Shown here: positions 1 to 38,307 of the stretch, piece after piece
How the letters are laid out: every line of letters begins with the position of its first letter
Numbering within the stretch: position 1 is the first letter of the stretch
Source: a virus
Lineage: Duplodnaviria > Heunggongvirae > Uroviricota > Caudoviricetes
Virus record (IMG/VR): IMGVR_UViG_2657245439_000017
Direction: 5' to 3' (one strand)
Length of the DNA: 38,307 nt
Translations under genes and position numbers: made by a program
The notes under the pieces: generated by a model
What the model saw: the letters and a program-made list of their open reading frames with translations, nothing else
Databases searched by the model: none
What the model was told of the DNA's origin: nothing

Positions 1-54
1 TAAAAATACTCCCTTTTGAGTGGTTAAAGTACTGAGATAATGTGGGGAGGATTT

Positions 55-80
55 GAGAGATAAACGTTGGTTTGGGAGAA
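55..80. other. hix/gix-like recombination site, left (half-site GGTTTGGGAGAA, core TT at 67-68)
   Basis: Reverse complement reads TTCTCCCAAACC-AA-CGTTTATCTCTC; 14-bp identical inverted copy at 1869-1882; architecture 12+2+12 as in Hin/Gin/Cin sites. Confidence 0.6.
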
Positions 81-428
81 GCGGCGAAAAGGGATGTGGG
101 TACAGGAGAAAATCAGATACCGGATATGTCAGCCTGGAAAAGAGATCCGAGTTCTAATCGCTGGAGAAAATTGCCTGATGGAACCATCATTCAAATGGGA
201 ATATCAGCATCAGGGCCATTAGGCTCACCTGTAAATATCACCCTGCCGATATCTTTCAGCAATACCAATTATTGTGTTGTTGCATCGTACGATAATGCAC
301 GGTCAGGTGTGTCAACAATGGTTAGTTTTGCAGCGTTACCTGTTTCACCATCGCAATTTTCCCTGATGTCATCTGTGACTGAGCAAGGAGTAAATCCTTT
401 TGCTTACTGGATTGCTTTTGGAGATTGA
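72..428 (+). CDS. Alternative tail fiber C-terminal variable domain (Sv'), start-less cassette, silent in this orientation
   Basis: Open frame begins inside the left recombination site with no plausible start or RBS; after inversion it would be fused in frame to the constant part of the fiber gene (shared LGLGE junction). Confidence 0.55.
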   Translation: MGEAAKRDVGTGENQIPDMSAWKRDPSSNRWRKLPDGTIIQMGISASGPLGSPVNITLPISFSNTNYCVVASYDNARSGVSTMVSFAALPVSPSQFSLMSSVTEQGVNPFAYWIAFGD

Positions 429-431
429 TAA

Positions 432-851
432 ATGGACAGATACTTCTATTCACAAAAAGAAAATGGTTTTTTTACCGATTTAAATAAAGCACCTTCAGAT
501 GCTGTTGAGATAACCACGGATGAATGGCTGTCACTACTGGATGGTCAGGATAATGGCATGAAAATAGTCAGCAATCAGGAGGGATATCCGGTTTTGACAG
601 AGCAACCACCTTTATCAAAAGAAAACCTTATTGCATTGGCAGAGTTGAAAAAAGGAAAACTTATTAATGAAGCCAACGAGCACATGAACAGCAGACAATG
701 GCCTGGTAAAGCGGCTATTGGTCGTCTGAAAGGTGAGGAACTGGCGCAATATAATTTGTGGCTGGATTATCTGGACGCACTGGAAATGGTCGATACTTCC
801 GGTGCGCCAGATATTGAATGGCCTACGCCTCCGGCAGTTCAGGCCAGATGA
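432..851 (+). CDS. Alternative tail fiber assembly protein (U'-like)
   Basis: ATG at 432 directly after the Sv' stop; 139 aa with tail-fiber-assembly C-terminal motif (LWLDYLDALEMVDTSGAPDIEWPTPP) shared with the minus-strand U gene. Confidence 0.75.
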   Translation: MDRYFYSQKENGFFTDLNKAPSDAVEITTDEWLSLLDGQDNGMKIVSNQEGYPVLTEQPPLSKENLIALAELKKGKLINEANEHMNSRQWPGKAAIGRLKGEELAQYNLWLDYLDALEMVDTSGAPDIEWPTPPAVQAR

Positions 852-1416
852 CATCCGGCGCAGTGCTGGTATCTGTTGCCGCCACCGCGTCAATGTAATC
901 CAGCACAGCGTTAAGTCGGGTGTTTTCTGGCTGCGTCAGCTTCCGCCCGGCCTGTAATTTCAGCTGAATCAGACTGATGGAAGCCATTGCAGCATCAATC
1001 AGCGACTGGCGCTTTACTTCTGCCGCGTCTAGTGCGGCGCTATGCTGTGCCTCGGTATCCGTCACCCATTTCTCACCATCCCATTTATCGTATGGCGTTA
1101 ACGGTGAAAGCGTGACATAACCGTCTTTGATGGCACCGATATAATCCACTGTAACAGCTGCGCCATTTTCTGTTGAGTAAACAGTCTCATTGCGATGGTC
1201 TTCTTCATGGCTCCATCCCTTACCCGTGAATACTGCCACTTGCCCCGGAATGTATTCGCCCGGGTCAATACCAGTGGAACAGGCGGGCATACTTACGCCA
1301 GTATTAATATATTCATCAGACCAGCCCGTATATTCAGACGTTACTGCATCATAATAATAACAACGCATATCACCCGGCACTGTAGCCATCCCATTTTCAT
1401 CAAAAACAGGTTTCAT
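823..1416 (-). CDS. Tail fiber assembly protein (U-like)
   Basis: 197 aa; ATG at 1416 overlaps fiber stop; C-terminal motif AVLDYIDAVAATDTSTAPDVIWPELP typical of tail fiber assembly chaperones. Confidence 0.8.
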   Translation of the reverse strand: MKPVFDENGMATVPGDMRCYYYDAVTSEYTGWSDEYINTGVSMPACSTGIDPGEYIPGQVAVFTGKGWSHEEDHRNETVYSTENGAAVTVDYIGAIKDGYVTLSPLTPYDKWDGEKWVTDTEAQHSAALDAAEVKRQSLIDAAMASISLIQLKLQAGRKLTQPENTRLNAVLDYIDAVAATDTSTAPDVIWPELPEA

Positions 1417-2864
1417 TATGCAGCCCTCACAATATAATTAAAGGCGATGTTACGTGGACGGTTTTCATTAGCTGTTGGCACGACACGAGAGGCGTCGAAT
1501 CCAAGGTCATCGGTTTTGCCTATAGCAGTTGTGTTATTCGCCATTGTCGCTGATCGTGTTCCTGCATCGTAAAAAGCCCCTCTGATTGCATCAAAAGACA
1601 TGCCGATCCCGCCATCTGCGAATCCCTCAATATTTCTTATTGCATCCCCCTGTGAAGATAATAATTGTCGCCCGGCATCCACACCACGTCCGTCATCCCA
1701 GCCACGAATAAATTCACCGCGTAAATCAGGCAATTTATTTGTCGGGTAAGCCTTTGCCAGTTCCGGGTATTCTTCAGCCGAAAAAGCAGCCCCGTTGCAT
1801 TTCAGCCAGCCTGTCGGCGGCGTAGGTGAAGGCCAAGGAACTGGTACGCCAACAGGCAACGCAGAACCTTCTCCCAAACCAAGGTAATTGAGGACTTCTT
1901 TTATACTGCCCATAGCGATAATAGCGCGACCAATAGCTGTAAGGGTTGTCAGTGCTGCGCGGTCTGCTCCGGTAAAATAAGGCAACCGATCTGCTGCAGT
2001 GGCAAGTCCTGCCAGAGCAGTGAGCGTGGCATCTGCCGGTTGTTTTCCGTTTGCCAGATCGTATGCAGCCTTGACCGCTTTCGGTGTGGCGGCCAGTATT
2101 TCAGACGTGCTGTTGATGTCACTGCTCAATTGTACGGTGCCTTTTGCCGTCAGCGAGGCAGCAGGCACTCCCGTTATCTGACTCCACGGGTGAGTGTGGC
2201 TGACGGGCGCCTTGCCGGCTGCAAGGTCGTATGCAGCCTTGACCGCCTTCGGCGTGGCAGCCTCAGTTTCTGATTGACTGTCCGTGGCGCTGCTCAGTTG
2301 TACGGTGCCTTTTGCCGTCAGTGAAGCCGCAGGCACTCCCGTTATCTGACTCCACGGGTGAGTGTGGCTGACAGGCGCCTTGCCGGCTGCAAGGTCGTAT
2401 GCAGCCTTGACCGCCTTCGGCGTGGCAGCCTCAGTTTCTGATTGACTGTCCGTGGCGCTGCTCAGTTGTACGGTGCCTTTTGCCGTCAGCGAGGCAGCAG
2501 GCACTCCCGTTATCTGACTCCACGGGTGAGTATGGCTGACGGGGGCCTTGCCGGCAGCCAGGTCATATGCAGCCTTGACGGCCTTTGGTGTGGCGGCCAG
2601 CGTTTCAGAGGTGCTGTTGGTGGCACTGCTCAGTTGGGTGAACCCCTTAGCTGTCAGTGTCGCGTCCGGGTGGTTACGGGAACGTACGTGTTCAGCCAGT
2701 GACTGTGCGGCTTCCTCCGTTTTTTTCTTCAGCCATTTCGTCCTGTTTGCCAGTTGCCGGGGGGCTCGATTTGATATCCCGTCTGCACCACCCAGAACCG
2801 GATCTGATGTCTCCAGTTGATAGATATTTTCTTCCCACTTTTCTGTTTCATTCAGGTTTCCCAT
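1416..2864 (-). CDS. Tail fiber protein (S/H-like); constant N-terminal part 1883-2864, variable C-terminal part 1416-1882 inside invertible segment
   Basis: 482 aa from ATG at 2862-2864; N-terminal NRAPRQLANRTKWL and repeated LSSAT..ATPKAVKAAYDLA motifs typical of P2 H / Mu S fibers. Confidence 0.85.
   Translation of the reverse strand: MGNLNETEKWEENIYQLETSDPVLGGADGISNRAPRQLANRTKWLKKKTEEAAQSLAEHVRSRNHPDATLTAKGFTQLSSATNSTSETLAATPKAVKAAYDLAAGKAPVSHTHPWSQITGVPAASLTAKGTVQLSSATDSQSETEAATPKAVKAAYDLAAGKAPVSHTHPWSQITGVPAASLTAKGTVQLSSATDSQSETEAATPKAVKAAYDLAAGKAPVSHTHPWSQITGVPAASLTAKGTVQLSSDINSTSEILAATPKAVKAAYDLANGKQPADATLTALAGLATAADRLPYFTGADRAALTTLTAIGRAIIAMGSIKEVLNYLGLGEGSALPVGVPVPWPSPTPPTGWLKCNGAAFSAEEYPELAKAYPTNKLPDLRGEFIRGWDDGRGVDAGRQLLSSQGDAIRNIEGFADGGIGMSFDAIRGAFYDAGTRSATMANNTTAIGKTDDLGFDASRVVPTANENRPRNIAFNYIVRAA
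1869..1894. other. hix/gix-like recombination site, right (TTCTCCCAAACC-AA-GGTAATTGAGGA)
   Basis: Inverted copy of the site at 55-80; lies inside the tail fiber gene exactly where the two alternative C-terminal coding sequences diverge (after LGLGE). Confidence 0.6.
2040..2670. repeat. Tandem 168-bp (56-codon) repeats inside tail fiber gene, about 3.5 copies
   Basis: Anchor CACTCCCG recurs at 2166, 2334, 2502; protein repeat HPWSQITGVPAASLTAKGTVQLSSATDSQSETEAATPKAVKAAYDLAAGKAPVSHT. Confidence 0.75.
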
Positions 2865-2866
2865 AA

Positions 2867-3445
2867 TCAACTGCTCCCGTGGTTATAACTGCCATCATGG
2901 ATGGCGGTATTGTTATAGCGAATGGCCACAGACTGATACTCCAGGCTGGCCAGATGGCAGCGGGCCGGTGCAAATGCAGCCAGCGTCTGACGCAGCATCG
3001 CGGCCTGATCGTTAGTAATGGGCTGTTTCAGAATAACGCGATAAACTGCCCAGGCGGCTGCATCTCCATGAACAAACAGTCCGTTATAGCTGCGATTGCC
3101 GTCGTAACTGAGACGACCTGTGCCTTCAATCAGATCCACTTCACCAAAGCCAAAACGGCGGATAACTTCCCGGATTGACCACGGCGTCCCTTTATACCGG
3201 TGCAGTTCGATGGCTGCTTTTATAAGCATGCGGCGAACATCGTCCGATTCCGCCAGCTCCCAGCCATCGCCAGACAGTGAGAACTGCTCGCCCAGCCATG
3301 GCAGCGCGGAACTGTCGACGATATCGACGAGAAAGACCATCAGTACGCTCAGGTCGATGTTATCCAGCCGTCCTGCCAGTCTTCCCAGCGTCCTGAGACT
3401 GATATCACCCTCAAGCGGTGGCGGGAGTTGTAATGGCTCAGTCAT
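2867..3445 (-). CDS. Tail protein, P2 gpI-like (Mu gp48-like)
   Basis: 192 aa; position between baseplate J and fiber; family-level resemblance. Confidence 0.75.
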   Translation of the reverse strand: MTEPLQLPPPLEGDISLRTLGRLAGRLDNIDLSVLMVFLVDIVDSSALPWLGEQFSLSGDGWELAESDDVRRMLIKAAIELHRYKGTPWSIREVIRRFGFGEVDLIEGTGRLSYDGNRSYNGLFVHGDAAAWAVYRVILKQPITNDQAAMLRQTLAAFAPARCHLASLEYQSVAIRYNNTAIHDGSYNHGSS

Positions 3446-4541
3446 CAGACACTCCAGTCATGTTAAGAGTGATTGCCGTACAGTTTGCCCATTCGTTTTC
3501 TGCCACCACCCGCAGTGCCGGTGTCACCAGTTCAACCTGGTACACCCCGGAAACGGACAATGCACTGATAATCTGGCTGGGGACAATATCGCGCCCCAGC
3601 GTGGCGGCACGTGATGCCACCCAGTTCTGTATGGCGCTGTTAGCGGCATCTTTTACAGACCTGGCATCCTGATCACGATAGATCGTAATCTTGGCTTCAA
3701 TGGTGTAATCCACCTTCACTGGTGTTTTAGCCCGCACTGTATCAGTGAGTGGCCTGACTTTCTCATCAGAGCAGAAACTCTCTACCAGCGTGAGAACACC
3801 GCCGTCCGGCAGACCGGTACTGAGCAGCGGATACAGATCTACGGTCCCGGGAACCGGGGAAAGCACAGCAACATCGACAATGTTGGGATGGGCCTGCATG
3901 GCATGAAAGCGGTATGCGCCACGGCTTCCGGCATTGGTGAATGACTCCGGGGCCAGCCTGATACGCTCCCGGAGCCTGTCATCGTCTTCCTGTTCTGAAC
4001 CGCCGGAACTGGCCGTCAGATTGCTCACCAGCAGGTCGACGTTATCAATCTCATCGAGTAACTGACTGACCTGCGCAGGTTGCCAGCCGTTACCAGCGGT
4101 ACCGGGTTCGGTACAGGTGGACGTGACATTGACCAGCAGCAATCCGGCCTTCAGTACCACATCTGTATCGGTGGCAAAAATAACGCTGTCGGAAGCGCTG
4201 ACGCGGGTGCCTGCCGGGATCAGCACATCAATGGCCAGTGCCTCATCTACGGAGAACTGGAGCGTGGTAGTGGCAGGCTGCGCGGCAAGACGGTATACAC
4301 CGACCAGTTCACCGAGGTAATCAATCATCGGCTCACGGGCAAAGGCGACCAGATTCTGCTTTGCTGCCTCCTGTACCGCAACCCTGACCAGCATTTCGCG
4401 ATAGGCCCACAGATCAATCAGCAGACGTTCTGCCTGTGCCGGGTACAGCGTTTTGCCGGTATCCGCTTCATACTTCGCAATCATTTCTGCCGTGATTTTG
4501 TCGGCATCGCGTTCAATAAAATCGGGTTCTGTCAGCGCCAT
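3438..4541 (-). CDS. Baseplate J-like protein (P2 gpJ / Mu gp47-like)
   Basis: 367 aa; gene order W-J-I-fiber. Confidence 0.8.
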   Translation of the reverse strand: MALTEPDFIERDADKITAEMIAKYEADTGKTLYPAQAERLLIDLWAYREMLVRVAVQEAAKQNLVAFAREPMIDYLGELVGVYRLAAQPATTTLQFSVDEALAIDVLIPAGTRVSASDSVIFATDTDVVLKAGLLLVNVTSTCTEPGTAGNGWQPAQVSQLLDEIDNVDLLVSNLTASSGGSEQEDDDRLRERIRLAPESFTNAGSRGAYRFHAMQAHPNIVDVAVLSPVPGTVDLYPLLSTGLPDGGVLTLVESFCSDEKVRPLTDTVRAKTPVKVDYTIEAKITIYRDQDARSVKDAANSAIQNWVASRAATLGRDIVPSQIISALSVSGVYQVELVTPALRVVAENEWANCTAITLNMTGVSDD

Positions 4542-4879
4542 AGCAGCTCCTGAGTCCGGGTCTGTCCGTCTGAGCCTTTCCAGCTCACCCGGAGCGTAAG
4601 ATGTTCGCCGTCGACGGCGGGTTTAACTGACATAAGCTGGCAGCGGGGCTCCCAGCGCCGGATGGCATCGACGGATTCGCGCACCACATGCGGAATGGCC
4701 CGGTCTACAGGCCAGTCGATATAAAGATGCAGATTGCTGCCGAACTCCGGGCGATGCGGGTCGCTGCCGCGGGGAGTCCGCAGGATAATTTGAATCGCCT
4801 GCCGGATATCATCCAGCCCCCGGACAATTTCGCCGGGAGCCTGCAGGGTCGGTTGCCAGAATACTGAGGTTGTTTTCAT
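4532..4879 (-). CDS. Baseplate wedge protein, GPW/gp25-like
   Basis: 115 aa; small lysozyme-like gp25 family size and position upstream of J. Confidence 0.75.
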   Translation of the reverse strand: MKTTSVFWQPTLQAPGEIVRGLDDIRQAIQIILRTPRGSDPHRPEFGSNLHLYIDWPVDRAIPHVVRESVDAIRRWEPRCQLMSVKPAVDGEHLTLRVSWKGSDGQTRTQELLWR

Positions 4880-4933
4880 GGGGGCAGTATTGCCCCCGTG
4901 CGGGAACGCTGATATTAAAGGCGTTTAAAAAGC

Positions 4934-5530
4934 TCAGTGGGAGTGGTGGCTGGAGTTTTCGCCATCAGACAACATACTGCCCGTGGCATGGGCATTCCCT
5001 TTAATCTCGATATTGCCATGGATGGTCGCGGTAACACCTTCACCACCAGAACCCGCCATGCCTCCTTCGTAAATCAGCTTACCCCTGACACGCAGATCTC
5101 CGGTAAGTTCGGTTTCCGGTGCGTCAATCGTGGCTTTCTGTGTTTTCAATACCACATCAGCACCACACTCAATGACAATATGCTCAATGCCGCCCCGGAT
5201 GGTCAGAGTGTGCGTCTTCCGGTTGTAGCTGTACTCTGCACCATCAGCAAACCGGGTTCCCCGGATATTTTTGTCACTGAACGGTGGTTTATCGACGTCT
5301 GAATACACCGCGCCCAGAATAACACCATCCTCGCCGTTGGCATCGAGCAGCACCTCAACCTGCTCCCCCACGTCAGGGAGCCAGTAATCTTTGTTATCCT
5401 GGGTATTGCGCTGCAGCACGTTAAGCCAGTTTGTGCGCAGGTTATCGCATTCAGGCAGACGAACGCGGGCCTGAACCCTGTCGGCATCAACGGCACTGAC
5501 CGTACCGACCTGACGAGTGACACCAGTCAT
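4934..5530 (-). CDS. Baseplate assembly/spike protein, P2 gpV-like
   Basis: 198 aa; ATG at 5528-5530; C-terminal glycine-rich beta-helix-like tail ending with His-rich apex (SSHHSH). Confidence 0.75.
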   Translation of the reverse strand: MTGVTRQVGTVSAVDADRVQARVRLPECDNLRTNWLNVLQRNTQDNKDYWLPDVGEQVEVLLDANGEDGVILGAVYSDVDKPPFSDKNIRGTRFADGAEYSYNRKTHTLTIRGGIEHIVIECGADVVLKTQKATIDAPETELTGDLRVRGKLIYEGGMAGSGGEGVTATIHGNIEIKGNAHATGSMLSDGENSSHHSH

Positions 5531-6681
5531 TTTTTCTTCTCCTTAATCACCGTCGATGTACTGCCATCCGGGTGATAAACCGTGAGTTTCTGAGTTTTTT
5601 GTTTTTTCCCTCTTGTGACTGGCCCCCGTGCCACTTCCAGCTCTGTGGTGTAGCCGCTGTTACGGTCAAACGCATGGCGGGCAGTGGTTATGAGCCATGG
5701 CCCGGATAACTGCCCAAAACCCACCAGTTCAATTTTGTTGCCTGCTGTCAGTTGAGGTGTTCCCGTCAGCGTCAGGGAGCCGTTCTGCTGGTATTCGTTA
5801 TGTCTGGCCAGTGCTGAATCCGCTTTAATCCGGGCACTGTCCGGGTCGCTGACGCGGCTGTTAACTTTAAGTGAGTCAGCGCTGGTAACCTTACCACCTT
5901 TGAGCTTTTTGTCGCTTTCACGGGTACCACCATCAGCTTCGTAGACGATCAGTTTTTTACTGCTGCTTTTCTGGTGTTTTACCTTTGCAGATTTATAGAC
6001 CCGGTTGATGGTGTCACGCAGGGAAAAGCGGGCCACATCCTGCGGTTTTAACTGCCTGACCGGCTCCTGACTGCGCAGTGTGGCCAGATGAGAAAAAATC
6101 AGCTGGTCACTGACCACTTTCACTGCATAACCATACTCGCTGGCCAGCCGGCGCAGAAAACCCACGTCGGTTTCAGCATACTGGGTCACCCGGTCGATTC
6201 TGATGGACTCAATGCTGCCCACCAGTTTCAGTCGGTGCTTTCTGGCAATCCGCCCCGCAACAGCTGCCAGCGTGGTGTTCTCAAAACCACGACTGGTTTT
6301 AGTCCGCAGGGCACTGTTAACCGAGGTGGCCACCCCACGGATAGAAACAACGGAAGCGGGCGAACTCACTTCGATCTCGTCTATAGAGAACGTACCGCAG
6401 GACAGCAGCTTCTCGCCCTGATAGCCCATTTTCAGCGTCAGCGTGTCACCCTTGCCCGGATACCATTTATCCAGCCAGCGGCCATCGGTGTCGTCCAGCT
6501 CCACCTCAATGGTATCGGACTCATTTTTGATGTTATCGCTCCAGGTCACACGGGTGACATAAGGCGCGATATCAGAGGTGATGTTTTTCTGCAGATACCA
6601 CAAAGTGAACACCGGTGTCAGCACATCGCTGACGCCGGTTAACGCTGATGTGACTTGCGCAGTGCTGTTTATCTCAGCCAT
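5527..6681 (-). CDS. Tail/baseplate hub protein, P2 gpD-like (late control D family; Mu gp44-like)
   Basis: 384 aa; C-terminal motif LTGTPQLTAGNKIELVGFGQLSGPWLITTARHAFD...GYTTELE characteristic of gpD family. Confidence 0.85.
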   Translation of the reverse strand: MAEINSTAQVTSALTGVSDVLTPVFTLWYLQKNITSDIAPYVTRVTWSDNIKNESDTIEVELDDTDGRWLDKWYPGKGDTLTLKMGYQGEKLLSCGTFSIDEIEVSSPASVVSIRGVATSVNSALRTKTSRGFENTTLAAVAGRIARKHRLKLVGSIESIRIDRVTQYAETDVGFLRRLASEYGYAVKVVSDQLIFSHLATLRSQEPVRQLKPQDVARFSLRDTINRVYKSAKVKHQKSSSKKLIVYEADGGTRESDKKLKGGKVTSADSLKVNSRVSDPDSARIKADSALARHNEYQQNGSLTLTGTPQLTAGNKIELVGFGQLSGPWLITTARHAFDRNSGYTTELEVARGPVTRGKKQKTQKLTVYHPDGSTSTVIKEKKK

Positions 6682-6884
6682 GGGGCAATATCCTCTTCTG
6701 TACGGGCTTCTTCAGCCTCAATCACCGGGATCAGTAACAACAGCCCGGAGGGCAGCACCGGCGTGATGGCCACGTGCGGATTGGCGGCAATAATCCGGGG
6801 ATAGCCCAGCGGGTCACCGTAGTACTGCCATGCCAGCGAATCCCAGCGCTCTCCGTCACGGGTAACATGTTCAAGAAACATCAC
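6669..6884 (-). CDS. Tail protein X-like (LysM-like)
   Basis: 71 aa; YYGDP...IAANP...LPSG pattern resembling P2 gpX. Confidence 0.55.
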   Translation of the reverse strand: MMFLEHVTRDGERWDSLAWQYYGDPLGYPRIIAANPHVAITPVLPSGLLLLIPVIEAEEARTEEDIAPWLR

Positions 6885-7765
6885 ACACTCCTCGTCAGTA
6901 TTCTGGCGGCCATTGCACTTAATCCCGGAGACATGCGGTTGAATGCTGTGCCGGCGGCGTTAAGCTGCCCGGAAACGGTATCCAGAGCACCTGCAATATT
7001 TCTTTTGTCCACACCACTCAGCGCAGACTGTGCCTGCTGTACATACGTGGCTGCTTCGCTGGCTGTTCTGGCCAGACTGATGGCATCGGGCATGGATTCA
7101 GAGAGTGCGTTAAACGCCGGAACACTTTTCCCCAGAGCCCCGGAGATATTACCCAGTCCGCTCATCAGCCCCGGCACACGGGTCAGTGCGACAACGGGGT
7201 TATCCTTCATTTTCTGTGTCACCCGAACGGCGCTGATAGTGGTCTGGAGTACAGACTGCGCCTGTTTCGCATAGTTGACGCCGTTGCGGATGAACTGCGC
7301 CACCCCTGAAGGTGAAGGTATGGCACCGGAGACCGCCCCGACACCCGGGAGCTTCGTGCGTATTGCCGGTGGTTGCAGAGGATTTTTCGGGTCACCGGTG
7401 TATTCCCGGAGAGACACGGTGGCACTGACAGCCAGCACGTTGCCGGTACTGTCAGTCTGCTCGCTGGTTGCAGTCACATCGGTAATCACGAACCAGCCGC
7501 GATAGTCACCGTTGCCGAAGACCAGCGCCAGTGCCTGATGGGCTTTCATGGCTGTTCGCAGTCTCGCCAGCTCCACATCGGGTACACAATAATGCTGATG
7601 GAAAACCAGAGTTATCTGGATTTCGTCCAGCCTGTCGCCGACGAACTGCAGGCCAGGCTTACCCCCGATGCGGGCATGCTCCGCATAATCGACGCCGAAC
7701 GTGGCCTCGAAGCCGTCCCAGTAGGTAATCAGCTCAAACTCAATATCACCCAGTACGGCAAACAT
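6881..7765 (-). CDS. Tail protein with gpU-like N-terminal domain (Mu N / DNA-circularization-like position)
   Basis: 294 aa; N-terminus AVLGDIEFEL...GGKPGLQFVGDRLDEIQITL resembles P2 gpU family; located directly downstream of tape measure. Confidence 0.6.
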   Translation of the reverse strand: MFAVLGDIEFELITYWDGFEATFGVDYAEHARIGGKPGLQFVGDRLDEIQITLVFHQHYCVPDVELARLRTAMKAHQALALVFGNGDYRGWFVITDVTATSEQTDSTGNVLAVSATVSLREYTGDPKNPLQPPAIRTKLPGVGAVSGAIPSPSGVAQFIRNGVNYAKQAQSVLQTTISAVRVTQKMKDNPVVALTRVPGLMSGLGNISGALGKSVPAFNALSESMPDAISLARTASEAATYVQQAQSALSGVDKRNIAGALDTVSGQLNAAGTAFNRMSPGLSAMAARILTRSV

Positions 7766-10716
7766 CAGCGGTACTCCTTACGTTGTTTCTGAGCCAGCAG
7801 ACGCTCCAGCATTTTTTCCAGCTCATGCAGACTCATATTCAGGGCACCAGTCAGTCCTGCAGGCGCTGTGGTTTCCCTGCCATTGAGGAAAAACTGAGGA
7901 TTAAAGCTGACCTGGATACCACCAGACGTTCCACCGCCGGTTGCAGCTGCACCACGGCCTGAATATCCGGCAGCCAGGATTTCAGGCGAGGGGATACGGG
8001 GAACATCCGGTGTCATCTCATTTGCCAGACGTTGCCCTGGTAAAATCGATGCCCGGGTGGAGAGCGGAATAGCGGGCATGGAAGACAAACTATTGATTAC
8101 GGCTCCGATCGCATTTTTAGCAGACGACATAAACCCATTGATATCGGGCAACGGCATACTGAAGCGAACACCTGAAGTGTTATCCCGTATTTCTGGCCCC
8201 TGGATGCTCACGGGCATTCTGGGGAGCAGTTCACTGGCCATTCGCTGCCCGGCCAGAGCTGCAAGCGGAGTGGTCCGCTGCAGGCCAATGGCGGCCCCCT
8301 GCGCGATATTGTCACCAAAGCCCATAAACACGCGGCTCGGCGAATGAATGCCCAGCTTTTCGCTGAACCAGCCACTGATGCTGTCACCCATTCCGGTTAC
8401 ACTGGATTTGAGCGACTCCCATTTGTTTTTGATACCGTTAATCAGACCATCGACAAGATGGCCACCGAAGTCGGTAAACTTTGCCGGCAGATCAACACCA
8501 AGATATTTCAGCGCAGCTGCAAAGGCTTTATAGAGCAGACCTGCCGGCGACCAGTTAATCAGCAGCTTACCAGTTCCCGCGATACCGCCGTTAAAGGCTT
8601 CCTGAATGTCAGCCCAGCACTGTTTAAACCAGCTACTGATGCTGTCACCCATTCCGGTTACACTGGATTTGAGCGACCCCCATTTGTTTTTGATACCGTT
8701 AATCAGACCGTCGATAAGATGGCCACCGAAGTCGGTGAACTTTGCCGGCAGAGCAACGCCGAAATATTTCAGCGCAGCCGCAAAGGCTTTATAGAGCAGG
8801 CCTGCCGGCGACCAGTTAATCAGCAACTTACCAGTTCCCACAATGCCGCCGTTAAAGGCTTCCTGAATGTCTGCCCAGCGCTGTTTAAACCAGCCACTGA
8901 CTGCCCCCCAGTTGCGGTAGATAAGGTAAGCTGCTGCCGCGACAGCGGTGATAACGAGACCGATGGGATTCATCATCAGCGCACGTCCAATCCAGAGAAC
9001 AGCACGTCCGGCGAGCATAATTCCGCGAACCAGCCCCCCGGAGAGCACGCCACTCAGTGTTCTGGCTCCTCTGGCGACGGCGCTAAATCCGGTCACCAGC
9101 CAGCGGAGCTTACCGCCTTGCCCCAGTGCGAGCGACAGACGAAGCCAGTTGGCCCGAAGTAAAACAGCATTTTTCCAGACACTTACAAAGGGGGAAATAA
9201 GGAGATTCAGCCCCAGTTTGAGACCAACAGTCGCTATCTTAATCGCAAGGAGCGCACTGATGAGCTTAAAAGCCCCACTGACAAATTGCGGGTGAGTCGC
9301 TACCCAGTGTTTTGCCCCCTGAATGAGTGGAAGCAGTTCCTGAGTCAAAGAAATAAAAGATGGAGCTAATTGATCGCCCAGCGTAATTGCCAGATCGCGA
9401 CTGCTGACCATAAGTGTTTTAGTGGCTTCAAGGGGAGATTTCAGCCGCTGATCATAAGCACTGGCAAGCAAATCGTTATCCGCAGCCCTGAGAGCACCGG
9501 CACGGATCTCTCGATATCTGTCCATGTTGGCCAGCATCGGGCGGATAAATGCCATGACCTGCATATCCGCGAACATATCGCCCAGACCAAAGTTTTTCGC
9601 CAGAGCCTGAAGTGCCTCATCTCTTGCCGTATCATTCTTTATTTTCATGGCTGATTTGAAGCCGGCCAGCGCTTCGGGGCTTTTGGCATTGAGGTAACGT
9701 TCTATAACACTCAACATCCCTTCAATCGGAGAGATCCCCGCAGCTTTATAACTCGCAATAGATCCCTGCAAATCAATACCCAGATCAGCAAACTGTTTCT
9801 GAGTATCGCGGGCAAAAATTTTGGTAAGAAAGTTTTTAAAATTATTGGCTGCTTCGTCGGTGGAACCTGCACCGATTTTTGCTATCTGGAGACTGGCCCC
9901 GATTTCAGCAACAGCCTCTTTTCCACTGGCAATACCCGCCATCATTGGGGCCAGGGACTGCATCCACTTGACCTGATCCGGGATTTCAAATGACCCCTGG
10001 TCACCGGCATAAGCCATAATATTCTGAACGGCACCAAAATCTCTGGCCGCACCTTTCAGGGAGTTTTGCCAGACTGCGGCCACTTTTGCCCAGTCCTGAG
10101 CAGACGTGCGTGTTGCCGTTGCCGCGCGGGCAATATCCGGCATCAGAAAACCGATATCTGACACATTATCAATATTGTCGCTGATGAGTGAACCCACCGC
10201 CTCCTGCAGCTCATCCTGATACTGATTGTATTTAAGCGCCCAGCCTTTTATCTGTCCGGCAAGTCCATCCCGCGTTTTATTGTCATATTTTGCGGTGATC
10301 GACATATCAATCATTTTGTCCTGAAAAGACATGGACTGCTGAACGGCAGGGGAAACCGTATGATAAACAGTCTGTGCCATGCCATACGCTTCAATCCCCT
10401 GACCATACAGCGCCATGCGGTTAGCTTTCAGCGCATCACTGGTAGCGGATGCCGCTGACAGACGGCGCTGCTGGCGCTCAATTTGCTCCATGGTGCGGCT
10501 TACCCGCAGCAGCTCGCTGTTGAGATGCTGCATCCGGGAAGAACCCAGTTGACCATAACGTTCTGTTGCACGGGTTAAAGCGTTCTGACGTTCCTGCAGG
10601 CGGCGTGAGGTATCGCTCAGGGAATCAAGCGCACGGCGGGTACCGCTCATTGCAGAACGGAATGTGCTGCCAATCATCCCGCCGATAACAACGCCGACTG
10701 AAAACTGTCCCGACAT
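7765..10716 (-). CDS. Tail tape measure protein
   Basis: 983 aa, largest gene in tail operon, downstream of chaperone pair; GGAGG RBS before ATG at 10716; hydrophobic segments and internal repeats. Confidence 0.85.
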   Translation of the reverse strand: MSGQFSVGVVIGGMIGSTFRSAMSGTRRALDSLSDTSRRLQERQNALTRATERYGQLGSSRMQHLNSELLRVSRTMEQIERQQRRLSAASATSDALKANRMALYGQGIEAYGMAQTVYHTVSPAVQQSMSFQDKMIDMSITAKYDNKTRDGLAGQIKGWALKYNQYQDELQEAVGSLISDNIDNVSDIGFLMPDIARAATATRTSAQDWAKVAAVWQNSLKGAARDFGAVQNIMAYAGDQGSFEIPDQVKWMQSLAPMMAGIASGKEAVAEIGASLQIAKIGAGSTDEAANNFKNFLTKIFARDTQKQFADLGIDLQGSIASYKAAGISPIEGMLSVIERYLNAKSPEALAGFKSAMKIKNDTARDEALQALAKNFGLGDMFADMQVMAFIRPMLANMDRYREIRAGALRAADNDLLASAYDQRLKSPLEATKTLMVSSRDLAITLGDQLAPSFISLTQELLPLIQGAKHWVATHPQFVSGAFKLISALLAIKIATVGLKLGLNLLISPFVSVWKNAVLLRANWLRLSLALGQGGKLRWLVTGFSAVARGARTLSGVLSGGLVRGIMLAGRAVLWIGRALMMNPIGLVITAVAAAAYLIYRNWGAVSGWFKQRWADIQEAFNGGIVGTGKLLINWSPAGLLYKAFAAALKYFGVALPAKFTDFGGHLIDGLINGIKNKWGSLKSSVTGMGDSISSWFKQCWADIQEAFNGGIAGTGKLLINWSPAGLLYKAFAAALKYLGVDLPAKFTDFGGHLVDGLINGIKNKWESLKSSVTGMGDSISGWFSEKLGIHSPSRVFMGFGDNIAQGAAIGLQRTTPLAALAGQRMASELLPRMPVSIQGPEIRDNTSGVRFSMPLPDINGFMSSAKNAIGAVINSLSSMPAIPLSTRASILPGQRLANEMTPDVPRIPSPEILAAGYSGRGAAATGGGTSGGIQVSFNPQFFLNGRETTAPAGLTGALNMSLHELEKMLERLLAQKQRKEYR
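8372..8893. repeat. Tandem duplication, 2 x 261 bp (87 codons), inside tape measure gene
   Basis: Near-identical DNA copies at 8372-8632 and 8633-8893; protein repeat WFKQ(R/C)WADIQEAFNGGI(V/A)GTGKLLINWSPAGLLYKAFAAALKY(F/L)GV. Confidence 0.75.
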
Positions 10717-10791
10717 AGTGGTTAACCTCCGGGGAAGGTGAAAAGACGTGAGGGGATAACGCAGAACAGCCGCTACTGGCGGCTGTCTGTA

Positions 10792-11049
10792 CTATGATTT
10801 GTCGCCGTACTCGCTTTTTATTTGCTCTTCAGCCTGCTCCAGCCACATCTCCAGATCGTCAGTATCGAGGGCATCAATCTCCCCCGGCTGAAACCGGAAC
10901 CATCTCGCCAGCAGCCCCTGCGCCTGCGTCAGCGCCCTGGTTGCTCTCACCCATCCCCGTGATGAGCTGAAATCGTTTCTGTAACTGCAGGTAATCAGCC
11001 AGATCCATATTGTCGAGATCTTCCGGGAGAAGACCAGTACTGCGGGCAA
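10792..11049 (-). CDS. Putative frameshift extension ORF of tail chaperone (only the 3' part is likely translated, as a fusion)
   Basis: Overlaps 3' end of 10874-11209 ORF in the +1 (equivalently -2) frame and extends ~27 codons beyond its stop; no independent RBS. Confidence 0.4.
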   Translation of the reverse strand: MPAVLVFSRKISTIWIWLITCSYRNDFSSSRGWVRATRALTQAQGLLARWFRFQPGEIDALDTDDLEMWLEQAEEQIKSEYGDKS

Positions 11050-11209
11050 TCAGCGGTTCGTCCCAGTCTGCCGGGTTTTTGCTGATTTTGCGCACCTGCT
11101 TCAGGTCTTTTACCGTCAGGCGTTTCAGTTCAACCTGCTCAATTCTGGTGCCTGCAGCAGTGGTGAAGGGATAAGACAATTTAAAAGTATCGGATGGGGT
11201 CTGTGACAT
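10874..11209 (-). CDS. Tail assembly chaperone (G/E-like), upstream ORF of frameshift pair
   Basis: 111 aa; AGGAG RBS before ATG 11207-11209; sits between tube-side genes and tape measure as in lambda G/GT, P2 E/E'. Confidence 0.6.
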   Translation of the reverse strand: MSQTPSDTFKLSYPFTTAAGTRIEQVELKRLTVKDLKQVRKISKNPADWDEPLIARSTGLLPEDLDNMDLADYLQLQKRFQLITGMGESNQGADAGAGAAGEMVPVSAGGD

Positions 11210-11306
11210 GATTGTGCTCCTGTGTAAGTTCAGGGCAGTATGTCGGGAGAAGCGCGTGACGGATATTAAAGGAGATTAAGAAGAAGGGGCCGGAGCCCCT
11301 GTGATG

Positions 11307-11588
11307 TCAGCAAGTGCGAAACCCCTTGCAGTTACGCAGGAAAGCGATGAGAAGCGTCTTTCCCTCAGATTTGCCGGTGCCGGAGAACCAGTGGTCGGGA
11401 GGCTCCCATGCTTCAATCAAATCCGCCAGTTTGCGGGCCTTTGAACGTGTGCAGTCAATCGGGTCATTGGTTTTACGGGTATTAAAAAGGGTTTCCACCC
11501 CCGGAATATCAAGGAGGGTAAACCACGCACCATTTGACATGCCCAGTGCCGCACATCGTCTTCCTTTATCCGTCAGTTCAACACTCAT
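11307..11588 (-). CDS. Hypothetical protein (93 aa) between tail tube and chaperone
   Basis: ATG at 11586-11588 two bases after tube stop; followed by GC-rich hairpin GGGGC-CGGA-GCCCC at 11286-11299. Confidence 0.5.
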   Translation of the reverse strand: MSVELTDKGRRCAALGMSNGAWFTLLDIPGVETLFNTRKTNDPIDCTRSKARKLADLIEAWEPPDHWFSGTGKSEGKTLLIAFLRNCKGFRTC

Positions 11589-11590
11589 CG

Positions 11591-12112
11591 TCAGCCCCCG
11601 ATATTGATACGGTAGTCAGTCAGTTGATCAACACCGCCGACCCGGAAGATGTTGGCCAGATAGTCCAGTTGCAGCAGCTCTTCACCATCCAGTACCTGTC
11701 TGATATACGTGCAGGTGAAGCTACTGGAGAACTCGGCGTTCTCGTGCTGTTTGAACGTCCCCAGCGGGTTCTTCTTGAACATAATCGTCAGGAAGGTGAC
11801 CAGCGGGATTTCGTCAATCAGCCCCTGCGAGCTGTAGCGCTGGACGCTGGAACGACACTGCAGTGCCAGCGACCTGTACGGGTTCGCGGCAGACAGCATC
11901 GCATCGCGGTAAAAGCTGTTCCATTTGATTTCGCCTTCCAGTTTGTCAAAACCAGCCGGGAGTTCCACCTTACCCACCATCCCCAGCGCCTTGTGTTCCT
12001 GCATAATCATGGAGACATCGGGGAGTTTAACTTCCTCAGCCCGTCCCAGCAGGTTAGTACCATCCAGATAGATGTTGGCATTCGTGATGCGGTTTATCTC
12101 AATCTTTGACAT
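11591..12112 (-). CDS. Tail tube protein (P2 FII / Mu M-like)
   Basis: 173 aa; immediately downstream of sheath gene with overlapping start/stop. Confidence 0.8.
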   Translation of the reverse strand: MSKIEINRITNANIYLDGTNLLGRAEEVKLPDVSMIMQEHKALGMVGKVELPAGFDKLEGEIKWNSFYRDAMLSAANPYRSLALQCRSSVQRYSSQGLIDEIPLVTFLTIMFKKNPLGTFKQHENAEFSSSFTCTYIRQVLDGEELLQLDYLANIFRVGGVDQLTDYRINIGG

Positions 12113-13539
12113 CAGTTGCCCCCTTTCAGGGTTAACAGGTATTCCGAGGTGATCTCAGTCTCAAACGTCAGTCGCTCCAGCGGCGGTGGTGGCGTATATT
12201 TGTAGCTCAGCAACAGGTGCCCGGCGGCCAGCTCCGTCTCCGGATTGCGGGCCGGATCAAACCAGCAACGGAAGCCCAGTACCGCACCATCACCAGTCAT
12301 TTTGCGACCGTAGGCGTTGACCGACTCCGTCAGTGCATCAATCAGCGCCTGAGTAATCGGCATGTCGATGTACTGCTGGCTGAAATAACGAATGGACTCG
12401 TTGATCACATCACCGGTGCGGCGAACGTTCTCAAAGTTACGCATATGGGTGACCGTTGGCCATGCTGCCGTCCGGTTACCCCACAGACGAAGGCCGCTGC
12501 CGTAACTGCTGAATACCGTGGTGATCCCCTGTTCGTTAAGCAGGTTTACCTCACTCTGCGGGTCATCAATCATCGCGGACAGCTGGCGCTCCACGCCGGT
12601 GATCCCCAGAATCTCCTGATTGGAGGATGACCACCAGTAGCCCTTGTCCAGATCGACTCTGGCACGCAGACCTGCTGCACGCTGGCTGAGCGGCTCCAGA
12701 CGCTCTGTGTTTGTCACCGGGTCATATACCTTCACATGCGGATAGCACAGACGGACGCGGTCGGAGCTGGTATTGAAGTTGATGGTGCCTTCCGGGCCAC
12801 GACCTGCCAGAGCCTGTGCAAAGGTGGTACCGACAGGCGCATCAATGTAGGTTACCGCGCCCAGCTTCTCTGCCATGGCGATAAGCTCAACTGCGACACT
12901 CTTCTGGGTGCAGAACACCGGCGCAATCAGAATTTTGGCGAAATAGCCGTACAGGTTGAAGCTGTCGTTAAGCAGCTTCATGCCGGTTCGGTTTCCGGCG
13001 CTGTTCACCCCGCCGATGATGTCCGCCGCAGTCACCTTCGACGGGTCCGCGTACTCATAGCTCACCTTCACGCTGCCACCGGCCTCAATAGCCTTGCCCA
13101 GGTTCGTGAGCACACCCGCCTGCGCATCAACACGGTAGTCCGTGTTCGCCGTGTGGGTGGTGCTGCCTTCACTGTTTTTCACCACCACATTAGCGACAAC
13201 CGGATGCGCCAGTCTGGCCTGCCCTGTCGATTTGTCAAAGGTAACCACCTCATCCTCGATCGCCGTTTTATGTTTCGCCGGGTCGAGGACGTTAATGACC
13301 AGAACGGTGCCTGCACCATGGTCATAAATCGCATCCAGCGCCTGCGGAATGGTAAAGCCGGTGAACTGGCTGCCAAATGCCGCTGCGTCTTTCTCAGACA
13401 GGCACTGTACCAGCGTATTGACATCCCCCATCGGGGCGGTACCAATCAGGCCAATAACGGCAGATTTCACCGTTTTAACCGGGCGGGCTCCGTTTTCCAC
13501 CTCAATGGTTTCGGGACCATGCAGATAGTTAGCTGCCAT
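12112..13539 (-). CDS. Tail sheath protein (P2 FI / Mu L-like)
   Basis: 475 aa; GGAGG RBS before ATG at 13537-13539; sheath-tube gene pair. Confidence 0.85.
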   Translation of the reverse strand: MAANYLHGPETIEVENGARPVKTVKSAVIGLIGTAPMGDVNTLVQCLSEKDAAAFGSQFTGFTIPQALDAIYDHGAGTVLVINVLDPAKHKTAIEDEVVTFDKSTGQARLAHPVVANVVVKNSEGSTTHTANTDYRVDAQAGVLTNLGKAIEAGGSVKVSYEYADPSKVTAADIIGGVNSAGNRTGMKLLNDSFNLYGYFAKILIAPVFCTQKSVAVELIAMAEKLGAVTYIDAPVGTTFAQALAGRGPEGTINFNTSSDRVRLCYPHVKVYDPVTNTERLEPLSQRAAGLRARVDLDKGYWWSSSNQEILGITGVERQLSAMIDDPQSEVNLLNEQGITTVFSSYGSGLRLWGNRTAAWPTVTHMRNFENVRRTGDVINESIRYFSQQYIDMPITQALIDALTESVNAYGRKMTGDGAVLGFRCWFDPARNPETELAAGHLLLSYKYTPPPPLERLTFETEITSEYLLTLKGGN

Positions 13540-13780
13540 GGGCGTCCTCCGTTTTCACTTCGCTGTCACTGCTGCTTCTGCGCTTTGGTGACTGCACAGC
13601 CGGTGTGACGGCGGGTTTAGTATCTTCTGGTACCGGCGTCAGATGCTTCAGCGCCACCAGTACCTTCACGTAGTCATGCTCCTCCGGCAGGGAAACCGCC
13701 TTCCCCGGCCAGAGCAGGATTTCGGTTCCGTCCGACAGCGTGACGCCGCTGGCCGGGCCGGAATAGCGGTATGCTTTCAT
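13529..13780 (-). CDS. Small head-tail joining/tail completion protein (hypothetical)
   Basis: 83 aa from ATG 13778-13780 overlapping upstream stop; position equivalent to Mu gp38. Confidence 0.45.
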   Translation of the reverse strand: MKAYRYSGPASGVTLSDGTEILLWPGKAVSLPEEHDYVKVLVALKHLTPVPEDTKPAVTPAVQSPKRRSSSDSEVKTEDAHGS

Positions 13781-14244
13781 CACTCGCTTTCCTCATAGTT
13801 CACTTCGGTTAACAGCGGGCCGGACGGTAAATCGCTGTCTTCGATAAAGATGCTTTCAGTCGCGAAGTCGAGGGCGTATTGCCACAGCCCCCTGACTTCA
13901 CCGATAAACACCTCGCGGGTCAGCCAGATACGGCGGCGGCAGCCGGGCGGGGTGTGGCCACCGAGAATGCGGCGGACAGCATCCAGGACATTAATCGCCC
14001 CTTTTTTACCGTTGAGCTGGCGGAAGACCACCGTGACGCAGAGCTGGATAGTCTGAGACTGGATCACCGCACCGGTATCATCCGGCCTGTCAAAGCGCGA
14101 ACCGGCATAGCTCAGCAGCAACGCGCCAACCGGATGGTTCAGGCGATATTCAGCCGGTTTCTCCGGGAAGTACTCCACCTGCAGTTGCGGCAGCTTCTCG
14201 CGTAACCGGGCCAGTACCGCATCAAGGACGGGCAGAACGTTCAT
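13780..14244 (-). CDS. Head-tail connector/neck protein (Mu gp37-like)
   Basis: 154 aa; conserved position between capsid-side genes and sheath. Confidence 0.55.
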   Translation of the reverse strand: MNVLPVLDAVLARLREKLPQLQVEYFPEKPAEYRLNHPVGALLLSYAGSRFDRPDDTGAVIQSQTIQLCVTVVFRQLNGKKGAINVLDAVRRILGGHTPPGCRRRIWLTREVFIGEVRGLWQYALDFATESIFIEDSDLPSGPLLTEVNYEESE

Positions 14245-14690
14245 CAGTATTTCTCCAGTAAACCGTCACGACCGCCGAAAGTGGCCGGGCGACTGCGTAC
14301 ACGAAACTCGCCAGGCTCAGGCACATCTTTCTGAGTGGACGGCAGCCCCAGCGTGAGCCTGTTATCACGTAACTCCCTGAGTTGCCGCAGCGCTTCTTTG
14401 TGGTCATCCTTCACCGTATCCGGGAGGTCACCTTCCGGGCGGCGGGCGTAGAGCCGGTAACGGACCAGCGTGATGGCAATGTCCCGCAGAACAGTCGGTA
14501 TCTCTGCCAGTGGCAGGATATAGCGTCCGCGCAGATGGGCATCAATCAGCTCGTCGGCATAGCGGATACAGCTGTCCACCACACGGGTATTCACTGTTGC
14601 AGGCGAGTCGAAGTCCATCTCTTCACTGGTGAGCTCGATAAGCGTCCGCTCCGGCACCTGCGCAAGCAAATCCTCCAGGGTGCAGTACAT
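14244..14690 (-). CDS. Head completion protein (Mu gp36-like)
   Basis: 148 aa from ATG at 14688-14690 (track ORF extends further upstream via non-ATG start); overlapping stop/start with neighbours. Confidence 0.55.
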   Translation of the reverse strand: MYCTLEDLLAQVPERTLIELTSEEMDFDSPATVNTRVVDSCIRYADELIDAHLRGRYILPLAEIPTVLRDIAITLVRYRLYARRPEGDLPDTVKDDHKEALRQLRELRDNRLTLGLPSTQKDVPEPGEFRVRSRPATFGGRDGLLEKY

Positions 14691-14691
14691 G

Positions 14692-15030
14692 TCACACCCC
14701 GCGCAGGATACGAATGACGTCGCCTTCACCCCCGGCTTCATCAAGTGCAATACCACAGGATTTACCGTCGCCGGACTGCGGCACGGCTCTGGCCTGAGCA
14801 TCTGACTGAACAGCCACACCACGGCTGACAGCGGCCCCGGCCTCGACAGCAATAATGCCCAGAACGCTCACCGGCGTGCTGTCGCCGGTAACAGCATCCA
14901 CTTCGGCAACCCCGAGCGCTGCGGCACCGGCTTTACAGGGGGTATTATCTGCCCCGACAAAACGCTGCTGTGCCAGTGCTGCCCCTGCCGTTACGGTTGT
15001 GATCAGAATGACCTGCTGAGTGGTTCCCAT
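14692..15030 (-). CDS. Small head protein downstream of major capsid (Mu gp35-like position), Gly/Ala/Val-rich
   Basis: 112 aa; AGGAGG RBS before ATG at 15028-15030. Confidence 0.5.
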   Translation of the reverse strand: MGTTQQVILITTVTAGAALAQQRFVGADNTPCKAGAAALGVAEVDAVTGDSTPVSVLGIIAVEAGAAVSRGVAVQSDAQARAVPQSGDGKSCGIALDEAGGEGDVIRILRGV

Positions 15031-15039
15031 AACGCCTCC

Positions 15040-15993
15040 TTATTTACTGATACCGGTAATGAGATACCCGGCATCGCCACCAACCACGGCGACTTTGTAG
15101 ATATCGGTATAACGGCAGTACTTCACCTTGCCACCGGCTCCGTCGTATTTGTCGGCAACAGGCATCCCCTTACGACGCAGGGTGTAGCCGAAGGACGGCT
15201 CGTTCTCGTCCGCGCTGTCCGCCCCCGGCTGCGGTTTGCCGACATAGTGCAGCATCAGATTGTCTCCCCAGATATCCGCCGGCACGCTGTTCTTATCCAT
15301 TGCCGCTTTCATGGACGGCAGGGAGACTGGGGCACCGATGACGATCTCTTCGATCTGAAAGAGGTCCTGCAGGATTTCTGTGGTGATGCGCTTGCGTTCG
15401 TTGGCTCCGATGGCGGCCTGAATCGCCGGGTGGAACTTCAGCAGCGCCATCACGCCGGCCCCCATGGTCATCAGGTTAGGACGCAGCCCCGTGGCCGTAC
15501 GGACCGCTTCCATACCGGCTTCAATCACCCCGATGGGGTCCCCCTTACCACCGGCCCAGCGATCACTGGCTGTCAGTTTTTTGACGTGCCCGGTACGGTA
15601 GACCTTTTCATCCTGAGCCAGACGGGCAGCGATAAGTTCACGGCGCAGGTTCACGCCATTCGTGGCGCGACGGATGGCCTTGCTCTCTTCGTTAAACATG
15701 GACTCCGCCTGCTCGCGATAGTCCACCGGCGCAGCCAGATCGTGTTCACCCAGCACCAGGTCCAGCGTGCCTGTTTTTTCACGGACCAGAACATTGCTGT
15801 CCGCCCCGACGGCACGCTCGGTGTCATATTCCACAAAGGCGGTTTTCCCGAAGGTCGGTACACGCACGCCTTCCTTGTCCGTCAGCACGACGGGGAAAAT
15901 ACGTTCGCCGATGAATGCGGCATTTTTATAGCCACGGGCGATACTGGTCAGTACCGGATCAACGACACGTTTACCTTTTAAGTAATCAGACAT
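15040..15993 (-). CDS. Major capsid protein (Mu T-like)
   Basis: 317 aa; AGGAGAG RBS; follows protease/scaffold gene as in Mu-like heads. Confidence 0.8.
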   Translation of the reverse strand: MSDYLKGKRVVDPVLTSIARGYKNAAFIGERIFPVVLTDKEGVRVPTFGKTAFVEYDTERAVGADSNVLVREKTGTLDLVLGEHDLAAPVDYREQAESMFNEESKAIRRATNGVNLRRELIAARLAQDEKVYRTGHVKKLTASDRWAGGKGDPIGVIEAGMEAVRTATGLRPNLMTMGAGVMALLKFHPAIQAAIGANERKRITTEILQDLFQIEEIVIGAPVSLPSMKAAMDKNSVPADIWGDNLMLHYVGKPQPGADSADENEPSFGYTLRRKGMPVADKYDGAGGKVKYCRYTDIYKVAVVGGDAGYLITGISK

Positions 15994-16007
15994 GCTCTCT
16001 CCTTAAA

Positions 16008-17123
16008 TTACAGGCAGCGTGCGACAGCAGCCTCATAGCTGATGCCTTCTTTTTTGGACAGGGCCACTGCTTTCTGATGCAGGGCCAGACGCTCAGGATC
16101 GGCTTCCGCAAACTCTGCCACATCCACCTTCACCGTGTCGCCGACACGCTCTTTTGTGGCCTGTTCGGCGAAATTCATCACCGGCTCCCCGTCGGAGAGC
16201 AATGAACGAAAGGCGGTGGCCAGCGGTGTGCGGCTTTCCCCCTCAGCAAACTCCACCGGCTTGTCGCCACCGGCGACGGCATCCAGCAGGGCAACCACCA
16301 CGGAGGAGGCGCGGGGAGCCAGACGGCCCTCTGCGACCAGTTTTTCTGCAAAGGCCACATTGTCCTTATGCAGTTGCTCCTGTCTGACCTGTGCATCACG
16401 CGCATCGCGATCAGCAGCCTGCTGCTTCAGGCGGCGGTTCTCCTCCTGAAGGGCTTCAATCTCTTCTTTTGTCATCGATGATTCCTCGTTACTTGCGGAA
16501 GACGGCACCTGGCCTGTCTCACTGAATTGCGCACCTGCTGCATCCTGCGACGGTGTGTCGCGGTACGCCTCTTCGCGCAGATTGTTGAGCTGCCATTCCG
16601 GCAGGACTTTTTCTGCTTCGTCCAGACTGAAGCGGGCGATCAGAAAATCGCGCAGCTTTCCCCACAGGGAGGCATTCGTGATGGCCTGCCAGTCGGCGAA
16701 CTCCACCACACCTTCTTCCTGCTCACTGAAGGACACCTGTTTCAGCCCCTTGACGGAAGGTGGCTGTGCCCCGAGAAAGCCCACATGGCGCAGGTAGAGC
16801 ACGCCGGGCTTCGGATTGGACGGTGAATCCGGGAGGTAGAAAGAGGCGGACACTTTTTTGAATCGTCCGTCGGTGACCATCTCAGCAAACTGCGGGTCCA
16901 GCTGGGCAGGCTCTGCCATCAGATCGACGCCGCTGAGCGACAGGGCTTTCACCCAGCCCCACGCCGGGTCTTCCGTTCTGGGATGACCAATCACGAGTGG
17001 TGCTTCATGGACGGACGGGTCATAGGCTTTCACGCAGGCGGCAAGATCGTCTGGCGTGAACGGCAGTTTTTTGCCGTGCATATCGGTATGAGTACCGGCT
17101 TTAAAAATGTGAATGGCTGACAT
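16008..17123 (-). CDS. Head maturation protease/scaffold (Mu I-like)
   Basis: 371 aa; acidic, coiled-coil-rich C-terminal half (EEIEALQEENRRLKQQAADRDARDAQ) typical of Mu I scaffold; directly upstream of capsid gene. Confidence 0.8.
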   Translation of the reverse strand: MSAIHIFKAGTHTDMHGKKLPFTPDDLAACVKAYDPSVHEAPLVIGHPRTEDPAWGWVKALSLSGVDLMAEPAQLDPQFAEMVTDGRFKKVSASFYLPDSPSNPKPGVLYLRHVGFLGAQPPSVKGLKQVSFSEQEEGVVEFADWQAITNASLWGKLRDFLIARFSLDEAEKVLPEWQLNNLREEAYRDTPSQDAAGAQFSETGQVPSSASNEESSMTKEEIEALQEENRRLKQQAADRDARDAQVRQEQLHKDNVAFAEKLVAEGRLAPRASSVVVALLDAVAGGDKPVEFAEGESRTPLATAFRSLLSDGEPVMNFAEQATKERVGDTVKVDVAEFAEADPERLALHQKAVALSKKEGISYEAAVARCL

Positions 17124-17259
17124 TTTGCTGTCCCGCGTTATGTTGTCGGAGACAGTTTGTGAGAAATGCAGGCCCGGTGATTTTAATCTGCTTTAGAAAA
17201 CATCAGGGGAGAAGGACAGGGAAAGCAATGCGGTGAACCGGAAGCGGTTATAAAACAGA

Positions 17260-17291
17260 GGCTGTAAAGCCTTTATAAAGGTAATACAGCC
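17260..17291 (-). terminator. Candidate intrinsic terminator/attenuator hairpin between Mu G-like and protease/scaffold genes
   Basis: GGCTGTA ... CCTTTATAAAGG (perfect 12-bp palindrome) ... TACAGCC, followed on the minus strand by CTCTGTTTTAT. Confidence 0.35.
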
Positions 17292-17337
17292 CCTCATTCG
17301 CTGGCAATGATAAATCACCCGCCTGAAGAGAGAAAAC

Positions 17338-17796
17338 TCAGCGACGGGCCGCTGATTCAAGATGGCGGACAATGGTATCAAGGATGGGGATTACCACTTC
17401 AGGCTGTAGTTCTCCATCCCCCGTCACCGGCAGGAACGGGCGGGCCGGAAGTTCAACAGACTCATTACGCCCCGTTTTACCCCCGAACTGGTGAATGGCA
17501 CCGTAAACAACGTTGGTCCCCACAACAGCCTGCCGGTCGTCATGGTCGGTTGATACTGACCCCATCAGACGCCCGGTATCCTGCAGTGTCTGCCCGTCAC
17601 GTTCTTCCGCTGCCAGCGAGGGCATCCACCCCGGACGCCCCTCATCAAGAAAGTTAAACTGTGTTTCCGCCAGCAGGGTTCCGGCGATTTTGCGCATCGC
17701 GGGCTCCAGGTCTGTGGCAGCAAGATCCAGCGCACGGAGGCTCCGGCGCAGGGATTTATCGTTAATGGTGATACTGACCAGGTTATCGGAAGCCAT
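17338..17796 (-). CDS. Virion morphogenesis protein (Mu G-like)
   Basis: 152 aa; GAGGA RBS before ATG 17794-17796; follows Mu F-like gene. Confidence 0.75.
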   Translation of the reverse strand: MASDNLVSITINDKSLRRSLRALDLAATDLEPAMRKIAGTLLAETQFNFLDEGRPGWMPSLAAEERDGQTLQDTGRLMGSVSTDHDDRQAVVGTNVVYGAIHQFGGKTGRNESVELPARPFLPVTGDGELQPEVVIPILDTIVRHLESAARR

Positions 17797-17798
17797 TG

Positions 17799-18620
17799 TT
17801 ATCCTCTCAGTTCCTGTTGTGCCAGTGGCTGAAGCGTACCCTGATAGCGGGCCAGGTCGGGACGGTATGCTGCCCCCGGTGCATAAGACCAGCCGACGTC
17901 GGTGGTCACCTTCGTGGTGCCGGTATTAAAGGTGGCCACGTTCCGCATTTCGCCGGTTTTCTCTGAGACCAGTTTCAGTTCCTGGCCCATGGCAGAGCCG
18001 GAGCTGATAACCTTCAGGCCACGGGCACGGACATCCGCCGCACTCAGGGCAATCACACTACAGCGGCAGCGCCAGCCGTTCGGCGGGTAAAATGCCTGCC
18101 AGAACGGGTCATCCCAGCGCAGCACCAGACCATGCAGCGCCAGATGGCTCCTGCGGGTATGGCTGTCGTTGATGCCGGTATACATCCAGTACGGCCTGTC
18201 GTCGACGTTTTCCATCTGCTCCGCCCAACGACCGGCGCTGTAGAGTACGGACATATTGGTGCGAAAGATGGTGTCGAGCCGCCACGGGCTGCCCTGCTGA
18301 ATGGTGACCGGCTCACCCGTTACCGGGTCAGTCGTGTCACGTGGTCCCCACCATCCCTTACGCTTCAGCACCGGCTTCAGCTCCTGCCGGAACCAGCGAT
18401 CGGTTTTTCCTTCATCGACAGCCTGCTGCAGTGCCCCGCGAATATCTTCCAGAATATCCAGGCGGGTCACTTTAGCGACGGTAAAGGCGCGGGCATGGGC
18501 TTCCTGCCACATTTCTTCCCAGTCCCAGGTAATCTGATACCCTTTGGACTTCAGGTAACTGACTGCCCGCTTCGGGGGAAGCGTCATGCAGTACGCCAGT
18601 TCAGCCGTTGTCACGCTCAT
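17799..18620 (-). CDS. Head morphogenesis protein (Mu F-like minor head protein)
   Basis: ATG at 18618-18620 (track start at 18647 is TTG); overlaps 3' end of portal gene; conserved portal-F-G order. Confidence 0.75.
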   Translation of the reverse strand: MSVTTAELAYCMTLPPKRAVSYLKSKGYQITWDWEEMWQEAHARAFTVAKVTRLDILEDIRGALQQAVDEGKTDRWFRQELKPVLKRKGWWGPRDTTDPVTGEPVTIQQGSPWRLDTIFRTNMSVLYSAGRWAEQMENVDDRPYWMYTGINDSHTRRSHLALHGLVLRWDDPFWQAFYPPNGWRCRCSVIALSAADVRARGLKVISSGSAMGQELKLVSEKTGEMRNVATFNTGTTKVTTDVGWSYAPGAAYRPDLARYQGTLQPLAQQELRG

Positions 18621-20097
18621 GCAGACGCCCCCAGATATTTGCCACAAAGAGAATGCGGGCCAGCCGTTCCTGCAGATCGTCCGTGTTCATCTGAGGGTAG
18701 AGCTCCGCCAGTTCGCCCAGCAGCTCAGACGGGTTAACCCCGTTTTCGACCCGCTTAAACAGAGGTGCCAGGACGGGTTCCAGCGTGCCATTTAACACAC
18801 CTCCGTTCATCAGAATGTCCAGCGCGTCGTCAAGCTGCTGCTGAGCCTGAATATCGGCATCAATCGCCTCGGCAAATGACAGCGGCAGCATGTTATTCTG
18901 GCGTTCCGACGGTGGTGTCTCGTCAATATCGCCGTCCTGCAGCTGGTACTCACGCTTAAAGTATTGCGGGGTCAGACGCAGACCCGCCCGGGTGAGTTTT
19001 TCGTCGCGGGTGGCGCGGGTGTCATCAATGGTCTCCTGTTCCCACATGGCCCAGACCGGACACGGCACATCGCCGAAGTTCAGGGTGACCACCGTTCTGA
19101 TAACCTGATTCACTGCTGCCTGAATGATGTCCGCATCCGCATCGCGGATATCAGCCGTTACCTCCAGCCCGGCCTGTGCAGAGGCCTTGTTACTGTTCGC
19201 TTCCGTGGTCTGATTCTGACCAAGTAATGCAATGGAGATCTCACTGCGTGACAGTGTGATCAGCTCGCGGAATACCTCGCTGCTGTCCGCCTTACCATCC
19301 GCGGCTTTGAGTTCGATGCTGCTGTCATCGGGGATGGCGGCCACCGCGTCCTCCACCATCTGCTCCATGGAGTCCAGCAGTTTTTCAATCTCTGCATCAT
19401 TTGCACCCCTCGGGTGCTTACCGATCACCCACGGGGAGCCAAACTTTTCGGCAAAGCGGAGCCAGAATTTCATCCCGCCTTTCTTGAAGGCGACCGGCCA
19501 GAAGCACATGGACAGGTCCGGGAAACCGTAAGGATTGTCATACGAGGCATCCTGTGCCGGCACCACGAATTTTGACGGTGACAGCAGCTCACCCTCCACA
19601 CCCGCATCACGCGCCCGGAAGCGCAGGCAGTTGTCCGTATCAAACTGAAACCACTCAGGCGGTTTGCCGACAATATCCGTCACTGCCCACGCCCTGACCG
19701 AACGGCCCCACATGATTTCACAGGGCTGATACCCGTAGAGCACAGCATCACTCATCTCACCGATGATGCGGGACAGATCCAGATCGTCGAGCATGTCGCG
19801 GATGAAACGGAAGACCCGGGCAGAAGCGTGACCGCGCTCCAGTCCACGCTCCAGTGATTTGAGCGCTGCTTTACGTCTGCGGATACAGCCCCCGACCAGC
19901 GGGTCGGTGCGCAGTTCGCGGTAGATACGGATATCCCGTCCCTGAGCCTTGAGAATGGGATCAGGATTGGGCAGATACATGCCCAGTCCGTAAAAGTCGA
20001 TCGCGCGGCTGCGGGAGGCAATCTGCGCGGTCAGTGATTTCTGAGGCTCAGAAAAAGCAACAAATTCATCGGGTGAAACCCAGATACCCCTCGCCAT
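18601..20097 (-). CDS. Portal protein (Mu gp29/H-like)
   Basis: 498 aa; ATG overlaps terminase stop; terminase-portal order. Confidence 0.85.
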   Translation of the reverse strand: MARGIWVSPDEFVAFSEPQKSLTAQIASRSRAIDFYGLGMYLPNPDPILKAQGRDIRIYRELRTDPLVGGCIRRRKAALKSLERGLERGHASARVFRFIRDMLDDLDLSRIIGEMSDAVLYGYQPCEIMWGRSVRAWAVTDIVGKPPEWFQFDTDNCLRFRARDAGVEGELLSPSKFVVPAQDASYDNPYGFPDLSMCFWPVAFKKGGMKFWLRFAEKFGSPWVIGKHPRGANDAEIEKLLDSMEQMVEDAVAAIPDDSSIELKAADGKADSSEVFRELITLSRSEISIALLGQNQTTEANSNKASAQAGLEVTADIRDADADIIQAAVNQVIRTVVTLNFGDVPCPVWAMWEQETIDDTRATRDEKLTRAGLRLTPQYFKREYQLQDGDIDETPPSERQNNMLPLSFAEAIDADIQAQQQLDDALDILMNGGVLNGTLEPVLAPLFKRVENGVNPSELLGELAELYPQMNTDDLQERLARILFVANIWGRLHERDNG

Positions 20098-21692
20098 CAG
20101 AATCCCTCCAGCATACGGGCCGCCTGACGACGACGGCGTGAGCTTGCCTTCACCGGCCCTTTGTTAATTTCACGGCTGGCGAAATACGCCAGCGCCAGTG
20201 CGATGGCTGAATCCCCGTGGCGTTTACCACCGTCAGCCTTTGCTTTTGAGCGTTGCTCCGGTACGCGGGGGACACCGTTCACCACCTGAACGGCCCGCAG
20301 GTCATCCAGTGTGTCTTCATCCTTTGGTAAGTCCACCAGGTTACCGTCTTCCAGTGCAGCTTTGACCGGAGGCATATGCTCCCGGTACCAGCCTTCGGTT
20401 GGCATCACCTGCTGAACCCGGCTGGAGCCGTAGCGCTGCATGGCGTATTCAGCCAGATAGGCACCATTACCACGGGCATCAAACGCTGCACCCAGCAGAC
20501 CGGGCAGGCCATCCATCAGATACCAGGTGATTTGTTCCTGCTGTCTGAACGGCACGTTACGCAGCTCCAGTACGAATGGCACGCGTCGTACCAGGTTCTT
20601 CTCCTGCAGCAGGGGATAGTCCACCGACAAATCACCGCTACGGCCAAAGTCGCGCCCCAGGAAAGAGCGGGCATCAGTGGGGAGTGCCTCCAGCAAGGGT
20701 TTCAGATACTCATCAAGCCAGTCCTGCGTCTCGCGGAAGCGAACCTCATCAGACAGCAGTTCATAACCTTCCTTGCAGGTCAGACGCAATACCGGCGTAT
20801 CAGCGGACATGCGGGACTCTATCAGGGCACGGGACAGCCAGGCACCGCCACCGTTGGCCGGAATACAGTCAAGCTCTTCGGATGCGCCGGCACCGTAGAA
20901 TTTGTACACCGATGCCATCCAGGCCTGCTCGGATGCCTCCGACCATTCCTTCCCGGTGCGCAGACAGACGCGCCGGAACAGCCCCTCAGATACGGCTTCC
21001 CGGAAAGTGATGCGATGTATGCTGCCTCCCTGACGTCCGGCACGGATATCCCCGATAAGGGTATTGAACGGATTGTCGTCACCGTTATGGGTGGAGATAA
21101 CGCGTACCTTTCCCCCCCAGACAAGCATCGCCAGCGCCGCTTTCAGCAGTTCGTCCAGTTGCTCATGGAACGCCGCTTCGTCGATAACAATAATACCCTG
21201 ACGGCCACGCAGGTTAGACGGGCGGCTGGAGAGCGCAACAATACGAAAGCCGGAGTCAGGAAATTTGATGGTGTAAGTCCTGATGTGTTTGTCGTCGTCG
21301 TCCTCTTCCCAGAATCCTTCTTCAATTTCACTGGCCGCATAGTTGAATGCCCGTGCCCACATCGCACACGCCTGAATGTATTCGACGGTCATGTCCTGGT
21401 TATAAGCGATGTAATACACATTCATCCCGCCTGCTGGCGCAGAAGAGGCGGCGGTCAGTACGTTATCGGATGCCTCAGCCCATGTAATACCGGTACGACG
21501 GCTCTTTTCTATCACCTTAAGCGGAGAGGTGTCTGCCACCCAGCGCTGCTGGTAAGGCAACAGAACGGGAGGGGCATCCAGCGCCGAGGTATCAGGCAAA
21601 ACGGGAGCAAGGTTATTCCTCCCGTCCATGGGACTCATCCCTTCGGGGCCGCCGCCAGCGGCGTTTAAAATCACTCCGGATGATTTTGTCAT
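20097..21692 (-). CDS. Terminase large subunit (Mu gp28-like)
   Basis: 531 aa; ATPase N-half and nuclease-like C-half; upstream of portal. Confidence 0.85.
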   Translation of the reverse strand: MTKSSGVILNAAGGGPEGMSPMDGRNNLAPVLPDTSALDAPPVLLPYQQRWVADTSPLKVIEKSRRTGITWAEASDNVLTAASSAPAGGMNVYYIAYNQDMTVEYIQACAMWARAFNYAASEIEEGFWEEDDDDKHIRTYTIKFPDSGFRIVALSSRPSNLRGRQGIIVIDEAAFHEQLDELLKAALAMLVWGGKVRVISTHNGDDNPFNTLIGDIRAGRQGGSIHRITFREAVSEGLFRRVCLRTGKEWSEASEQAWMASVYKFYGAGASEELDCIPANGGGAWLSRALIESRMSADTPVLRLTCKEGYELLSDEVRFRETQDWLDEYLKPLLEALPTDARSFLGRDFGRSGDLSVDYPLLQEKNLVRRVPFVLELRNVPFRQQEQITWYLMDGLPGLLGAAFDARGNGAYLAEYAMQRYGSSRVQQVMPTEGWYREHMPPVKAALEDGNLVDLPKDEDTLDDLRAVQVVNGVPRVPEQRSKAKADGGKRHGDSAIALALAYFASREINKGPVKASSRRRRQAARMLEGF

Positions 21693-22234
21693 GTGGCAAT
21701 CCCCAGAATCTCGCGACGAAGCGCCTGTACTGCGTCGCTTGACAGTCCCCCCTTACGGGCAATTTTCTCGGCGTTGCTGGCTGCCTGCTGCGCTCTGGCC
21801 CGTACTTCAGACTGGAACTTTTTGAGGTTGACGGACGCGCGGGACAGCGTAGCCACATTCTTCGCCACCTTCGACAGCAGGGCCACGCGTTCTTTAGGAT
21901 CGACTTCGCCTTCTTCCGCCTCCTGCAACTGGACAATACTCTCGAACAGCTCGGTCTGAATAAGGGCTATCACAGCCTCCGAACGCGCATCCTGATCGTC
22001 TGCTGCGCCTTCGGTCAGCATGCGGGCCGCTTCTGTTGCCGCACGGATAGCACCATAGCGGCGCTCAATCTTCTGTCCATAGCGATGGATAGCGGATTTG
22101 CTGATGACGTACCCCCGCTCACGCAGCAGGGACTCCAGCTCGTTATACCCGCTGAAGCCGGATTCAGTCAGCGCCCGTTCAAGCCAGCGGCGCACGTCTT
22201 CCGGCAGCTTTTCTATTGTGCTGCGTCTGGCCAT
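21689..22234 (-). CDS. Terminase small subunit-like DNA-binding protein (Mu gp27-like)
   Basis: 181 aa; N-terminal HTH-like segment, coiled-coil C-terminus; immediately upstream of large terminase with ATGA overlap. Confidence 0.6.
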   Translation of the reverse strand: MARRSTIEKLPEDVRRWLERALTESGFSGYNELESLLRERGYVISKSAIHRYGQKIERRYGAIRAATEAARMLTEGAADDQDARSEAVIALIQTELFESIVQLQEAEEGEVDPKERVALLSKVAKNVATLSRASVNLKKFQSEVRARAQQAASNAEKIARKGGLSSDAVQALRREILGIAT

Positions 22235-22545
22235 TATTCACTCCAGTACTTTTCCGGGCGGGCAATACCCGGACCACATTCCACGGTGTATTCCACCAGG
22301 TCTACGCCGAGGCGGGTCAGGTCAGCAAACCAGTCGCCAGAAGGTTTTTTCTCCAGATCAACCATTTTACGGTCAGCCAGATAATCCAGTTCGCGGCGCA
22401 GTTCCAGCGGTGTGGTGTCCGGGTAGATGGCACGGGACACATCCAGCAGCAGCGTCTCGCTGGCGGTGTAAGGGCGGGTCTTGTTCAGGGCAACCAGCAG
22501 ACTCCAGCGCAGGGATTCGCGGCGTACCCGGGTAATATCGACCAT
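22234..22545 (-). CDS. Hypothetical late protein (103 aa)
   Basis: GGAGG RBS before ATG at 22543-22545; overlapping stop/start with neighbours. Confidence 0.5.
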   Translation of the reverse strand: MVDITRVRRESLRWSLLVALNKTRPYTASETLLLDVSRAIYPDTTPLELRRELDYLADRKMVDLEKKPSGDWFADLTRLGVDLVEYTVECGPGIARPEKYWSE

Positions 22546-22871
22546 TATTGACCTCCGGTATTGCGGTACTGCTGTACCACTTCCAGTTTGTTGTAGAGCG
22601 CGTCCAGTTTGGCCTCGATGACTGTCTGGCCACGGATATAATCCTCGCGACGGACATAATTCAGCGGTAAATCCGCTTTAAATCGCATAAATTCTTTTTC
22701 CAGTTCGCCCCAGTTGGAGGCGGACTGTTGCAGGGCCTGCTCAAGGGAGGCGAATCGTGCCGCCTGGCGTTCTTCTGTTTTACTGAACAACCATTTGGCG
22801 AGCCCTCCCACAAACCCCATGAAGGTGAGCAGAAAACTCACCACCGTCCAGAATTCAACCTGCAGTGTCAT
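22545..22871 (-). CDS. Membrane protein with N-terminal TM helix and coiled coil (lysis accessory, Mu gp25-like position)
   Basis: 108 aa; TM segment FWTVVSFLLTFMGFVGGLA; ATG at 22869-22871 overlapping spanin stop. Confidence 0.5.
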   Translation of the reverse strand: MTLQVEFWTVVSFLLTFMGFVGGLAKWLFSKTEERQAARFASLEQALQQSASNWGELEKEFMRFKADLPLNYVRREDYIRGQTVIEAKLDALYNKLEVVQQYRNTGGQ

Positions 22872-23518
22872 TTCTGTAATCCTTCCCGTTCATCCAGTAA
22901 CGCGTTTATCTGGTTCCGCCAGCGACGACATTGTCCTGCGTTGTCGATGATGTTGGCGAGAACGTCACGCTGGGAGACACCCGAATCGCGTAACCGGGTG
23001 TCAGTGGTTTCAGGTTGCCCGGTCGCTGTGCCAGAGCGGGTGCCAGCGGCGGCAACTGAGTCTGAATGACCGGTGTCGACGGATGCGTTGTCATATCCGA
23101 GTGCGGCGTTGTACTGGCGCACGAAACCGCGAGTAAACACGCACTCAATGGGATGGCTCTTACCTTTTTCATCAATCCAGCGCTGTGTGACATCGTTAAT
23201 TTGCCCCTGTAGTTGTTTATTCCGGCTCTCCAGTTGAGCAATCTGCTCAAGATAACCGGCTTCAGCCCGCTGCCCGGCGGCCACCTGCTCCTGATACCGT
23301 CTGGCCCAGGCCCGCAGCGCAGCATTCTCAAGCGTTGCCTGCTCCGTTTTGTACGCGTCAAATGCTGACTGCAACTGACTGAGCGCGGTATCACCGTCAC
23401 GCTTTGCAGAGTCATGACCACTTCTGTATCCCATGGCATACAGGCCGACCAGAAAGGCATTGATAAGAATGGCCAGCAGAATGCCGCGCCACGGCAGCTT
23501 TTTAATCAGATGCCACAC
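22868..23518 (-). CDS. i-spanin (Rz-like): N-terminal TM anchor, periplasmic coiled coil
   Basis: Likely GTG start at 23516-23518 overlapping endolysin stop (track ORF extends to 23620); TM GILLAILINAFLVGLYAMGY then coiled coil; contains embedded lipoprotein gene. Confidence 0.6.
   Translation of the reverse strand: MWHLIKKLPWRGILLAILINAFLVGLYAMGYRSGHDSAKRDGDTALSQLQSAFDAYKTEQATLENAALRAWARRYQEQVAAGQRAEAGYLEQIAQLESRNKQLQGQINDVTQRWIDEKGKSHPIECVFTRGFVRQYNAALGYDNASVDTGHSDSVAAAGTRSGTATGQPETTDTRLRDSGVSQRDVLANIIDNAGQCRRWRNQINALLDEREGLQK
22906..23172 (-). CDS. o-spanin (Rz1-like outer-membrane lipoprotein), embedded in i-spanin gene in a different frame
   Basis: MKKVRAIPLSACLLAVSC lipobox signal followed by Pro-rich sequence; entirely inside 22868-23518. 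Confidence 0.7.
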   Translation of the reverse strand: MKKVRAIPLSACLLAVSCASTTPHSDMTTHPSTPVIQTQLPPLAPALAQRPGNLKPLTPGYAIRVSPSVTFSPTSSTTQDNVVAGGTR

Positions 23519-24242
23519 AACTGCTGCCTCCCCATGTGAGATATCGCGGTGCCAGTTCGCGCAGGATGCGCTGCGGATAATGGCGGTTCTCCCGCCAGCT
23601 GGCCGCATTGCGTCCGGCATTCACCGTCGCGACATGTCCGAACCAGCGGGTGCTGTCCAGACCTTTCTGTGATGCAAGCCGCCTGTCCCGTTGTACCCAG
23701 CCCAGACCACCGTTATAGCCCGACAGTGTCATGGCCATACGCTCGCAGTCACTGGCGGCGCTGACACGCTGCCACAGCCAGCGGTCATAGCTGACCAGCG
23801 CCCGGATAGCCCATGCCGGATTAAACGGCTCACGACTGCTCAGCATCGGTATCAACTGGCTTATCCAGTCGGCAGTGGCAGGCATGAACTGCGCCAGTCC
23901 CTGAGCGCCAGCCGGCGAGATCGCATCAGGTCGCCAGCCGCTTTCCTGATGCAGTTGCGCGGCGAAATCGGCCACCGGCGCAGACAGTCCCCATTCAAGC
24001 CGGGCATTACGGATCACATCATCGCGATACTGCAGCGCAGCCTGCGGAGGTTGTGCTGCGCATGCCTGGCTGAAAAAGCCGCCACACCAGAGCAACATTG
24101 CGACAAAGAATACCCATGCCATATGAACCAGAAAGGTCCCGGCGCGGACTGACAGGCGTTCGGTTCTGATGAAGACCCGAAAGGCTTCGAAAGCCAGTTT
24201 CAGGGACATGCATACAATCCAGGTGATCTGCGGCCAGTTCAT
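23502..24242 (-). CDS. Endolysin, lytic transglycosylase (SLT domain) with N-terminal signal-anchor-like hydrophobic segment
   Basis: Motif QESGWRPDAISPAGAQGLAQFMPATA (catalytic E-S); N-terminal AWVFFVAMLLWCGGFF suggests SAR or secreted endolysin; start could alternatively be the internal Met at 24122. Confidence 0.75.
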   Translation of the reverse strand: MNWPQITWIVCMSLKLAFEAFRVFIRTERLSVRAGTFLVHMAWVFFVAMLLWCGGFFSQACAAQPPQAALQYRDDVIRNARLEWGLSAPVADFAAQLHQESGWRPDAISPAGAQGLAQFMPATADWISQLIPMLSSREPFNPAWAIRALVSYDRWLWQRVSAASDCERMAMTLSGYNGGLGWVQRDRRLASQKGLDSTRWFGHVATVNAGRNAASWRENRHYPQRILRELAPRYLTWGGSSCVASD

Positions 24243-24244
24243 GA

Positions 24245-24595
24245 TTAAAGCCCCATCGCAACAGCCAGGCAGACCGCTGCAACAATCAGTGCACGGCGGA
24301 TTAACGCAGCAGAAAACACCAGGTGAAGGCCGGTCTGTACCGGGAAACGCCCTTCAGCCATCAGCCTGTCGTCATGTTTCAGGTACTGACCGGGACGGGC
24401 TTTGGGGAAGAGCGAACGGTCAAGCCAGTAACCCAGCACTGCTGCCAGCGTGATGAGTGCCAGCTTGTAGATCACAACAGGCAGCTGCTGTGGTGAGACC
24501 AGAGCGATGGTGCCCAGCAACAGCACTGAGGTCAGCAGCCAGCCGCTGAGGCGAGGTTTTTTAACAGGGGGAATGAATTTTTTCAGGTTTTTCAT
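24245..24595 (-). CDS. Putative holin (three predicted TM segments)
   Basis: ATG at 24593-24595 preceded by GAGGA; first gene of lysis cassette; track ORF extends to 24643 via TTG. Confidence 0.55.
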   Translation of the reverse strand: MKNLKKFIPPVKKPRLSGWLLTSVLLLGTIALVSPQQLPVVIYKLALITLAAVLGYWLDRSLFPKARPGQYLKHDDRLMAEGRFPVQTGLHLVFSAALIRRALIVAAVCLAVAMGL

Positions 24596-24725
24596 GTGTG
24601 TATCCTCGTTTGGTGGAGACAGCATCACAAATACAGGGCGCAAAGGATTTTAAAGCGCGTTAAGAGAGCCGGGGATACGGGATGTGCAGGATAAACGATG
24701 AATTATTCACAGAGGAGAATACGAT

Positions 24726-25202
24726 ATGACGCACACACTGAATCCGGTCATCACTGTCACTGTGTCCGGTCCTGTGGGCAGCGGTAAAAGTTACGTACTG
24801 GCGCGGATAGAAGAGATGGTGAAACAGGAACTCGGAAACAGCGTCATTGTCGATGCTGCTGACGTGGAGAATGAGCGCCGTATGAATGGCGAAGATCTGA
24901 CGACCTGGCAGAAGCCACGGGGTGGCACAGTGATCAGGCTAGAGGAATACACGGGACAGGGCCTGTTGTCATACGGCGAGGAGCGTATCTGTCGGACGAA
25001 TGAGCTGCTGGATGTTATATGCCCCACGGGCCGGCAACCCTGGATACTGCCCGATGCACTGCATGCCACCATTGCGGCACTGATGACAGTTTACGATCAG
25101 GAGCTGCTCATGAAGGAGTTACGTAAACTCACCGGTCAGCCAACAGAATGTTGTTCGTCTCCGAAGTACGGCAAACAGGAAAACGCCCCGGATAATCCTT
25201 AA
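24726..25202 (+). CDS. Small P-loop NTPase-like protein (158 aa), function unknown
   Basis: Walker A GPVGSGKS near N-terminus, hydrophobic-D stretch SVIVDAAD as possible Walker B; strong RBS AGAGGAGAA before ATG; opposite strand to flanking operons. Confidence 0.65.
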   Translation: MTHTLNPVITVTVSGPVGSGKSYVLARIEEMVKQELGNSVIVDAADVENERRMNGEDLTTWQKPRGGTVIRLEEYTGQGLLSYGEERICRTNELLDVICPTGRQPWILPDALHATIAALMTVYDQELLMKELRKLTGQPTECCSSPKYGKQENAPDNP

Positions 25203-25221
25203 GATACCTCCTGAACAGAAA

Positions 25222-25237
25222 CAGCCCTGAAGGGCTG
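25222..25237 (-). terminator. Hairpin between convergent genes (CAGCCCT-GA-AGGGCTG), candidate terminator for the repressor-linked operon
   Basis: Starts 3 nt downstream of the minus-strand gene stop; followed on minus strand by TTTCTGTTC; also 20 nt after plus-strand P-loop gene stop. Confidence 0.4.
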
Positions 25238-25239
25238 CA

Positions 25240-25821
25240 CTAAAAAAAGAAGTGTATTATTGCCCAAACAGCTATAACGATGATTCCCAGCCCAAGAGCC
25301 GATTCTAACTTATCTTTGGCAGTCATTTTTACTGTTGTAGCGGGCGCAGGTAAGTCTTGCTGCTGTGGATTTTCTGTTAGTTGTTTACGAGAAGAAACAT
25401 CGCCCCTATTAGTTTGCTTCATGTTGATTACAGATGCGTTATGGGCATTATCAGCAGCAATTGACTGAAGTTTTACAAAAGTTTTTGAATCTGTTTTAGC
25501 CAGAAGTAACCTATTTCCCGTAAACATTGCCTTAAAAGTGATAGTTTTTTTCGTCTTGTCCGCCGCACCAAGCAAACCTCCAATGACCAACCCTGCACCA
25601 CCAAAGATTAATCCACCAAGCAAACCTGCGCCTGCCGCCTTACCTATACGGCTTTCCTCTTCACTATCCGCAAGTTCAATCGATAAAAGCTCTTCTTTCA
25701 GATTTAATACAATATTTTCAGGAAAGCCTTGTTTTGGTTTTTTGGCAAACACGATGGTACCGAACCCCATGCTTGCCCACCCTTTAGGAAAACTTCCTGC
25801 GATAACCTGAATCCCTGCCAT
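25240..25821 (-). CDS. Glycine-zipper membrane protein with C-terminal TM anchor (candidate membrane effector)
   Basis: GAGLLGGLIFGGAGLVIGGLLGA GxxxG-type zipper; C-terminal LGLGIIVIAVWAIIHFFF; start likely ATG at 25819-25821 (AAGGTG 6 nt upstream) rather than GTG at 25830. Confidence 0.65.
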   Translation of the reverse strand: MAGIQVIAGSFPKGWASMGFGTIVFAKKPKQGFPENIVLNLKEELLSIELADSEEESRIGKAAGAGLLGGLIFGGAGLVIGGLLGAADKTKKTITFKAMFTGNRLLLAKTDSKTFVKLQSIAADNAHNASVINMKQTNRGDVSSRKQLTENPQQQDLPAPATTVKMTAKDKLESALGLGIIVIAVWAIIHFFF

Positions 25822-25911
25822 GTTCATCACCTTTTACATTAAAATTTCAGAACGCAGCATGATGCCGCCTTTGTCTTTTTTCTGATCCCATGGTAATTCA
25901 GCTGTTATTTT

Positions 25912-26898
25912 CTATTTAAGAATAAAACGGTATTTACTGTCAGGAGTGCTTTGCTGATCAAGTAGCAGTGAACGACATGGAGCAGTCAAAACCCGAGCAT
26001 AACTACCATCAGGGCTTATGTTAATGTAACAAACCTTGCCCTTAACACTATAATTTTCGGGGACGGATGCCTTTGCTGATACAGTAAATTTAAGGGTATG
26101 CCAGCCCGTTTTTTGCTTGTAGCTTGAAACCGAATGGAAATCATCTGAGTACTTATTTAACCCTGGAAACATGCTGCGCAGTGCGGGGATGGAATCTTCT
26201 ATTATTTTATCGTTGGTTTTAATGTTAAAAACGCTGGTTTCAGTAGAAGCTACTGCTTTGGCATTTCCCCATTTACCAGCGAACACAATCATTCCCACGA
26301 AAAATATTGCTACAAGAACTAACACTCCCCCCAACACTACTACATGAGGCTTCCGGCTTCTGGTTGGTACAGTTGCGACTGATTTTGCACCGCTTTCCGA
26401 TGGAGGTGATAGAGTTTTACTCTCATCACGAATATTCAGCAGATCATCAAAATAACCAAACACAGCCTGCAACTGCTCTTTGTCTAGGCCTTTAAGATGG
26501 GTTGTACCGAAATGCTTCAGACAGTATCTGTCACGGTCAAGACGATACCCAGGGTCAGTAAGCGCCATTATTTTGCTGACCAGAAGATTACAGTCCTTCA
26601 TATTCTGGATCTGTTGTGCATATCTCTGAAGGATCTCAACCGCACCATGATAATCAGCCGCAGTCATTTCATTAACTGTTTTGGTATTAAGTTTCGTGTG
26701 GATCGTCATCCATAGCTCGCGCTTACTTTCCCCCAGATCAACCAATTCATCCATCAATCTGTGTAAATCGCGTTTTTGCAGCAACGAAATTGGTTGCTGG
26801 GCCGAAGGAAGTATGTCAGCAGAATAGTTATGAATGGTAACATCACCGCTGACAACGTTACCCACATCCCCGTTAACTGTTTGCTTCTCTTTACTCAT
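25912..26898 (-). CDS. Single-pass membrane protein (328 aa), cytoplasmic N-domain and extracytoplasmic C-domain, unknown function
   Basis: ATG at 26896-26898 overlaps repressor stop (ATGA coupling); central TM VVVLGGVLVLVAIFFVGMIVFAG; N-terminus shares GDV-GNV-G-VTI motif with repressor C-terminus. Confidence 0.7.
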   Translation of the reverse strand: MSKEKQTVNGDVGNVVSGDVTIHNYSADILPSAQQPISLLQKRDLHRLMDELVDLGESKRELWMTIHTKLNTKTVNEMTAADYHGAVEILQRYAQQIQNMKDCNLLVSKIMALTDPGYRLDRDRYCLKHFGTTHLKGLDKEQLQAVFGYFDDLLNIRDESKTLSPPSESGAKSVATVPTRSRKPHVVVLGGVLVLVAIFFVGMIVFAGKWGNAKAVASTETSVFNIKTNDKIIEDSIPALRSMFPGLNKYSDDFHSVSSYKQKTGWHTLKFTVSAKASVPENYSVKGKVCYINISPDGSYARVLTAPCRSLLLDQQSTPDSKYRFILK

Positions 26899-27356
26899 CT
26901 TCTCTTGGTATTTTTGTTCATTATTCCACCTGTTCCTATGGTTACGTTACCTTTGATAACATTCCCCAGAACATCTCCATGAATAACCTGTTCCGCCCGT
27001 TCTCTGGAGGAGCCAGTAGTCAAGGCCGACAAAACTGAACCTTTGACCTGTAATGGTGCCTGCCGGTAGTGCTGCAGTAACTCCATTTCATCACGTGATA
27101 AAGTTATACCTGATGACTCCCCGGTAAGAATGAACTGTACATTGGCCCCAATTCTTGCAAAGGCTGCAAGTAACTCACCTCCGGGAACAGCAACCCCTCG
27201 TTCATATTTCCCCCACATTTCTCTTGAAACGCCACAAAGGGCTGCTACTTCAGCCTGCTTGAGTGATAACCGCGAACGCTCAGCTTTGAACCGCGACGCG
27301 CAAAGAGAATCAAAATTCACATAAACCTCATTGACAATGAGAACAATAGTTCTCAT
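26895..27356 (-). CDS. Prophage repressor, XRE-family HTH (no S24 peptidase domain)
   Basis: HTH LSLKQAEVAALCGVSREMWGKYERG; divergent from early operon; ATG 27354-27356 has no upstream SD (possibly leaderless); operator palindrome overlaps its start. Confidence 0.75.
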   Translation of the reverse strand: MRTIVLIVNEVYVNFDSLCASRFKAERSRLSLKQAEVAALCGVSREMWGKYERGVAVPGGELLAAFARIGANVQFILTGESSGITLSRDEMELLQHYRQAPLQVKGSVLSALTTGSSRERAEQVIHGDVLGNVIKGNVTIGTGGIMNKNTKRR

Positions 27357-27359
27357 AAT
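27331..27359 (+). promoter_or_regulatory. Candidate sigma70 early promoter (-35 TTGACA 27331-27336, 17-bp spacer, -10 CATAAT 27354-27359)
   Basis: Consensus -35, near-consensus -10, correct spacing, about 45 bp upstream of Ner-like ATG. Confidence 0.5.
27337..27356. promoter_or_regulatory. Perfect 20-bp palindrome ATGAGAAC-AATA-GTTCTCAT, candidate repressor operator
   Basis: Lies in the spacer of the rightward early promoter and overlaps the repressor start codon. Confidence 0.55.
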
Positions 27360-27406
27360 CTATCACATATAAAACAAACATCATTGCATCAACAAAGGAG
27401 ACAACA

Positions 27407-27595
27407 ATGACTTCCGAACAAGTTAAAAATCTCTTCCGTCAGCGTGGTATCACGTTTACCCGCTGGGCCGAAGAACACGGCTACAGCCGCAATGAGGTCT
27501 ATCGTGTTCTCAATGGACAGACCAAAGCTCGTTACGGCAAAGCCCATGAAATTGCCGTAAAACTGGGATTAAAACCCACGTCAAATGCGGCATAA
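27407..27595 (+). CDS. Ner/Cro-like small DNA-binding protein
   Basis: 62 aa, HTH ITFTRWAEEHGYSRNEVYRVLNG; first gene of early operon divergent from repressor; AAGGAG RBS. Confidence 0.65.
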   Translation: MTSEQVKNLFRQRGITFTRWAEEHGYSRNEVYRVLNGQTKARYGKAHEIAVKLGLKPTSNAA

Positions 27596-27647
27596 ATTTT
27601 CCACATATGCAACAGGTTATCACATATTGCAAAAATGGAAATGTGAC

Positions 27648-27956
27648 ATGAGTAAAGTAAATATTTCCAGTTCTGGGACCCGCATCCTACGTGTACTCAA
27701 AGCTCTACGCGGTCATGCTCTGAACGGTGTTTCTAACGGTGAACTGGCATCAGCCCTGGGGGAGTCCCCGGCGAATATCAATCGAGCACTTAATACCCTT
27801 ATTGAAGAGGGACTGGCCATGAAATTAGAGAACGGACGTTTCGCACCGGGAATCCAGTTACTACAGATCGCCATGGCTCACAGTCACGAGATGGCGCGTG
27901 CACAGGATCGTATTAACGAAATCAACCAACGAGTTATTTCAGGTAGTCGTTTGTAA
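27648..27956 (+). CDS. Winged-helix DNA-binding protein (early)
   Basis: wHTH-like LRVLKALRGHALNGVSNGELASALGESPANINRALNTLIEEGL; ATG 27648 preferred, alternative ATG 27585. Confidence 0.55.
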   Translation: MSKVNISSSGTRILRVLKALRGHALNGVSNGELASALGESPANINRALNTLIEEGLAMKLENGRFAPGIQLLQIAMAHSHEMARAQDRINEINQRVISGSRL

Positions 27957-27966
27957 GGAGTAATCA

Positions 27967-28881
27967 ATGGGACGCACCAAATCACCCGTTAACACTGAAC
28001 TGAATGTTGAGGTTCCGCTGTCAGATAACATCAATGTCAATTTGAACGCTATGACACAGCATCGCATGGAAATTATGCAGCAGTTTGGTGATGGACTGCC
28101 TTATGAACGTGATCGCATTGTTCACGAAGCACGTTTTTATATGGCGCAGAGTGCTGAATCTATGCTGGAAGCGGGTAAGCGGCTGATCATCTTAAAAGAA
28201 AATGAGCCACACGGTGATTTTACAAACATTTTAGAAAATGAACTCGGACTTGCACCACAAGTTGCTCGCCGCATGATGCAAGCCAGTATGAAGTTTTTGG
28301 GAGAAGGTGATGAGCCAACAAAACGCTCAACGTTGAGCGTTTTGGGGAAAGCCAAACTGTACGACCTGATGGTTCTGGATAATGAAGAACTTGATGAATT
28401 GGCCGACGGCGGCACAGTTGCCGGCCTGACGCTTGACGACGTTGATCGCATGTCAGTACGTGAATTGCGTCAGGCCCTGCGCGAAGCGCGCGAAACCAAC
28501 GCAGCACAACAGCGCGTACTCGCTGACAAAAATGAAAAAATAGACTCACTCTCCACCAGACTGGAGAAGAAATCCCGTATTCAGTCGCCTGAGCCTGATG
28601 AAGAGGTTAAGAAGCTGCGGGCGGAAGTGACAGCATTAGCGGTTGAGGCGGAATCTGCTATCGCCGTTCGACTGTCCAGCGCTTTTGAGACGCTGTGCGC
28701 ATATTGTGCTGAAAACATGATTGATACCCCCAGAGACTTCATGGCAGGCCTGGTCTGTCAACTGGAAAGCACAGCGCGTAGCCTGCGCTCCACATTTGAC
28801 CTGCCGGATGAGCCAACAGGCAATGCCGCGCCTTCATGGCTGACTGAGCCGACGCCACAGATTAACGGGCTGGAGGCATAA
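27967..28881 (+). CDS. Hypothetical early protein (304 aa) with central coiled coil
   Basis: AGGAG RBS before ATG; immediately upstream of transposase. Confidence 0.55.
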   Translation: MGRTKSPVNTELNVEVPLSDNINVNLNAMTQHRMEIMQQFGDGLPYERDRIVHEARFYMAQSAESMLEAGKRLIILKENEPHGDFTNILENELGLAPQVARRMMQASMKFLGEGDEPTKRSTLSVLGKAKLYDLMVLDNEELDELADGGTVAGLTLDDVDRMSVRELRQALREARETNAAQQRVLADKNEKIDSLSTRLEKKSRIQSPEPDEEVKKLRAEVTALAVEAESAIAVRLSSAFETLCAYCAENMIDTPRDFMAGLVCQLESTARSLRSTFDLPDEPTGNAAPSWLTEPTPQINGLEA

Positions 28882-28884
28882 CCA

Positions 28885-30654
28885 ATGAATGCTGCCCTGA
28901 CTGAACGACTGGTTTATGTCGCCCGCGCGGCACGTGACGCGGGGCATGGTAAACGCGGTGCAATATACGACGCTGCCTGTGCTGAACTTGGCATGTCCCG
29001 CGCCACTCTGCTGCGCAGGCTGAAGGAGGTCTCTGTGACTGATAAACGCAAAAAACGCGCTGATGCCGGACGCAGCGCCCTGACCCGCGACGAAGCCGCG
29101 CTGATATCTGCCACACTGCGTGAGGCCACCCGCAAGAACGGTAAACGCCTCTATTCCATCGCAGATGCAGTGGAAACCCTGCGGGCTAACGGCTTTATCA
29201 CCGCAGGCAGAACAGATGAAACCACCGGTGAGTTTTTCCCGTTGTCTGAAGATGCCATCAGCCGTGCTCTGCGTAACTATGGCCTGCACCCGGAACAACT
29301 GGATGCTCCTGCACCGCATACCGAAGTGGCCAGTCTGCACCCCAATCATGTCTGGCAGATTGACGCCTCACTCTGCACGCTTTACTACCTGAGCAATGGA
29401 CATAAAGGGCTGCAGGTGATGGACAGCGCGAAGTTCTACAAGAACAAGCCCGCTAACCTTGCCCGTATCGCCAGTGACCGCGTGTGGAGTTACGAGATTA
29501 CCGACCATGCCAGCGGCTGGATTTACGTTGAGTATGTGACGGGCGCGGAATCAGGTGAGAACCTGTGTTCTGTGCTTATCAACGCCATGCAGGAGCGTGG
29601 CGGCGCAGACGTGCTGCACGGCGTGCCAAAAATACTCTATCTCGACCCCGGCTCGGCAAACACCGCGGGTATGACGAAAAACATGTGCCGCTCACTGGGC
29701 ATCGACCTGATAGCGCACAAGCCGCATAACGCCCGCGCCACCGGACAGGTGGAAAAGGCGCGGGACATTATCGAACGCAAGCTGGAGCCGGGTCTGAAGT
29801 TCCGGCCGGTTCACAGTCTGGAAGAACTCAATGCGCTGGCCGCGAAATGGCGCAGCCACTTTAACGCCACGGCTGTTCACAGCCGCCACGGTAAAACCCG
29901 CACGGATATCTGGCTGAAGATTACTGCTGAGCAGCTGAAAAAAGCGCCTTCCGTTGAGGTATGTCGTGAACTGGCTGTGGCGGCACCAGAACTCCGCAAA
30001 GTCACGCCAAAACTTCGTGTCTCGTTCCGGGGCACTGAATTTGACGTATCAACGGTACCGGGCGTACTGGTCGGTGAAAAACTGATGATTACCCGTAACC
30101 CGTGGCGCAGCGATGTGGCACAGGTGGTTCTGACCGGTGAGGACGGCCACGAGACGTTCTTCCTGGTCGAAGAAGTCAGAAAGAACGAGTTTGGCTTTGC
30201 TGAAGGCGCGGCGGTATTTGGCGAAAGTTACAAAGCCCTGCCGGAAACCCCGGCGCAGATGGCGGCAAAAGAAACCGAAGCGCTGGTCACCGGTACAGAC
30301 AACGCCGCAGATGCAGCTGCCGCACGCAAGGCGAAGGCGCTGCCGTTCGGCGGGCGGCTTGACCCATATAAACATATTGATGACGCCACACTTCCGGCCT
30401 ATATGCCGAAGCGAGGTCAGGCCTCTGACGTACGCGGGCCGCGCACTGAACAACGTCCCATGACTCATGTGGAGGCCGCGAAAGCCCTGCGCGATAAGTT
30501 CAGCGCCGACGGCCTTACCTGGACGCCGGAACATTACCGCCAGTTAACGGCACAGTATCCGGACGGCGTACCGGAAGCCGCACTGGATGAAGTCATGGCC
30601 ACGCTGACCACGCCGGCCCGCAGCAGCGTTATCAGCATTGTTAACGGCAACTGA
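28885..30654 (+). CDS. DDE transposase (retroviral-integrase-like core; phage transposase A equivalent)
   Basis: 589 aa; candidate catalytic triad in HVWQIDAS, LYLDPGSANT and ATGQVEKA; N-terminal HTH region; GGAGG RBS. Confidence 0.85.
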   Translation: MNAALTERLVYVARAARDAGHGKRGAIYDAACAELGMSRATLLRRLKEVSVTDKRKKRADAGRSALTRDEAALISATLREATRKNGKRLYSIADAVETLRANGFITAGRTDETTGEFFPLSEDAISRALRNYGLHPEQLDAPAPHTEVASLHPNHVWQIDASLCTLYYLSNGHKGLQVMDSAKFYKNKPANLARIASDRVWSYEITDHASGWIYVEYVTGAESGENLCSVLINAMQERGGADVLHGVPKILYLDPGSANTAGMTKNMCRSLGIDLIAHKPHNARATGQVEKARDIIERKLEPGLKFRPVHSLEELNALAAKWRSHFNATAVHSRHGKTRTDIWLKITAEQLKKAPSVEVCRELAVAAPELRKVTPKLRVSFRGTEFDVSTVPGVLVGEKLMITRNPWRSDVAQVVLTGEDGHETFFLVEEVRKNEFGFAEGAAVFGESYKALPETPAQMAAKETEALVTGTDNAADAAAARKAKALPFGGRLDPYKHIDDATLPAYMPKRGQASDVRGPRTEQRPMTHVEAAKALRDKFSADGLTWTPEHYRQLTAQYPDGVPEAALDEVMATLTTPARSSVISIVNGN

Positions 30655-30664
30655 GGAGGGATAC

Positions 30665-31831
30665 ATGCTGGTACTGAAGCAGCAACTGAAAGAGGCCCGT
30701 ATTCCACAGGCGGTGGTGGCGAGAGCTGTCGATGTTTCTGAGGCCACGCTGGCCCAGATTGTGAATCATAACGCGTGGCCCCGCACCAGCCCCGGAGAAG
30801 TGCGCCGGCGTCTTGCGTCCTGGCTGGAAAGTCAGGGGATTGATACAACGAAGAGTTTTGATGCTGTACAGGGCGCGGCCACGCCCCGTACAGCGGGTAC
30901 CACAGATAAAACGAGCCTCAGTGAGGAAGAGAATATGTTACTCAAAAAACAGGTGTTATTTCCAGCAACCAAAAAAGCGTTTGGTCTTTTCCGTGACCCG
31001 TTCGCCGACGAAGCCATGCAGGGTTCTGATGATGTGTTCACCACTCCGGACATTCGCTACGTGCGTGAGGCGCTGTACCAGACAGCCCGTCATGGTGGGT
31101 TTATGGCCGTCATCGGTGAGTCCGGTGCGGGTAAATCCACGCTGCGCCGTGACCTGACTGAACGTATCAACCGCGAGAATGCGCCGGTGATTGTTATCGA
31201 GCCATACATCATCGCTATGGAAGACAACGATGTGAAAGGGAAAACCCTGAAGGCAGCAGCGATTGCCGAAGCCATTATCAGTACCATCGCACCACTGGAA
31301 AGCATCAGACGCAGTCAGGACGCCCGCTTTCGCCAGCTGCATCGCGTCCTGAAAGACAGCAGCCAGGCGGGGTTCAGCCACGTTCTGGTGATTGAGGAGG
31401 CCCACAGTCTGCCCATTCCGACACTGAAACACCTCAAACGCTTTTTTGAGCTGGAGTCCGGTTTCAAAAAACTGCTGTCCATCGTACTGATTGGCCAGCC
31501 GGAACTGGCGACAAAACTGTCTGAACGCAATATGGAAGTCCGTGAAGTCGTTCAGCGCTGTGAGGTGGTCGAACTTCTGCCTCTGGACAATAACCTTGAA
31601 GAGTTTCTGACGTTCAAACTGCAACGGGCCGGTAAACAACTGACGGACATTATGGACGCCAGCGCAGTGGATGCCATACGTGCCCGCCTGAGCAATCCGG
31701 GAAGTCATCGTAAAAATATGGTCAGCCTGCTGTATCCGCTGGCCGTCAGTAACCTGGTAATAGCCGCCATGAATCTGGCCGCTGAAATCGGGGTTCCACA
31801 GGTCAACGCTGACGTTGTCAAAGGGGTTTAA
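30665..31831 (+). CDS. Transposition ATPase / target DNA activator (Mu B-like)
   Basis: Walker A GESGAGKST, Walker B-like HVLVIEEAH; N-terminal HTH; ATG 30665 with GAGGAGGG RBS right after transposase stop. Confidence 0.85.
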   Translation: MLVLKQQLKEARIPQAVVARAVDVSEATLAQIVNHNAWPRTSPGEVRRRLASWLESQGIDTTKSFDAVQGAATPRTAGTTDKTSLSEEENMLLKKQVLFPATKKAFGLFRDPFADEAMQGSDDVFTTPDIRYVREALYQTARHGGFMAVIGESGAGKSTLRRDLTERINRENAPVIVIEPYIIAMEDNDVKGKTLKAAAIAEAIISTIAPLESIRRSQDARFRQLHRVLKDSSQAGFSHVLVIEEAHSLPIPTLKHLKRFFELESGFKKLLSIVLIGQPELATKLSERNMEVREVVQRCEVVELLPLDNNLEEFLTFKLQRAGKQLTDIMDASAVDAIRARLSNPGSHRKNMVSLLYPLAVSNLVIAAMNLAAEIGVPQVNADVVKGV

Positions 31832-31833
31832 TA

Positions 31834-32103
31834 ATGAAATCCACCACAGGTATCAACCAGCAAATCAGCAAAGTGCAGTCAGCCATTATGGCGCTTAAGG
31901 CGACGAACACGGATGTACAAAGCATCACCATCAGGGGTAACAAACCTGTCATCCGCGTTTCCCGGAGTGCGCATTGCATGCGCATGCTTGAGCAGGGAAA
32001 GGCCTGTTATCTGTATACCGGACATGACCACAGGGGATATTTCCGTCAGGGCGTTTTCGAACTGCACGGCTGTCGCGTCGTGTGGCCGGAATCTTTGTGG
32101 TAA
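31834..32103 (+). CDS. Hypothetical small early protein (89 aa)
   Basis: RBS AAAGGGG before ATG; position of Mu semi-essential early genes (kil-like region). Confidence 0.5.
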   Translation: MKSTTGINQQISKVQSAIMALKATNTDVQSITIRGNKPVIRVSRSAHCMRMLEQGKACYLYTGHDHRGYFRQGVFELHGCRVVWPESLW

Positions 32104-32130
32104 TCAGCACAACTGGAGAAATCATAAAAA

Positions 32131-32661
32131 ATGGCAAAAAGTACAAAAGGTGCAAAACGTATCAAGGCCGCAGCAGCACTCTGGGTGCCGGGGACACGTG
32201 AAGAGGTCATTGAGGGAATCAGACTACTCGGTGACGCACAACGTGAACTGGTCAGGGCTGAAACAGAAATGAATGACGCCATTGGCGATATCACCGCACG
32301 TTATGCCCCGCTCACCGAGAGCCTGAAAAAACGCATGGCCGAACTGCAGTCCGGTATTCAGACATGGTGTGAGGCACACCGTGATGAACTGACCGGCAAC
32401 GGGAAGGTGAAGTTCGCTAACCTCACCACCGGCGAGGTGCAGTGGCGAAACCGTCCGCCATCAGTCAGTATCCGTGGGGCGGATAATGTTATTGAATTAC
32501 TGAGACGTCTGGGGCTTGAGCGCTTTATTCGTGTAAAAGAGGAAATAAATAAAGACGCTATCCTGAATGAAAAAGAGGCCGTGAAAAATATTCCCGGTAT
32601 TTCCATTAAAAGCGACATTGAGGATTTTTCAATAATTCCTTTTGAGCAGGATGTGCAGTAA
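32131..32661 (+). CDS. gam: Host-nuclease inhibitor Gam (Mu Gam family)
   Basis: 176 aa; motifs RPPSVSIRG, GLERFIR and EDFSIIPFEQ match Mu Gam as recalled. Confidence 0.85.
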   Translation: MAKSTKGAKRIKAAAALWVPGTREEVIEGIRLLGDAQRELVRAETEMNDAIGDITARYAPLTESLKKRMAELQSGIQTWCEAHRDELTGNGKVKFANLTTGEVQWRNRPPSVSIRGADNVIELLRRLGLERFIRVKEEINKDAILNEKEAVKNIPGISIKSDIEDFSIIPFEQDVQ

Positions 32662-32703
32662 ACACACCACGTTAATTATTTAATAAAAACATTTTCTTTT
32701 TTA

Positions 32704-32740
32704 TTCCGGCGTCAGCGCCGCGGGCTTCTGCACGCCGGAA
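32704..32740. repeat. Inverted repeat TTCCGGCGT ... ACGCCGGAA with nested palindrome in gam-downstream intergenic region
   Basis: 9-bp arms 32704-32712 and 32732-32740; preceded (not followed) by a T-run, so not a canonical terminator. Confidence 0.3.
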
Positions 32741-32758
32741 ACAGAGGAGAATTAAATC

Positions 32759-32953
32759 ATGATATTTAAATGTATTCAGTGCGAGAGGGATATAACAGCC
32801 CTGCGTTTTCACAGCGCCATCGCCGTGATGTCCGGTAAATACCACATCCCTGCGGTACGCGTCACCCTGGTCTGCCCGTACTGCAGCCAGCATTTTTCGG
32901 CAGACGTGCCCGTCATGGAATTCTCCCGCCCTGACAGGGAGGACTCGCAATGA
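32759..32953 (+). CDS. Small zinc-ribbon protein (CxxC ... CxxC)
   Basis: 64 aa; CIQC and CPYC pairs; strong RBS AGAGGAGAA. Confidence 0.55.
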   Translation: MIFKCIQCERDITALRFHSAIAVMSGKYHIPAVRVTLVCPYCSQHFSADVPVMEFSRPDREDSQ

Positions 32954-33222
32954 TTACCCCACAGGAAGCACGACAGCGCACCCGAACCCTTGTTGAACAC
33001 TATGTCAACGAGTGTGAATGCCGCGACCTCACCGATGTGAAGCACGTCCTGACGGCGCTAATCAGCATGACCGCTCAGGCCATTGTGGCGACCAACGGAA
33101 AGGCGGCTGCCCTGCAGGTACTGGTGAACACACTCACCCACACGGCAGAGCATGAGGTGCCGTACCGGATGGAAACCACTGCAGAAGGCGGCCTGCACAT
33201 CACCGTCAGCCGGAAGCACTGA
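32950..33222 (+). CDS. Hypothetical early protein (90 aa)
   Basis: GGGAGG RBS; ATGA overlap with upstream gene. Confidence 0.5.
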   Translation: MITPQEARQRTRTLVEHYVNECECRDLTDVKHVLTALISMTAQAIVATNGKAAALQVLVNTLTHTAEHEVPYRMETTAEGGLHITVSRKH

Positions 33223-33231
33223 GGGCGCGGC

Positions 33232-33528
33232 ATGACACGGAACACCATACTCACCCGCACCGCCCTCTACCGTCTGGCCCTGCAGCGTTTCGGGCCGGAC
33301 GCACAGGCCCTGAAACTGACAGAAGAGGCCGCTGAACTGGCGGCCAGTGCTGCCCGCAATCTGAACGGACAGGGCAGCGAAAGTGACCTCGCGGCAGAGC
33401 TGGCAGACGTGGAAATCATGACAGAGCAATTGCGCCTTCAGGGGATGGACCGGCTGATTGACTTCCACAAACAGAAAAAACTGGAACGTCTGGCTGCACG
33501 ACTGGGCGTGATTTACACGAACGAGTAA
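33232..33528 (+). CDS. Possible MazG-like nucleotide pyrophosphohydrolase (small all-helical)
   Basis: 98 aa; motif pattern KLTEEAAELAASA ... DLAAELADVEIMTEQL resembles the EExxE ... ExxD signature of MazG/HisE-like proteins. Confidence 0.4.
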   Translation: MTRNTILTRTALYRLALQRFGPDAQALKLTEEAAELAASAARNLNGQGSESDLAAELADVEIMTEQLRLQGMDRLIDFHKQKKLERLAARLGVIYTNE

Positions 33529-33542
33529 CCGGGAGGCATTCA

Positions 33543-33758
33543 ATGGCTGACATACTCAGGGAAATCACCGCATGGACACTGATTCTTACTGGCCTGGCGA
33601 CATGCCTCAGTGCGGGGGCAGCCCTGGCTGCCCTGCTGATGCACATAACAACACAGTGGTTATGGGAAAAGCTTAAAGCAGCATACAGCCTGAAAGAGCT
33701 GTCCGACGCTGTCCGGGCATGGAAACGGCAGAAAAATACCGGAGATACAGAACAATGA
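33543..33758 (+). CDS. Small membrane protein (71 aa, one TM)
   Basis: TM WTLILTGLATCLSAGAALAALLM; GGGAGG RBS. Confidence 0.5.
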   Translation: MADILREITAWTLILTGLATCLSAGAALAALLMHITTQWLWEKLKAAYSLKELSDAVRAWKRQKNTGDTEQ

Positions 33759-34438
33759 CAGACCAGAATAAACACATTGAGAAACTGAAAAAGTTGCTGG
33801 CGCTGGCCGCATCCGGCAACCCGCACGAGGCCGCTCTGGCACTGCGCCGAGCCCGTAAACTGATGGATGTTCACGGCATCACACATTCCGACATTGCTAT
33901 GAGTGATATTGATGAAACCATCAGTCATTACTGGCCGACAGGCAGTCTCCGTCCACCGCGCTACATGCTGGGCCTGATGAACATCATCCGCGAGGCATTT
34001 GGTGTTAACTCCATCATTCACCCCGGCACGCATCCGTCTGTGGGGTTCTACGGTAACCGGGAACGAGCGGCACTGGCTGCGTACACCTGGGAAGTGCTGG
34101 TCCGCCAACTGAAAAAGGCGCGTCAGCAGTATATCAGCGCACAGAACAAAAGAATAAAAAACGCCACCCGTACCAGCCGTGGAAACCAGTTTGCTGAAGG
34201 CTGGGTACTGGCCGTTATCAGTGAAATACAGTCCTTTGCCCTGACCGATGATGAGCGTGAACTGATGCAACAGTGGCTGGAACATAAATACCCGCAAACG
34301 CAAACCACCAGGGCGCGTAAACCGGGAAGAAGCCGCAATGGCGACGCCTCGCGCTATGCGGGGTTTCGTGAAGGGCAGAACGTCAGACTGCACCGCCCGG
34401 TCAGTGGGCAGGAACAACAGAAACTGGAGGCCAGATGA
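33755..34438 (+). CDS. Hypothetical early protein (DUF2786-like N-terminal helix motif)
   Basis: ATG 33755 with GGAG RBS (track ORF starts earlier at 33719); N-terminal IEKLKKLLALAASGNPHEAALALRRARKLM motif common in phage/plasmid proteins. Confidence 0.55.
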   Translation: MTDQNKHIEKLKKLLALAASGNPHEAALALRRARKLMDVHGITHSDIAMSDIDETISHYWPTGSLRPPRYMLGLMNIIREAFGVNSIIHPGTHPSVGFYGNRERAALAAYTWEVLVRQLKKARQQYISAQNKRIKNATRTSRGNQFAEGWVLAVISEIQSFALTDDERELMQQWLEHKYPQTQTTRARKPGRSRNGDASRYAGFREGQNVRLHRPVSGQEQQKLEAR

Positions 34439-34665
34439 TTACGCTATCAGGTAACAGCCGGAAATTAAAAGCCTGCCGAATATCTGCCAGATACCTTTTT
34501 GCCCGCGCCTTTTTTAAGAACGTCAGGCCGGGGATCACAATTGGTGTTATTGCCGGACGCGAACAGGTTGAAAAATACATGTCAGGTGCATGGTGGAATA
34601 ACGACCCTGTCATTGCTGCCCGTAATATTCATATCAGTTGGGGGGATATTCAGAATGACGGCTGA
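34435..34665 (+). CDS. Hypothetical small protein (76 aa)
   Basis: ATG with CTGGAGG RBS, overlaps upstream stop. Confidence 0.45.
   Translation: MITLSGNSRKLKACRISARYLFARAFFKNVRPGITIGVIAGREQVEKYMSGAWWNNDPVIAARNIHISWGDIQNDG

Positions 34666-38307: not shown

Follow-up and report, generated by a model that had tools for sequence, protein, structure and literature searches.

Organization of the locus

At the left end of the window (the whole stretch of viral DNA analysed here, 38,307 nt), two 26-bp sites in inverted orientation bracket two convergent cassettes, each consisting of a variable fibre C-terminus followed by its own assembly chaperone (Table 1). The constant part of the fibre lies outside this segment and carries 168-nt (56-aa) tandem repeats at about 2044-2659 (repeat family D1). 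The two chaperone genes converge with a 29-nt overlap, and all four cassette ORFs as well as the adjacent invertase gene are intact. One relative (L008) shows visible decay: its second chaperone gene contains an IS66 element.

Table 1. Features at the left end of the window.
Feature	Position	Strand	Details
Invertase upstream leader	1-54	-	gene itself begins one base left of position 1
Invertase-proximal crossover site	55-80		outer half-site 55-66, core TT/AA 67-68, inner half-site 69-80
Silent alternative fibre C-terminus (Sv'-like, Gp53-like_C)	69-428	+	Pfam PF21882, E = 7e-14
Assembly chaperone of silent cassette (U'/TfaP-like, 139 aa)	432-851	+	Caudo_TAP, E = 1.1e-25
Assembly chaperone of expressed cassette (U/TfaE-like, 197 aa)	823-1416	-	Caudo_TAP, E = 5.4e-26
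Currently expressed variable fibre C-terminus (Sv-like, Collar domain)	1416-1880	-	PF07484, E = 9.5e-15
Fibre gene	2864->1416	-	four Phage_fiber_2 repeats + Collar; annotated ATG = 2864
Crossover site within fibre gene	1869-1894		inner half-site 1869-1880, core AA 1881-1882, outer half-site 1883-1894
Constant N-terminal fibre part (Sc-like), outside segment	1881-2864	-	Phage_fiber_2 x4, E = 6.6e-73

The right-hand site sits within the fibre ORF exactly where the two C-termini diverge, after ...NYLGLGE (residue 334); 334 aa are common to both fibres, and the rest is a Collar end of 150 aa in one and a Gp53-like end of 115 aa in the other. This second end has neither a promoter nor a start codon of its own and is readable only once inverted. 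When bases 69-1880 were flipped in silico, the fibre stayed in frame and was open in both orientations. The flipped form also exists naturally as a 503-aa protein (P0009) with the Gp53-like end, encoded in contig L012. The original prediction had described two alternative fibre C-termini with two assembly genes, placed the right-hand site at their point of divergence inside the fibre gene, and expected inversion to swap the fibre tip; the first is confirmed by the domain matches to Collar, Gp53-like_C and Caudo_TAP, the second by the divergence at residue 334 and the third by the in-frame exchange obtained in silico.

The crossover sites

Each site is built as 12+2+12. The site within the fibre gene reads TTCTCCCAAACC AA GGTAATTGAGGA, and the invertase-proximal site reads GAGAGATAAACG TT GGTTTGGGAGAA on the plus strand and TTCTCCCAAACC AA CGTTTATCTCTC as its reverse complement. 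The two are identical at 17 of 26 positions, with complete agreement (14/14) over the inner half-site and the 2-bp core (TTCTCCCAAACC-AA). The 38.3-kb window contains just two copies of this 14-mer, one per strand, and the chance expectation at up to two mismatches is 0.20 matches; a chance inverted repeat was considered as an explanation of the paired sites and rejected. The inverted 26-bp sites with their identical core are thus found where they had been predicted, and direct comparison with the Mu, P1 and e14 records supports their assignment to the gix/cix/pix type.

The outer half of the invertase-proximal site, GAGAGATAAACG, matches the inner half at only 4 of 12 positions, and it is missing the TC that the half-sites of e14, P1 and Mu have at the equivalent position. 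Taken alone, this poor match would suggest weak binding. The concern is countered by L012, which shows the same sites recombining, both of them being exact inversion breakpoints in that contig.

The adjacent invertase

A tblastn search with the neighbouring invertase yielded no invertase gene in the window (best E = 0.39), so the original prediction was correct in placing none there. For the sequence left of position 1 we used contig L010, which is identical to positions 1-8864 of the window (0 mismatches). In L010 the ATG of a 190-aa gene with Resolvase (E = 8e-51) and HTH_7 (E = 1e-12) domains falls at the base immediately left of position 1, and L002 likewise shows the invertase ATG (190 aa) there. 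The same protein is also found in L002, L008, L011, L012 and phage 503046. It matches the Mu Gin structures 4M6F/3UJ3 over residues 1-181 (E = 2e-93), and alignment to Gin shows that the catalytic Ser9 is present. Residues K46/R47/K50 and Q150/R153/L154 are present as well and correspond to Hin K47/R48/K51 and Q151/R154/L155, which are described as Fis/enhancer contacts and reported to be conserved specifically in Fis/enhancer-dependent invertases (PMC3798978). The prophage ends about 79 nt beyond the invertase stop codon.

An intact Gin-like invertase gene therefore lies just beyond the left edge, one of the two sources of inversion that had been envisaged, and there is no need to postulate the other, an invertase of the host acting in trans. 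It is improbable that inversion is mainly the work of a different Pin/Gin-family invertase acting in trans from elsewhere in the host (an e14, P2-like or P1-like prophage). Such action is suggested by the inner half-site and core, which are identical to those of the e14 and P2-like prophage segments, by the median of 2 and up to 18 related places in genomes with any match, and by the reported inversion of the e14 segment in trans by PinQ of prophage Qin (PMC12529663); against it, an intact Gin-like invertase adjoins the segment in every copy examined (L002, L008, L010, L011 and L012), and an invertase beside its segment is the canonical cis arrangement.

The ATG of the invertase is preceded, at a distance of 8 nt, by GGGAG, a Shine-Dalgarno-like motif that is the reverse complement of 9-13. 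No sigma-70 consensus promoter was found on the minus strand of 1-120, and sigma-70 and terminator consensus counts over 1-3000 were no higher than in shuffled sequences; the invertase promoter was thus not identified by consensus scanning. Nucleotides 19-90 of the invertase gene, homologous to the annotated enhancer of P1 cin, share 54 of their 72 positions with P1, 55 with Mu and 57 with e14. The same stretch also codes for the conserved catalytic N-terminus, its third-position identity is not clearly raised, and neither its conservation nor a comparison with a degenerate Fis pattern tells an enhancer from coding constraint.

Natural inversion of the segment

In the sister assemblies L011 and L012 the prophage is inserted at the same site, and the left flank is identical over 1215 nt. 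L011 has the orientation of the window, and L012 differs from it at this locus by an exact 1812-bp inversion: its bases 69-1880 are the exact reverse complement of the window (0/1812 mismatches), and its flanks, 1-68 and 1881-2300, show 0 mismatches. This exact difference indicates that the inversion is very recent, and the inverted copy shows that inversion at the predicted crossover happens in nature. The lack of any inverted orientation together with that of an invertase, or a failure of the sites to align to gix/hix sites, had been named as grounds for abandoning the original prediction; L012 is precisely inverted, and the invertase and the gix-type sites are both in place.

The flipped form, which came from a large protein collection, is represented by one natural copy (L012), and 5 of the 6 copies of the prophage seen share one orientation. 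In a search of 5,426 complete E. coli genomes with the flipped junction, this exact constant part was in no case joined to the Gp53-like end; only 3 of these genomes carry the constant part, none of them flipped, so that the search had little power. In phage SKA5 and in e14 the same cassette is oriented, relative to invertase and fibre, oppositely to that in the window and L003.

It is very improbable that the segment is a frozen relic that no longer inverts, the orientation differences among phages reflecting ancient events or cassette exchange. The degenerate outer half of the left site, the predominance of one orientation (5/6) and the IS66 insertion in the second chaperone gene of L008 are all consistent with loss of function, but the 0-mismatch inversion between L011 and L012 is a very recent event and the four cassette ORFs and the invertase are all intact, and on these grounds we reject a relic switch.

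Still less probable, in our view, are two accounts of the L012 inversion without site-specific recombination: homologous recombination of the RecA type acting on the short inverted repeats, and an artefact of assembly. The flipped form does rest on a draft assembly, and the inverted repeats do share 17 identical bases. However, 17 bp is far below the length of efficient RecA substrates, and the breakpoints are Din-type 26-bp sites with a dedicated invertase adjacent. Moreover, such repeats are too short to confuse short-read assemblies, so the assembled orientation represents real molecules. RecA-mediated inversion was rejected for its repeat length, the breakpoints at the 26-bp sites and the adjacent invertase.

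Proposed operation of the switch

We conclude, with a probability of roughly 0.93, that 55-1894 belongs with the Mu G, P1 C and e14 P segments: it is an invertible segment for host range, carried by a transposable (Bcepmuvirus-like) prophage of E. coli. It is proposed that the late tail operon runs leftward on the minus strand through the constant fibre part (2864->1881), and that it then crosses 1869-1894 into whichever cassette faces the constant part. The window orientation would yield a 482-aa fibre with a Collar-type tip together with the 197-aa chaperone. The 190-aa serine invertase, whose gene adjoins the left edge of the window and points away from the segment, is expected to bind both 26-bp sites as dimers, to cut their identical AA/TT cores with a 2-bp stagger, and to rotate and religate the ends, thereby flipping bases 69-1880. 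After the flip, the constant part would continue in frame into the Gp53-like tip (447 aa here) and be produced with the 139-aa chaperone. By analogy with the family, the reaction would proceed through a Fis/enhancer-dependent invertasome and depend on negative supercoiling, and the exchange of tips would change the host range. Flipping between the two tips is thus proposed to let a population of lysogens yield phage with two receptor specificities.

Implications

The Gin/Cin/Pin tail-fibre inversion switch has been described since the 1980s and is a textbook phage device. The segment is an ordinary working instance of this known system; it has little discovery value, and its practical value lies in annotation. 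The ORF annotated as "gp53-like domain-containing protein" next to the recombinase is the silent alternative fibre end and no separate gene, and assemblies of the same prophage may legitimately differ by a 1.8-kb inversion. Host-range prediction for the phage of the window should weigh both fibre tips. The cassettes of the segment circulate widely among E. coli prophages.

We consider it doubtful, though less so than the alternatives above, that in a lysogen the flip goes beyond bet-hedging on host range and also serves the host, as reported for e14, in which the flip produces a fibre-derived protein that prevents T2 adsorption (PMC12529663), and that the segment joins a cross-talking Pin network. 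The identity of the half-sites to those of e14 and P2-like prophages is what suggests that it might belong to such a network. If it does, several Pin-family invertases per genome would flip each other's segments, and cassettes would be exchanged across unrelated phage types (Mu-like, P2-like, lambdoid and P1 plasmids).

Comparison with known inversion systems

The closest deposited phage is PhiKM (98.5% over the structural genes); its partial record is missing the segment and the invertase and is therefore unusable as a reference for the switch. Salmonella Hin belongs to the same recombinase subfamily and uses the same 26-bp site plan, but what its H segment inverts is a promoter instead of coding cassettes, and the hin gene is itself part of the segment.

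Mu, also a transposable phage, has the same order, Sc - Sv - U / U' - Sv' - invertase, near its right end, and its gin, like the invertase here, points away from the segment. At about 3 kb, the G segment of Mu is longer than the 1.8-kb segment here. Its two gix sites are inverted copies without a mismatch, and their core is GA/TC where the cores here are AA/TT. The fibre cassettes of the two show no relationship in DNA sequence, and beyond gin Mu has com/mom, where the prophage of the window has only its approximately 79 nt.

The Mu gix and P1 cix sites share the 12+2+12 plan and the AAACC-NN-(G/C)GT centre of the sites described here. Among the cix sites of P1 (cixL/cixR, annotated in NC_005856), cixR, TTCTCTTAAACC-AA-GGTATTGGATAA, resembles the in-fibre site TTCTCCCAAACC-AA-GGTAATTGAGGA, with an AA core in both. 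The constant part of P1 S carries repeated elements, as does the fibre of the window. P1 differs in that it is a plasmid prophage with a C segment of 4.2 kb, and in that cin reads towards its segment, with cixL overlapping its 3' end, whereas the invertase here reads away.

For the cryptic prophage e14 of E. coli K-12, inversion of the P segment is experimentally established (PMC4272514, PMC12529663). At both boundaries of that segment the inner half-site and core, TTCTCCCAAACC-AA, are identical to those of the window, and the pin-proximal site agrees with the invertase-proximal site at 21 of 26 positions, whereas the outer half-sites and the constant part differ. The elements that carry the two segments are of different kinds: e14 is lambdoid and defective, and its fibre has decayed (stfE is a pseudogene), whereas the prophage of the window is transposable, appears complete, and has a P2-type baseplate as well as an intact fibre. 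The layouts are nonetheless alike, with a constant fibre part, two convergent Sv+Tfa cassettes and an invertase reading away from them; the convergent chaperone genes of e14 overlap by 29 nt, exactly as in the window, and the cassettes of the two share 85-89% DNA identity in parts of the segment.

Crossover sites and cassettes

Judged by sequence, the segment is a Din/Hin invertase switch with the cassette architecture of the Mu G, P1 C and e14 P segments; apart from the enhancer, for which there is a candidate stretch, every defining feature of such a switch that can be tested from sequence was found. The predicted pair of inverted 26-bp sites was borne out at 55-80 and 1869-1894. The two sites are identical at 17 of 26 positions overall and at 14 of 14 in the inner half-site (facing the segment interior) and core. 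The window has exactly two copies of this 14-mer, one on each strand; with up to two mismatches, 0.20 matches would be expected there by chance. The outer half-site at 55-66 (GAGAGATAAACG, on the invertase side) is unusually degenerate, matching its partner half at 4 of 12 positions and missing the TC that e14, P1 and Mu half-sites show at the corresponding position; the site nevertheless recombines in nature, in a copy of the prophage designated L012. When cassettes of different phages are compared, homology starts at about position 60, within this half-site.

Features of the switch and its prophage in the window, with crossover sites read from the annotated records of known switches
Feature	Position	Strand	Description
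Left crossover site	55-80	+	GAGAGATAAACG-TT-GGTTTGGGAGAA; other strand TTCTCCCAAACC-AA-CGTTTATCTCTC
Right crossover site	1869-1894		TTCTCCCAAACC-AA-GGTAATTGAGGA
Gp53-like_C fibre end	69-428	+	Open frame without its own start codon
Second Caudo_TAP gene	432-851	+	Converges on the first, 29-nt overlap
Caudo_TAP chaperone gene	1416-823	-	Domain match
Tail-fibre gene	2864-1416	-	Four Phage_fiber_2 repeats and Collar domain; 3' part within segment
rve-domain transposase	28885-30654		Domain
MuB-like AAA ATPase	30638-31831		Domain
Mu gixL			TTATCCAAAACC-TC-GGTTTACAGGAA
Mu gixR			TTCCTGTAAACC-GA-GGTTTTGGATAA
P1 cixL (reverse complement)			TTCTCTTAAACC-AA-GGTTTAGGATTG
P1 cixR			TTCTCTTAAACC-AA-GGTATTGGATAA
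e14 (K-12) in-fibre site			TTCTCCCAAACC-AA-GGTTTTCGAGAG
e14 (K-12) pin-proximal site			TTCTCCCAAACC-AA-CGTTTATGAAAA

The segment does hold two alternative fibre C-termini, a Collar and a Gp53-like_C end, and two assembly genes, both Caudo_TAP. When 69-1880 is flipped in silico, the constant fibre part is fused in frame to the Gp53-like end; the two forms have 334 N-terminal residues in common, ending ...IKEVLNYLGLGE, and then diverge into variable ends of 150 (window orientation) or 115 residues (flipped), in agreement with the proposal that inversion swaps the fibre tip.

The constant part contains 168-nt (56-aa) tandem repeats at 2044-2659 (about 3.7 units, copies 81-90% identical), and their copy number varies among otherwise near-identical prophages. 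The fibre has 482 aa in the window and in the copies L010 and L011, and 538 aa in the copies L002 and L008; the flipped fibre of L012 has 503 aa, one repeat unit above the prediction from the window. Several database entries for these proteins are named 'short-chain fatty acid transporter', evidently a wrong annotation that has spread through E. coli records.

The invertase gene

No serine recombinase was found in the window by tblastn (best E = 0.39), as originally predicted, and the invertase lies beyond the left edge, one of the two sources first proposed. The 482-aa fibre is encoded without change in two assemblies. One, L010 (GCA_001266385.1, contig JHTH01000005.1), matches window 1-8864 with 0 mismatches and comes from either the genome that gave the window or a clone of that genome. 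Its 190-aa invertase gene starts at the base directly left of window position 1 and points away from the segment, which makes window 1-54 the leader of this gene; the leader carries a Shine-Dalgarno-like GGGAG at 9-13 on the minus strand. The identical protein adjoins the segment in L002, L008, L011, L012 and phage 503046.

The invertase contains Resolvase (E = 8e-51) and HTH_7 (E = 1e-12) domains, and its residues 1-181 match the Gin crystal-structure sequences 4M6F/3UJ3 (E = 2e-93). It has the catalytic serine S9 as well as K46/R47/K50 and Q150/R153/L154, equivalent to Hin positions conserved specifically in Fis/enhancer-dependent invertases (PMC3798978). Nucleotides 19-90 of the gene, homologous to the annotated P1 enhancer, are 75-79% identical to P1, Mu and e14, which is consistent with a candidate recombinational enhancer; because this stretch also encodes the conserved catalytic N-terminus, the identity fits an enhancer without proving one.

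A natural inverted copy

None of the complete E. coli genomes joins the constant part to the other fibre end, though only three carry that constant part. Used as a query against a large protein collection, the in-silico flipped fibre retrieved P0009 (503 aa), which is identical to the prediction except for one additional 56-aa repeat and one substitution (V to A). Its contig, L012 (GCA_003983815.1), carries the window's prophage in the order fibre with Gp53-like end and 139-aa chaperone, then 197-aa chaperone and Collar cassette on the opposite strand, then the same invertase. The 1812 bp between the cores match window 69-1880 in reverse complement with 0 mismatches, the flanks are identical to window 1-68 and 1881-2300, and the left flank equals that of the sister assembly L011, itself in the window's orientation, over all 1215 nt available. 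The inversion in L012 is very recent and falls precisely at the crossover points that were predicted. Relative to invertase and fibre, the same cassette (95-96% identical) also lies the other way round in phage SKA5 and e14 than it does in the window and in L003, a P2-like prophage.

The sequences show the anatomy, the preserved frame, the intact adjoining invertase and a natural inverted copy; the steps of inversion may be modelled on the established behaviour of Gin, Cin, Pin and Hin (PMC3798978, PMC3575834 and general family knowledge). On supercoiled DNA, invertase dimers bound to both sites would synapse at an enhancer occupied by Fis and cleave the identical AA/TT cores with a 2-bp stagger; rotation by 180 degrees and religation would follow. 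Late transcription coming in from the constant part would then express the fibre end and chaperone turned towards it, giving two receptor specificities.

Variant copies and the host prophage

The same prophage is decaying or rearranged in L008 (NZ_CP025856.1, strain 504838; 1600-7900), where an IS66-family element (about 2.7 kb) splits the second chaperone gene and a third crossover-type site, TTCTCCCAAACC-AA-CGTTTTTATGCC, with an additional Collar-type cassette copy is oriented as a direct repeat of the in-fibre site. Phage 503046 (CP025887.1, 1256-2896) has a 100% identical invertase and a related constant part but different cassettes in a shorter segment (about 1.6 kb), both ends apparently Collar-type. 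Its inner half-sites also differ slightly (TTCCCCCAAACC and TTCTCCTAAACC). This suggests that cassettes have been replaced wholesale at the sites inside one phage lineage.

The switch belongs to a transposable prophage, which begins about 652 nt beyond the window's left edge and ends at about 35834. Besides a Mu-type portal it has baseplate and tail genes of the P2 type, and over 91% of its structural region it is 98.5% identical to phage PhiKM (classified Bcepmuvirus). Across strains the element occupies four different chromosomal sites: beside dosC/dosP here, ygcP in L002, csiE in L008, and in L011/L012 a GpJ-like gene. Its transposable-prophage features were noted over about 25900-35834 plus the 652 nt to the left. 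The prophage ends in the window and L010 read TG...CA, and an apparent 6-bp duplication, AATACG, flanks the element (window 35835-40 and the left junction in L010). Beyond it, a dosP-like ORF (PAS-PAS-GGDEF-EAL, 36292-38307) stops at the window's last codon, within EAL (Pfam positions 3-81 of 236). Its alignment to E2348/69 dosP is one base short (2474 versus 2475 nt, 99.8% identity), which suggests a one-base frameshift, whether from a genuine pseudogene or from a mistake in the draft assembly.

Comparison with known switches

Read against the Mu, P1 and e14 records, the sites are of the known gix/cix/pix type: inner half and core are exactly common to e14 and both window sites. The pin-proximal site of e14 is identical to the window's invertase-proximal site at 21 of 26 positions, and e14 DNA is 85-89% identical to parts of the window's cassettes. 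In site sequence the e14 P segment comes closest; sequencing and PCR have demonstrated its inversion (PMC4272514), which has also been the subject of functional work (PMC12529663). In invertase sequence, Mu Gin is the closest of those compared. The observation behind the original prediction is confirmed and its interpretation supported. The switch system is already known, and the cassette itself is often met in deposited phages. For such a switch forming the terminal gene block in a Bcepmuvirus-like E. coli prophage there may be no explicit earlier description, yet this placement is what would be expected of a Mu-type genome.

Follow-up and report, generated by a model that had tools for sequence, protein, structure and literature searches.

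What do the genes directly downstream of an immunity repressor do in a prophage, and are they tied to the repressor by more than co-transcription? This question is raised by a region of a 38,307-nt stretch of DNA (hereafter the window), which is a BcepMu-like transposable prophage of E. coli. For the region 24644-27356, the initial annotation had described an XRE repressor gene followed by two membrane-protein genes and a neighboring P-loop gene, and had proposed that the last three form a single exclusion or abortive-infection module. The best explanation that we found is that this region is the immunity end of the prophage and that it is composite, being made up of three independent things: a cassette of the repressor and a 328-aa membrane protein, a cargo gene for a putative PH_gly_zipper protein and a truncated P-loop gene.

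Gene content of the immunity end

The gene layout proposed initially holds for the repressor operon and fails for the orientation of the P-loop gene (Table 1). The TGA of the repressor gene overlaps the ATG of the 328-aa gene, the 328-aa protein has one hydrophobic helix as expected of a single-pass protein, and the glycine-zipper ORF follows after a spacer of 81-90 nt, with a hairpin directly past its stop. The AT-richness noticed by eye was also confirmed, the GC content being 0.42-0.46 across 25001-28000 versus about 0.52-0.62 on either side; the AT-rich stretch continues through the ner-like and IclR-HTH genes to ~28500.

Table 1. Features of the immunity end, in window coordinates.
Feature	Position	Strand	Remarks
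Walker-A ORF, 158 aa	24726..25202	+	phrog_3787, positions 1-157 of 242
Terminator-like hairpin	25221..25238	-	7 pairs, 5 of them G-C; between convergent genes, after the glycine-zipper stop
Putative PH_gly_zipper protein, 193 aa	25240..25821	-	glycine zipper at about residues 58-87; C-terminal TM anchor
Membrane partner, 328 aa	25912..26898	-	head peptide, Flk_N cytoplasmic domain, one TM helix, periplasmic domain
Periplasmic alpha/beta domain	25915..26238	-	residues 221-328; pLDDT above 90
Transmembrane segment	26275..26346	-	about residues 185-208, hydrophobic run HVVVLGGVLVLVAIFFVGMIVFAG; model helix 188-207
Flk_N-like helical cytoplasmic domain	26425..26808	-	residues 31-158
Partner head peptide	26833..26880	-	TVNGDVGNVVSGDVTI; residues 7-22 of the 328-aa protein
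XRE-family immunity repressor	26895..27356	-	HTH_31/HTH_3 matches; longest ORF 153 aa
Repressor C-terminal tail peptide	26937..26987	-	VIHGDVLGNVIKGNVTI; residues 124-140 of the 153-aa ORF
Candidate operator	27330..27363		perfect palindrome GAGAAC-AATA-GTTCTC at 27339-27354, inside an inverted repeat with 15-nt arms
ner-like early HTH gene	27407..27595	+	phrog_925, E 1.3e-32; divergent from the repressor

The repressor most likely starts at GTG 27320, giving a product of 141 aa; GAGG lies 5 nt upstream of this codon and the 141-aa form is also called in Salmonella. ATG 27356, the start of the 153-aa ORF, sits within a plus-strand promoter-like site (TTGACA-17-CATAAT, 27331-27359) that scored 11/12 in a promoter scan. 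The palindrome, of which the window holds one exact copy, lies in the spacer of this early promoter-like site, where it would act as the operator. The ner-like gene marks the immunity boundary and its position is kept in all sister prophages, in some of which the repressor slot is held by other HTH repressors. IMG/VR holds at least 470 relatives of the repressor family, and the dN/dS of the repressor gene is 0.03-0.04.

For the glycine-zipper gene, the most likely start is ATG 25821, as also called by PGAP; phrog_12025 aligns from residue 4 of the 196-aa ORF. Weak precomputed matches to PF27000 (PH_gly_zipper) were found on three homologues (P0026, P0032 and P0033; 66-97% identity), and the AF2 model (pLDDT 42.6) was too poor for a fold check. 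The hairpin, which is followed by a U-rich tail, UUUCUGUUC, has a centroid energy of -12.1 kcal/mol, with a z-score of only -1.6. In A24, GABEEC10, Yersinia and Salmonella the slot of the glycine-zipper gene holds unrelated genes, and in Serratia it is empty; lipoproteins, secreted proteins, an ankyrin protein and a DUF2441 protein are encoded there in sister prophages. In Citrobacter, the glycine-zipper gene stands behind a different, 121-aa repressor, and no 328-aa gene is present. The gene was found in none of 50,697 deposited phage genomes. It is an independent moron in a variable cargo slot, and its product is possibly an exclusion protein.

The P-loop gene had been taken to be divergent from the membrane operon. 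It is convergent with that operon, tail to tail at a distance of 37 bp, and divergent only from the holin gene (24245-24643, minus strand). Its product shares 92% identity with residues 1-157 of a 242-aa protein (strain H105, PhiKM) and does not extend over all 242 positions of phrog_3787; it is therefore a 3'-truncated allele of a 242-aa prophage gene, of which A24 carries a 128-aa form. The dN/dS of the gene was 0.34. Because it is truncated and convergent, and because related prophages hold the 242-aa gene irrespective of immunity type, it was ruled out as a member of the system. Together with the swappable glycine-zipper gene, this dissolves the single three-gene module that had been proposed.

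Conservation of the repressor and the 328-aa gene

Only the repressor and the 328-aa gene are conserved as a unit, in E. coli, Salmonella, Yersinia and Serratia. In Salmonella, Yersinia, Serratia and further E. coli strains the 4-bp overlap of the pair is retained and identity is 51-82%, whereas the gene that comes next differs from one to another; repressor-partner gaps range from -4 to +34 nt across lineages. The stretch of the two genes was matched in 127 of 5426 complete E. coli genomes, each time with at least 80% coverage and once per genome, and the five homologues of the 328-aa protein that were examined from beyond the E. coli genome collection are all located in BcepMu-like prophages. 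A P2-type pair is found in 520 of the 5426 genomes, O157:H7 strains included; in P2-like prophages the cassette lies between repressor and integrase. The pairing is found again in hundreds of prophages of E. coli, Salmonella and Pseudomonas. Among 50,697 deposited phage genomes, the Flk_N partner was present in only one, where it is unannotated, and it is labelled "hypothetical protein" or "membrane protein" in every annotated record that we inspected. No viral loci were found with alignment A7 or with proteins P0044 and P0052.

The repressor tail and the partner head carry the same peptide

The C-terminal tail of the repressor and the N-terminal head of its partner contain the same glycine-rich peptide of ~16 residues, roughly phi-x-G-x-phi-x-G-x-phi-x-x-G-D/N-phi-x-phi. 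In the window, GTGGIMNKNTKRR comes after the tail peptide and has a basic patch at its end; tails in general end in such patches (KRR, KSKE, NKK). Head residues G10, G13-G18, V20 and I22 are invariant in the 18 full-length homologues that were aligned. In the AF2 monomer, residues 1-30 of the 328-aa protein have a pLDDT below 50; this predicted disorder is what would be expected of a segment that folds on binding.

The BLOSUM62 local score of tail against head was 55 in the window versus 20.2 ± 4.3 for shuffled heads. Cognate pairs scored 38-55 versus 17-20 ± 4 for shuffled heads, which was significant in every lineage tested, and the cognate assignment was the best among 120 permutations. As background, 950 adjacent co-directional ORF pairs gave a median score of 17 and a 95th percentile of 28; all pairs scoring at least 38 were a repressor followed by a membrane protein, except for one low-complexity artefact. 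The shuffles and this background rule out chance as the source of the match. A motif HMM run over 2796 ORFs found 31 C-terminal tails and 29 N-terminal heads, with no internal matches and no orphans in these loci, and the tail form was found solely at repressor C-termini. When 27 clusters were compared, four of which are out-of-frame artefacts, the cognate head ranked first for 10 tails and among the top three for 19, and none of 20,000 permutations reached the cognate sum. A recurring, co-varying match of this kind is seen in about 23 lineages of BcepMu-like and P2-like prophages. The co-variation is partial, the E. coli head scoring well with several foreign tails.

Tail and head are nearly always present together or absent together. 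They co-occur, the tail with its matched Flk_N partner, at the best 80 loci among those of the IMG/VR relatives, and three members of the repressor family that have no tail all lack the partner. The repressor tail at one locus (L145) is seemingly without a matched head, and at another (L024, Chitiniphilus) the Flk_N gene is preceded by a gene for a 90-aa protein that has neither HTH nor motif. The same head was also found on another scaffold, a Zn-ribbon and TM protein of 118-120 aa, where it again matches its own repressor.

Identical residues of tail and head use the same codon in only 73 of 179 cases (41%), at a nucleotide identity of 52-69%. It follows that the match is kept at the protein level and not at the DNA level, and the codon identity rules out recent DNA duplication or gene conversion as its source. 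A literature search found no paper that describes the cassette or the Pfam families PF27202 and PF27000. The match between the tail of a repressor and the head of a membrane partner is new, and the pairing has been undescribed so far.

Domains of the membrane partner

The 328-aa protein matches phrog_10002 and shows similarity to the N-terminal part of Flk (E 2.9e-12). PF27202 (Flk_N) is precomputed for an identical protein (P0001) and for homologues, and the protein has the order of this tail-anchored family, Flk_N and then a C-terminal TM anchor. A profile search recovered relatives of 185-216 aa with Flk_N and a TM helix; those that have only the N-terminal domain stop at the helix and are thus tail-anchored. 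Most relatives lack a periplasmic part, and the additional periplasmic domain beyond the anchor is a feature of this lineage. No protein in which an HTH is fused to Flk_N was found by profile search. Against the Flk model PRK10715 (NCBIfam), the protein scored 46.6 bits over residues 19-147 only, versus a curated cut-off of 353 bits; orthology with Flk was rejected since the score is far under this cut-off and the domain alone is common to the two.

The AF2 model consists of two domains with pLDDT above 90. The periplasmic domain has two invariant cysteines (C290 and C308) and shares 34% identity (E 1e-17) with the N-terminal domain of a lipoprotein whose gene lies directly after a tail-anchored Flk_N gene (locus L022). 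Free lipoproteins with this domain occur at 39 IMG/VR loci. The model, the two cysteines and the lipoprotein relatives of the C-terminal domain all back an N-in topology. In Foldseek searches of the model, nothing in the PDB fell below E 0.1, the periplasmic domain included, and BFVD gave one ORF6C-domain protein (E 8.6e-4); sequence searches found no solved structure for this family or for the glycine-zipper family. The dN/dS was 0.10-0.14 for the 328-aa gene and 0.11 for the glycine-zipper gene.

Discussion

We propose that the XRE repressor and its translationally coupled inner-membrane partner make up a two-gene immunity cassette, in which the tail of the repressor would pair with the head of the partner. 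We put the chances at about even that tail and head pair directly and so form a repressor/membrane-partner switch of the sigma/anti-sigma kind. Since the tail is made last in the repressor and the head first in the partner, from one mRNA, the pairing could be co-translational. Part of the repressor would as a result be retained at the inner membrane or passed on to it, and the partner would set repressor activity or stability, a direction of regulation that we infer, like the tethering itself. Through its TM helix and periplasmic part, the partner could make lysogeny responsive to the condition of the envelope, in the way that an anti-sigma factor does for its sigma factor. Taken together, these features suggest control of lysogeny from the cell membrane. 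Several points weigh against this scheme: the shared peptide could serve a third party instead, the reason for a prophage to co-express constantly a sequesterer of its own repressor is not obvious, and the Flk_N domain has no known repressor-related role.

In ECF sigma/anti-sigma pairs such as RpoE-RseA, the sigma gene is followed by a gene for a membrane anti-sigma factor. In the cassette, too, a transcription-factor gene immediately precedes the gene to which it is coupled, one for a single-pass membrane protein of N-in orientation with a cytoplasmic and a C-terminal periplasmic domain; the two genes would be expressed together, and such a topology is fit for envelope signalling. In contrast to RpoE-RseA, the factor is an XRE repressor, the partner has no anti-sigma domain, most of its relatives are tail-anchored without a periplasmic part, and the predicted contact is between like peptides at two termini rather than through a factor-wrapping domain. 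The cytoplasmic part of the partner would bind the repressor directly. A second parallel is the Mu repressor, in which a C-terminal determinant controls degradation by ClpXP (PMC10584840). Both are repressors of transposable phages that are not LexA-like, and the fate of the Mu repressor is governed by its C-terminal tail, as that of the XRE repressor may be. The Mu repressor is a member of a different family and lacks a membrane partner, whereas the tail here is mirrored in a second protein.

Could the membrane proteins, alone or together with the P-loop protein, instead be a superinfection-exclusion or Abi module that is expressed from the repressor operon and tied to the repressor by co-transcription only? 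We consider this unlikely, although it is the strongest of the alternatives. The lactococcal Sie2009 and the Ltp of TP-J34 are encoded by sie genes of lysogeny modules, and exclusion proteins such as Cor, Llp and Ltp are lipoproteins, the form in which the periplasmic domain of the 328-aa protein is found elsewhere in prophages. As in lambda cI-rexA-rexB and at sie loci (P22 sieA, PMC10883804), non-essential genes that include membrane-protein genes lie directly downstream of the repressor. They have the same orientation as the repressor gene, so production in the lysogen is expected, and the gene order indicates that they would be expressed from the repressor promoter. The island is AT-rich, and the slot past the conserved pair is a cargo hotspot. 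The parts of the initial exclusion reading that stand are that the genes are non-core, downstream of an immunity repressor and predicted to encode membrane proteins; its one-module part falls. With purifying selection (dN/dS ~0.1), these properties make expression in the prophage and an exclusion role plausible, and such a role is possible chiefly for the glycine-zipper gene.

Against the exclusion explanation, neither profile searches nor defence-system models tied any of the genes to Rex, Sie or Abi. There was no sequence or profile similarity to Rex or Sie (Pfam, PHROG and PADLOC; Rex at E <= 0.1), including the annotated Sie families in PHROG. The only PADLOC-DB 2.0 matches were to the repressor's generic HTH (RmrA, E 4.7e-5) and, as noise, to the P-loop (E 0.007 or worse), and Pfam, PHROGs and NCBIfam held no link to defence beyond generic HTH and P-loop matches. 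Whereas RexA is a cytoplasmic sensor and RexB a polytopic channel, one of the two proteins here has a single TM helix and the other a glycine zipper and a tail anchor, and the two membrane genes, unlike rexA-rexB, are not an obligate pair. Moreover, no peptide is known to be common to Rex or Sie proteins and their repressor, and exclusion leaves the matched, co-varying peptides and their joint presence or absence unexplained. For the 328-aa protein, the strict synteny and the peptide shared with the repressor suggest a repressor partner and not a free-standing pore-forming effector.

Somewhat less probable still is that a host factor (FtsH, ClpXP, Lon or a chaperone) recognises the shared peptide as a tag, with the partner acting as a decoy or competitor that would shield the repressor, or as an adaptor that would hand it over, much as lambda CIII shields CII from FtsH. 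Both copies of the peptide are at free, probably disordered termini, with a basic patch at the end of the tails, and host proteolysis is known to act on phage regulators, FtsH degrading lambda CII and CIII as ClpXP does the Mu repressor (PMC10584840). A host reader would fix the motif within a host, whereas enterobacterial prophages show several motif types, each matched to its own partner.

We regard as improbable a toxin-antitoxin-like or addiction system in which the repressor tail neutralises a membrane-acting toxin, namely the partner, and in which loss of the repressor would free this toxin to abort infection or aid induction. The layout is that of classic type II systems, in which a small XRE protein with a C-terminal tail is followed by an overlapping downstream gene, and the HTH weakly matches the MqsA, HipB and PezA antitoxin models. 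These matches span the generic HTH only, however, and the XRE gene is an immunity repressor by position, since it fills the repressor slot of the prophage and a candidate operator lies in the early promoter. Searches of Pfam, NCBIfam and PADLOC matched the partner to no toxin family, and most of the protein is taken up by the soluble, helical Flk_N domain, alongside a single TM helix.

Flk (Fluke, RflH), known from Salmonella and E. coli, is a cytoplasmic, tail-anchored protein; it works on flagellar type III secretion, restraining the specificity switch of this system (PMC13344023). The partner resembles it in having a helical Flk_N domain that faces the cytoplasm before a membrane anchor, and differs in being prophage-borne and in its head peptide and added periplasmic domain. 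That it mimics Flk at the host export gate in a kind of lysogenic conversion, altering motility or flagellum-dependent phage adsorption, is very improbable, since the N-terminal similarity is confined to a domain scoring far below the family cut-off, and such mimicry would leave unexplained both the tie to the repressor and the Zn-ribbon scaffold with the same head.

The repressor-partner cassette may thus represent a widespread, unrecognised switch of temperate phages, in which an XRE repressor is physically coupled through like peptides to a tail-anchored inner-membrane protein; we advance this broader proposal tentatively, with less confidence than the pairing itself. If it is true, a prophage could sense the state of the envelope, or station its repressor at the membrane where DNA enters, and P2-like and Mu-like phages would have an SOS-independent control of lysogeny or immunity. 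If the genes prove to be exclusion factors, they would be new families of prophage-encoded defence. The matched peptides could also serve as reusable, orthogonal interaction tags. Many repressors of P2-like and Mu-like prophages are not LexA-like and their inducing cues are largely unknown; a conserved membrane partner that mirrors the repressor tail would be a concrete, testable handle on induction.

Gene order around the lysogeny operon

The window is a nearly complete BcepMu-like (Bcepmuvirus-type) transposable prophage of E. coli, and its positions 24200-27700 match prophages of strains 504838, IAI39, CE10 and others at 100% identity. A leftward arm of late and lysis genes ends with an SLT transglycosylase and a holin gene, and a rightward arm of early genes starts with a ner-like gene, followed by genes for an IclR-type HTH protein, DUF3102, a DDE transposase, a MuB-like ATPase, Gam, GemA and Mor. 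The repressor and membrane genes lie between the two arms. Over 35500-36500 the GC content falls to 0.40-0.45, and a PAS-PAS-GGDEF-EAL signalling protein ORF, presumably the host gene adjoining the prophage end, continues past the right end of the window. At the left, a tail-fibre gene and an assembly gene oppose fibre C-terminus/Caudo_TAP genes on the other strand. These genes are flanked by an 18-nt inverted repeat (94% complementary, ...CTTCTCCCAAACCAAGGT) that resembles Gin/Cin-family invertase crossover sites, and the segment looks like an invertible tail-fibre segment; no invertase gene was found inside the window.

Coordinates of the features discussed (in the window unless another sequence is named)
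Feature	Position	Strand or direction	Remarks
Inverted repeat	64-81 / 1868-1885
Apparent invertible segment	64-1885
Alternative fibre C-terminus	72-428	+	Gp53-like_C
Second Caudo_TAP gene	432-851	+
Tail-fibre assembly gene	823-1416	-
Tail-fibre gene	1416-2870	-
SLT transglycosylase	23502-24242	leftward	end of late/lysis arm
Holin	24245-24643	leftward	PF13272, E 1.6e-41
Holin-to-lysogeny-operon slot	24644-25240
Walker-A (P-loop) gene	24726-25202	+
Hairpin	25221-25238
Glycine-zipper gene	25240-25821	-	probable start at 25821
Spacer with small hairpin	25835-25915	-
Partner (328 aa)	25912-26898	-
XRE repressor	26895-27356	-	probable start at GTG 27320
Palindrome	27339-27354		likely operator candidate
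ner-like gene	27407-27595	rightward	start of early arm
DDE transposase	28885-30654	rightward	early arm
Mor	35284-35673
Low-GC stretch	35500-36500
Prophage right end	between Mor and ~36290
PAS-PAS-GGDEF-EAL ORF	36292-38307	+
118-120-aa partner, L030	3117-3473
118-120-aa partner, L059	2989-3345
118-120-aa partner, L060	2990-3352
DUF2511 gene, L078	3601-3948
DUF2511 gene, L149	4101-4448
Fused partner (324 aa), L057/L058	2367-3341
Same-domain lipoprotein, L057/L058	3501-4028		directly 3' of the fused gene
Split partner gene, NC_049344.1 (L028)	2453-3065	-

The initial annotation had described an XRE repressor gene overlapping (ATGA) the gene of a 328-aa membrane protein, here called the partner, followed by a glycine-zipper gene and a hairpin in an AT-rich island. 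This anatomy is largely correct: the overlap, the gene order, the low GC content (0.42-0.46 vs about 0.52-0.62) and the hairpin, with 7 bp, about -12 kcal/mol and UUUCUGUUC after it, were all confirmed. The Walker-A gene, which had been read as divergent from the operon, is convergent with it. The glycine-zipper protein is probably 193 aa long. The probable GTG start of the repressor is preceded by a GAGG Shine-Dalgarno sequence and agrees with the 141-aa call for the Salmonella homologue; ATG 27356 falls inside a plus-strand promoter-like site (TTGACA-17-CATAAT), whose spacer holds a perfect palindrome (GAGAAC-AATA-GTTCTC). Between the partner and glycine-zipper genes, a small hairpin (GCGGCA-UCA-UGCUGC) precedes a U-rich run; its folding energy was no better than that of shuffled sequences (z -0.34), thus this spacer holds no clear internal terminator or attenuator.

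A conserved gene pair with variable neighbours

The proposal that these membrane genes and the P-loop gene form a three-gene defence module was not supported, since the downstream gene varies, the P-loop gene is decaying and no defence-system, Rex or Sie model matched any of the proteins. The 4-bp overlap of the repressor and partner genes is kept in E. coli A24, GABEEC10 and SF-088, Salmonella, Yersinia and Serratia, with 51-82% identity of the partner. What follows 3' of the pair differs: a gene for an unrelated protein of 182, 203, 249 or 89 aa, or no gene. The glycine-zipper protein, a probable member of Pfam PH_gly_zipper, is encoded in Citrobacter BcepMu-like prophages behind a different 121-aa repressor without the 328-aa gene, and its gene is a separate piece of cargo on which purifying selection acts (dN/dS 0.11). 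In the commoner relatives (strain H105, phage PhiKM) both membrane genes are missing, the HTH repressor is another, shorter one, and a DNA adenine methylase is encoded. Their Walker-A protein has 242 aa; that of the window has 158 aa and stops after a stretch sharing 92% identity with residues 1-157 of the longer form. This truncation and the 128-aa form in strain A24 mark the P-loop gene (dN/dS 0.34) as a decaying neighbour and not a partner. Part of the 3.5-kb stretch was matched in 636 of 5426 complete E. coli genomes, and nearly all of it in 98. Comparison with loci L003, L004, L005 and L068 shows a hotspot for cargo in the slot between the holin gene and the lysogeny operon: some sister E. 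coli prophages have the 242-aa P-loop protein and the DNA adenine methylase there, others a DUF2441 protein or a P-loop remnant of 128 aa that is labelled KAP family NTPase. The region is a conserved repressor/membrane-partner cassette with ordinary prophage cargo and a gene remnant. A pure exclusion or abortive-infection role with no tie to the repressor is a doubtful reading of the membrane genes, and a likelier one for the PH_gly_zipper gene alone.

The repressor tail matches the partner head

The repressor ends in a C-terminal tail, QVIHGDVLGNVIKGNVTI, followed by a basic end, and this tail is similar to the N-terminal head of the partner, QTVNGDVGNVVSGDVTI. The likeness recurs in distant relatives, each lineage with its own version of the peptide.

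Tail and head peptides in distant lineages
Lineage	Repressor tail	Partner head
Pseudomonas	QQFNGPVGSVATGDVVN	QQFHERVDQVAAGDIKN
An IMG/VR group	QIFNGDISGQFAGNQIIN	QEFNGTAQGQFSSRDIIN
Hafnia	QIVHGDVGQSISGD	QKVYGNVGQMIGRD
"NNR" type	GGNNRIAGRDYNE	GSNNRVAGRDFHE

Cognate tails and heads gave local scores of 38-55, compared to 17-20 ± 4 for shuffled heads, and the cognate assignment ranked best among 120 permutations. Among 950 adjacent co-directional ORF pairs from all loci examined, the median was 17 and the 95th percentile 28; apart from one low-complexity artefact, every pair scoring at least 38 was a repressor followed by a membrane protein. A motif HMM searched against 2796 ORFs hit only 31 repressor C-tails and 29 partner N-heads, with no internal or orphan matches; the HMM was built from these same instances, so its informative part is the absence of matches elsewhere. 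IMG/VR holds at least 470 relatives of the repressor family. The best 80 of these loci show the tail together with its matched Flk_N partner, with gaps of -4 to +34 nt; three tail-less family members have no partner. Across 27 clusters (4 of them out-of-frame artefacts), the cognate head was the top scorer for 10 tails and among the three best for 19, and the cognate sum was reached by none of 20000 permutations. The exceptions were a Chitiniphilus Flk_N gene without an upstream repressor and an apparently orphan tail at L145.

Codons were identical at only 41% of the identical tail/head residues and nucleotide identity was 52-69%, which indicates that selection on the protein maintains the match and rules out recent duplication or gene conversion as its source. 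The NNR head also occurs on an unrelated scaffold, a 118-120-aa zinc-ribbon and transmembrane protein matched to its own repressor. This second kind of partner lacks the Flk_N domain; besides the NNR head it has a zinc-ribbon-like CPYC...C motif and two hydrophobic segments, and in L030, L059 and L060 its gene is followed by a C-domain lipoprotein gene.

The shared peptide could instead be recognised as a tag by a host protease or chaperone, in the manner of the lambda CIII decoy; several motif types were found within enterobacteria, which weakens this reading and leaves it unlikely. That the two coupled genes form a toxin-antitoxin-like arrangement is very unlikely.

Domain structure of the partner

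The AF2 model of the 328-aa protein is confident and shows a disordered head (residues 1-30), a helical domain (residues 31-158), a single transmembrane helix (residues 188-207) and an alpha/beta domain (residues 221-328) with two invariant cysteines; pLDDT is above 90 in both domains. No known fold relative of the periplasmic domain was found. An exhaustive profile search showed that the two halves also occur separately, the N-half as a tail-anchored Flk_N protein of about 190-215 aa and the C-half as a lipoprotein of about 130-320 aa with this C-terminal domain. In L022 a tail-anchored Flk_N gene is directly followed by the lipoprotein gene, whose domain shares 34% identity with that of the window (E 1e-17); the Flk_N gene is absent at 35 of 39 IMG/VR loci carrying the lipoprotein. 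The separate halves, and a lipoprotein found mostly without Flk_N, argue that, in the lineage of the window, the anchor of the partner acquired a cargo lipoprotein domain by fusion. L057/L058 encode both a fused Flk_N and periplasmic-domain protein and a separate lipoprotein, giving two periplasmic-domain copies in one operon. It is highly improbable that the partner is a Flk mimic acting on flagellar export.

Distribution of the cassette

The cassette also occurs outside Mu-like phages, in P2-like (Xuanwuvirus-type) prophages, where it lies between repressor and integrase and the partner is followed by a secreted DUF2511 protein. In L078 and L149, P2-like prophages adjoining yecA and including that of E. 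coli O157:H7 SS52, the integrase gene comes next; the layout of repressor, partner and exported cargo protein is the same as in the window. Of 5426 E. coli genomes, 520 carried the P2-like cassette, O157:H7 among them, and 127 the BcepMu cassette. The partner gene was present in only one of 50,697 deposited phage genomes, Escherichia phage 520873, where it is unannotated and split across reading frames (three tblastn pieces), reflecting either a frameshifted pseudogene or sequencing errors. Within the literature library searched, we found no paper on the repressor/partner pair and no earlier description of a cassette with such tail-head peptide mimicry.

A possible membrane tether for the repressor

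The last-made part of the repressor and the first-made part of the partner, from one coupled mRNA, carry the same beta-prone, Gly-rich peptide, and the two versions co-vary. Mutual pairing of tail and head is the simplest reading and would tie a fraction of the repressor pool to a tail-anchored inner-membrane protein; we regard this scheme as an even prospect. In gene order and topology, the pair resembles a sigma factor with its membrane-bound anti-sigma factor. ClpXP degradation of the phage Mu repressor is governed by a C-terminal determinant (PMC10584840). Through the partner, the basic C-terminal end of the repressor could be masked or uncovered, the amount of free repressor adjusted or the repressor positioned at the membrane, and in the lineage of the window the fused periplasmic domain could contribute an envelope input.

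What the first reader, a model, noticed from the sequence alone, without database searches (positions are those of the whole stretch)
26850..26950. Shared GDV-GNV-G-VTI motif at the repressor C-terminus and the N-terminus of the coupled membrane protein
The repressor ends ...HGDVLGNVIKGNVTIGTGG... and the next protein begins MSKEKQTVNGDVGNVVSGDVTIHNY. The DNA encoding the two motifs is adjacent but clearly diverged, so conservation is at the protein level, suggesting a shared binding partner, a degron, or a docking strand linking repressor status to the membrane protein. The repressor lacks a LexA/CI-type S24 peptidase domain, so its induction mechanism is unknown and this tail could be part of it.
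Basis: seen in the sequence. Interest (0 to 1): 0.6.

Follow-up and report, generated by a model that had tools for sequence, protein, structure and literature searches.

The report
Repressor tail matches membrane partner's N-terminus
A prophage repressor and the membrane protein encoded right after it carry the same short glycine/asparagine/valine-rich motif, and across many phages the two copies change together, so they probably dock onto each other much like the amyloid signalling motifs of immune systems.

Summary
The XRE-type repressor (26895-27356, minus strand) ends QVIHGDVLGNVIKGNVTIG plus a basic tip. The overlapping next gene (25912-26898) begins ..QTVNGDVGNVVSGDVTIHNY.

The match beats composition-preserving shuffles (57 vs 19±4, 0/20000). 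It is the top outlier among 77 adjacent ORF pairs in the window.

The window is an E. coli BcepMu-like transposable prophage. In about 110 related loci the repressor tail falls into at least 12 sequence classes. In each class the N-terminus of the downstream gene carries the same class (class-level permutation 0/100000).

Named phages show it too: BcepMu gp17/gp18, Ralstonia RSA1 ORF35/ORF33 and Pseudomonas Ps59 gp17/gp18.

Synonymous sites are fully randomised (51 same codons vs 54 expected), so selection acts on the protein. Both motifs are the most conserved part of their proteins, are disordered in monomer models, and are rich in N/G/V/Q and poor in L/P. This is the genomic and compositional signature of bacterial amyloid signalling sequences (BASS).

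Every partner examined has a predicted membrane segment, and most carry a Flk_N-like cytoplasmic domain.

Best reading: a cognate homotypic β-motif couples the S24-less repressor to a membrane partner that controls its activity. No published description was found. The direction of signalling and true amyloid behaviour are untested.

The parts
26895..27356 (-). Prophage immunity-type repressor, XRE/Cro-CI HTH family, 153 aa as annotated. Homologues start at MNFDSL, so the real start may be the GTG near 27320.
   Evidence: ORF. Pfam HTH_31 E=4.7e-7 and HTH_3, no S24. RefSeq WP_001259268.1. It is divergent from the Ner-like/IclR-HTH/DUF3102/rve early operon.
27123..27314 (-). HTH DNA-binding domain of the repressor (residues 15-78)
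   Evidence: AF2 helices 15-78 with pLDDT >90; Pfam stretch 22-68.
27015..27095 (-). Two extra helices (residues 88-114) between the HTH and the tail; possible dimerisation element
   Evidence: AF2 model, pLDDT about 90. Conserved LSRDE..YR.AP...K.A.L.AL in alignment A1.
26934..26990 (-). Repressor C-terminal motif QVIHGDVLGNVIKGNVTIG (Q123-G141): four short strands separated by glycines
   Evidence: It stays 87-96% identical in homologues (91% in the most divergent, whose HTH is only 34-40% identical). Disordered in the monomer model, pLDDT 41-47.
26898..26918 (-). Basic C-terminal tip NKNTKRR that follows the motif
   Evidence: Most motif-bearing repressor tails end in a K/R-rich tip; some AGRD-type tails end ...YHE or ...YKE instead.
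26895..26898 (-). ATGA stop/start overlap of the repressor and partner genes (translational coupling is likely)
   Evidence: In relatives the gap is -4 to +35 nt.
25912..26898 (-). Partner: 328-aa single-pass inner-membrane protein (phrog_10002; precomputed Pfam PF27202 Flk_N)
26824..26883 (-). Partner N-terminal motif QTVNGDVGNVVSGDVTIHNY (Q6-Y25), cytoplasmic
   Evidence: It is 85-100% identical in 16 of 17 homologues (70% in the most distant, P0127), while their cytoplasmic domain is 51-86% identical and the linker+TM 14-61%. Disordered in the monomer model, pLDDT about 41.
26425..26808 (-). Flk_N-like helical cytoplasmic domain (residues 31-158)
   Evidence: AF2 pLDDT >90. A profile search reaches proteins named Flk at E about 1e-4. 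Pfam name seen.
26275..26346 (-). Transmembrane helix (residues 185-208), preceded by RSRK, which puts the N-terminus inside the cell
   Evidence: Kyte-Doolittle maximum 3.05; AF2 helix 189-207.
25915..26238 (-). Periplasmic alpha/beta domain (residues 221-328), a separate module also found on its own in other proteins
   Evidence: AF2 pLDDT >90. Hits match only profile positions about 200-325.
25240..25830 (-). Third gene of the same leftward operon: 196 aa, glycine-zipper stretch and C-terminal TM, function unknown
   Evidence: (phrog_12025).
25221..25238 (-). Terminator-like hairpin that closes the repressor-partner-third gene operon
27331..27359 (+). Strong sigma-70-like early promoter (TTGACA-17-CATAAT, 11/12) facing the Ner-like gene at 27407-27595

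Best explanation
The repressor tail and the partner's N-terminus are the two halves of a cognate, homotypic β-strand interaction module. It has the form of an amyloid-signalling (BASS-like) motif pair.

Both proteins are made from one operon in the lysogen. The repressor is a cytoplasmic HTH protein whose last ~35 residues are disordered on their own. The partner is anchored in the inner membrane, and its disordered motif-bearing N-terminus and a Flk_N-like helical domain face the cytoplasm.

I propose that the two motifs stack into a shared cross-β or β-arch assembly. This would tie repressor molecules to the membrane partner in a class-specific way. The partner would act as a membrane-anchored signal transducer or anti-repressor. 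When it clusters or is activated, through its variable membrane or periplasmic part, it captures or templates repressor tails, withdraws repressor from its operators and derepresses the early transposase operon. In this view the tail plus partner replaces the RecA-sensing S24 module that relatives carry at the same position.

Shown:
- the motif pair exists;
- its class-level co-variation;
- protein-level selection;
- terminal position and disorder;
- BASS-like composition;
- cytoplasmic topology.

Inferred, with my estimates:
- direct physical pairing, about 0.75;
- cross-β or amyloid-like nature, about 0.35;
- signal direction from partner to repressor with induction as the output, about 0.35.
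For: (1) Co-variation. At least 12 motif classes each match between repressor tail and downstream N-terminus. Examples:
- QIFNGDISGQFAGNQIIN / QEFNGTAQGQFSSRDIIN
- GNRVAGRDYNE / QNRTAGRDFTE
- HRFALGDYHE / HRIALGDYYE
- IGKVGQIVQADNI / IGKVGQLIQTENI
- VVQIGGNNTGTV / VVQIAGNNSGNI
The class-level trace is 618 vs 325±37.5 when permuted, 0 of 100000. In 10 of 12 classes the cognate is the row maximum, and in 11 of 12 the column maximum.

(2) Reciprocal sampling. Starting from the partner family, 4 of 5 loci have an upstream HTH repressor with the matching tail. One of them has an 88-aa gene in between. In RSA1 the pair still matches across an IS insertion.

(3) No DNA homogenisation. Same-codon use at identical residues is 51 of 125, against 54.1±5.3 expected.

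(4) The motifs are the most conserved segments. The tail is 91% identical where the HTH is 34-40%. The partner motif is 85-100% identical in 16 of 17 homologues (70% in the most distant), against 51-86% for its domain.

(5) Composition is N 2.6x, G 2.1x, V 1.6x, Q 1.4x, L 0.10x, P 0.06x, with mean length 20 aa. This matches the bias and length reported for BASS and fungal motifs, and their genomic signature: C-terminus of the upstream protein, N-terminus of the adjacent collinear gene, tiny gaps or overlaps.

(6) Both motifs are disordered in monomer AF2 models next to confident domains.

(7) Every partner examined has a predicted hydrophobic membrane segment with the motif at or near the N-terminus. 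Cytoplasmic topology was inferred directly only for the window protein and follows for the tail-anchored ones.

(8) HTH relatives P0068, P0069 and P0078 carry Peptidase_S24 instead of the tail. The gene downstream of one such S24 repressor has no motif.

(9) Precedent: the E. coli Bab/Agp pair uses a 20-aa shared amyloid motif between adjacent gene products.
Against: - There is no experimental or multimer-model evidence of binding or fibril formation. AF2 monomers only show disorder.
- ArchCandy-type amyloid scoring and BASS profile HMMs were not available.
- The partners are not NLR or Bell proteins, and no trigger is known.
- The aligned segments average 20 aa and range from 15 to 30 (gapped), with cores nearer 15-20. 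The repressor adds a K/R-rich tip, whereas BASS motifs are depleted in K.
- Within the large NRVAGRD class, cognate preference is weak. Only 1 of 14 cognates is the row maximum, although the trace is 772 vs 678±23. Specificity is therefore by class, not by pair.
- Four tail-bearing repressors (L017, L019, L078, L099) have no detectable partner in the fetched flanks.
- Many family members have other C-terminal modules.
- Tight linkage means each class could have arisen by a local copy event. That explains matching at origin, though not its maintenance.
Confidence: 0.55

Rival explanations
1. Same docking module, opposite logic. The membrane protein, possibly with the third gene, is a lysogen-expressed abortive-infection or superinfection-exclusion effector. 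The repressor tail holds it in check or triggers it, as in Bab/Agp or HET-S/NWD2, where the motif activates a membrane-targeting killer.
For: Repressor operons often carry lysogen-expressed exclusion genes (established knowledge: lambda cI-rexA-rexB). Many partners are very small 2-TM or tail-anchored proteins. Some partners carry two pseudo-repeats of the motif: BcepMu gp18 and P0146, P0157. In HET-s and BASS pairs the effector side carries the repeats. Bab/Agp sits in prophage defence hotspots.
Against: There are no PADLOC hits for the partner or the third gene. The partner's Flk_N-like domain resembles a regulatory protein-protein domain, not a known pore-former. The periplasmic domain and Zn-ribbon variants look more like sensors. 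It is unclear what signal a DNA-bound repressor would sense.
Confidence: 0.2
2. Each motif is only a self-association element, for repressor oligomerisation and partner clustering. The resemblance reflects common origin and tight linkage, with no hetero-interaction.
For: Repressors commonly need C-terminal oligomerisation elements, and this one lacks an obvious one beyond two helices. The two motifs lie within 100 bp, so they are inherited together.
Against: Independent self-association would not keep the two copies in the same class through at least 12 class turnovers, saturated synonymous change, and recombination that swaps the HTH (34-40% identity) while keeping the tail. The match also survives an intervening gene or IS.
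Confidence: 0.1
3. Both termini are recognition signals for one host factor, for example a degron for ClpXP, Lon or FtsH, or an adaptor. The Mu repressor's C-terminal tail governs ClpXP sensitivity (my recollection of the Mu literature, not checked here).
For: Terminal, disordered position and a basic tip on the repressor. There is a Mu-family precedent for a regulatory C-terminal tail.
Against: Many mutually dissimilar classes occur in the same or closely related hosts. E. coli and Salmonella have both the GDV-GNV and NRVAGRD classes. Matching is pair-specific at the class level. A conserved host protease would select one signal, and N- and C-terminal degrons are normally different.
Confidence: 0.08
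4. Chance resemblance of two low-complexity G/N/V-rich ends, or a neutral relic of a local duplication.
For: The composition is biased and the motif is short.
Against: Composition-preserving shuffles: 0 of 20000. Window-wide control. Class-level permutation: 0 of 100000. The motifs are the best-conserved part of both proteins. Codon use is randomised.
Confidence: 0.02

Closest known systems
Bacterial amyloid signalling sequences (BASS1-10, Dyrka et al. 2020, bioRxiv 10.1101/2020.01.06.895854) and the E. coli Bab/Agp BASS11 antiphage pair (bioRxiv 10.1101/2024.11.07.622273)
   Same: A motif of about 20 aa is shared by the C-terminus of one protein and the N-terminus of the protein encoded by the adjacent collinear gene, with tiny gaps or overlaps. 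There are multiple sequence classes. Composition is enriched in N/G/V/Q/I and depleted in L/P. Glycine-separated short strands. Some classes carry a RHIM/BASS3-like phi-Q-phi-G core (VVQIGG, IQVG). One member of the pair is membrane-associated. The setting is a prophage.
   Different: The C-terminal carrier is a DNA-binding prophage repressor, not a Bell, TIR or CHAT effector. The N-terminal carrier is a small Flk_N-like or other membrane protein, not an NLR or TPR-GreAB-PIN sensor. The motif is followed by a basic tip. Amyloid formation is untested. The taxa are unicellular Gamma- and Betaproteobacteria.
Fungal HET-S/NWD2 (HRAM) amyloid templating
   Same: Adjacent genes and a homotypic terminal motif. 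Some partners carry two pseudo-repeats.
   Different: No HeLo or NACHT domains. The proposed output is transcriptional derepression rather than pore formation.
Flk (RflH, 'Fluke'), tail-anchored regulator of the flagellar type III secretion switch (PMC13344023)
   Same: The cytoplasmic helical domain is classified by Pfam as Flk_N (PF27202). A profile search reaches proteins named Flk at E about 1e-4. Relatives share the architecture of a cytoplasmic domain plus a C-terminal membrane anchor. Flk also controls the fate of a transcription regulator (FlgM) from the membrane.
   Different: Chromosomal Flk proteins (P0222, P0223) lack the N-terminal G/N/V motif and are not next to a repressor. The window protein adds a periplasmic domain. 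No link to flagella is shown.
LexA/lambda-CI type S24 repressors and the Mu c repressor
   Same: Same role and position in the immunity region. HTH relatives of this repressor do carry S24. The Mu repressor's C-terminal tail is regulatory (from memory).
   Different: No S24 domain. The tail is matched by a second protein rather than by a protease.
Membrane sequestration of transcription factors (e.g. Mlc by PtsG; textbook knowledge)
   Same: This is the proposed working principle: a membrane protein titrates a repressor away from DNA.
   Different: No homology. In those systems the binding is between folded domains, not a shared terminal motif.

Membership tests
Amyloid signalling motif pairs (BASS/FASS) | Short motif shared by the C-terminus of one protein and the N-terminus of the product of the adjacent, collinear gene | tested here: met
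   Window pair. More than 30 non-redundant loci with gaps of -4 to +35 nt. The alignment length and score criteria used by Dyrka et al. (at least 15 aa, score at least 40) are met by most pairs.
Amyloid signalling motif pairs (BASS/FASS) | Composition enriched in Q, N, G, V, I and depleted in K, P, L; length about 20-25 aa | tested here: met
   N 2.63x, G 2.09x, V 1.56x, Q 1.43x, I 1.15x; L 0.10x, P 0.06x; K only 0.81x; mean length 20.1 aa, compared.
Amyloid signalling motif pairs (BASS/FASS) | Carried by an NLR-type sensor (NB-ARC, NACHT, or TPR-GreAB-PIN) and a Bell, HeLo or other death effector | tested here: not met
   Pfam finds only HTH_31/HTH_3 on the repressor and nothing in the local copy on the partner. 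The precomputed hit is Flk_N. No PADLOC hits.
Amyloid signalling motif pairs (BASS/FASS) | Predicted β-arch or amyloid propensity (ArchCandy) or a match to BASS1-11 profiles | not tested
   Neither ArchCandy nor the BASS HMMs were available. Monomer AF2 shows disorder only. A phi-Q-phi-G core is seen in some classes.
Amyloid signalling motif pairs (BASS/FASS) | Fibril formation, ThT/Congo red binding, prion-like foci, cross-seeding between the two motifs | not testable with these tools
   Needs peptides, GFP fusions and microscopy.
XRE/Cro-CI prophage repressor | HTH_3/HTH_31 domain; gene divergent from the early lytic operon | tested here: met
   The same layout occurs in BcepMu (gp17, annotated cro/cI repressor) and Ps59 (annotated repressor).
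LexA/CI S24 self-cleaving repressors | C-terminal Peptidase_S24 domain | tested here: not met
   No S24 hit. The C-terminal 40 residues are disordered. Relatives P0068, P0069 and P0078 do have S24.
Flk family (PF27202 Flk_N) | Flk_N domain | tested here: met
   Precomputed PF27202 on the 100%-identical cluster P0108 and on relatives. The name is given. Profile A2 hits proteins named Flk (P0222 E=9.8e-5, P0223 E=1e-4). The domain is absent from the local Pfam copy, so it was not rescored here.
Flk family (PF27202 Flk_N) | Cytoplasmic protein held by a single C-terminal membrane anchor; regulates the flagellar T3S switch | tested here: inconclusive
   Most phage relatives are tail-anchored. The window protein instead has a TM followed by a 120-aa periplasmic domain. 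A flagellar role is not testable here.
BcepMu-like transposable phages | rve transposase, MuB-like ATPase, Gam, Ner-like and DUF3102 early genes divergent from the lysis and structural genes | tested here: met
   tblastn of the repressor hits BcepMu gp17, with the same gene order.

The most novel reading that the evidence does not exclude
A prion-like templating switch controls the lysis-lysogeny decision. A membrane-anchored, Flk-like sensor nucleates a cross-β assembly that converts and sequesters the prophage repressor through a class-specific ~20-residue motif. The many motif classes would then act as insulated 'induction channels', so that co-resident prophages do not cross-induce. This would be the first transcription factor regulated by amyloid signalling and a RecA-independent induction route for transposable and P2-like phages.
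Probability: 0.25. Interest if true: 0.9.

Novelty: new variant of a known kind. Interest (0 to 1): 0.8.

Why it matters
How repressors without an S24 domain are switched off is unknown here. This group includes those of BcepMu-like and some P2-like phages.

The data show that the repressor is linked, by a co-evolving terminal motif, to a membrane protein made from the same operon. This holds in Escherichia, Salmonella, Serratia, Pectobacterium, Klebsiella, Photorhabdus, Pseudomonas, Burkholderia, Ralstonia and Pasteurellaceae.

That gives a concrete, cheap experimental handle: tail deletion, motif swaps and peptide assembly. These can probe a possible envelope-to-repressor signalling route.

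If the motif assembles as cross-β, amyloid signalling would extend from cell-death immunity to gene regulation and phage life-cycle control. The same C-terminus/N-terminus matching screen could be run across all prophage immunity regions.

Tried and rejected
Searches that gave no functional lead:
- PADLOC: nothing for the partner or the third gene.
- PDB sequence profile search: best E=0.55.
- Foldseek against PDB: nothing at E<=0.001.
- Pfam on eight partner proteins from other loci: no family above cut-off. BcepMu gp19 looked SLATT-like by eye but has no Pfam hit.

Literature. Six full-text searches and six in-paper term searches or section reads of three amyloid-signalling papers found no mention of repressors, HTH proteins or this motif pair. 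A seventh search and one further term search concerned Flk. BASS11 sequences are only in figures, so no direct comparison was possible.

Explanations considered and rejected:
- Gene conversion or recent duplication: rejected on codon statistics.
- An RNA-level cause: rejected because the two DNA segments are similar in the same orientation rather than complementary, and only 44-69% identical.
- A third motif-bearing protein in the window, such as an antirepressor: none found.

Gaps:
- Partners for four tail-bearing repressors (L017, L019, L078, L099) were not found in the fetched flanks.
- Locus L112 has a partner homologue but no repressor within 2.5 kb.
- A multimer or fused-chain structure prediction could not be run with the available tool.
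Full report
**Context**

The window is identical to a prophage of E. coli CE10 and IAI39. The 2.5-kb immunity region is found at 80% coverage or more in 97 of 5426 complete E. coli genomes.

Gene content marks it as a BcepMu-like transposable phage. There is a rightward early operon and a leftward lysis and structural arm. The early operon contains:
- a Ner-like HTH gene (27407-27595);
- an IclR-type HTH gene;
- a DUF3102 gene;
- an rve transposase (28885-30654);
- an ExeA/MuB-like ATPase and Gam.

Between the two arms lies a leftward three-gene operon:
- the repressor (26895-27356);
- a 328-aa membrane protein (25912-26898);
- a 196-aa membrane protein (25240-25830).

The operon is closed by a terminator-like hairpin at 25221-25238.

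**The observation**

The two peptides are exactly as quoted, and the genes overlap as ATGA. The motif codons are at 26934-26990 and 26824-26883, so the reported interval clips both.

- BLASTP gives 11/21 identities, E=3e-4.
- Residue shuffles that keep composition give 19.2±4.1 against the observed 57 (0 of 20000).
- Among 77 adjacent ORF pairs in the window this pair is the clear outlier: 58 against a mean of 20.2±4.7 and a next-best of 37.
- The motif occurs nowhere else in the six frames.

**Homologues of each protein**

The repressor has 107 detectable relatives. Their HTH is conserved (CGVSREMWGKYERG), but the last 20-40 residues fall into distinct G/N/Q/V-rich types, usually followed by a K/R-rich tip. 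Examples:
- GDVLGNVIKGNVTIG
- VSG.GNRVAGRDYNE
- FHGNVSGQFAGNQIVNNG
- VGQYIHGSVNQSGVTFNVGG

Three relatives carry a Peptidase_S24 domain instead. Others carry a helical C-terminal domain.

The membrane protein has 24 close relatives. Their N-terminal motif is almost invariant.

Region by region:
- The repressor tail stays 91% identical where the HTH has dropped to 34-40%.
- The partner motif stays 85-100% identical in 16 of 17 homologues (70% in the most distant), while its cytoplasmic domain is 51-86% identical and its linker plus TM 14-61%.

Both motifs are therefore the most constrained part of their proteins. The repressor gene also recombines between the HTH and the tail.

**Co-variation**

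I fetched 24 genomic and 78 viral loci that encode relatives of the repressor. For each, I compared the repressor's last 45 residues with the first 70 residues of the gene immediately downstream.

In about half of the non-redundant loci the two ends share a motif, and the motif differs from locus to locus:

| Locus | Repressor tail | Downstream N-terminus |
|---|---|---|
| Pectobacterium | QIFNGDISGQFAGNQIIN | QEFNGTAQGQFSSRDIIN |
| L045 | VNVSGNGNRVAGRDYNE | VNSSGDQNRTAGRDFTE |
| L067 | HRFALGDYHE | HRIALGDYYE |
| L055 | QIFNGNIDGQVSAENIYNI | QHFNHTVGQVAANNIYNI |
| Mannheimia | QSFAGDVHGGQFSTGTINNY | QQFLSAIHGGQFGQVINNY |
| L091 | IGKVGQIVQADNI | IGKVGQLIQTENI |
| L110 | VVQIGGNNTGTV | VVQIAGNNSGNI |
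| Actinobacillus | MHISEVKQQNNIQ | FHINKIGQFNNIN |

With one representative for each of 12 classes:
- The sum of cognate scores is 618, against 325±37.5 for permuted pairings (0 of 100000).
- The cognate partner is the best match in 10 of 12 rows and 11 of 12 columns.

Within the large NRVAGRD class the cognate excess is small but present (772 vs 678±23). Only 1 of 14 cognates is the row maximum. Specificity is therefore by class.

Named phages show the same thing:
- BcepMu gp17/gp18: QEQVFHGSVGQAVKVEG / KQEFNKPVGQAIQAGE.
- Pseudomonas Ps59 gp17/gp18.
- The P2-like Ralstonia phage RSA1 ORF35/ORF33: IRVGGNVGQYVEGNQT / IVVKGDAGQVVAGDAT. Here an IS transposase now separates the two genes.

Sampling from the other side gave the same answer. 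I started from five distant members of the partner family. Four have an upstream HTH repressor with the matching tail, one of them across an intervening 88-aa gene in a P2-like prophage.

As a control, a BcepMu-like locus whose repressor carries S24 has no motif on the downstream protein.

The pattern is not universal. Four tail-bearing repressors had no partner in the fetched flanks.

**Protein-level, not DNA-level**

Over the 12 class representatives, aligned codons are 44-69% identical. Identical residues use the same codon 51 times out of 125. Codon usage alone predicts 54.1±5.3. Recent duplication and gene conversion are therefore excluded. The matching is maintained by selection on the peptides.

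**Nature of the motif**

The 52 unique motif segments average 20 residues. Composition:
- enriched in N (2.6x), G (2.1x), V (1.6x) and Q (1.4x);
- almost devoid of L (0.10x), P (0.06x), M, C and W.

Dyrka et al. describe the same bias, a similar length and the same genomic signature for bacterial amyloid signalling sequences. That signature is the C-terminus of the upstream protein, the N-terminus of the adjacent collinear gene, and gaps of 10 bp or less or overlaps.

The window motif reads as four short strands broken by glycines: (QVIH)G(DVL)G(NVIK)G(NVTI)G. This is the pattern described for the AlphaFold model of BASS11 in the E. coli Bab/Agp antiphage pair. Some classes carry a phi-Q-phi-G core like RHIM/BASS3.

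In AF2 monomer models both motifs are disordered (pLDDT about 41-47) next to confident domains.

**The partner**

The AF2 model, for the TM, gives:
- a helical cytoplasmic domain (31-158, pLDDT >90);
- one TM (185-208, preceded by RSRK);
- a periplasmic alpha/beta domain (221-328).

No solved structure resembles it convincingly.

Pfam's precomputed annotation calls the cytoplasmic domain Flk_N (PF27202). A profile search over 1.8 billion representatives finds only 114 relatives and reaches proteins named Flk at E about 1e-4.

Flk is a tail-anchored cytoplasmic-facing protein. It holds the flagellar type III secretion switch and stops premature FlgM export.

Nearly all phage-side relatives have the same plan: an N-terminal G/N/Q/V motif of one of the classes, then the Flk_N-like domain, then a C-terminal membrane anchor. 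Other partners are Zn-ribbon or 2-TM proteins without that domain. The constant features are a predicted membrane segment and the motif at or near the N-terminus.

**Interpretation**

The data require selection for the two ends to match. Direct homotypic pairing is the simplest cause. The form of the pair points to a cross-β or β-arch mode like BASS.

The tail plus partner occupies the place that S24 holds in relatives. The partners vary in their membrane and periplasmic parts as sensors do. I therefore favour a model in which the partner captures or templates the repressor at the membrane and so controls derepression.

The reverse logic, with the repressor tail controlling a membrane Abi or exclusion effector, is a serious rival. 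Self-association only, a shared host factor or degron, and chance or relic are progressively less compatible with the class-matched pattern.

**Prior work**

I found no description of this pair in the literature searched.

Noticed in passing
window 27331-27359 (+) and 27320-27356 (-): A near-consensus sigma-70 promoter-like site (TTGACA-17-CATAAT, 11/12) for the early operon lies inside the annotated 5' end of the repressor ORF. Most homologues start at MNFDSL, so the repressor probably starts at the GTG about 36 nt downstream of the annotated ATG.
   Followed up: partly
window 25240-25830 (-): The third gene of the repressor operon encodes 196 aa with a glycine-zipper stretch (GKAAGAGLLGGLIFGGAGLVIGGLLGA) and a C-terminal TM. 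It hits phrog_12025 but has no Pfam or PADLOC hit, and it carries no copy of the motif.
   Followed up: partly
window 24726-25202 (+): A lone rightward gene sits between the lysis cassette and the immunity operon. RefSeq calls it 'ABC transporter ATPase'. It is a 158-aa P-loop protein with only a weak AAA_30 hit (phrog_3787).
   Followed up: no
L004-L008, L013, L014, L016, L018, L052, L064, L066, L073 (Lonsdalea, Pseudomonas): Repressor relatives without the tail carry a helical C-terminal domain (...VLKLVVNR). Their downstream Flk_N-like membrane partner starts with a helix and has an internal G/N motif (e.g. ITISVGGDNPGSIHVGSVVNINP). This may be a different way of coupling the same two proteins.
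   Followed up: no
L105 (Ralstonia phage RSA1) 3080-4300: An IS-type transposase (ORF34) is inserted between the repressor (ORF35) and its motif-matched membrane partner (ORF33). The partner may now be uncoupled from the repressor promoter.
   Followed up: no
L104 3884-4420 (BcepMu gp19) and L112 240-791: A similar-looking 2-TM protein of about 180 aa (..YH.RR.FF..) lies next to the Flk_N-like partner in BcepMu and in a Chitiniphilus locus that lacks a repressor. BcepMu gp19 has no Pfam hit; the L112 protein has none on record in the gene table.
   Followed up: partly
window 25915-26238 (-); proteins P0136, P0140, P0144, P0148 and others: The periplasmic domain of the partner is an independent module. 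About 40 representatives match only this part, mostly as small proteins of 130-200 aa, some longer, that begin with a hydrophobic segment.
   Followed up: no
L114 1595-1861 and L112 2232-2504: A conserved gene of about 90 aa (MEH.Y..E.RP.FD..V...) sits directly upstream of the partner in two loci. In L114 it lies between the repressor and the partner.
   Followed up: no

Follow-up and report, generated by a model that had tools for sequence, protein, structure and literature searches.

The region examined here is the immunity switch carried by a transposable B3/BcepMu-like Escherichia coli prophage, as judged from the gene content and the relatives of the 38-kb window (the whole stretch of DNA that was analysed, 38,307 nucleotides). 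The labels 'repressor' and 'prophage' given in a preliminary description of the sequence were therefore correct. Prophages of E. coli IAI39 and CE10 are identical to the window, and a close relative of the element, the Escherichia phage PhiKM, is classified in Bcepmuvirus. A module with exactly this immunity type was present in 125 of 5426 complete E. coli genomes (~2%), at scattered chromosomal positions, and related forms of the prophage occurred in 624–638 of the same 5426 (~12%). The ner-like gene shares 70% DNA identity with ORF17, the ner-like gene of Pseudomonas phage B3, and is followed rightwards by genes for an IclR-type HTH protein, a DUF3102 protein, an rve-domain transposase (PHROG 310) and a transposition ATPase (PHROG 296). 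To the left of the switch, the minus strand carries the genes for lysis, head and contractile tail; these are co-oriented with the repressor gene and divergent from the early operon, which carries transposase A and B. The features of the switch are as follows.

25912–26898, minus strand: gene for a 328-aa membrane protein, the ATG of which overlaps the repressor stop codon (ATGA)
26895–27320, minus strand: repressor gene as revised here, most likely with a GTG start (141 aa); start conserved in homologues
27321–27356, minus strand: 12 codons added by PGAP (MRTIVLIVNEVY), most likely non-coding (translated operator, −35 hexamer and Shine–Dalgarno sequence)
27326–27329, minus strand: Shine–Dalgarno sequence GAGG (CCTC on the plus strand), 5 nt upstream of GTG 27320
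27331–27336, plus strand: −35 hexamer TTGACA of the early (lytic) promoter Pe (promoter scan, 11/12 together with the −10 hexamer)
27337–27356, no strand assigned: putative operator, an 8-4-8 dyad ATGAGAAC-AATA-GTTCTCAT, predicted dimer site of the adjacent repressor
27354–27359, plus strand: −10 hexamer CATAAT of Pe, its first three bases being the last three of the operator
27361–27370, plus strand: TATCACATAT, copy 1, over the predicted Pe +1; conserved between heteroimmune relatives
27365–27367, plus strand: predicted Pe transcription start, placed 7 nt past the −10 hexamer
27379–27391, plus strand: leader motif CATCATTGCATCA, just upstream of the ner Shine–Dalgarno sequence
27396–27400, plus strand: Shine–Dalgarno sequence AGGAG of the ner-like gene, read in the sequence
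27407–27595, plus strand: ner-like gene, encoding a 62-aa HTH protein (PHROG 925) homologous to B3 ORF17; it opens the early operon
27618–27627, plus strand: TATCACATAT, copy 2, in the gap between ner and the IclR-HTH gene

In the lysogen, the membrane-protein gene and the repressor gene probably share a transcript, by analogy with repc-e4 of phage Fc02 (PMC9936078).

We found that TTGACA-17 bp-CATAAT matches the sigma-70 consensus at 11 of 12 positions, exactly where the preliminary description had placed a near-consensus rightward promoter. The perfect 8-4-8 palindrome that it had reported within the promoter spacer was likewise read at 27337–27356, with the left arm ATGAGAAC at 27337–27344, the centre AATA at 27345–27348 and the right arm GTTCTCAT at 27349–27356. 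The two arms pair without a mismatch around an asymmetric 4-bp centre; the dyad fills the 17-bp spacer of Pe and overlaps the −10 hexamer by 3 bp. Nowhere else in the 38-kb window does either strand reach 11/12 against the sigma-70 consensus, and shuffled windows contained a mean of 0.21 matches at or above this score, with 18% of the shuffles having at least one. The window has six perfect dyads whose arms reach 8 bp or more, against 3.8 ± 1.9 in the shuffles. Taken singly, the promoter and the dyad are each compatible with chance. The significance of the arrangement therefore lies in the exact superposition of the two in a divergent regulatory gap, together with its conservation elsewhere, and not in the palindrome or the promoter alone.

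Conservation was assessed in a family set of 80 loci fetched by a genome-contig scan with the Ner-like protein as anchor, 87 with the window and B3 counted, drawn from Enterobacterales, Pseudomonas, Xanthomonadales, Burkholderiales, Nitrosomonadales and others. The thresholds were a promoter scoring 9/12 or better no further than 200 nt from ner, and a perfect dyad with arms of at least 6 bp and a loop of at most 6. Such a promoter was present near ner in 73 of the 87 loci, and 41 of these 73 carried a perfect dyad within 2 bp of the spacer centre, representing 31 distinct spacers and including B3-type phages. Dyad centres were thus strongly concentrated, 41 of 75 (55%) falling in the 2.5% of sequence that is spacer centre. 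A perfect spacer dyad was missing in the other 32 promoter-bearing loci; some of these, L003 and L006 among them, have only an imperfect GGTG...CACC symmetry in the spacer. The early promoter of phage B3 itself reads TTGACA-GGTGCAATATTTGGCAC-CACTAT, with a dyad in the spacer. The −35 equivalents of relatives (TTGACA, TTGATA, TTTACA and TTGACT) lie at the same distance from ner, and the length of the Pe leader, ~40 nt, is kept across the family. The layout of the window is thus of the B3/BcepMu type: upstream of a homologous ner-like gene lies a promoter whose spacer holds a dyad, and a P22 c2-like repressor gene begins just left of the −35 hexamer.

The position of the dyad relative to the repressor gene depends on where that gene begins. 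ATG 27356, read as CAT at 27354–27356, opens the longest leftward ORF and is the start chosen by PGAP (WP_001259268.1, 153 aa). It lies 50 bp from the ner-like ATG at 27407, the distance between divergent starts given in the preliminary description, which also had the −10 hexamer and the operator covering the repressor start codon and suggested that the repressor mRNA may be leaderless. The distance is right for the annotated starts; the other two claims are not supported by comparison with homologues, most of which begin M/V-N-F-D-S-L-C at the position of GTG 27320, 36 nt downstream of ATG 27356. This position is always occupied by a start codon (GTG in the window and in L026, L028, L055 and L057, TTG in L044 and ATG in L056), and each relative has GAGG, GGGG or AGGTGA ~5 nt upstream of it. 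The Serratia locus L056 has a TGA directly upstream of its ATG, which places a stop between the operator ATG and the conserved start. The Pseudomonas loci keep the operator DNA, but 1 nt closer to the start, so that it is read in another frame (ENSSSHNQ, not MRTIVLIV). In B3, the annotated start of the repressor is a GTG immediately to the left of the −35 hexamer. Within the extension MRTIVLIVNEVY, the −35 hexamer, as TGTCAA, is read as V-N and GAGG as E-V; the 'conserved' residues of the extension are accounted for by the conserved operator, −35 and Shine–Dalgarno DNA beneath them. These comparisons indicate that the true repressor gene most likely spans 26895–27320 and that the PGAP start is probably 12 codons too long, an annotation that has spread automatically to WP_001259268.1 and its relatives and is corrected here. 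A start at GTG 27320 widens the divergent gap to 86 bp and leaves the operator upstream of the repressor gene.

The competing view of this boundary is that the repressor starts at ATG 27356, inside the operator, on a leaderless or near-leaderless mRNA as for lambda cI from PRM, which would make the operator, the −10 hexamer and the start a single composite element. It agrees with the longest-ORF and PGAP start, with the lack of a Shine–Dalgarno sequence upstream of ATG 27356 and with a frame that is open as far as this ATG in a few near relatives, for example P0005 and P0016. Weak leftward hexamers read by eye on the minus strand at 27364–27395 (TTGATG-17-TATGTG and TTGTTG-17-TTATAT) would moreover put a transcription start near 27357–27360. 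These hexamers score 6–7/12, under the thresholds of our scans, and the starts of most homologues 12 codons further on, the invariable start codon and Shine–Dalgarno sequence at the position of GTG 27320, the Serratia stop codon and the shifted Pseudomonas frame all argue against initiation at ATG 27356. We regard a start there as improbable, and hold a leaderless form surviving as a minor isoform to be no more probable.

The repressor read from GTG 27320 matches the Pfam families HTH_31 and HTH_3 (Cro/C1 type). By sequence, the best PDB match of its N-terminal domain is P22 c2 (E = 9e-5), and the best fold match of the repressor model is 3JXB, the c2–operator complex, with an rmsd of 1.5 Å over 64 columns. 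The model comprises a five-helix HTH domain (residues 3–66, high confidence), two more helices (76–102) and a disordered tail. P22 c2 binds dyads whose central 4 bp go uncontacted, and a repressor dimer on the 20-bp site would fit both the P22 c2-like fold and the geometry of the dyad. A Pfam domain search found no S24 peptidase domain in the repressor, so that LexA-like, RecA-mediated self-cleavage is not expected.

We then compared the dyads with the repressors beside them. The recognition helix GVSRE(M/I)WG(K/R)YERG is shared by the window, Serratia L056 and Pseudomonas L026, L028, L044, L055 and L057, and these are exactly the loci with (A/T)(T/A)GAGAA(C/T)-N4-GTTCTCAT spacers. Other pairings of helix and dyad were as follows.

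Helix GASYKSQLRWEKDE: dyad TATCCCA-N4-TGGGATA
Helix GASRKSQIRWEKDE: dyad GTCCCA-N4-TGGGAC
Helix GVKKLAQLKYEQGE: dyad GGTATC-N6-GATACC
Helix GISNGGISQIENG: dyad TGCTCATAATTATGAGCA

Pairwise identity of the helix region correlated with that of the spacer (Mantel r = 0.70, a value reached in 0 of 5000 permutations) among 30 non-redundant loci, a comparison that ignores kinship. Across the six homologous operators of the GAGAAC group the arms are kept while the central 4 bp vary freely (AATA, TATA, TAGA, TTAA, CAAA and TTTG), and in a natural E. coli variant of the operator the sole change is at the central base 27348. The same association appears as a sharp boundary in E. coli. In ~490 further genomes the match to the window starts precisely at 27355 and extends rightwards with 81–84% identity, whereas to the left of 27355 these prophages carry unrelated HTH repressors and other dyads. 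Alignment with heteroimmune prophages puts the mosaic junction at the −10 hexamer, where the dyad ends on the right, and at the same position relative to ner the equivalents of Pe in such prophages read TTGATA-TGCTCATAATTATGAGC-AATAAT, TTTACA-TATCCCATTATTGGGAT-AATAAT and TTGACT-GGTGAGGTAATCTGCAC-CATAAT. From these alignments, the repressor gene, the operator and the −35 hexamer read as an exchangeable immunity cassette, and the −10 hexamer, the leader and ner as a constant scaffold shared by heteroimmune phages. The dyad combines a tolerant centre, overlap with the predicted lytic promoter, an adjacent Cro/C1 HTH gene and covariation among heteroimmune phages. We conclude that the neighbouring HTH repressor very probably uses it as its operator, set within the early-promoter spacer; the earlier proposal of a repressor operator at the palindrome has strong comparative support in the same layout in dozens of loci with different dyads, in the helix covariation and in the mosaic break at the right end of the dyad.

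A different protein might nevertheless read the dyad, whether the Ner-like protein, the IclR-like protein or a host factor. Both phage candidates are HTH proteins too, and in Mu it is Ner that binds between Pe and Pc. Against this, the ner and IclR-like genes keep 81–84% DNA identity between prophages with completely different dyads, and the conservation of both proteins across heteroimmune E. coli prophages argues that they are not the readers of so variable a site; the dyad tracks the repressor recognition helix across genera instead. As to a host factor, the dyad read by eye does not match the LexA box consensus CTGT-N8-ACAG. Motifs suited to conserved regulators sit elsewhere. TATCACATAT occurs in exactly two copies in the window, a paired arrangement also found in Xenorhabdus and Photorhabdus loci, and is a candidate target of one of the conserved regulators, either the Ner-like or the IclR-like protein. 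The leader motif CATC(A/T)TTGCATCA adjoins the ner Shine–Dalgarno sequence from E. coli to Pseudomonas and the beta-proteobacteria, and its form here, CATCATTGCATCA, is a candidate Ner site or proximal Pc element. We consider it very unlikely that a protein other than the repressor is the reader of the dyad. Least probable of all, to the point of being nearly negligible, is that the palindrome acts mainly as RNA or DNA structure, for example as a 5′ hairpin of the leftward transcript, or is a functionless product of chance: the leftward RNA can form an 8-bp hairpin (−13.1 kcal/mol, z = −2.7) and ~4 perfect dyads with 8-bp arms are expected per window by chance, but the hairpin is not followed by a T-run and a terminator scan found none, structure alone predicts neither conserved half-sites around a free centre nor covariation with the helix, and chance would not be expected to put a dyad at this position in 41 related loci.

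The operator dyad is present once. The preliminary description had found no second copy nearby, and this holds for the full window, in which the 20-mer dyad pattern has no second match even at three mismatches. A search for the half-sites GAGAAC/GTTCTC counted 27 in the window, at the chance level of 26.8. The only GAGAAC-N(0–14)-GTTCTC arrangement elsewhere in the window, at 11727–11743 in the tail-tube gene, has a 5-bp centre and thus the wrong spacing for an operator; it is unchanged in the heteroimmune AR_0086 prophage, and we discarded it as a coding coincidence. A 26-bp perfect palindrome at 28319–28344 was considered as a second regulatory site and rejected, because neither the relative L005, 96% identical, nor any other locus has it. 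The window therefore holds a single functional copy and not the several adjacent operators of a lambdoid tripartite array. With a lone operator, there is no obvious cooperativity.

To the right of the repressor gene, consensus scans of 27000–27800 and 25800–29000 found no minus-strand sigma-70 site scoring 9/12 or better. The best position-conserved candidate for a leftward −10 hexamer, from 65 non-redundant loci, is GATTAT at 27355–27360; it mirrors the −10 hexamer of Pe and is paired with a poor −35. Because the gap is just 86 bp, any proximal leftward promoter must either overlap the operator or transcribe through it within ~40 nt. The suggestion in the preliminary description that one operator may control both promoters is thus sound on geometric grounds, as the operator can affect any such promoter. 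In the B3-family phage Fc02, RNA sequencing showed that pE fires upon repressor inactivation, and that the proximal pC2, which overlaps pE, appears to be active only after induction or repressor inactivation; the lysogenic repressor transcript comes from the distal pC1 and runs antisense through gene 10 and ner (PMC9936078). An operator that limits proximal repressor transcription agrees with the behaviour of Fc02 pC2.

We have good confidence in an overall reading in which Pe carries a single dyad operator that would be bound by the adjacent repressor, itself translated from GTG 27320. The anatomy, the family conservation, the covariation, the mosaic junction and the conserved start are observed features of these sequences, from which we infer repressor binding, the transcription starts and autoregulation. 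Pe would drive the ner-like, IclR-HTH, DUF3102 and transposase A and B genes. In the lysogen, a dimer of the 141-aa Cro/C1-type repressor would bind both 8-bp arms, leaving the central 4 bp uncontacted, and the bound repressor would sterically exclude RNA polymerase from the −35 and −10 hexamers, so that the lytic and transposition genes are kept off. The repressor is predicted to be translated from GTG 27320 behind GAGG, with the operator lying upstream of its gene, and the same operator should also limit proximal repressor transcription, a form of autoregulation.

These features can be combined into a broader proposal, which we offer tentatively and regard as possible rather than probable. 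B3-like and BcepMu-like phages might share a two-layer modular device, in which a cassette of repressor, dyad and −35 hexamer plugs into a scaffold of −10 hexamer, a leader with conserved motifs for the Ner-like or IclR-like regulators, and ner, with the recombination joint inside the promoter at the −10. The sole operator would shut both Pe and the proximal repressor promoter, and a distal promoter, reading antisense through ner as RNA sequencing suggests for Fc02, would supply the repressor, making the switch bistable without cooperativity or positive autoregulation. The GAGAAC-N4-GTTCTC specificity would be common to phages of E. coli, Serratia and Pseudomonas and, if this is true, its sharing implies immunity groups that cross genus boundaries. 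The results provide a testable operator, promoter and start codon for prophage kin in ~12% of complete E. coli genomes. They also provide ~30 natural repressor/operator pairs on one promoter scaffold, of use for the study of HTH–DNA recognition, for the prediction of cross-immunity from sequence and as orthogonal repressor parts.

The closest known systems are those of B3 and Fc02 (Beetrevirus) and of Bcepmuvirus (PhiKM). As here, a P22 c2-like repressor is divergent from a ner-like gene across a gap of ~90–106 bp, transposase A and B belong to the early operon, and the repressor runs in the same direction as the lysis and structural genes; in B3 the early promoter likewise has a dyad in its spacer. 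The present element differs from B3 and Fc02 in its E. coli host, in a BcepMu-like myovirus module with tail sheath and tube genes, and in an operator specificity of GAGAAC/GTTCTC. The gene after ner is IclR-HTH here and not ORF16 as in B3, and consensus and conservation scans found no counterpart of the distal pC1 of Fc02. A literature search found no experimentally mapped operator in B3-like or BcepMu-like phages and no paper on phage PhiKM.

Mu offers a more distant parallel. Its leftward repressor and its rightward early promoter leading into ner and then transposase A and B are arranged as here, where the repressor is divergent from ner and ner is followed by a transposase and a transposition ATPase, and both phages are transposable and occupy many chromosomal positions. 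The Mu c repressor is of a different type and the Mu immunity region has three operators, O1–O3, whereas the repressor here is a Cro/C1 HTH protein, matching HTH_31 and HTH_3, with a single dyad in a gap of 86 bp. Nor does the Ner-like protein belong with that of Mu by family: it gave no match to any Mu-Ner Pfam family at E ≤ 0.01, its only hit being HTH_31, below the cut-off, and a solved homologue is not detectable by sequence.

The operator itself is most like those of P22 c2 and 434, in which, as here, conserved outer half-sites flank a variable, A/T-rich 4-bp centre and the operator overlaps the lytic promoter. It differs from them in consisting of one site and not three adjacent cooperative ones, and the repressor here has just two helices and a disordered tail in place of the S24 self-cleaving C-terminal domain. 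PRM-type positive autoregulation is geometrically implausible at this locus. We conclude that the switch introduces no new regulatory principle and is a conventional Cro/C1 (P22 c2-type) operator.

Two short motifs lie around the ner-like gene (ner) that the predicted rightward early promoter, Pe, drives:

27361-27370, first copy of the 10-mer TATCACATAT, over the predicted Pe +1
27379-27391, leader motif CATC(A/T)TTGCATCA, adjoining the ner Shine-Dalgarno site on its upstream side
27618-27627, second copy of TATCACATAT, after ner and before the IclR-HTH gene

The 38-kb window holds exactly two copies of the 10-mer, and a search of it allowing up to one mismatch returned no further matches. 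Locus L019 from Xenorhabdus and locus L046 from Photorhabdus have the same paired arrangement. Heteroimmune E. coli prophages, that is, relatives with another repressor and another dyad, also keep the motif. A conserved regulator, either Ner-like or IclR-like, is a candidate for binding TATCACATAT. The leader motif is kept across E. coli, Pseudomonas, Gallionellaceae and Xanthomonadales loci despite their differing operators.

The window has four further palindromic or operator-like sites of note:

11727-11743, GAGAACTCGGCGTTCTC, operator-like with a 5-bp centre, inside the tail-tube gene
27327-27341, CTCATTG-A-CAATGAG, a second perfect palindrome (7-1-7), running from the repressor Shine-Dalgarno site across the -35 into the left operator arm
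28319-28344, CAAAACGCTCAACGTTGAGCGTTTTG, perfect 26-bp palindrome inside the DUF3102 gene
37120-37141, CCCCCATTTCATGAAATGGGGG, perfect 22-bp palindrome inside the long right-end ORF (36292-38307)

The tail-tube site was rejected as an operator and is regarded as a coding coincidence, since an identical copy is present in a heteroimmune prophage (L088, 7195-7211). The 7-1-7 palindrome is probably incidental, because it is not kept in the Pseudomonas loci with the same operator. The 26-bp palindrome is absent from a 96%-identical relative (L005) and from all other fetched loci. The dyad upstream of ner is itself lengthened in one related locus, L026 from Pseudomonas sp. NPDC087346, where it reaches 14-2-14 (TGATTATGAGAACTAGAGTTCTCATAATCA). 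Through this extended dyad the -35 and -10 regions of L026 become mirror images, and the opposite strand carries a promoter-like CTGATT-17-CATAAT over the same 29 bp.

The repressor is annotated by RefSeq/PGAP as WP_001259268.1, a protein of 153 aa starting at ATG 27356 (26895-27356, minus strand). This annotation probably begins 12 codons too early; several database homologues are over-extended in the same way, and in the related locus L003 the annotated repressor CDS reaches into the ner start. At its other end, the repressor gene is joined through an ATGA overlap to a gene whose 328-aa product (PHROG 10002) has a membrane segment. The C-terminal tail of the repressor, AEQVIHGDVLGNVIKGNVTI (26895-26960, minus strand), resembles the N terminus of this next product, KEKQTVNGDVGNVVSGDVTI (26830-26898, minus strand), with 11 of 21 residues identical. 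Homologous repressors carry alternative tails, each belonging to one of two or three types.

Of 5,426 complete E. coli genomes, 624-638 (about 12%) carry a prophage of this type. The virion comparison across these genomes was made on a single segment, the tail-tube stretch; identity there is 99% or more in 569 of 638 genomes. The E. coli prophages of this type nevertheless carry at least four different immunity cassettes (exchangeable units of repressor, operator and -35), and the window's own cassette is found in 125 E. coli genomes.
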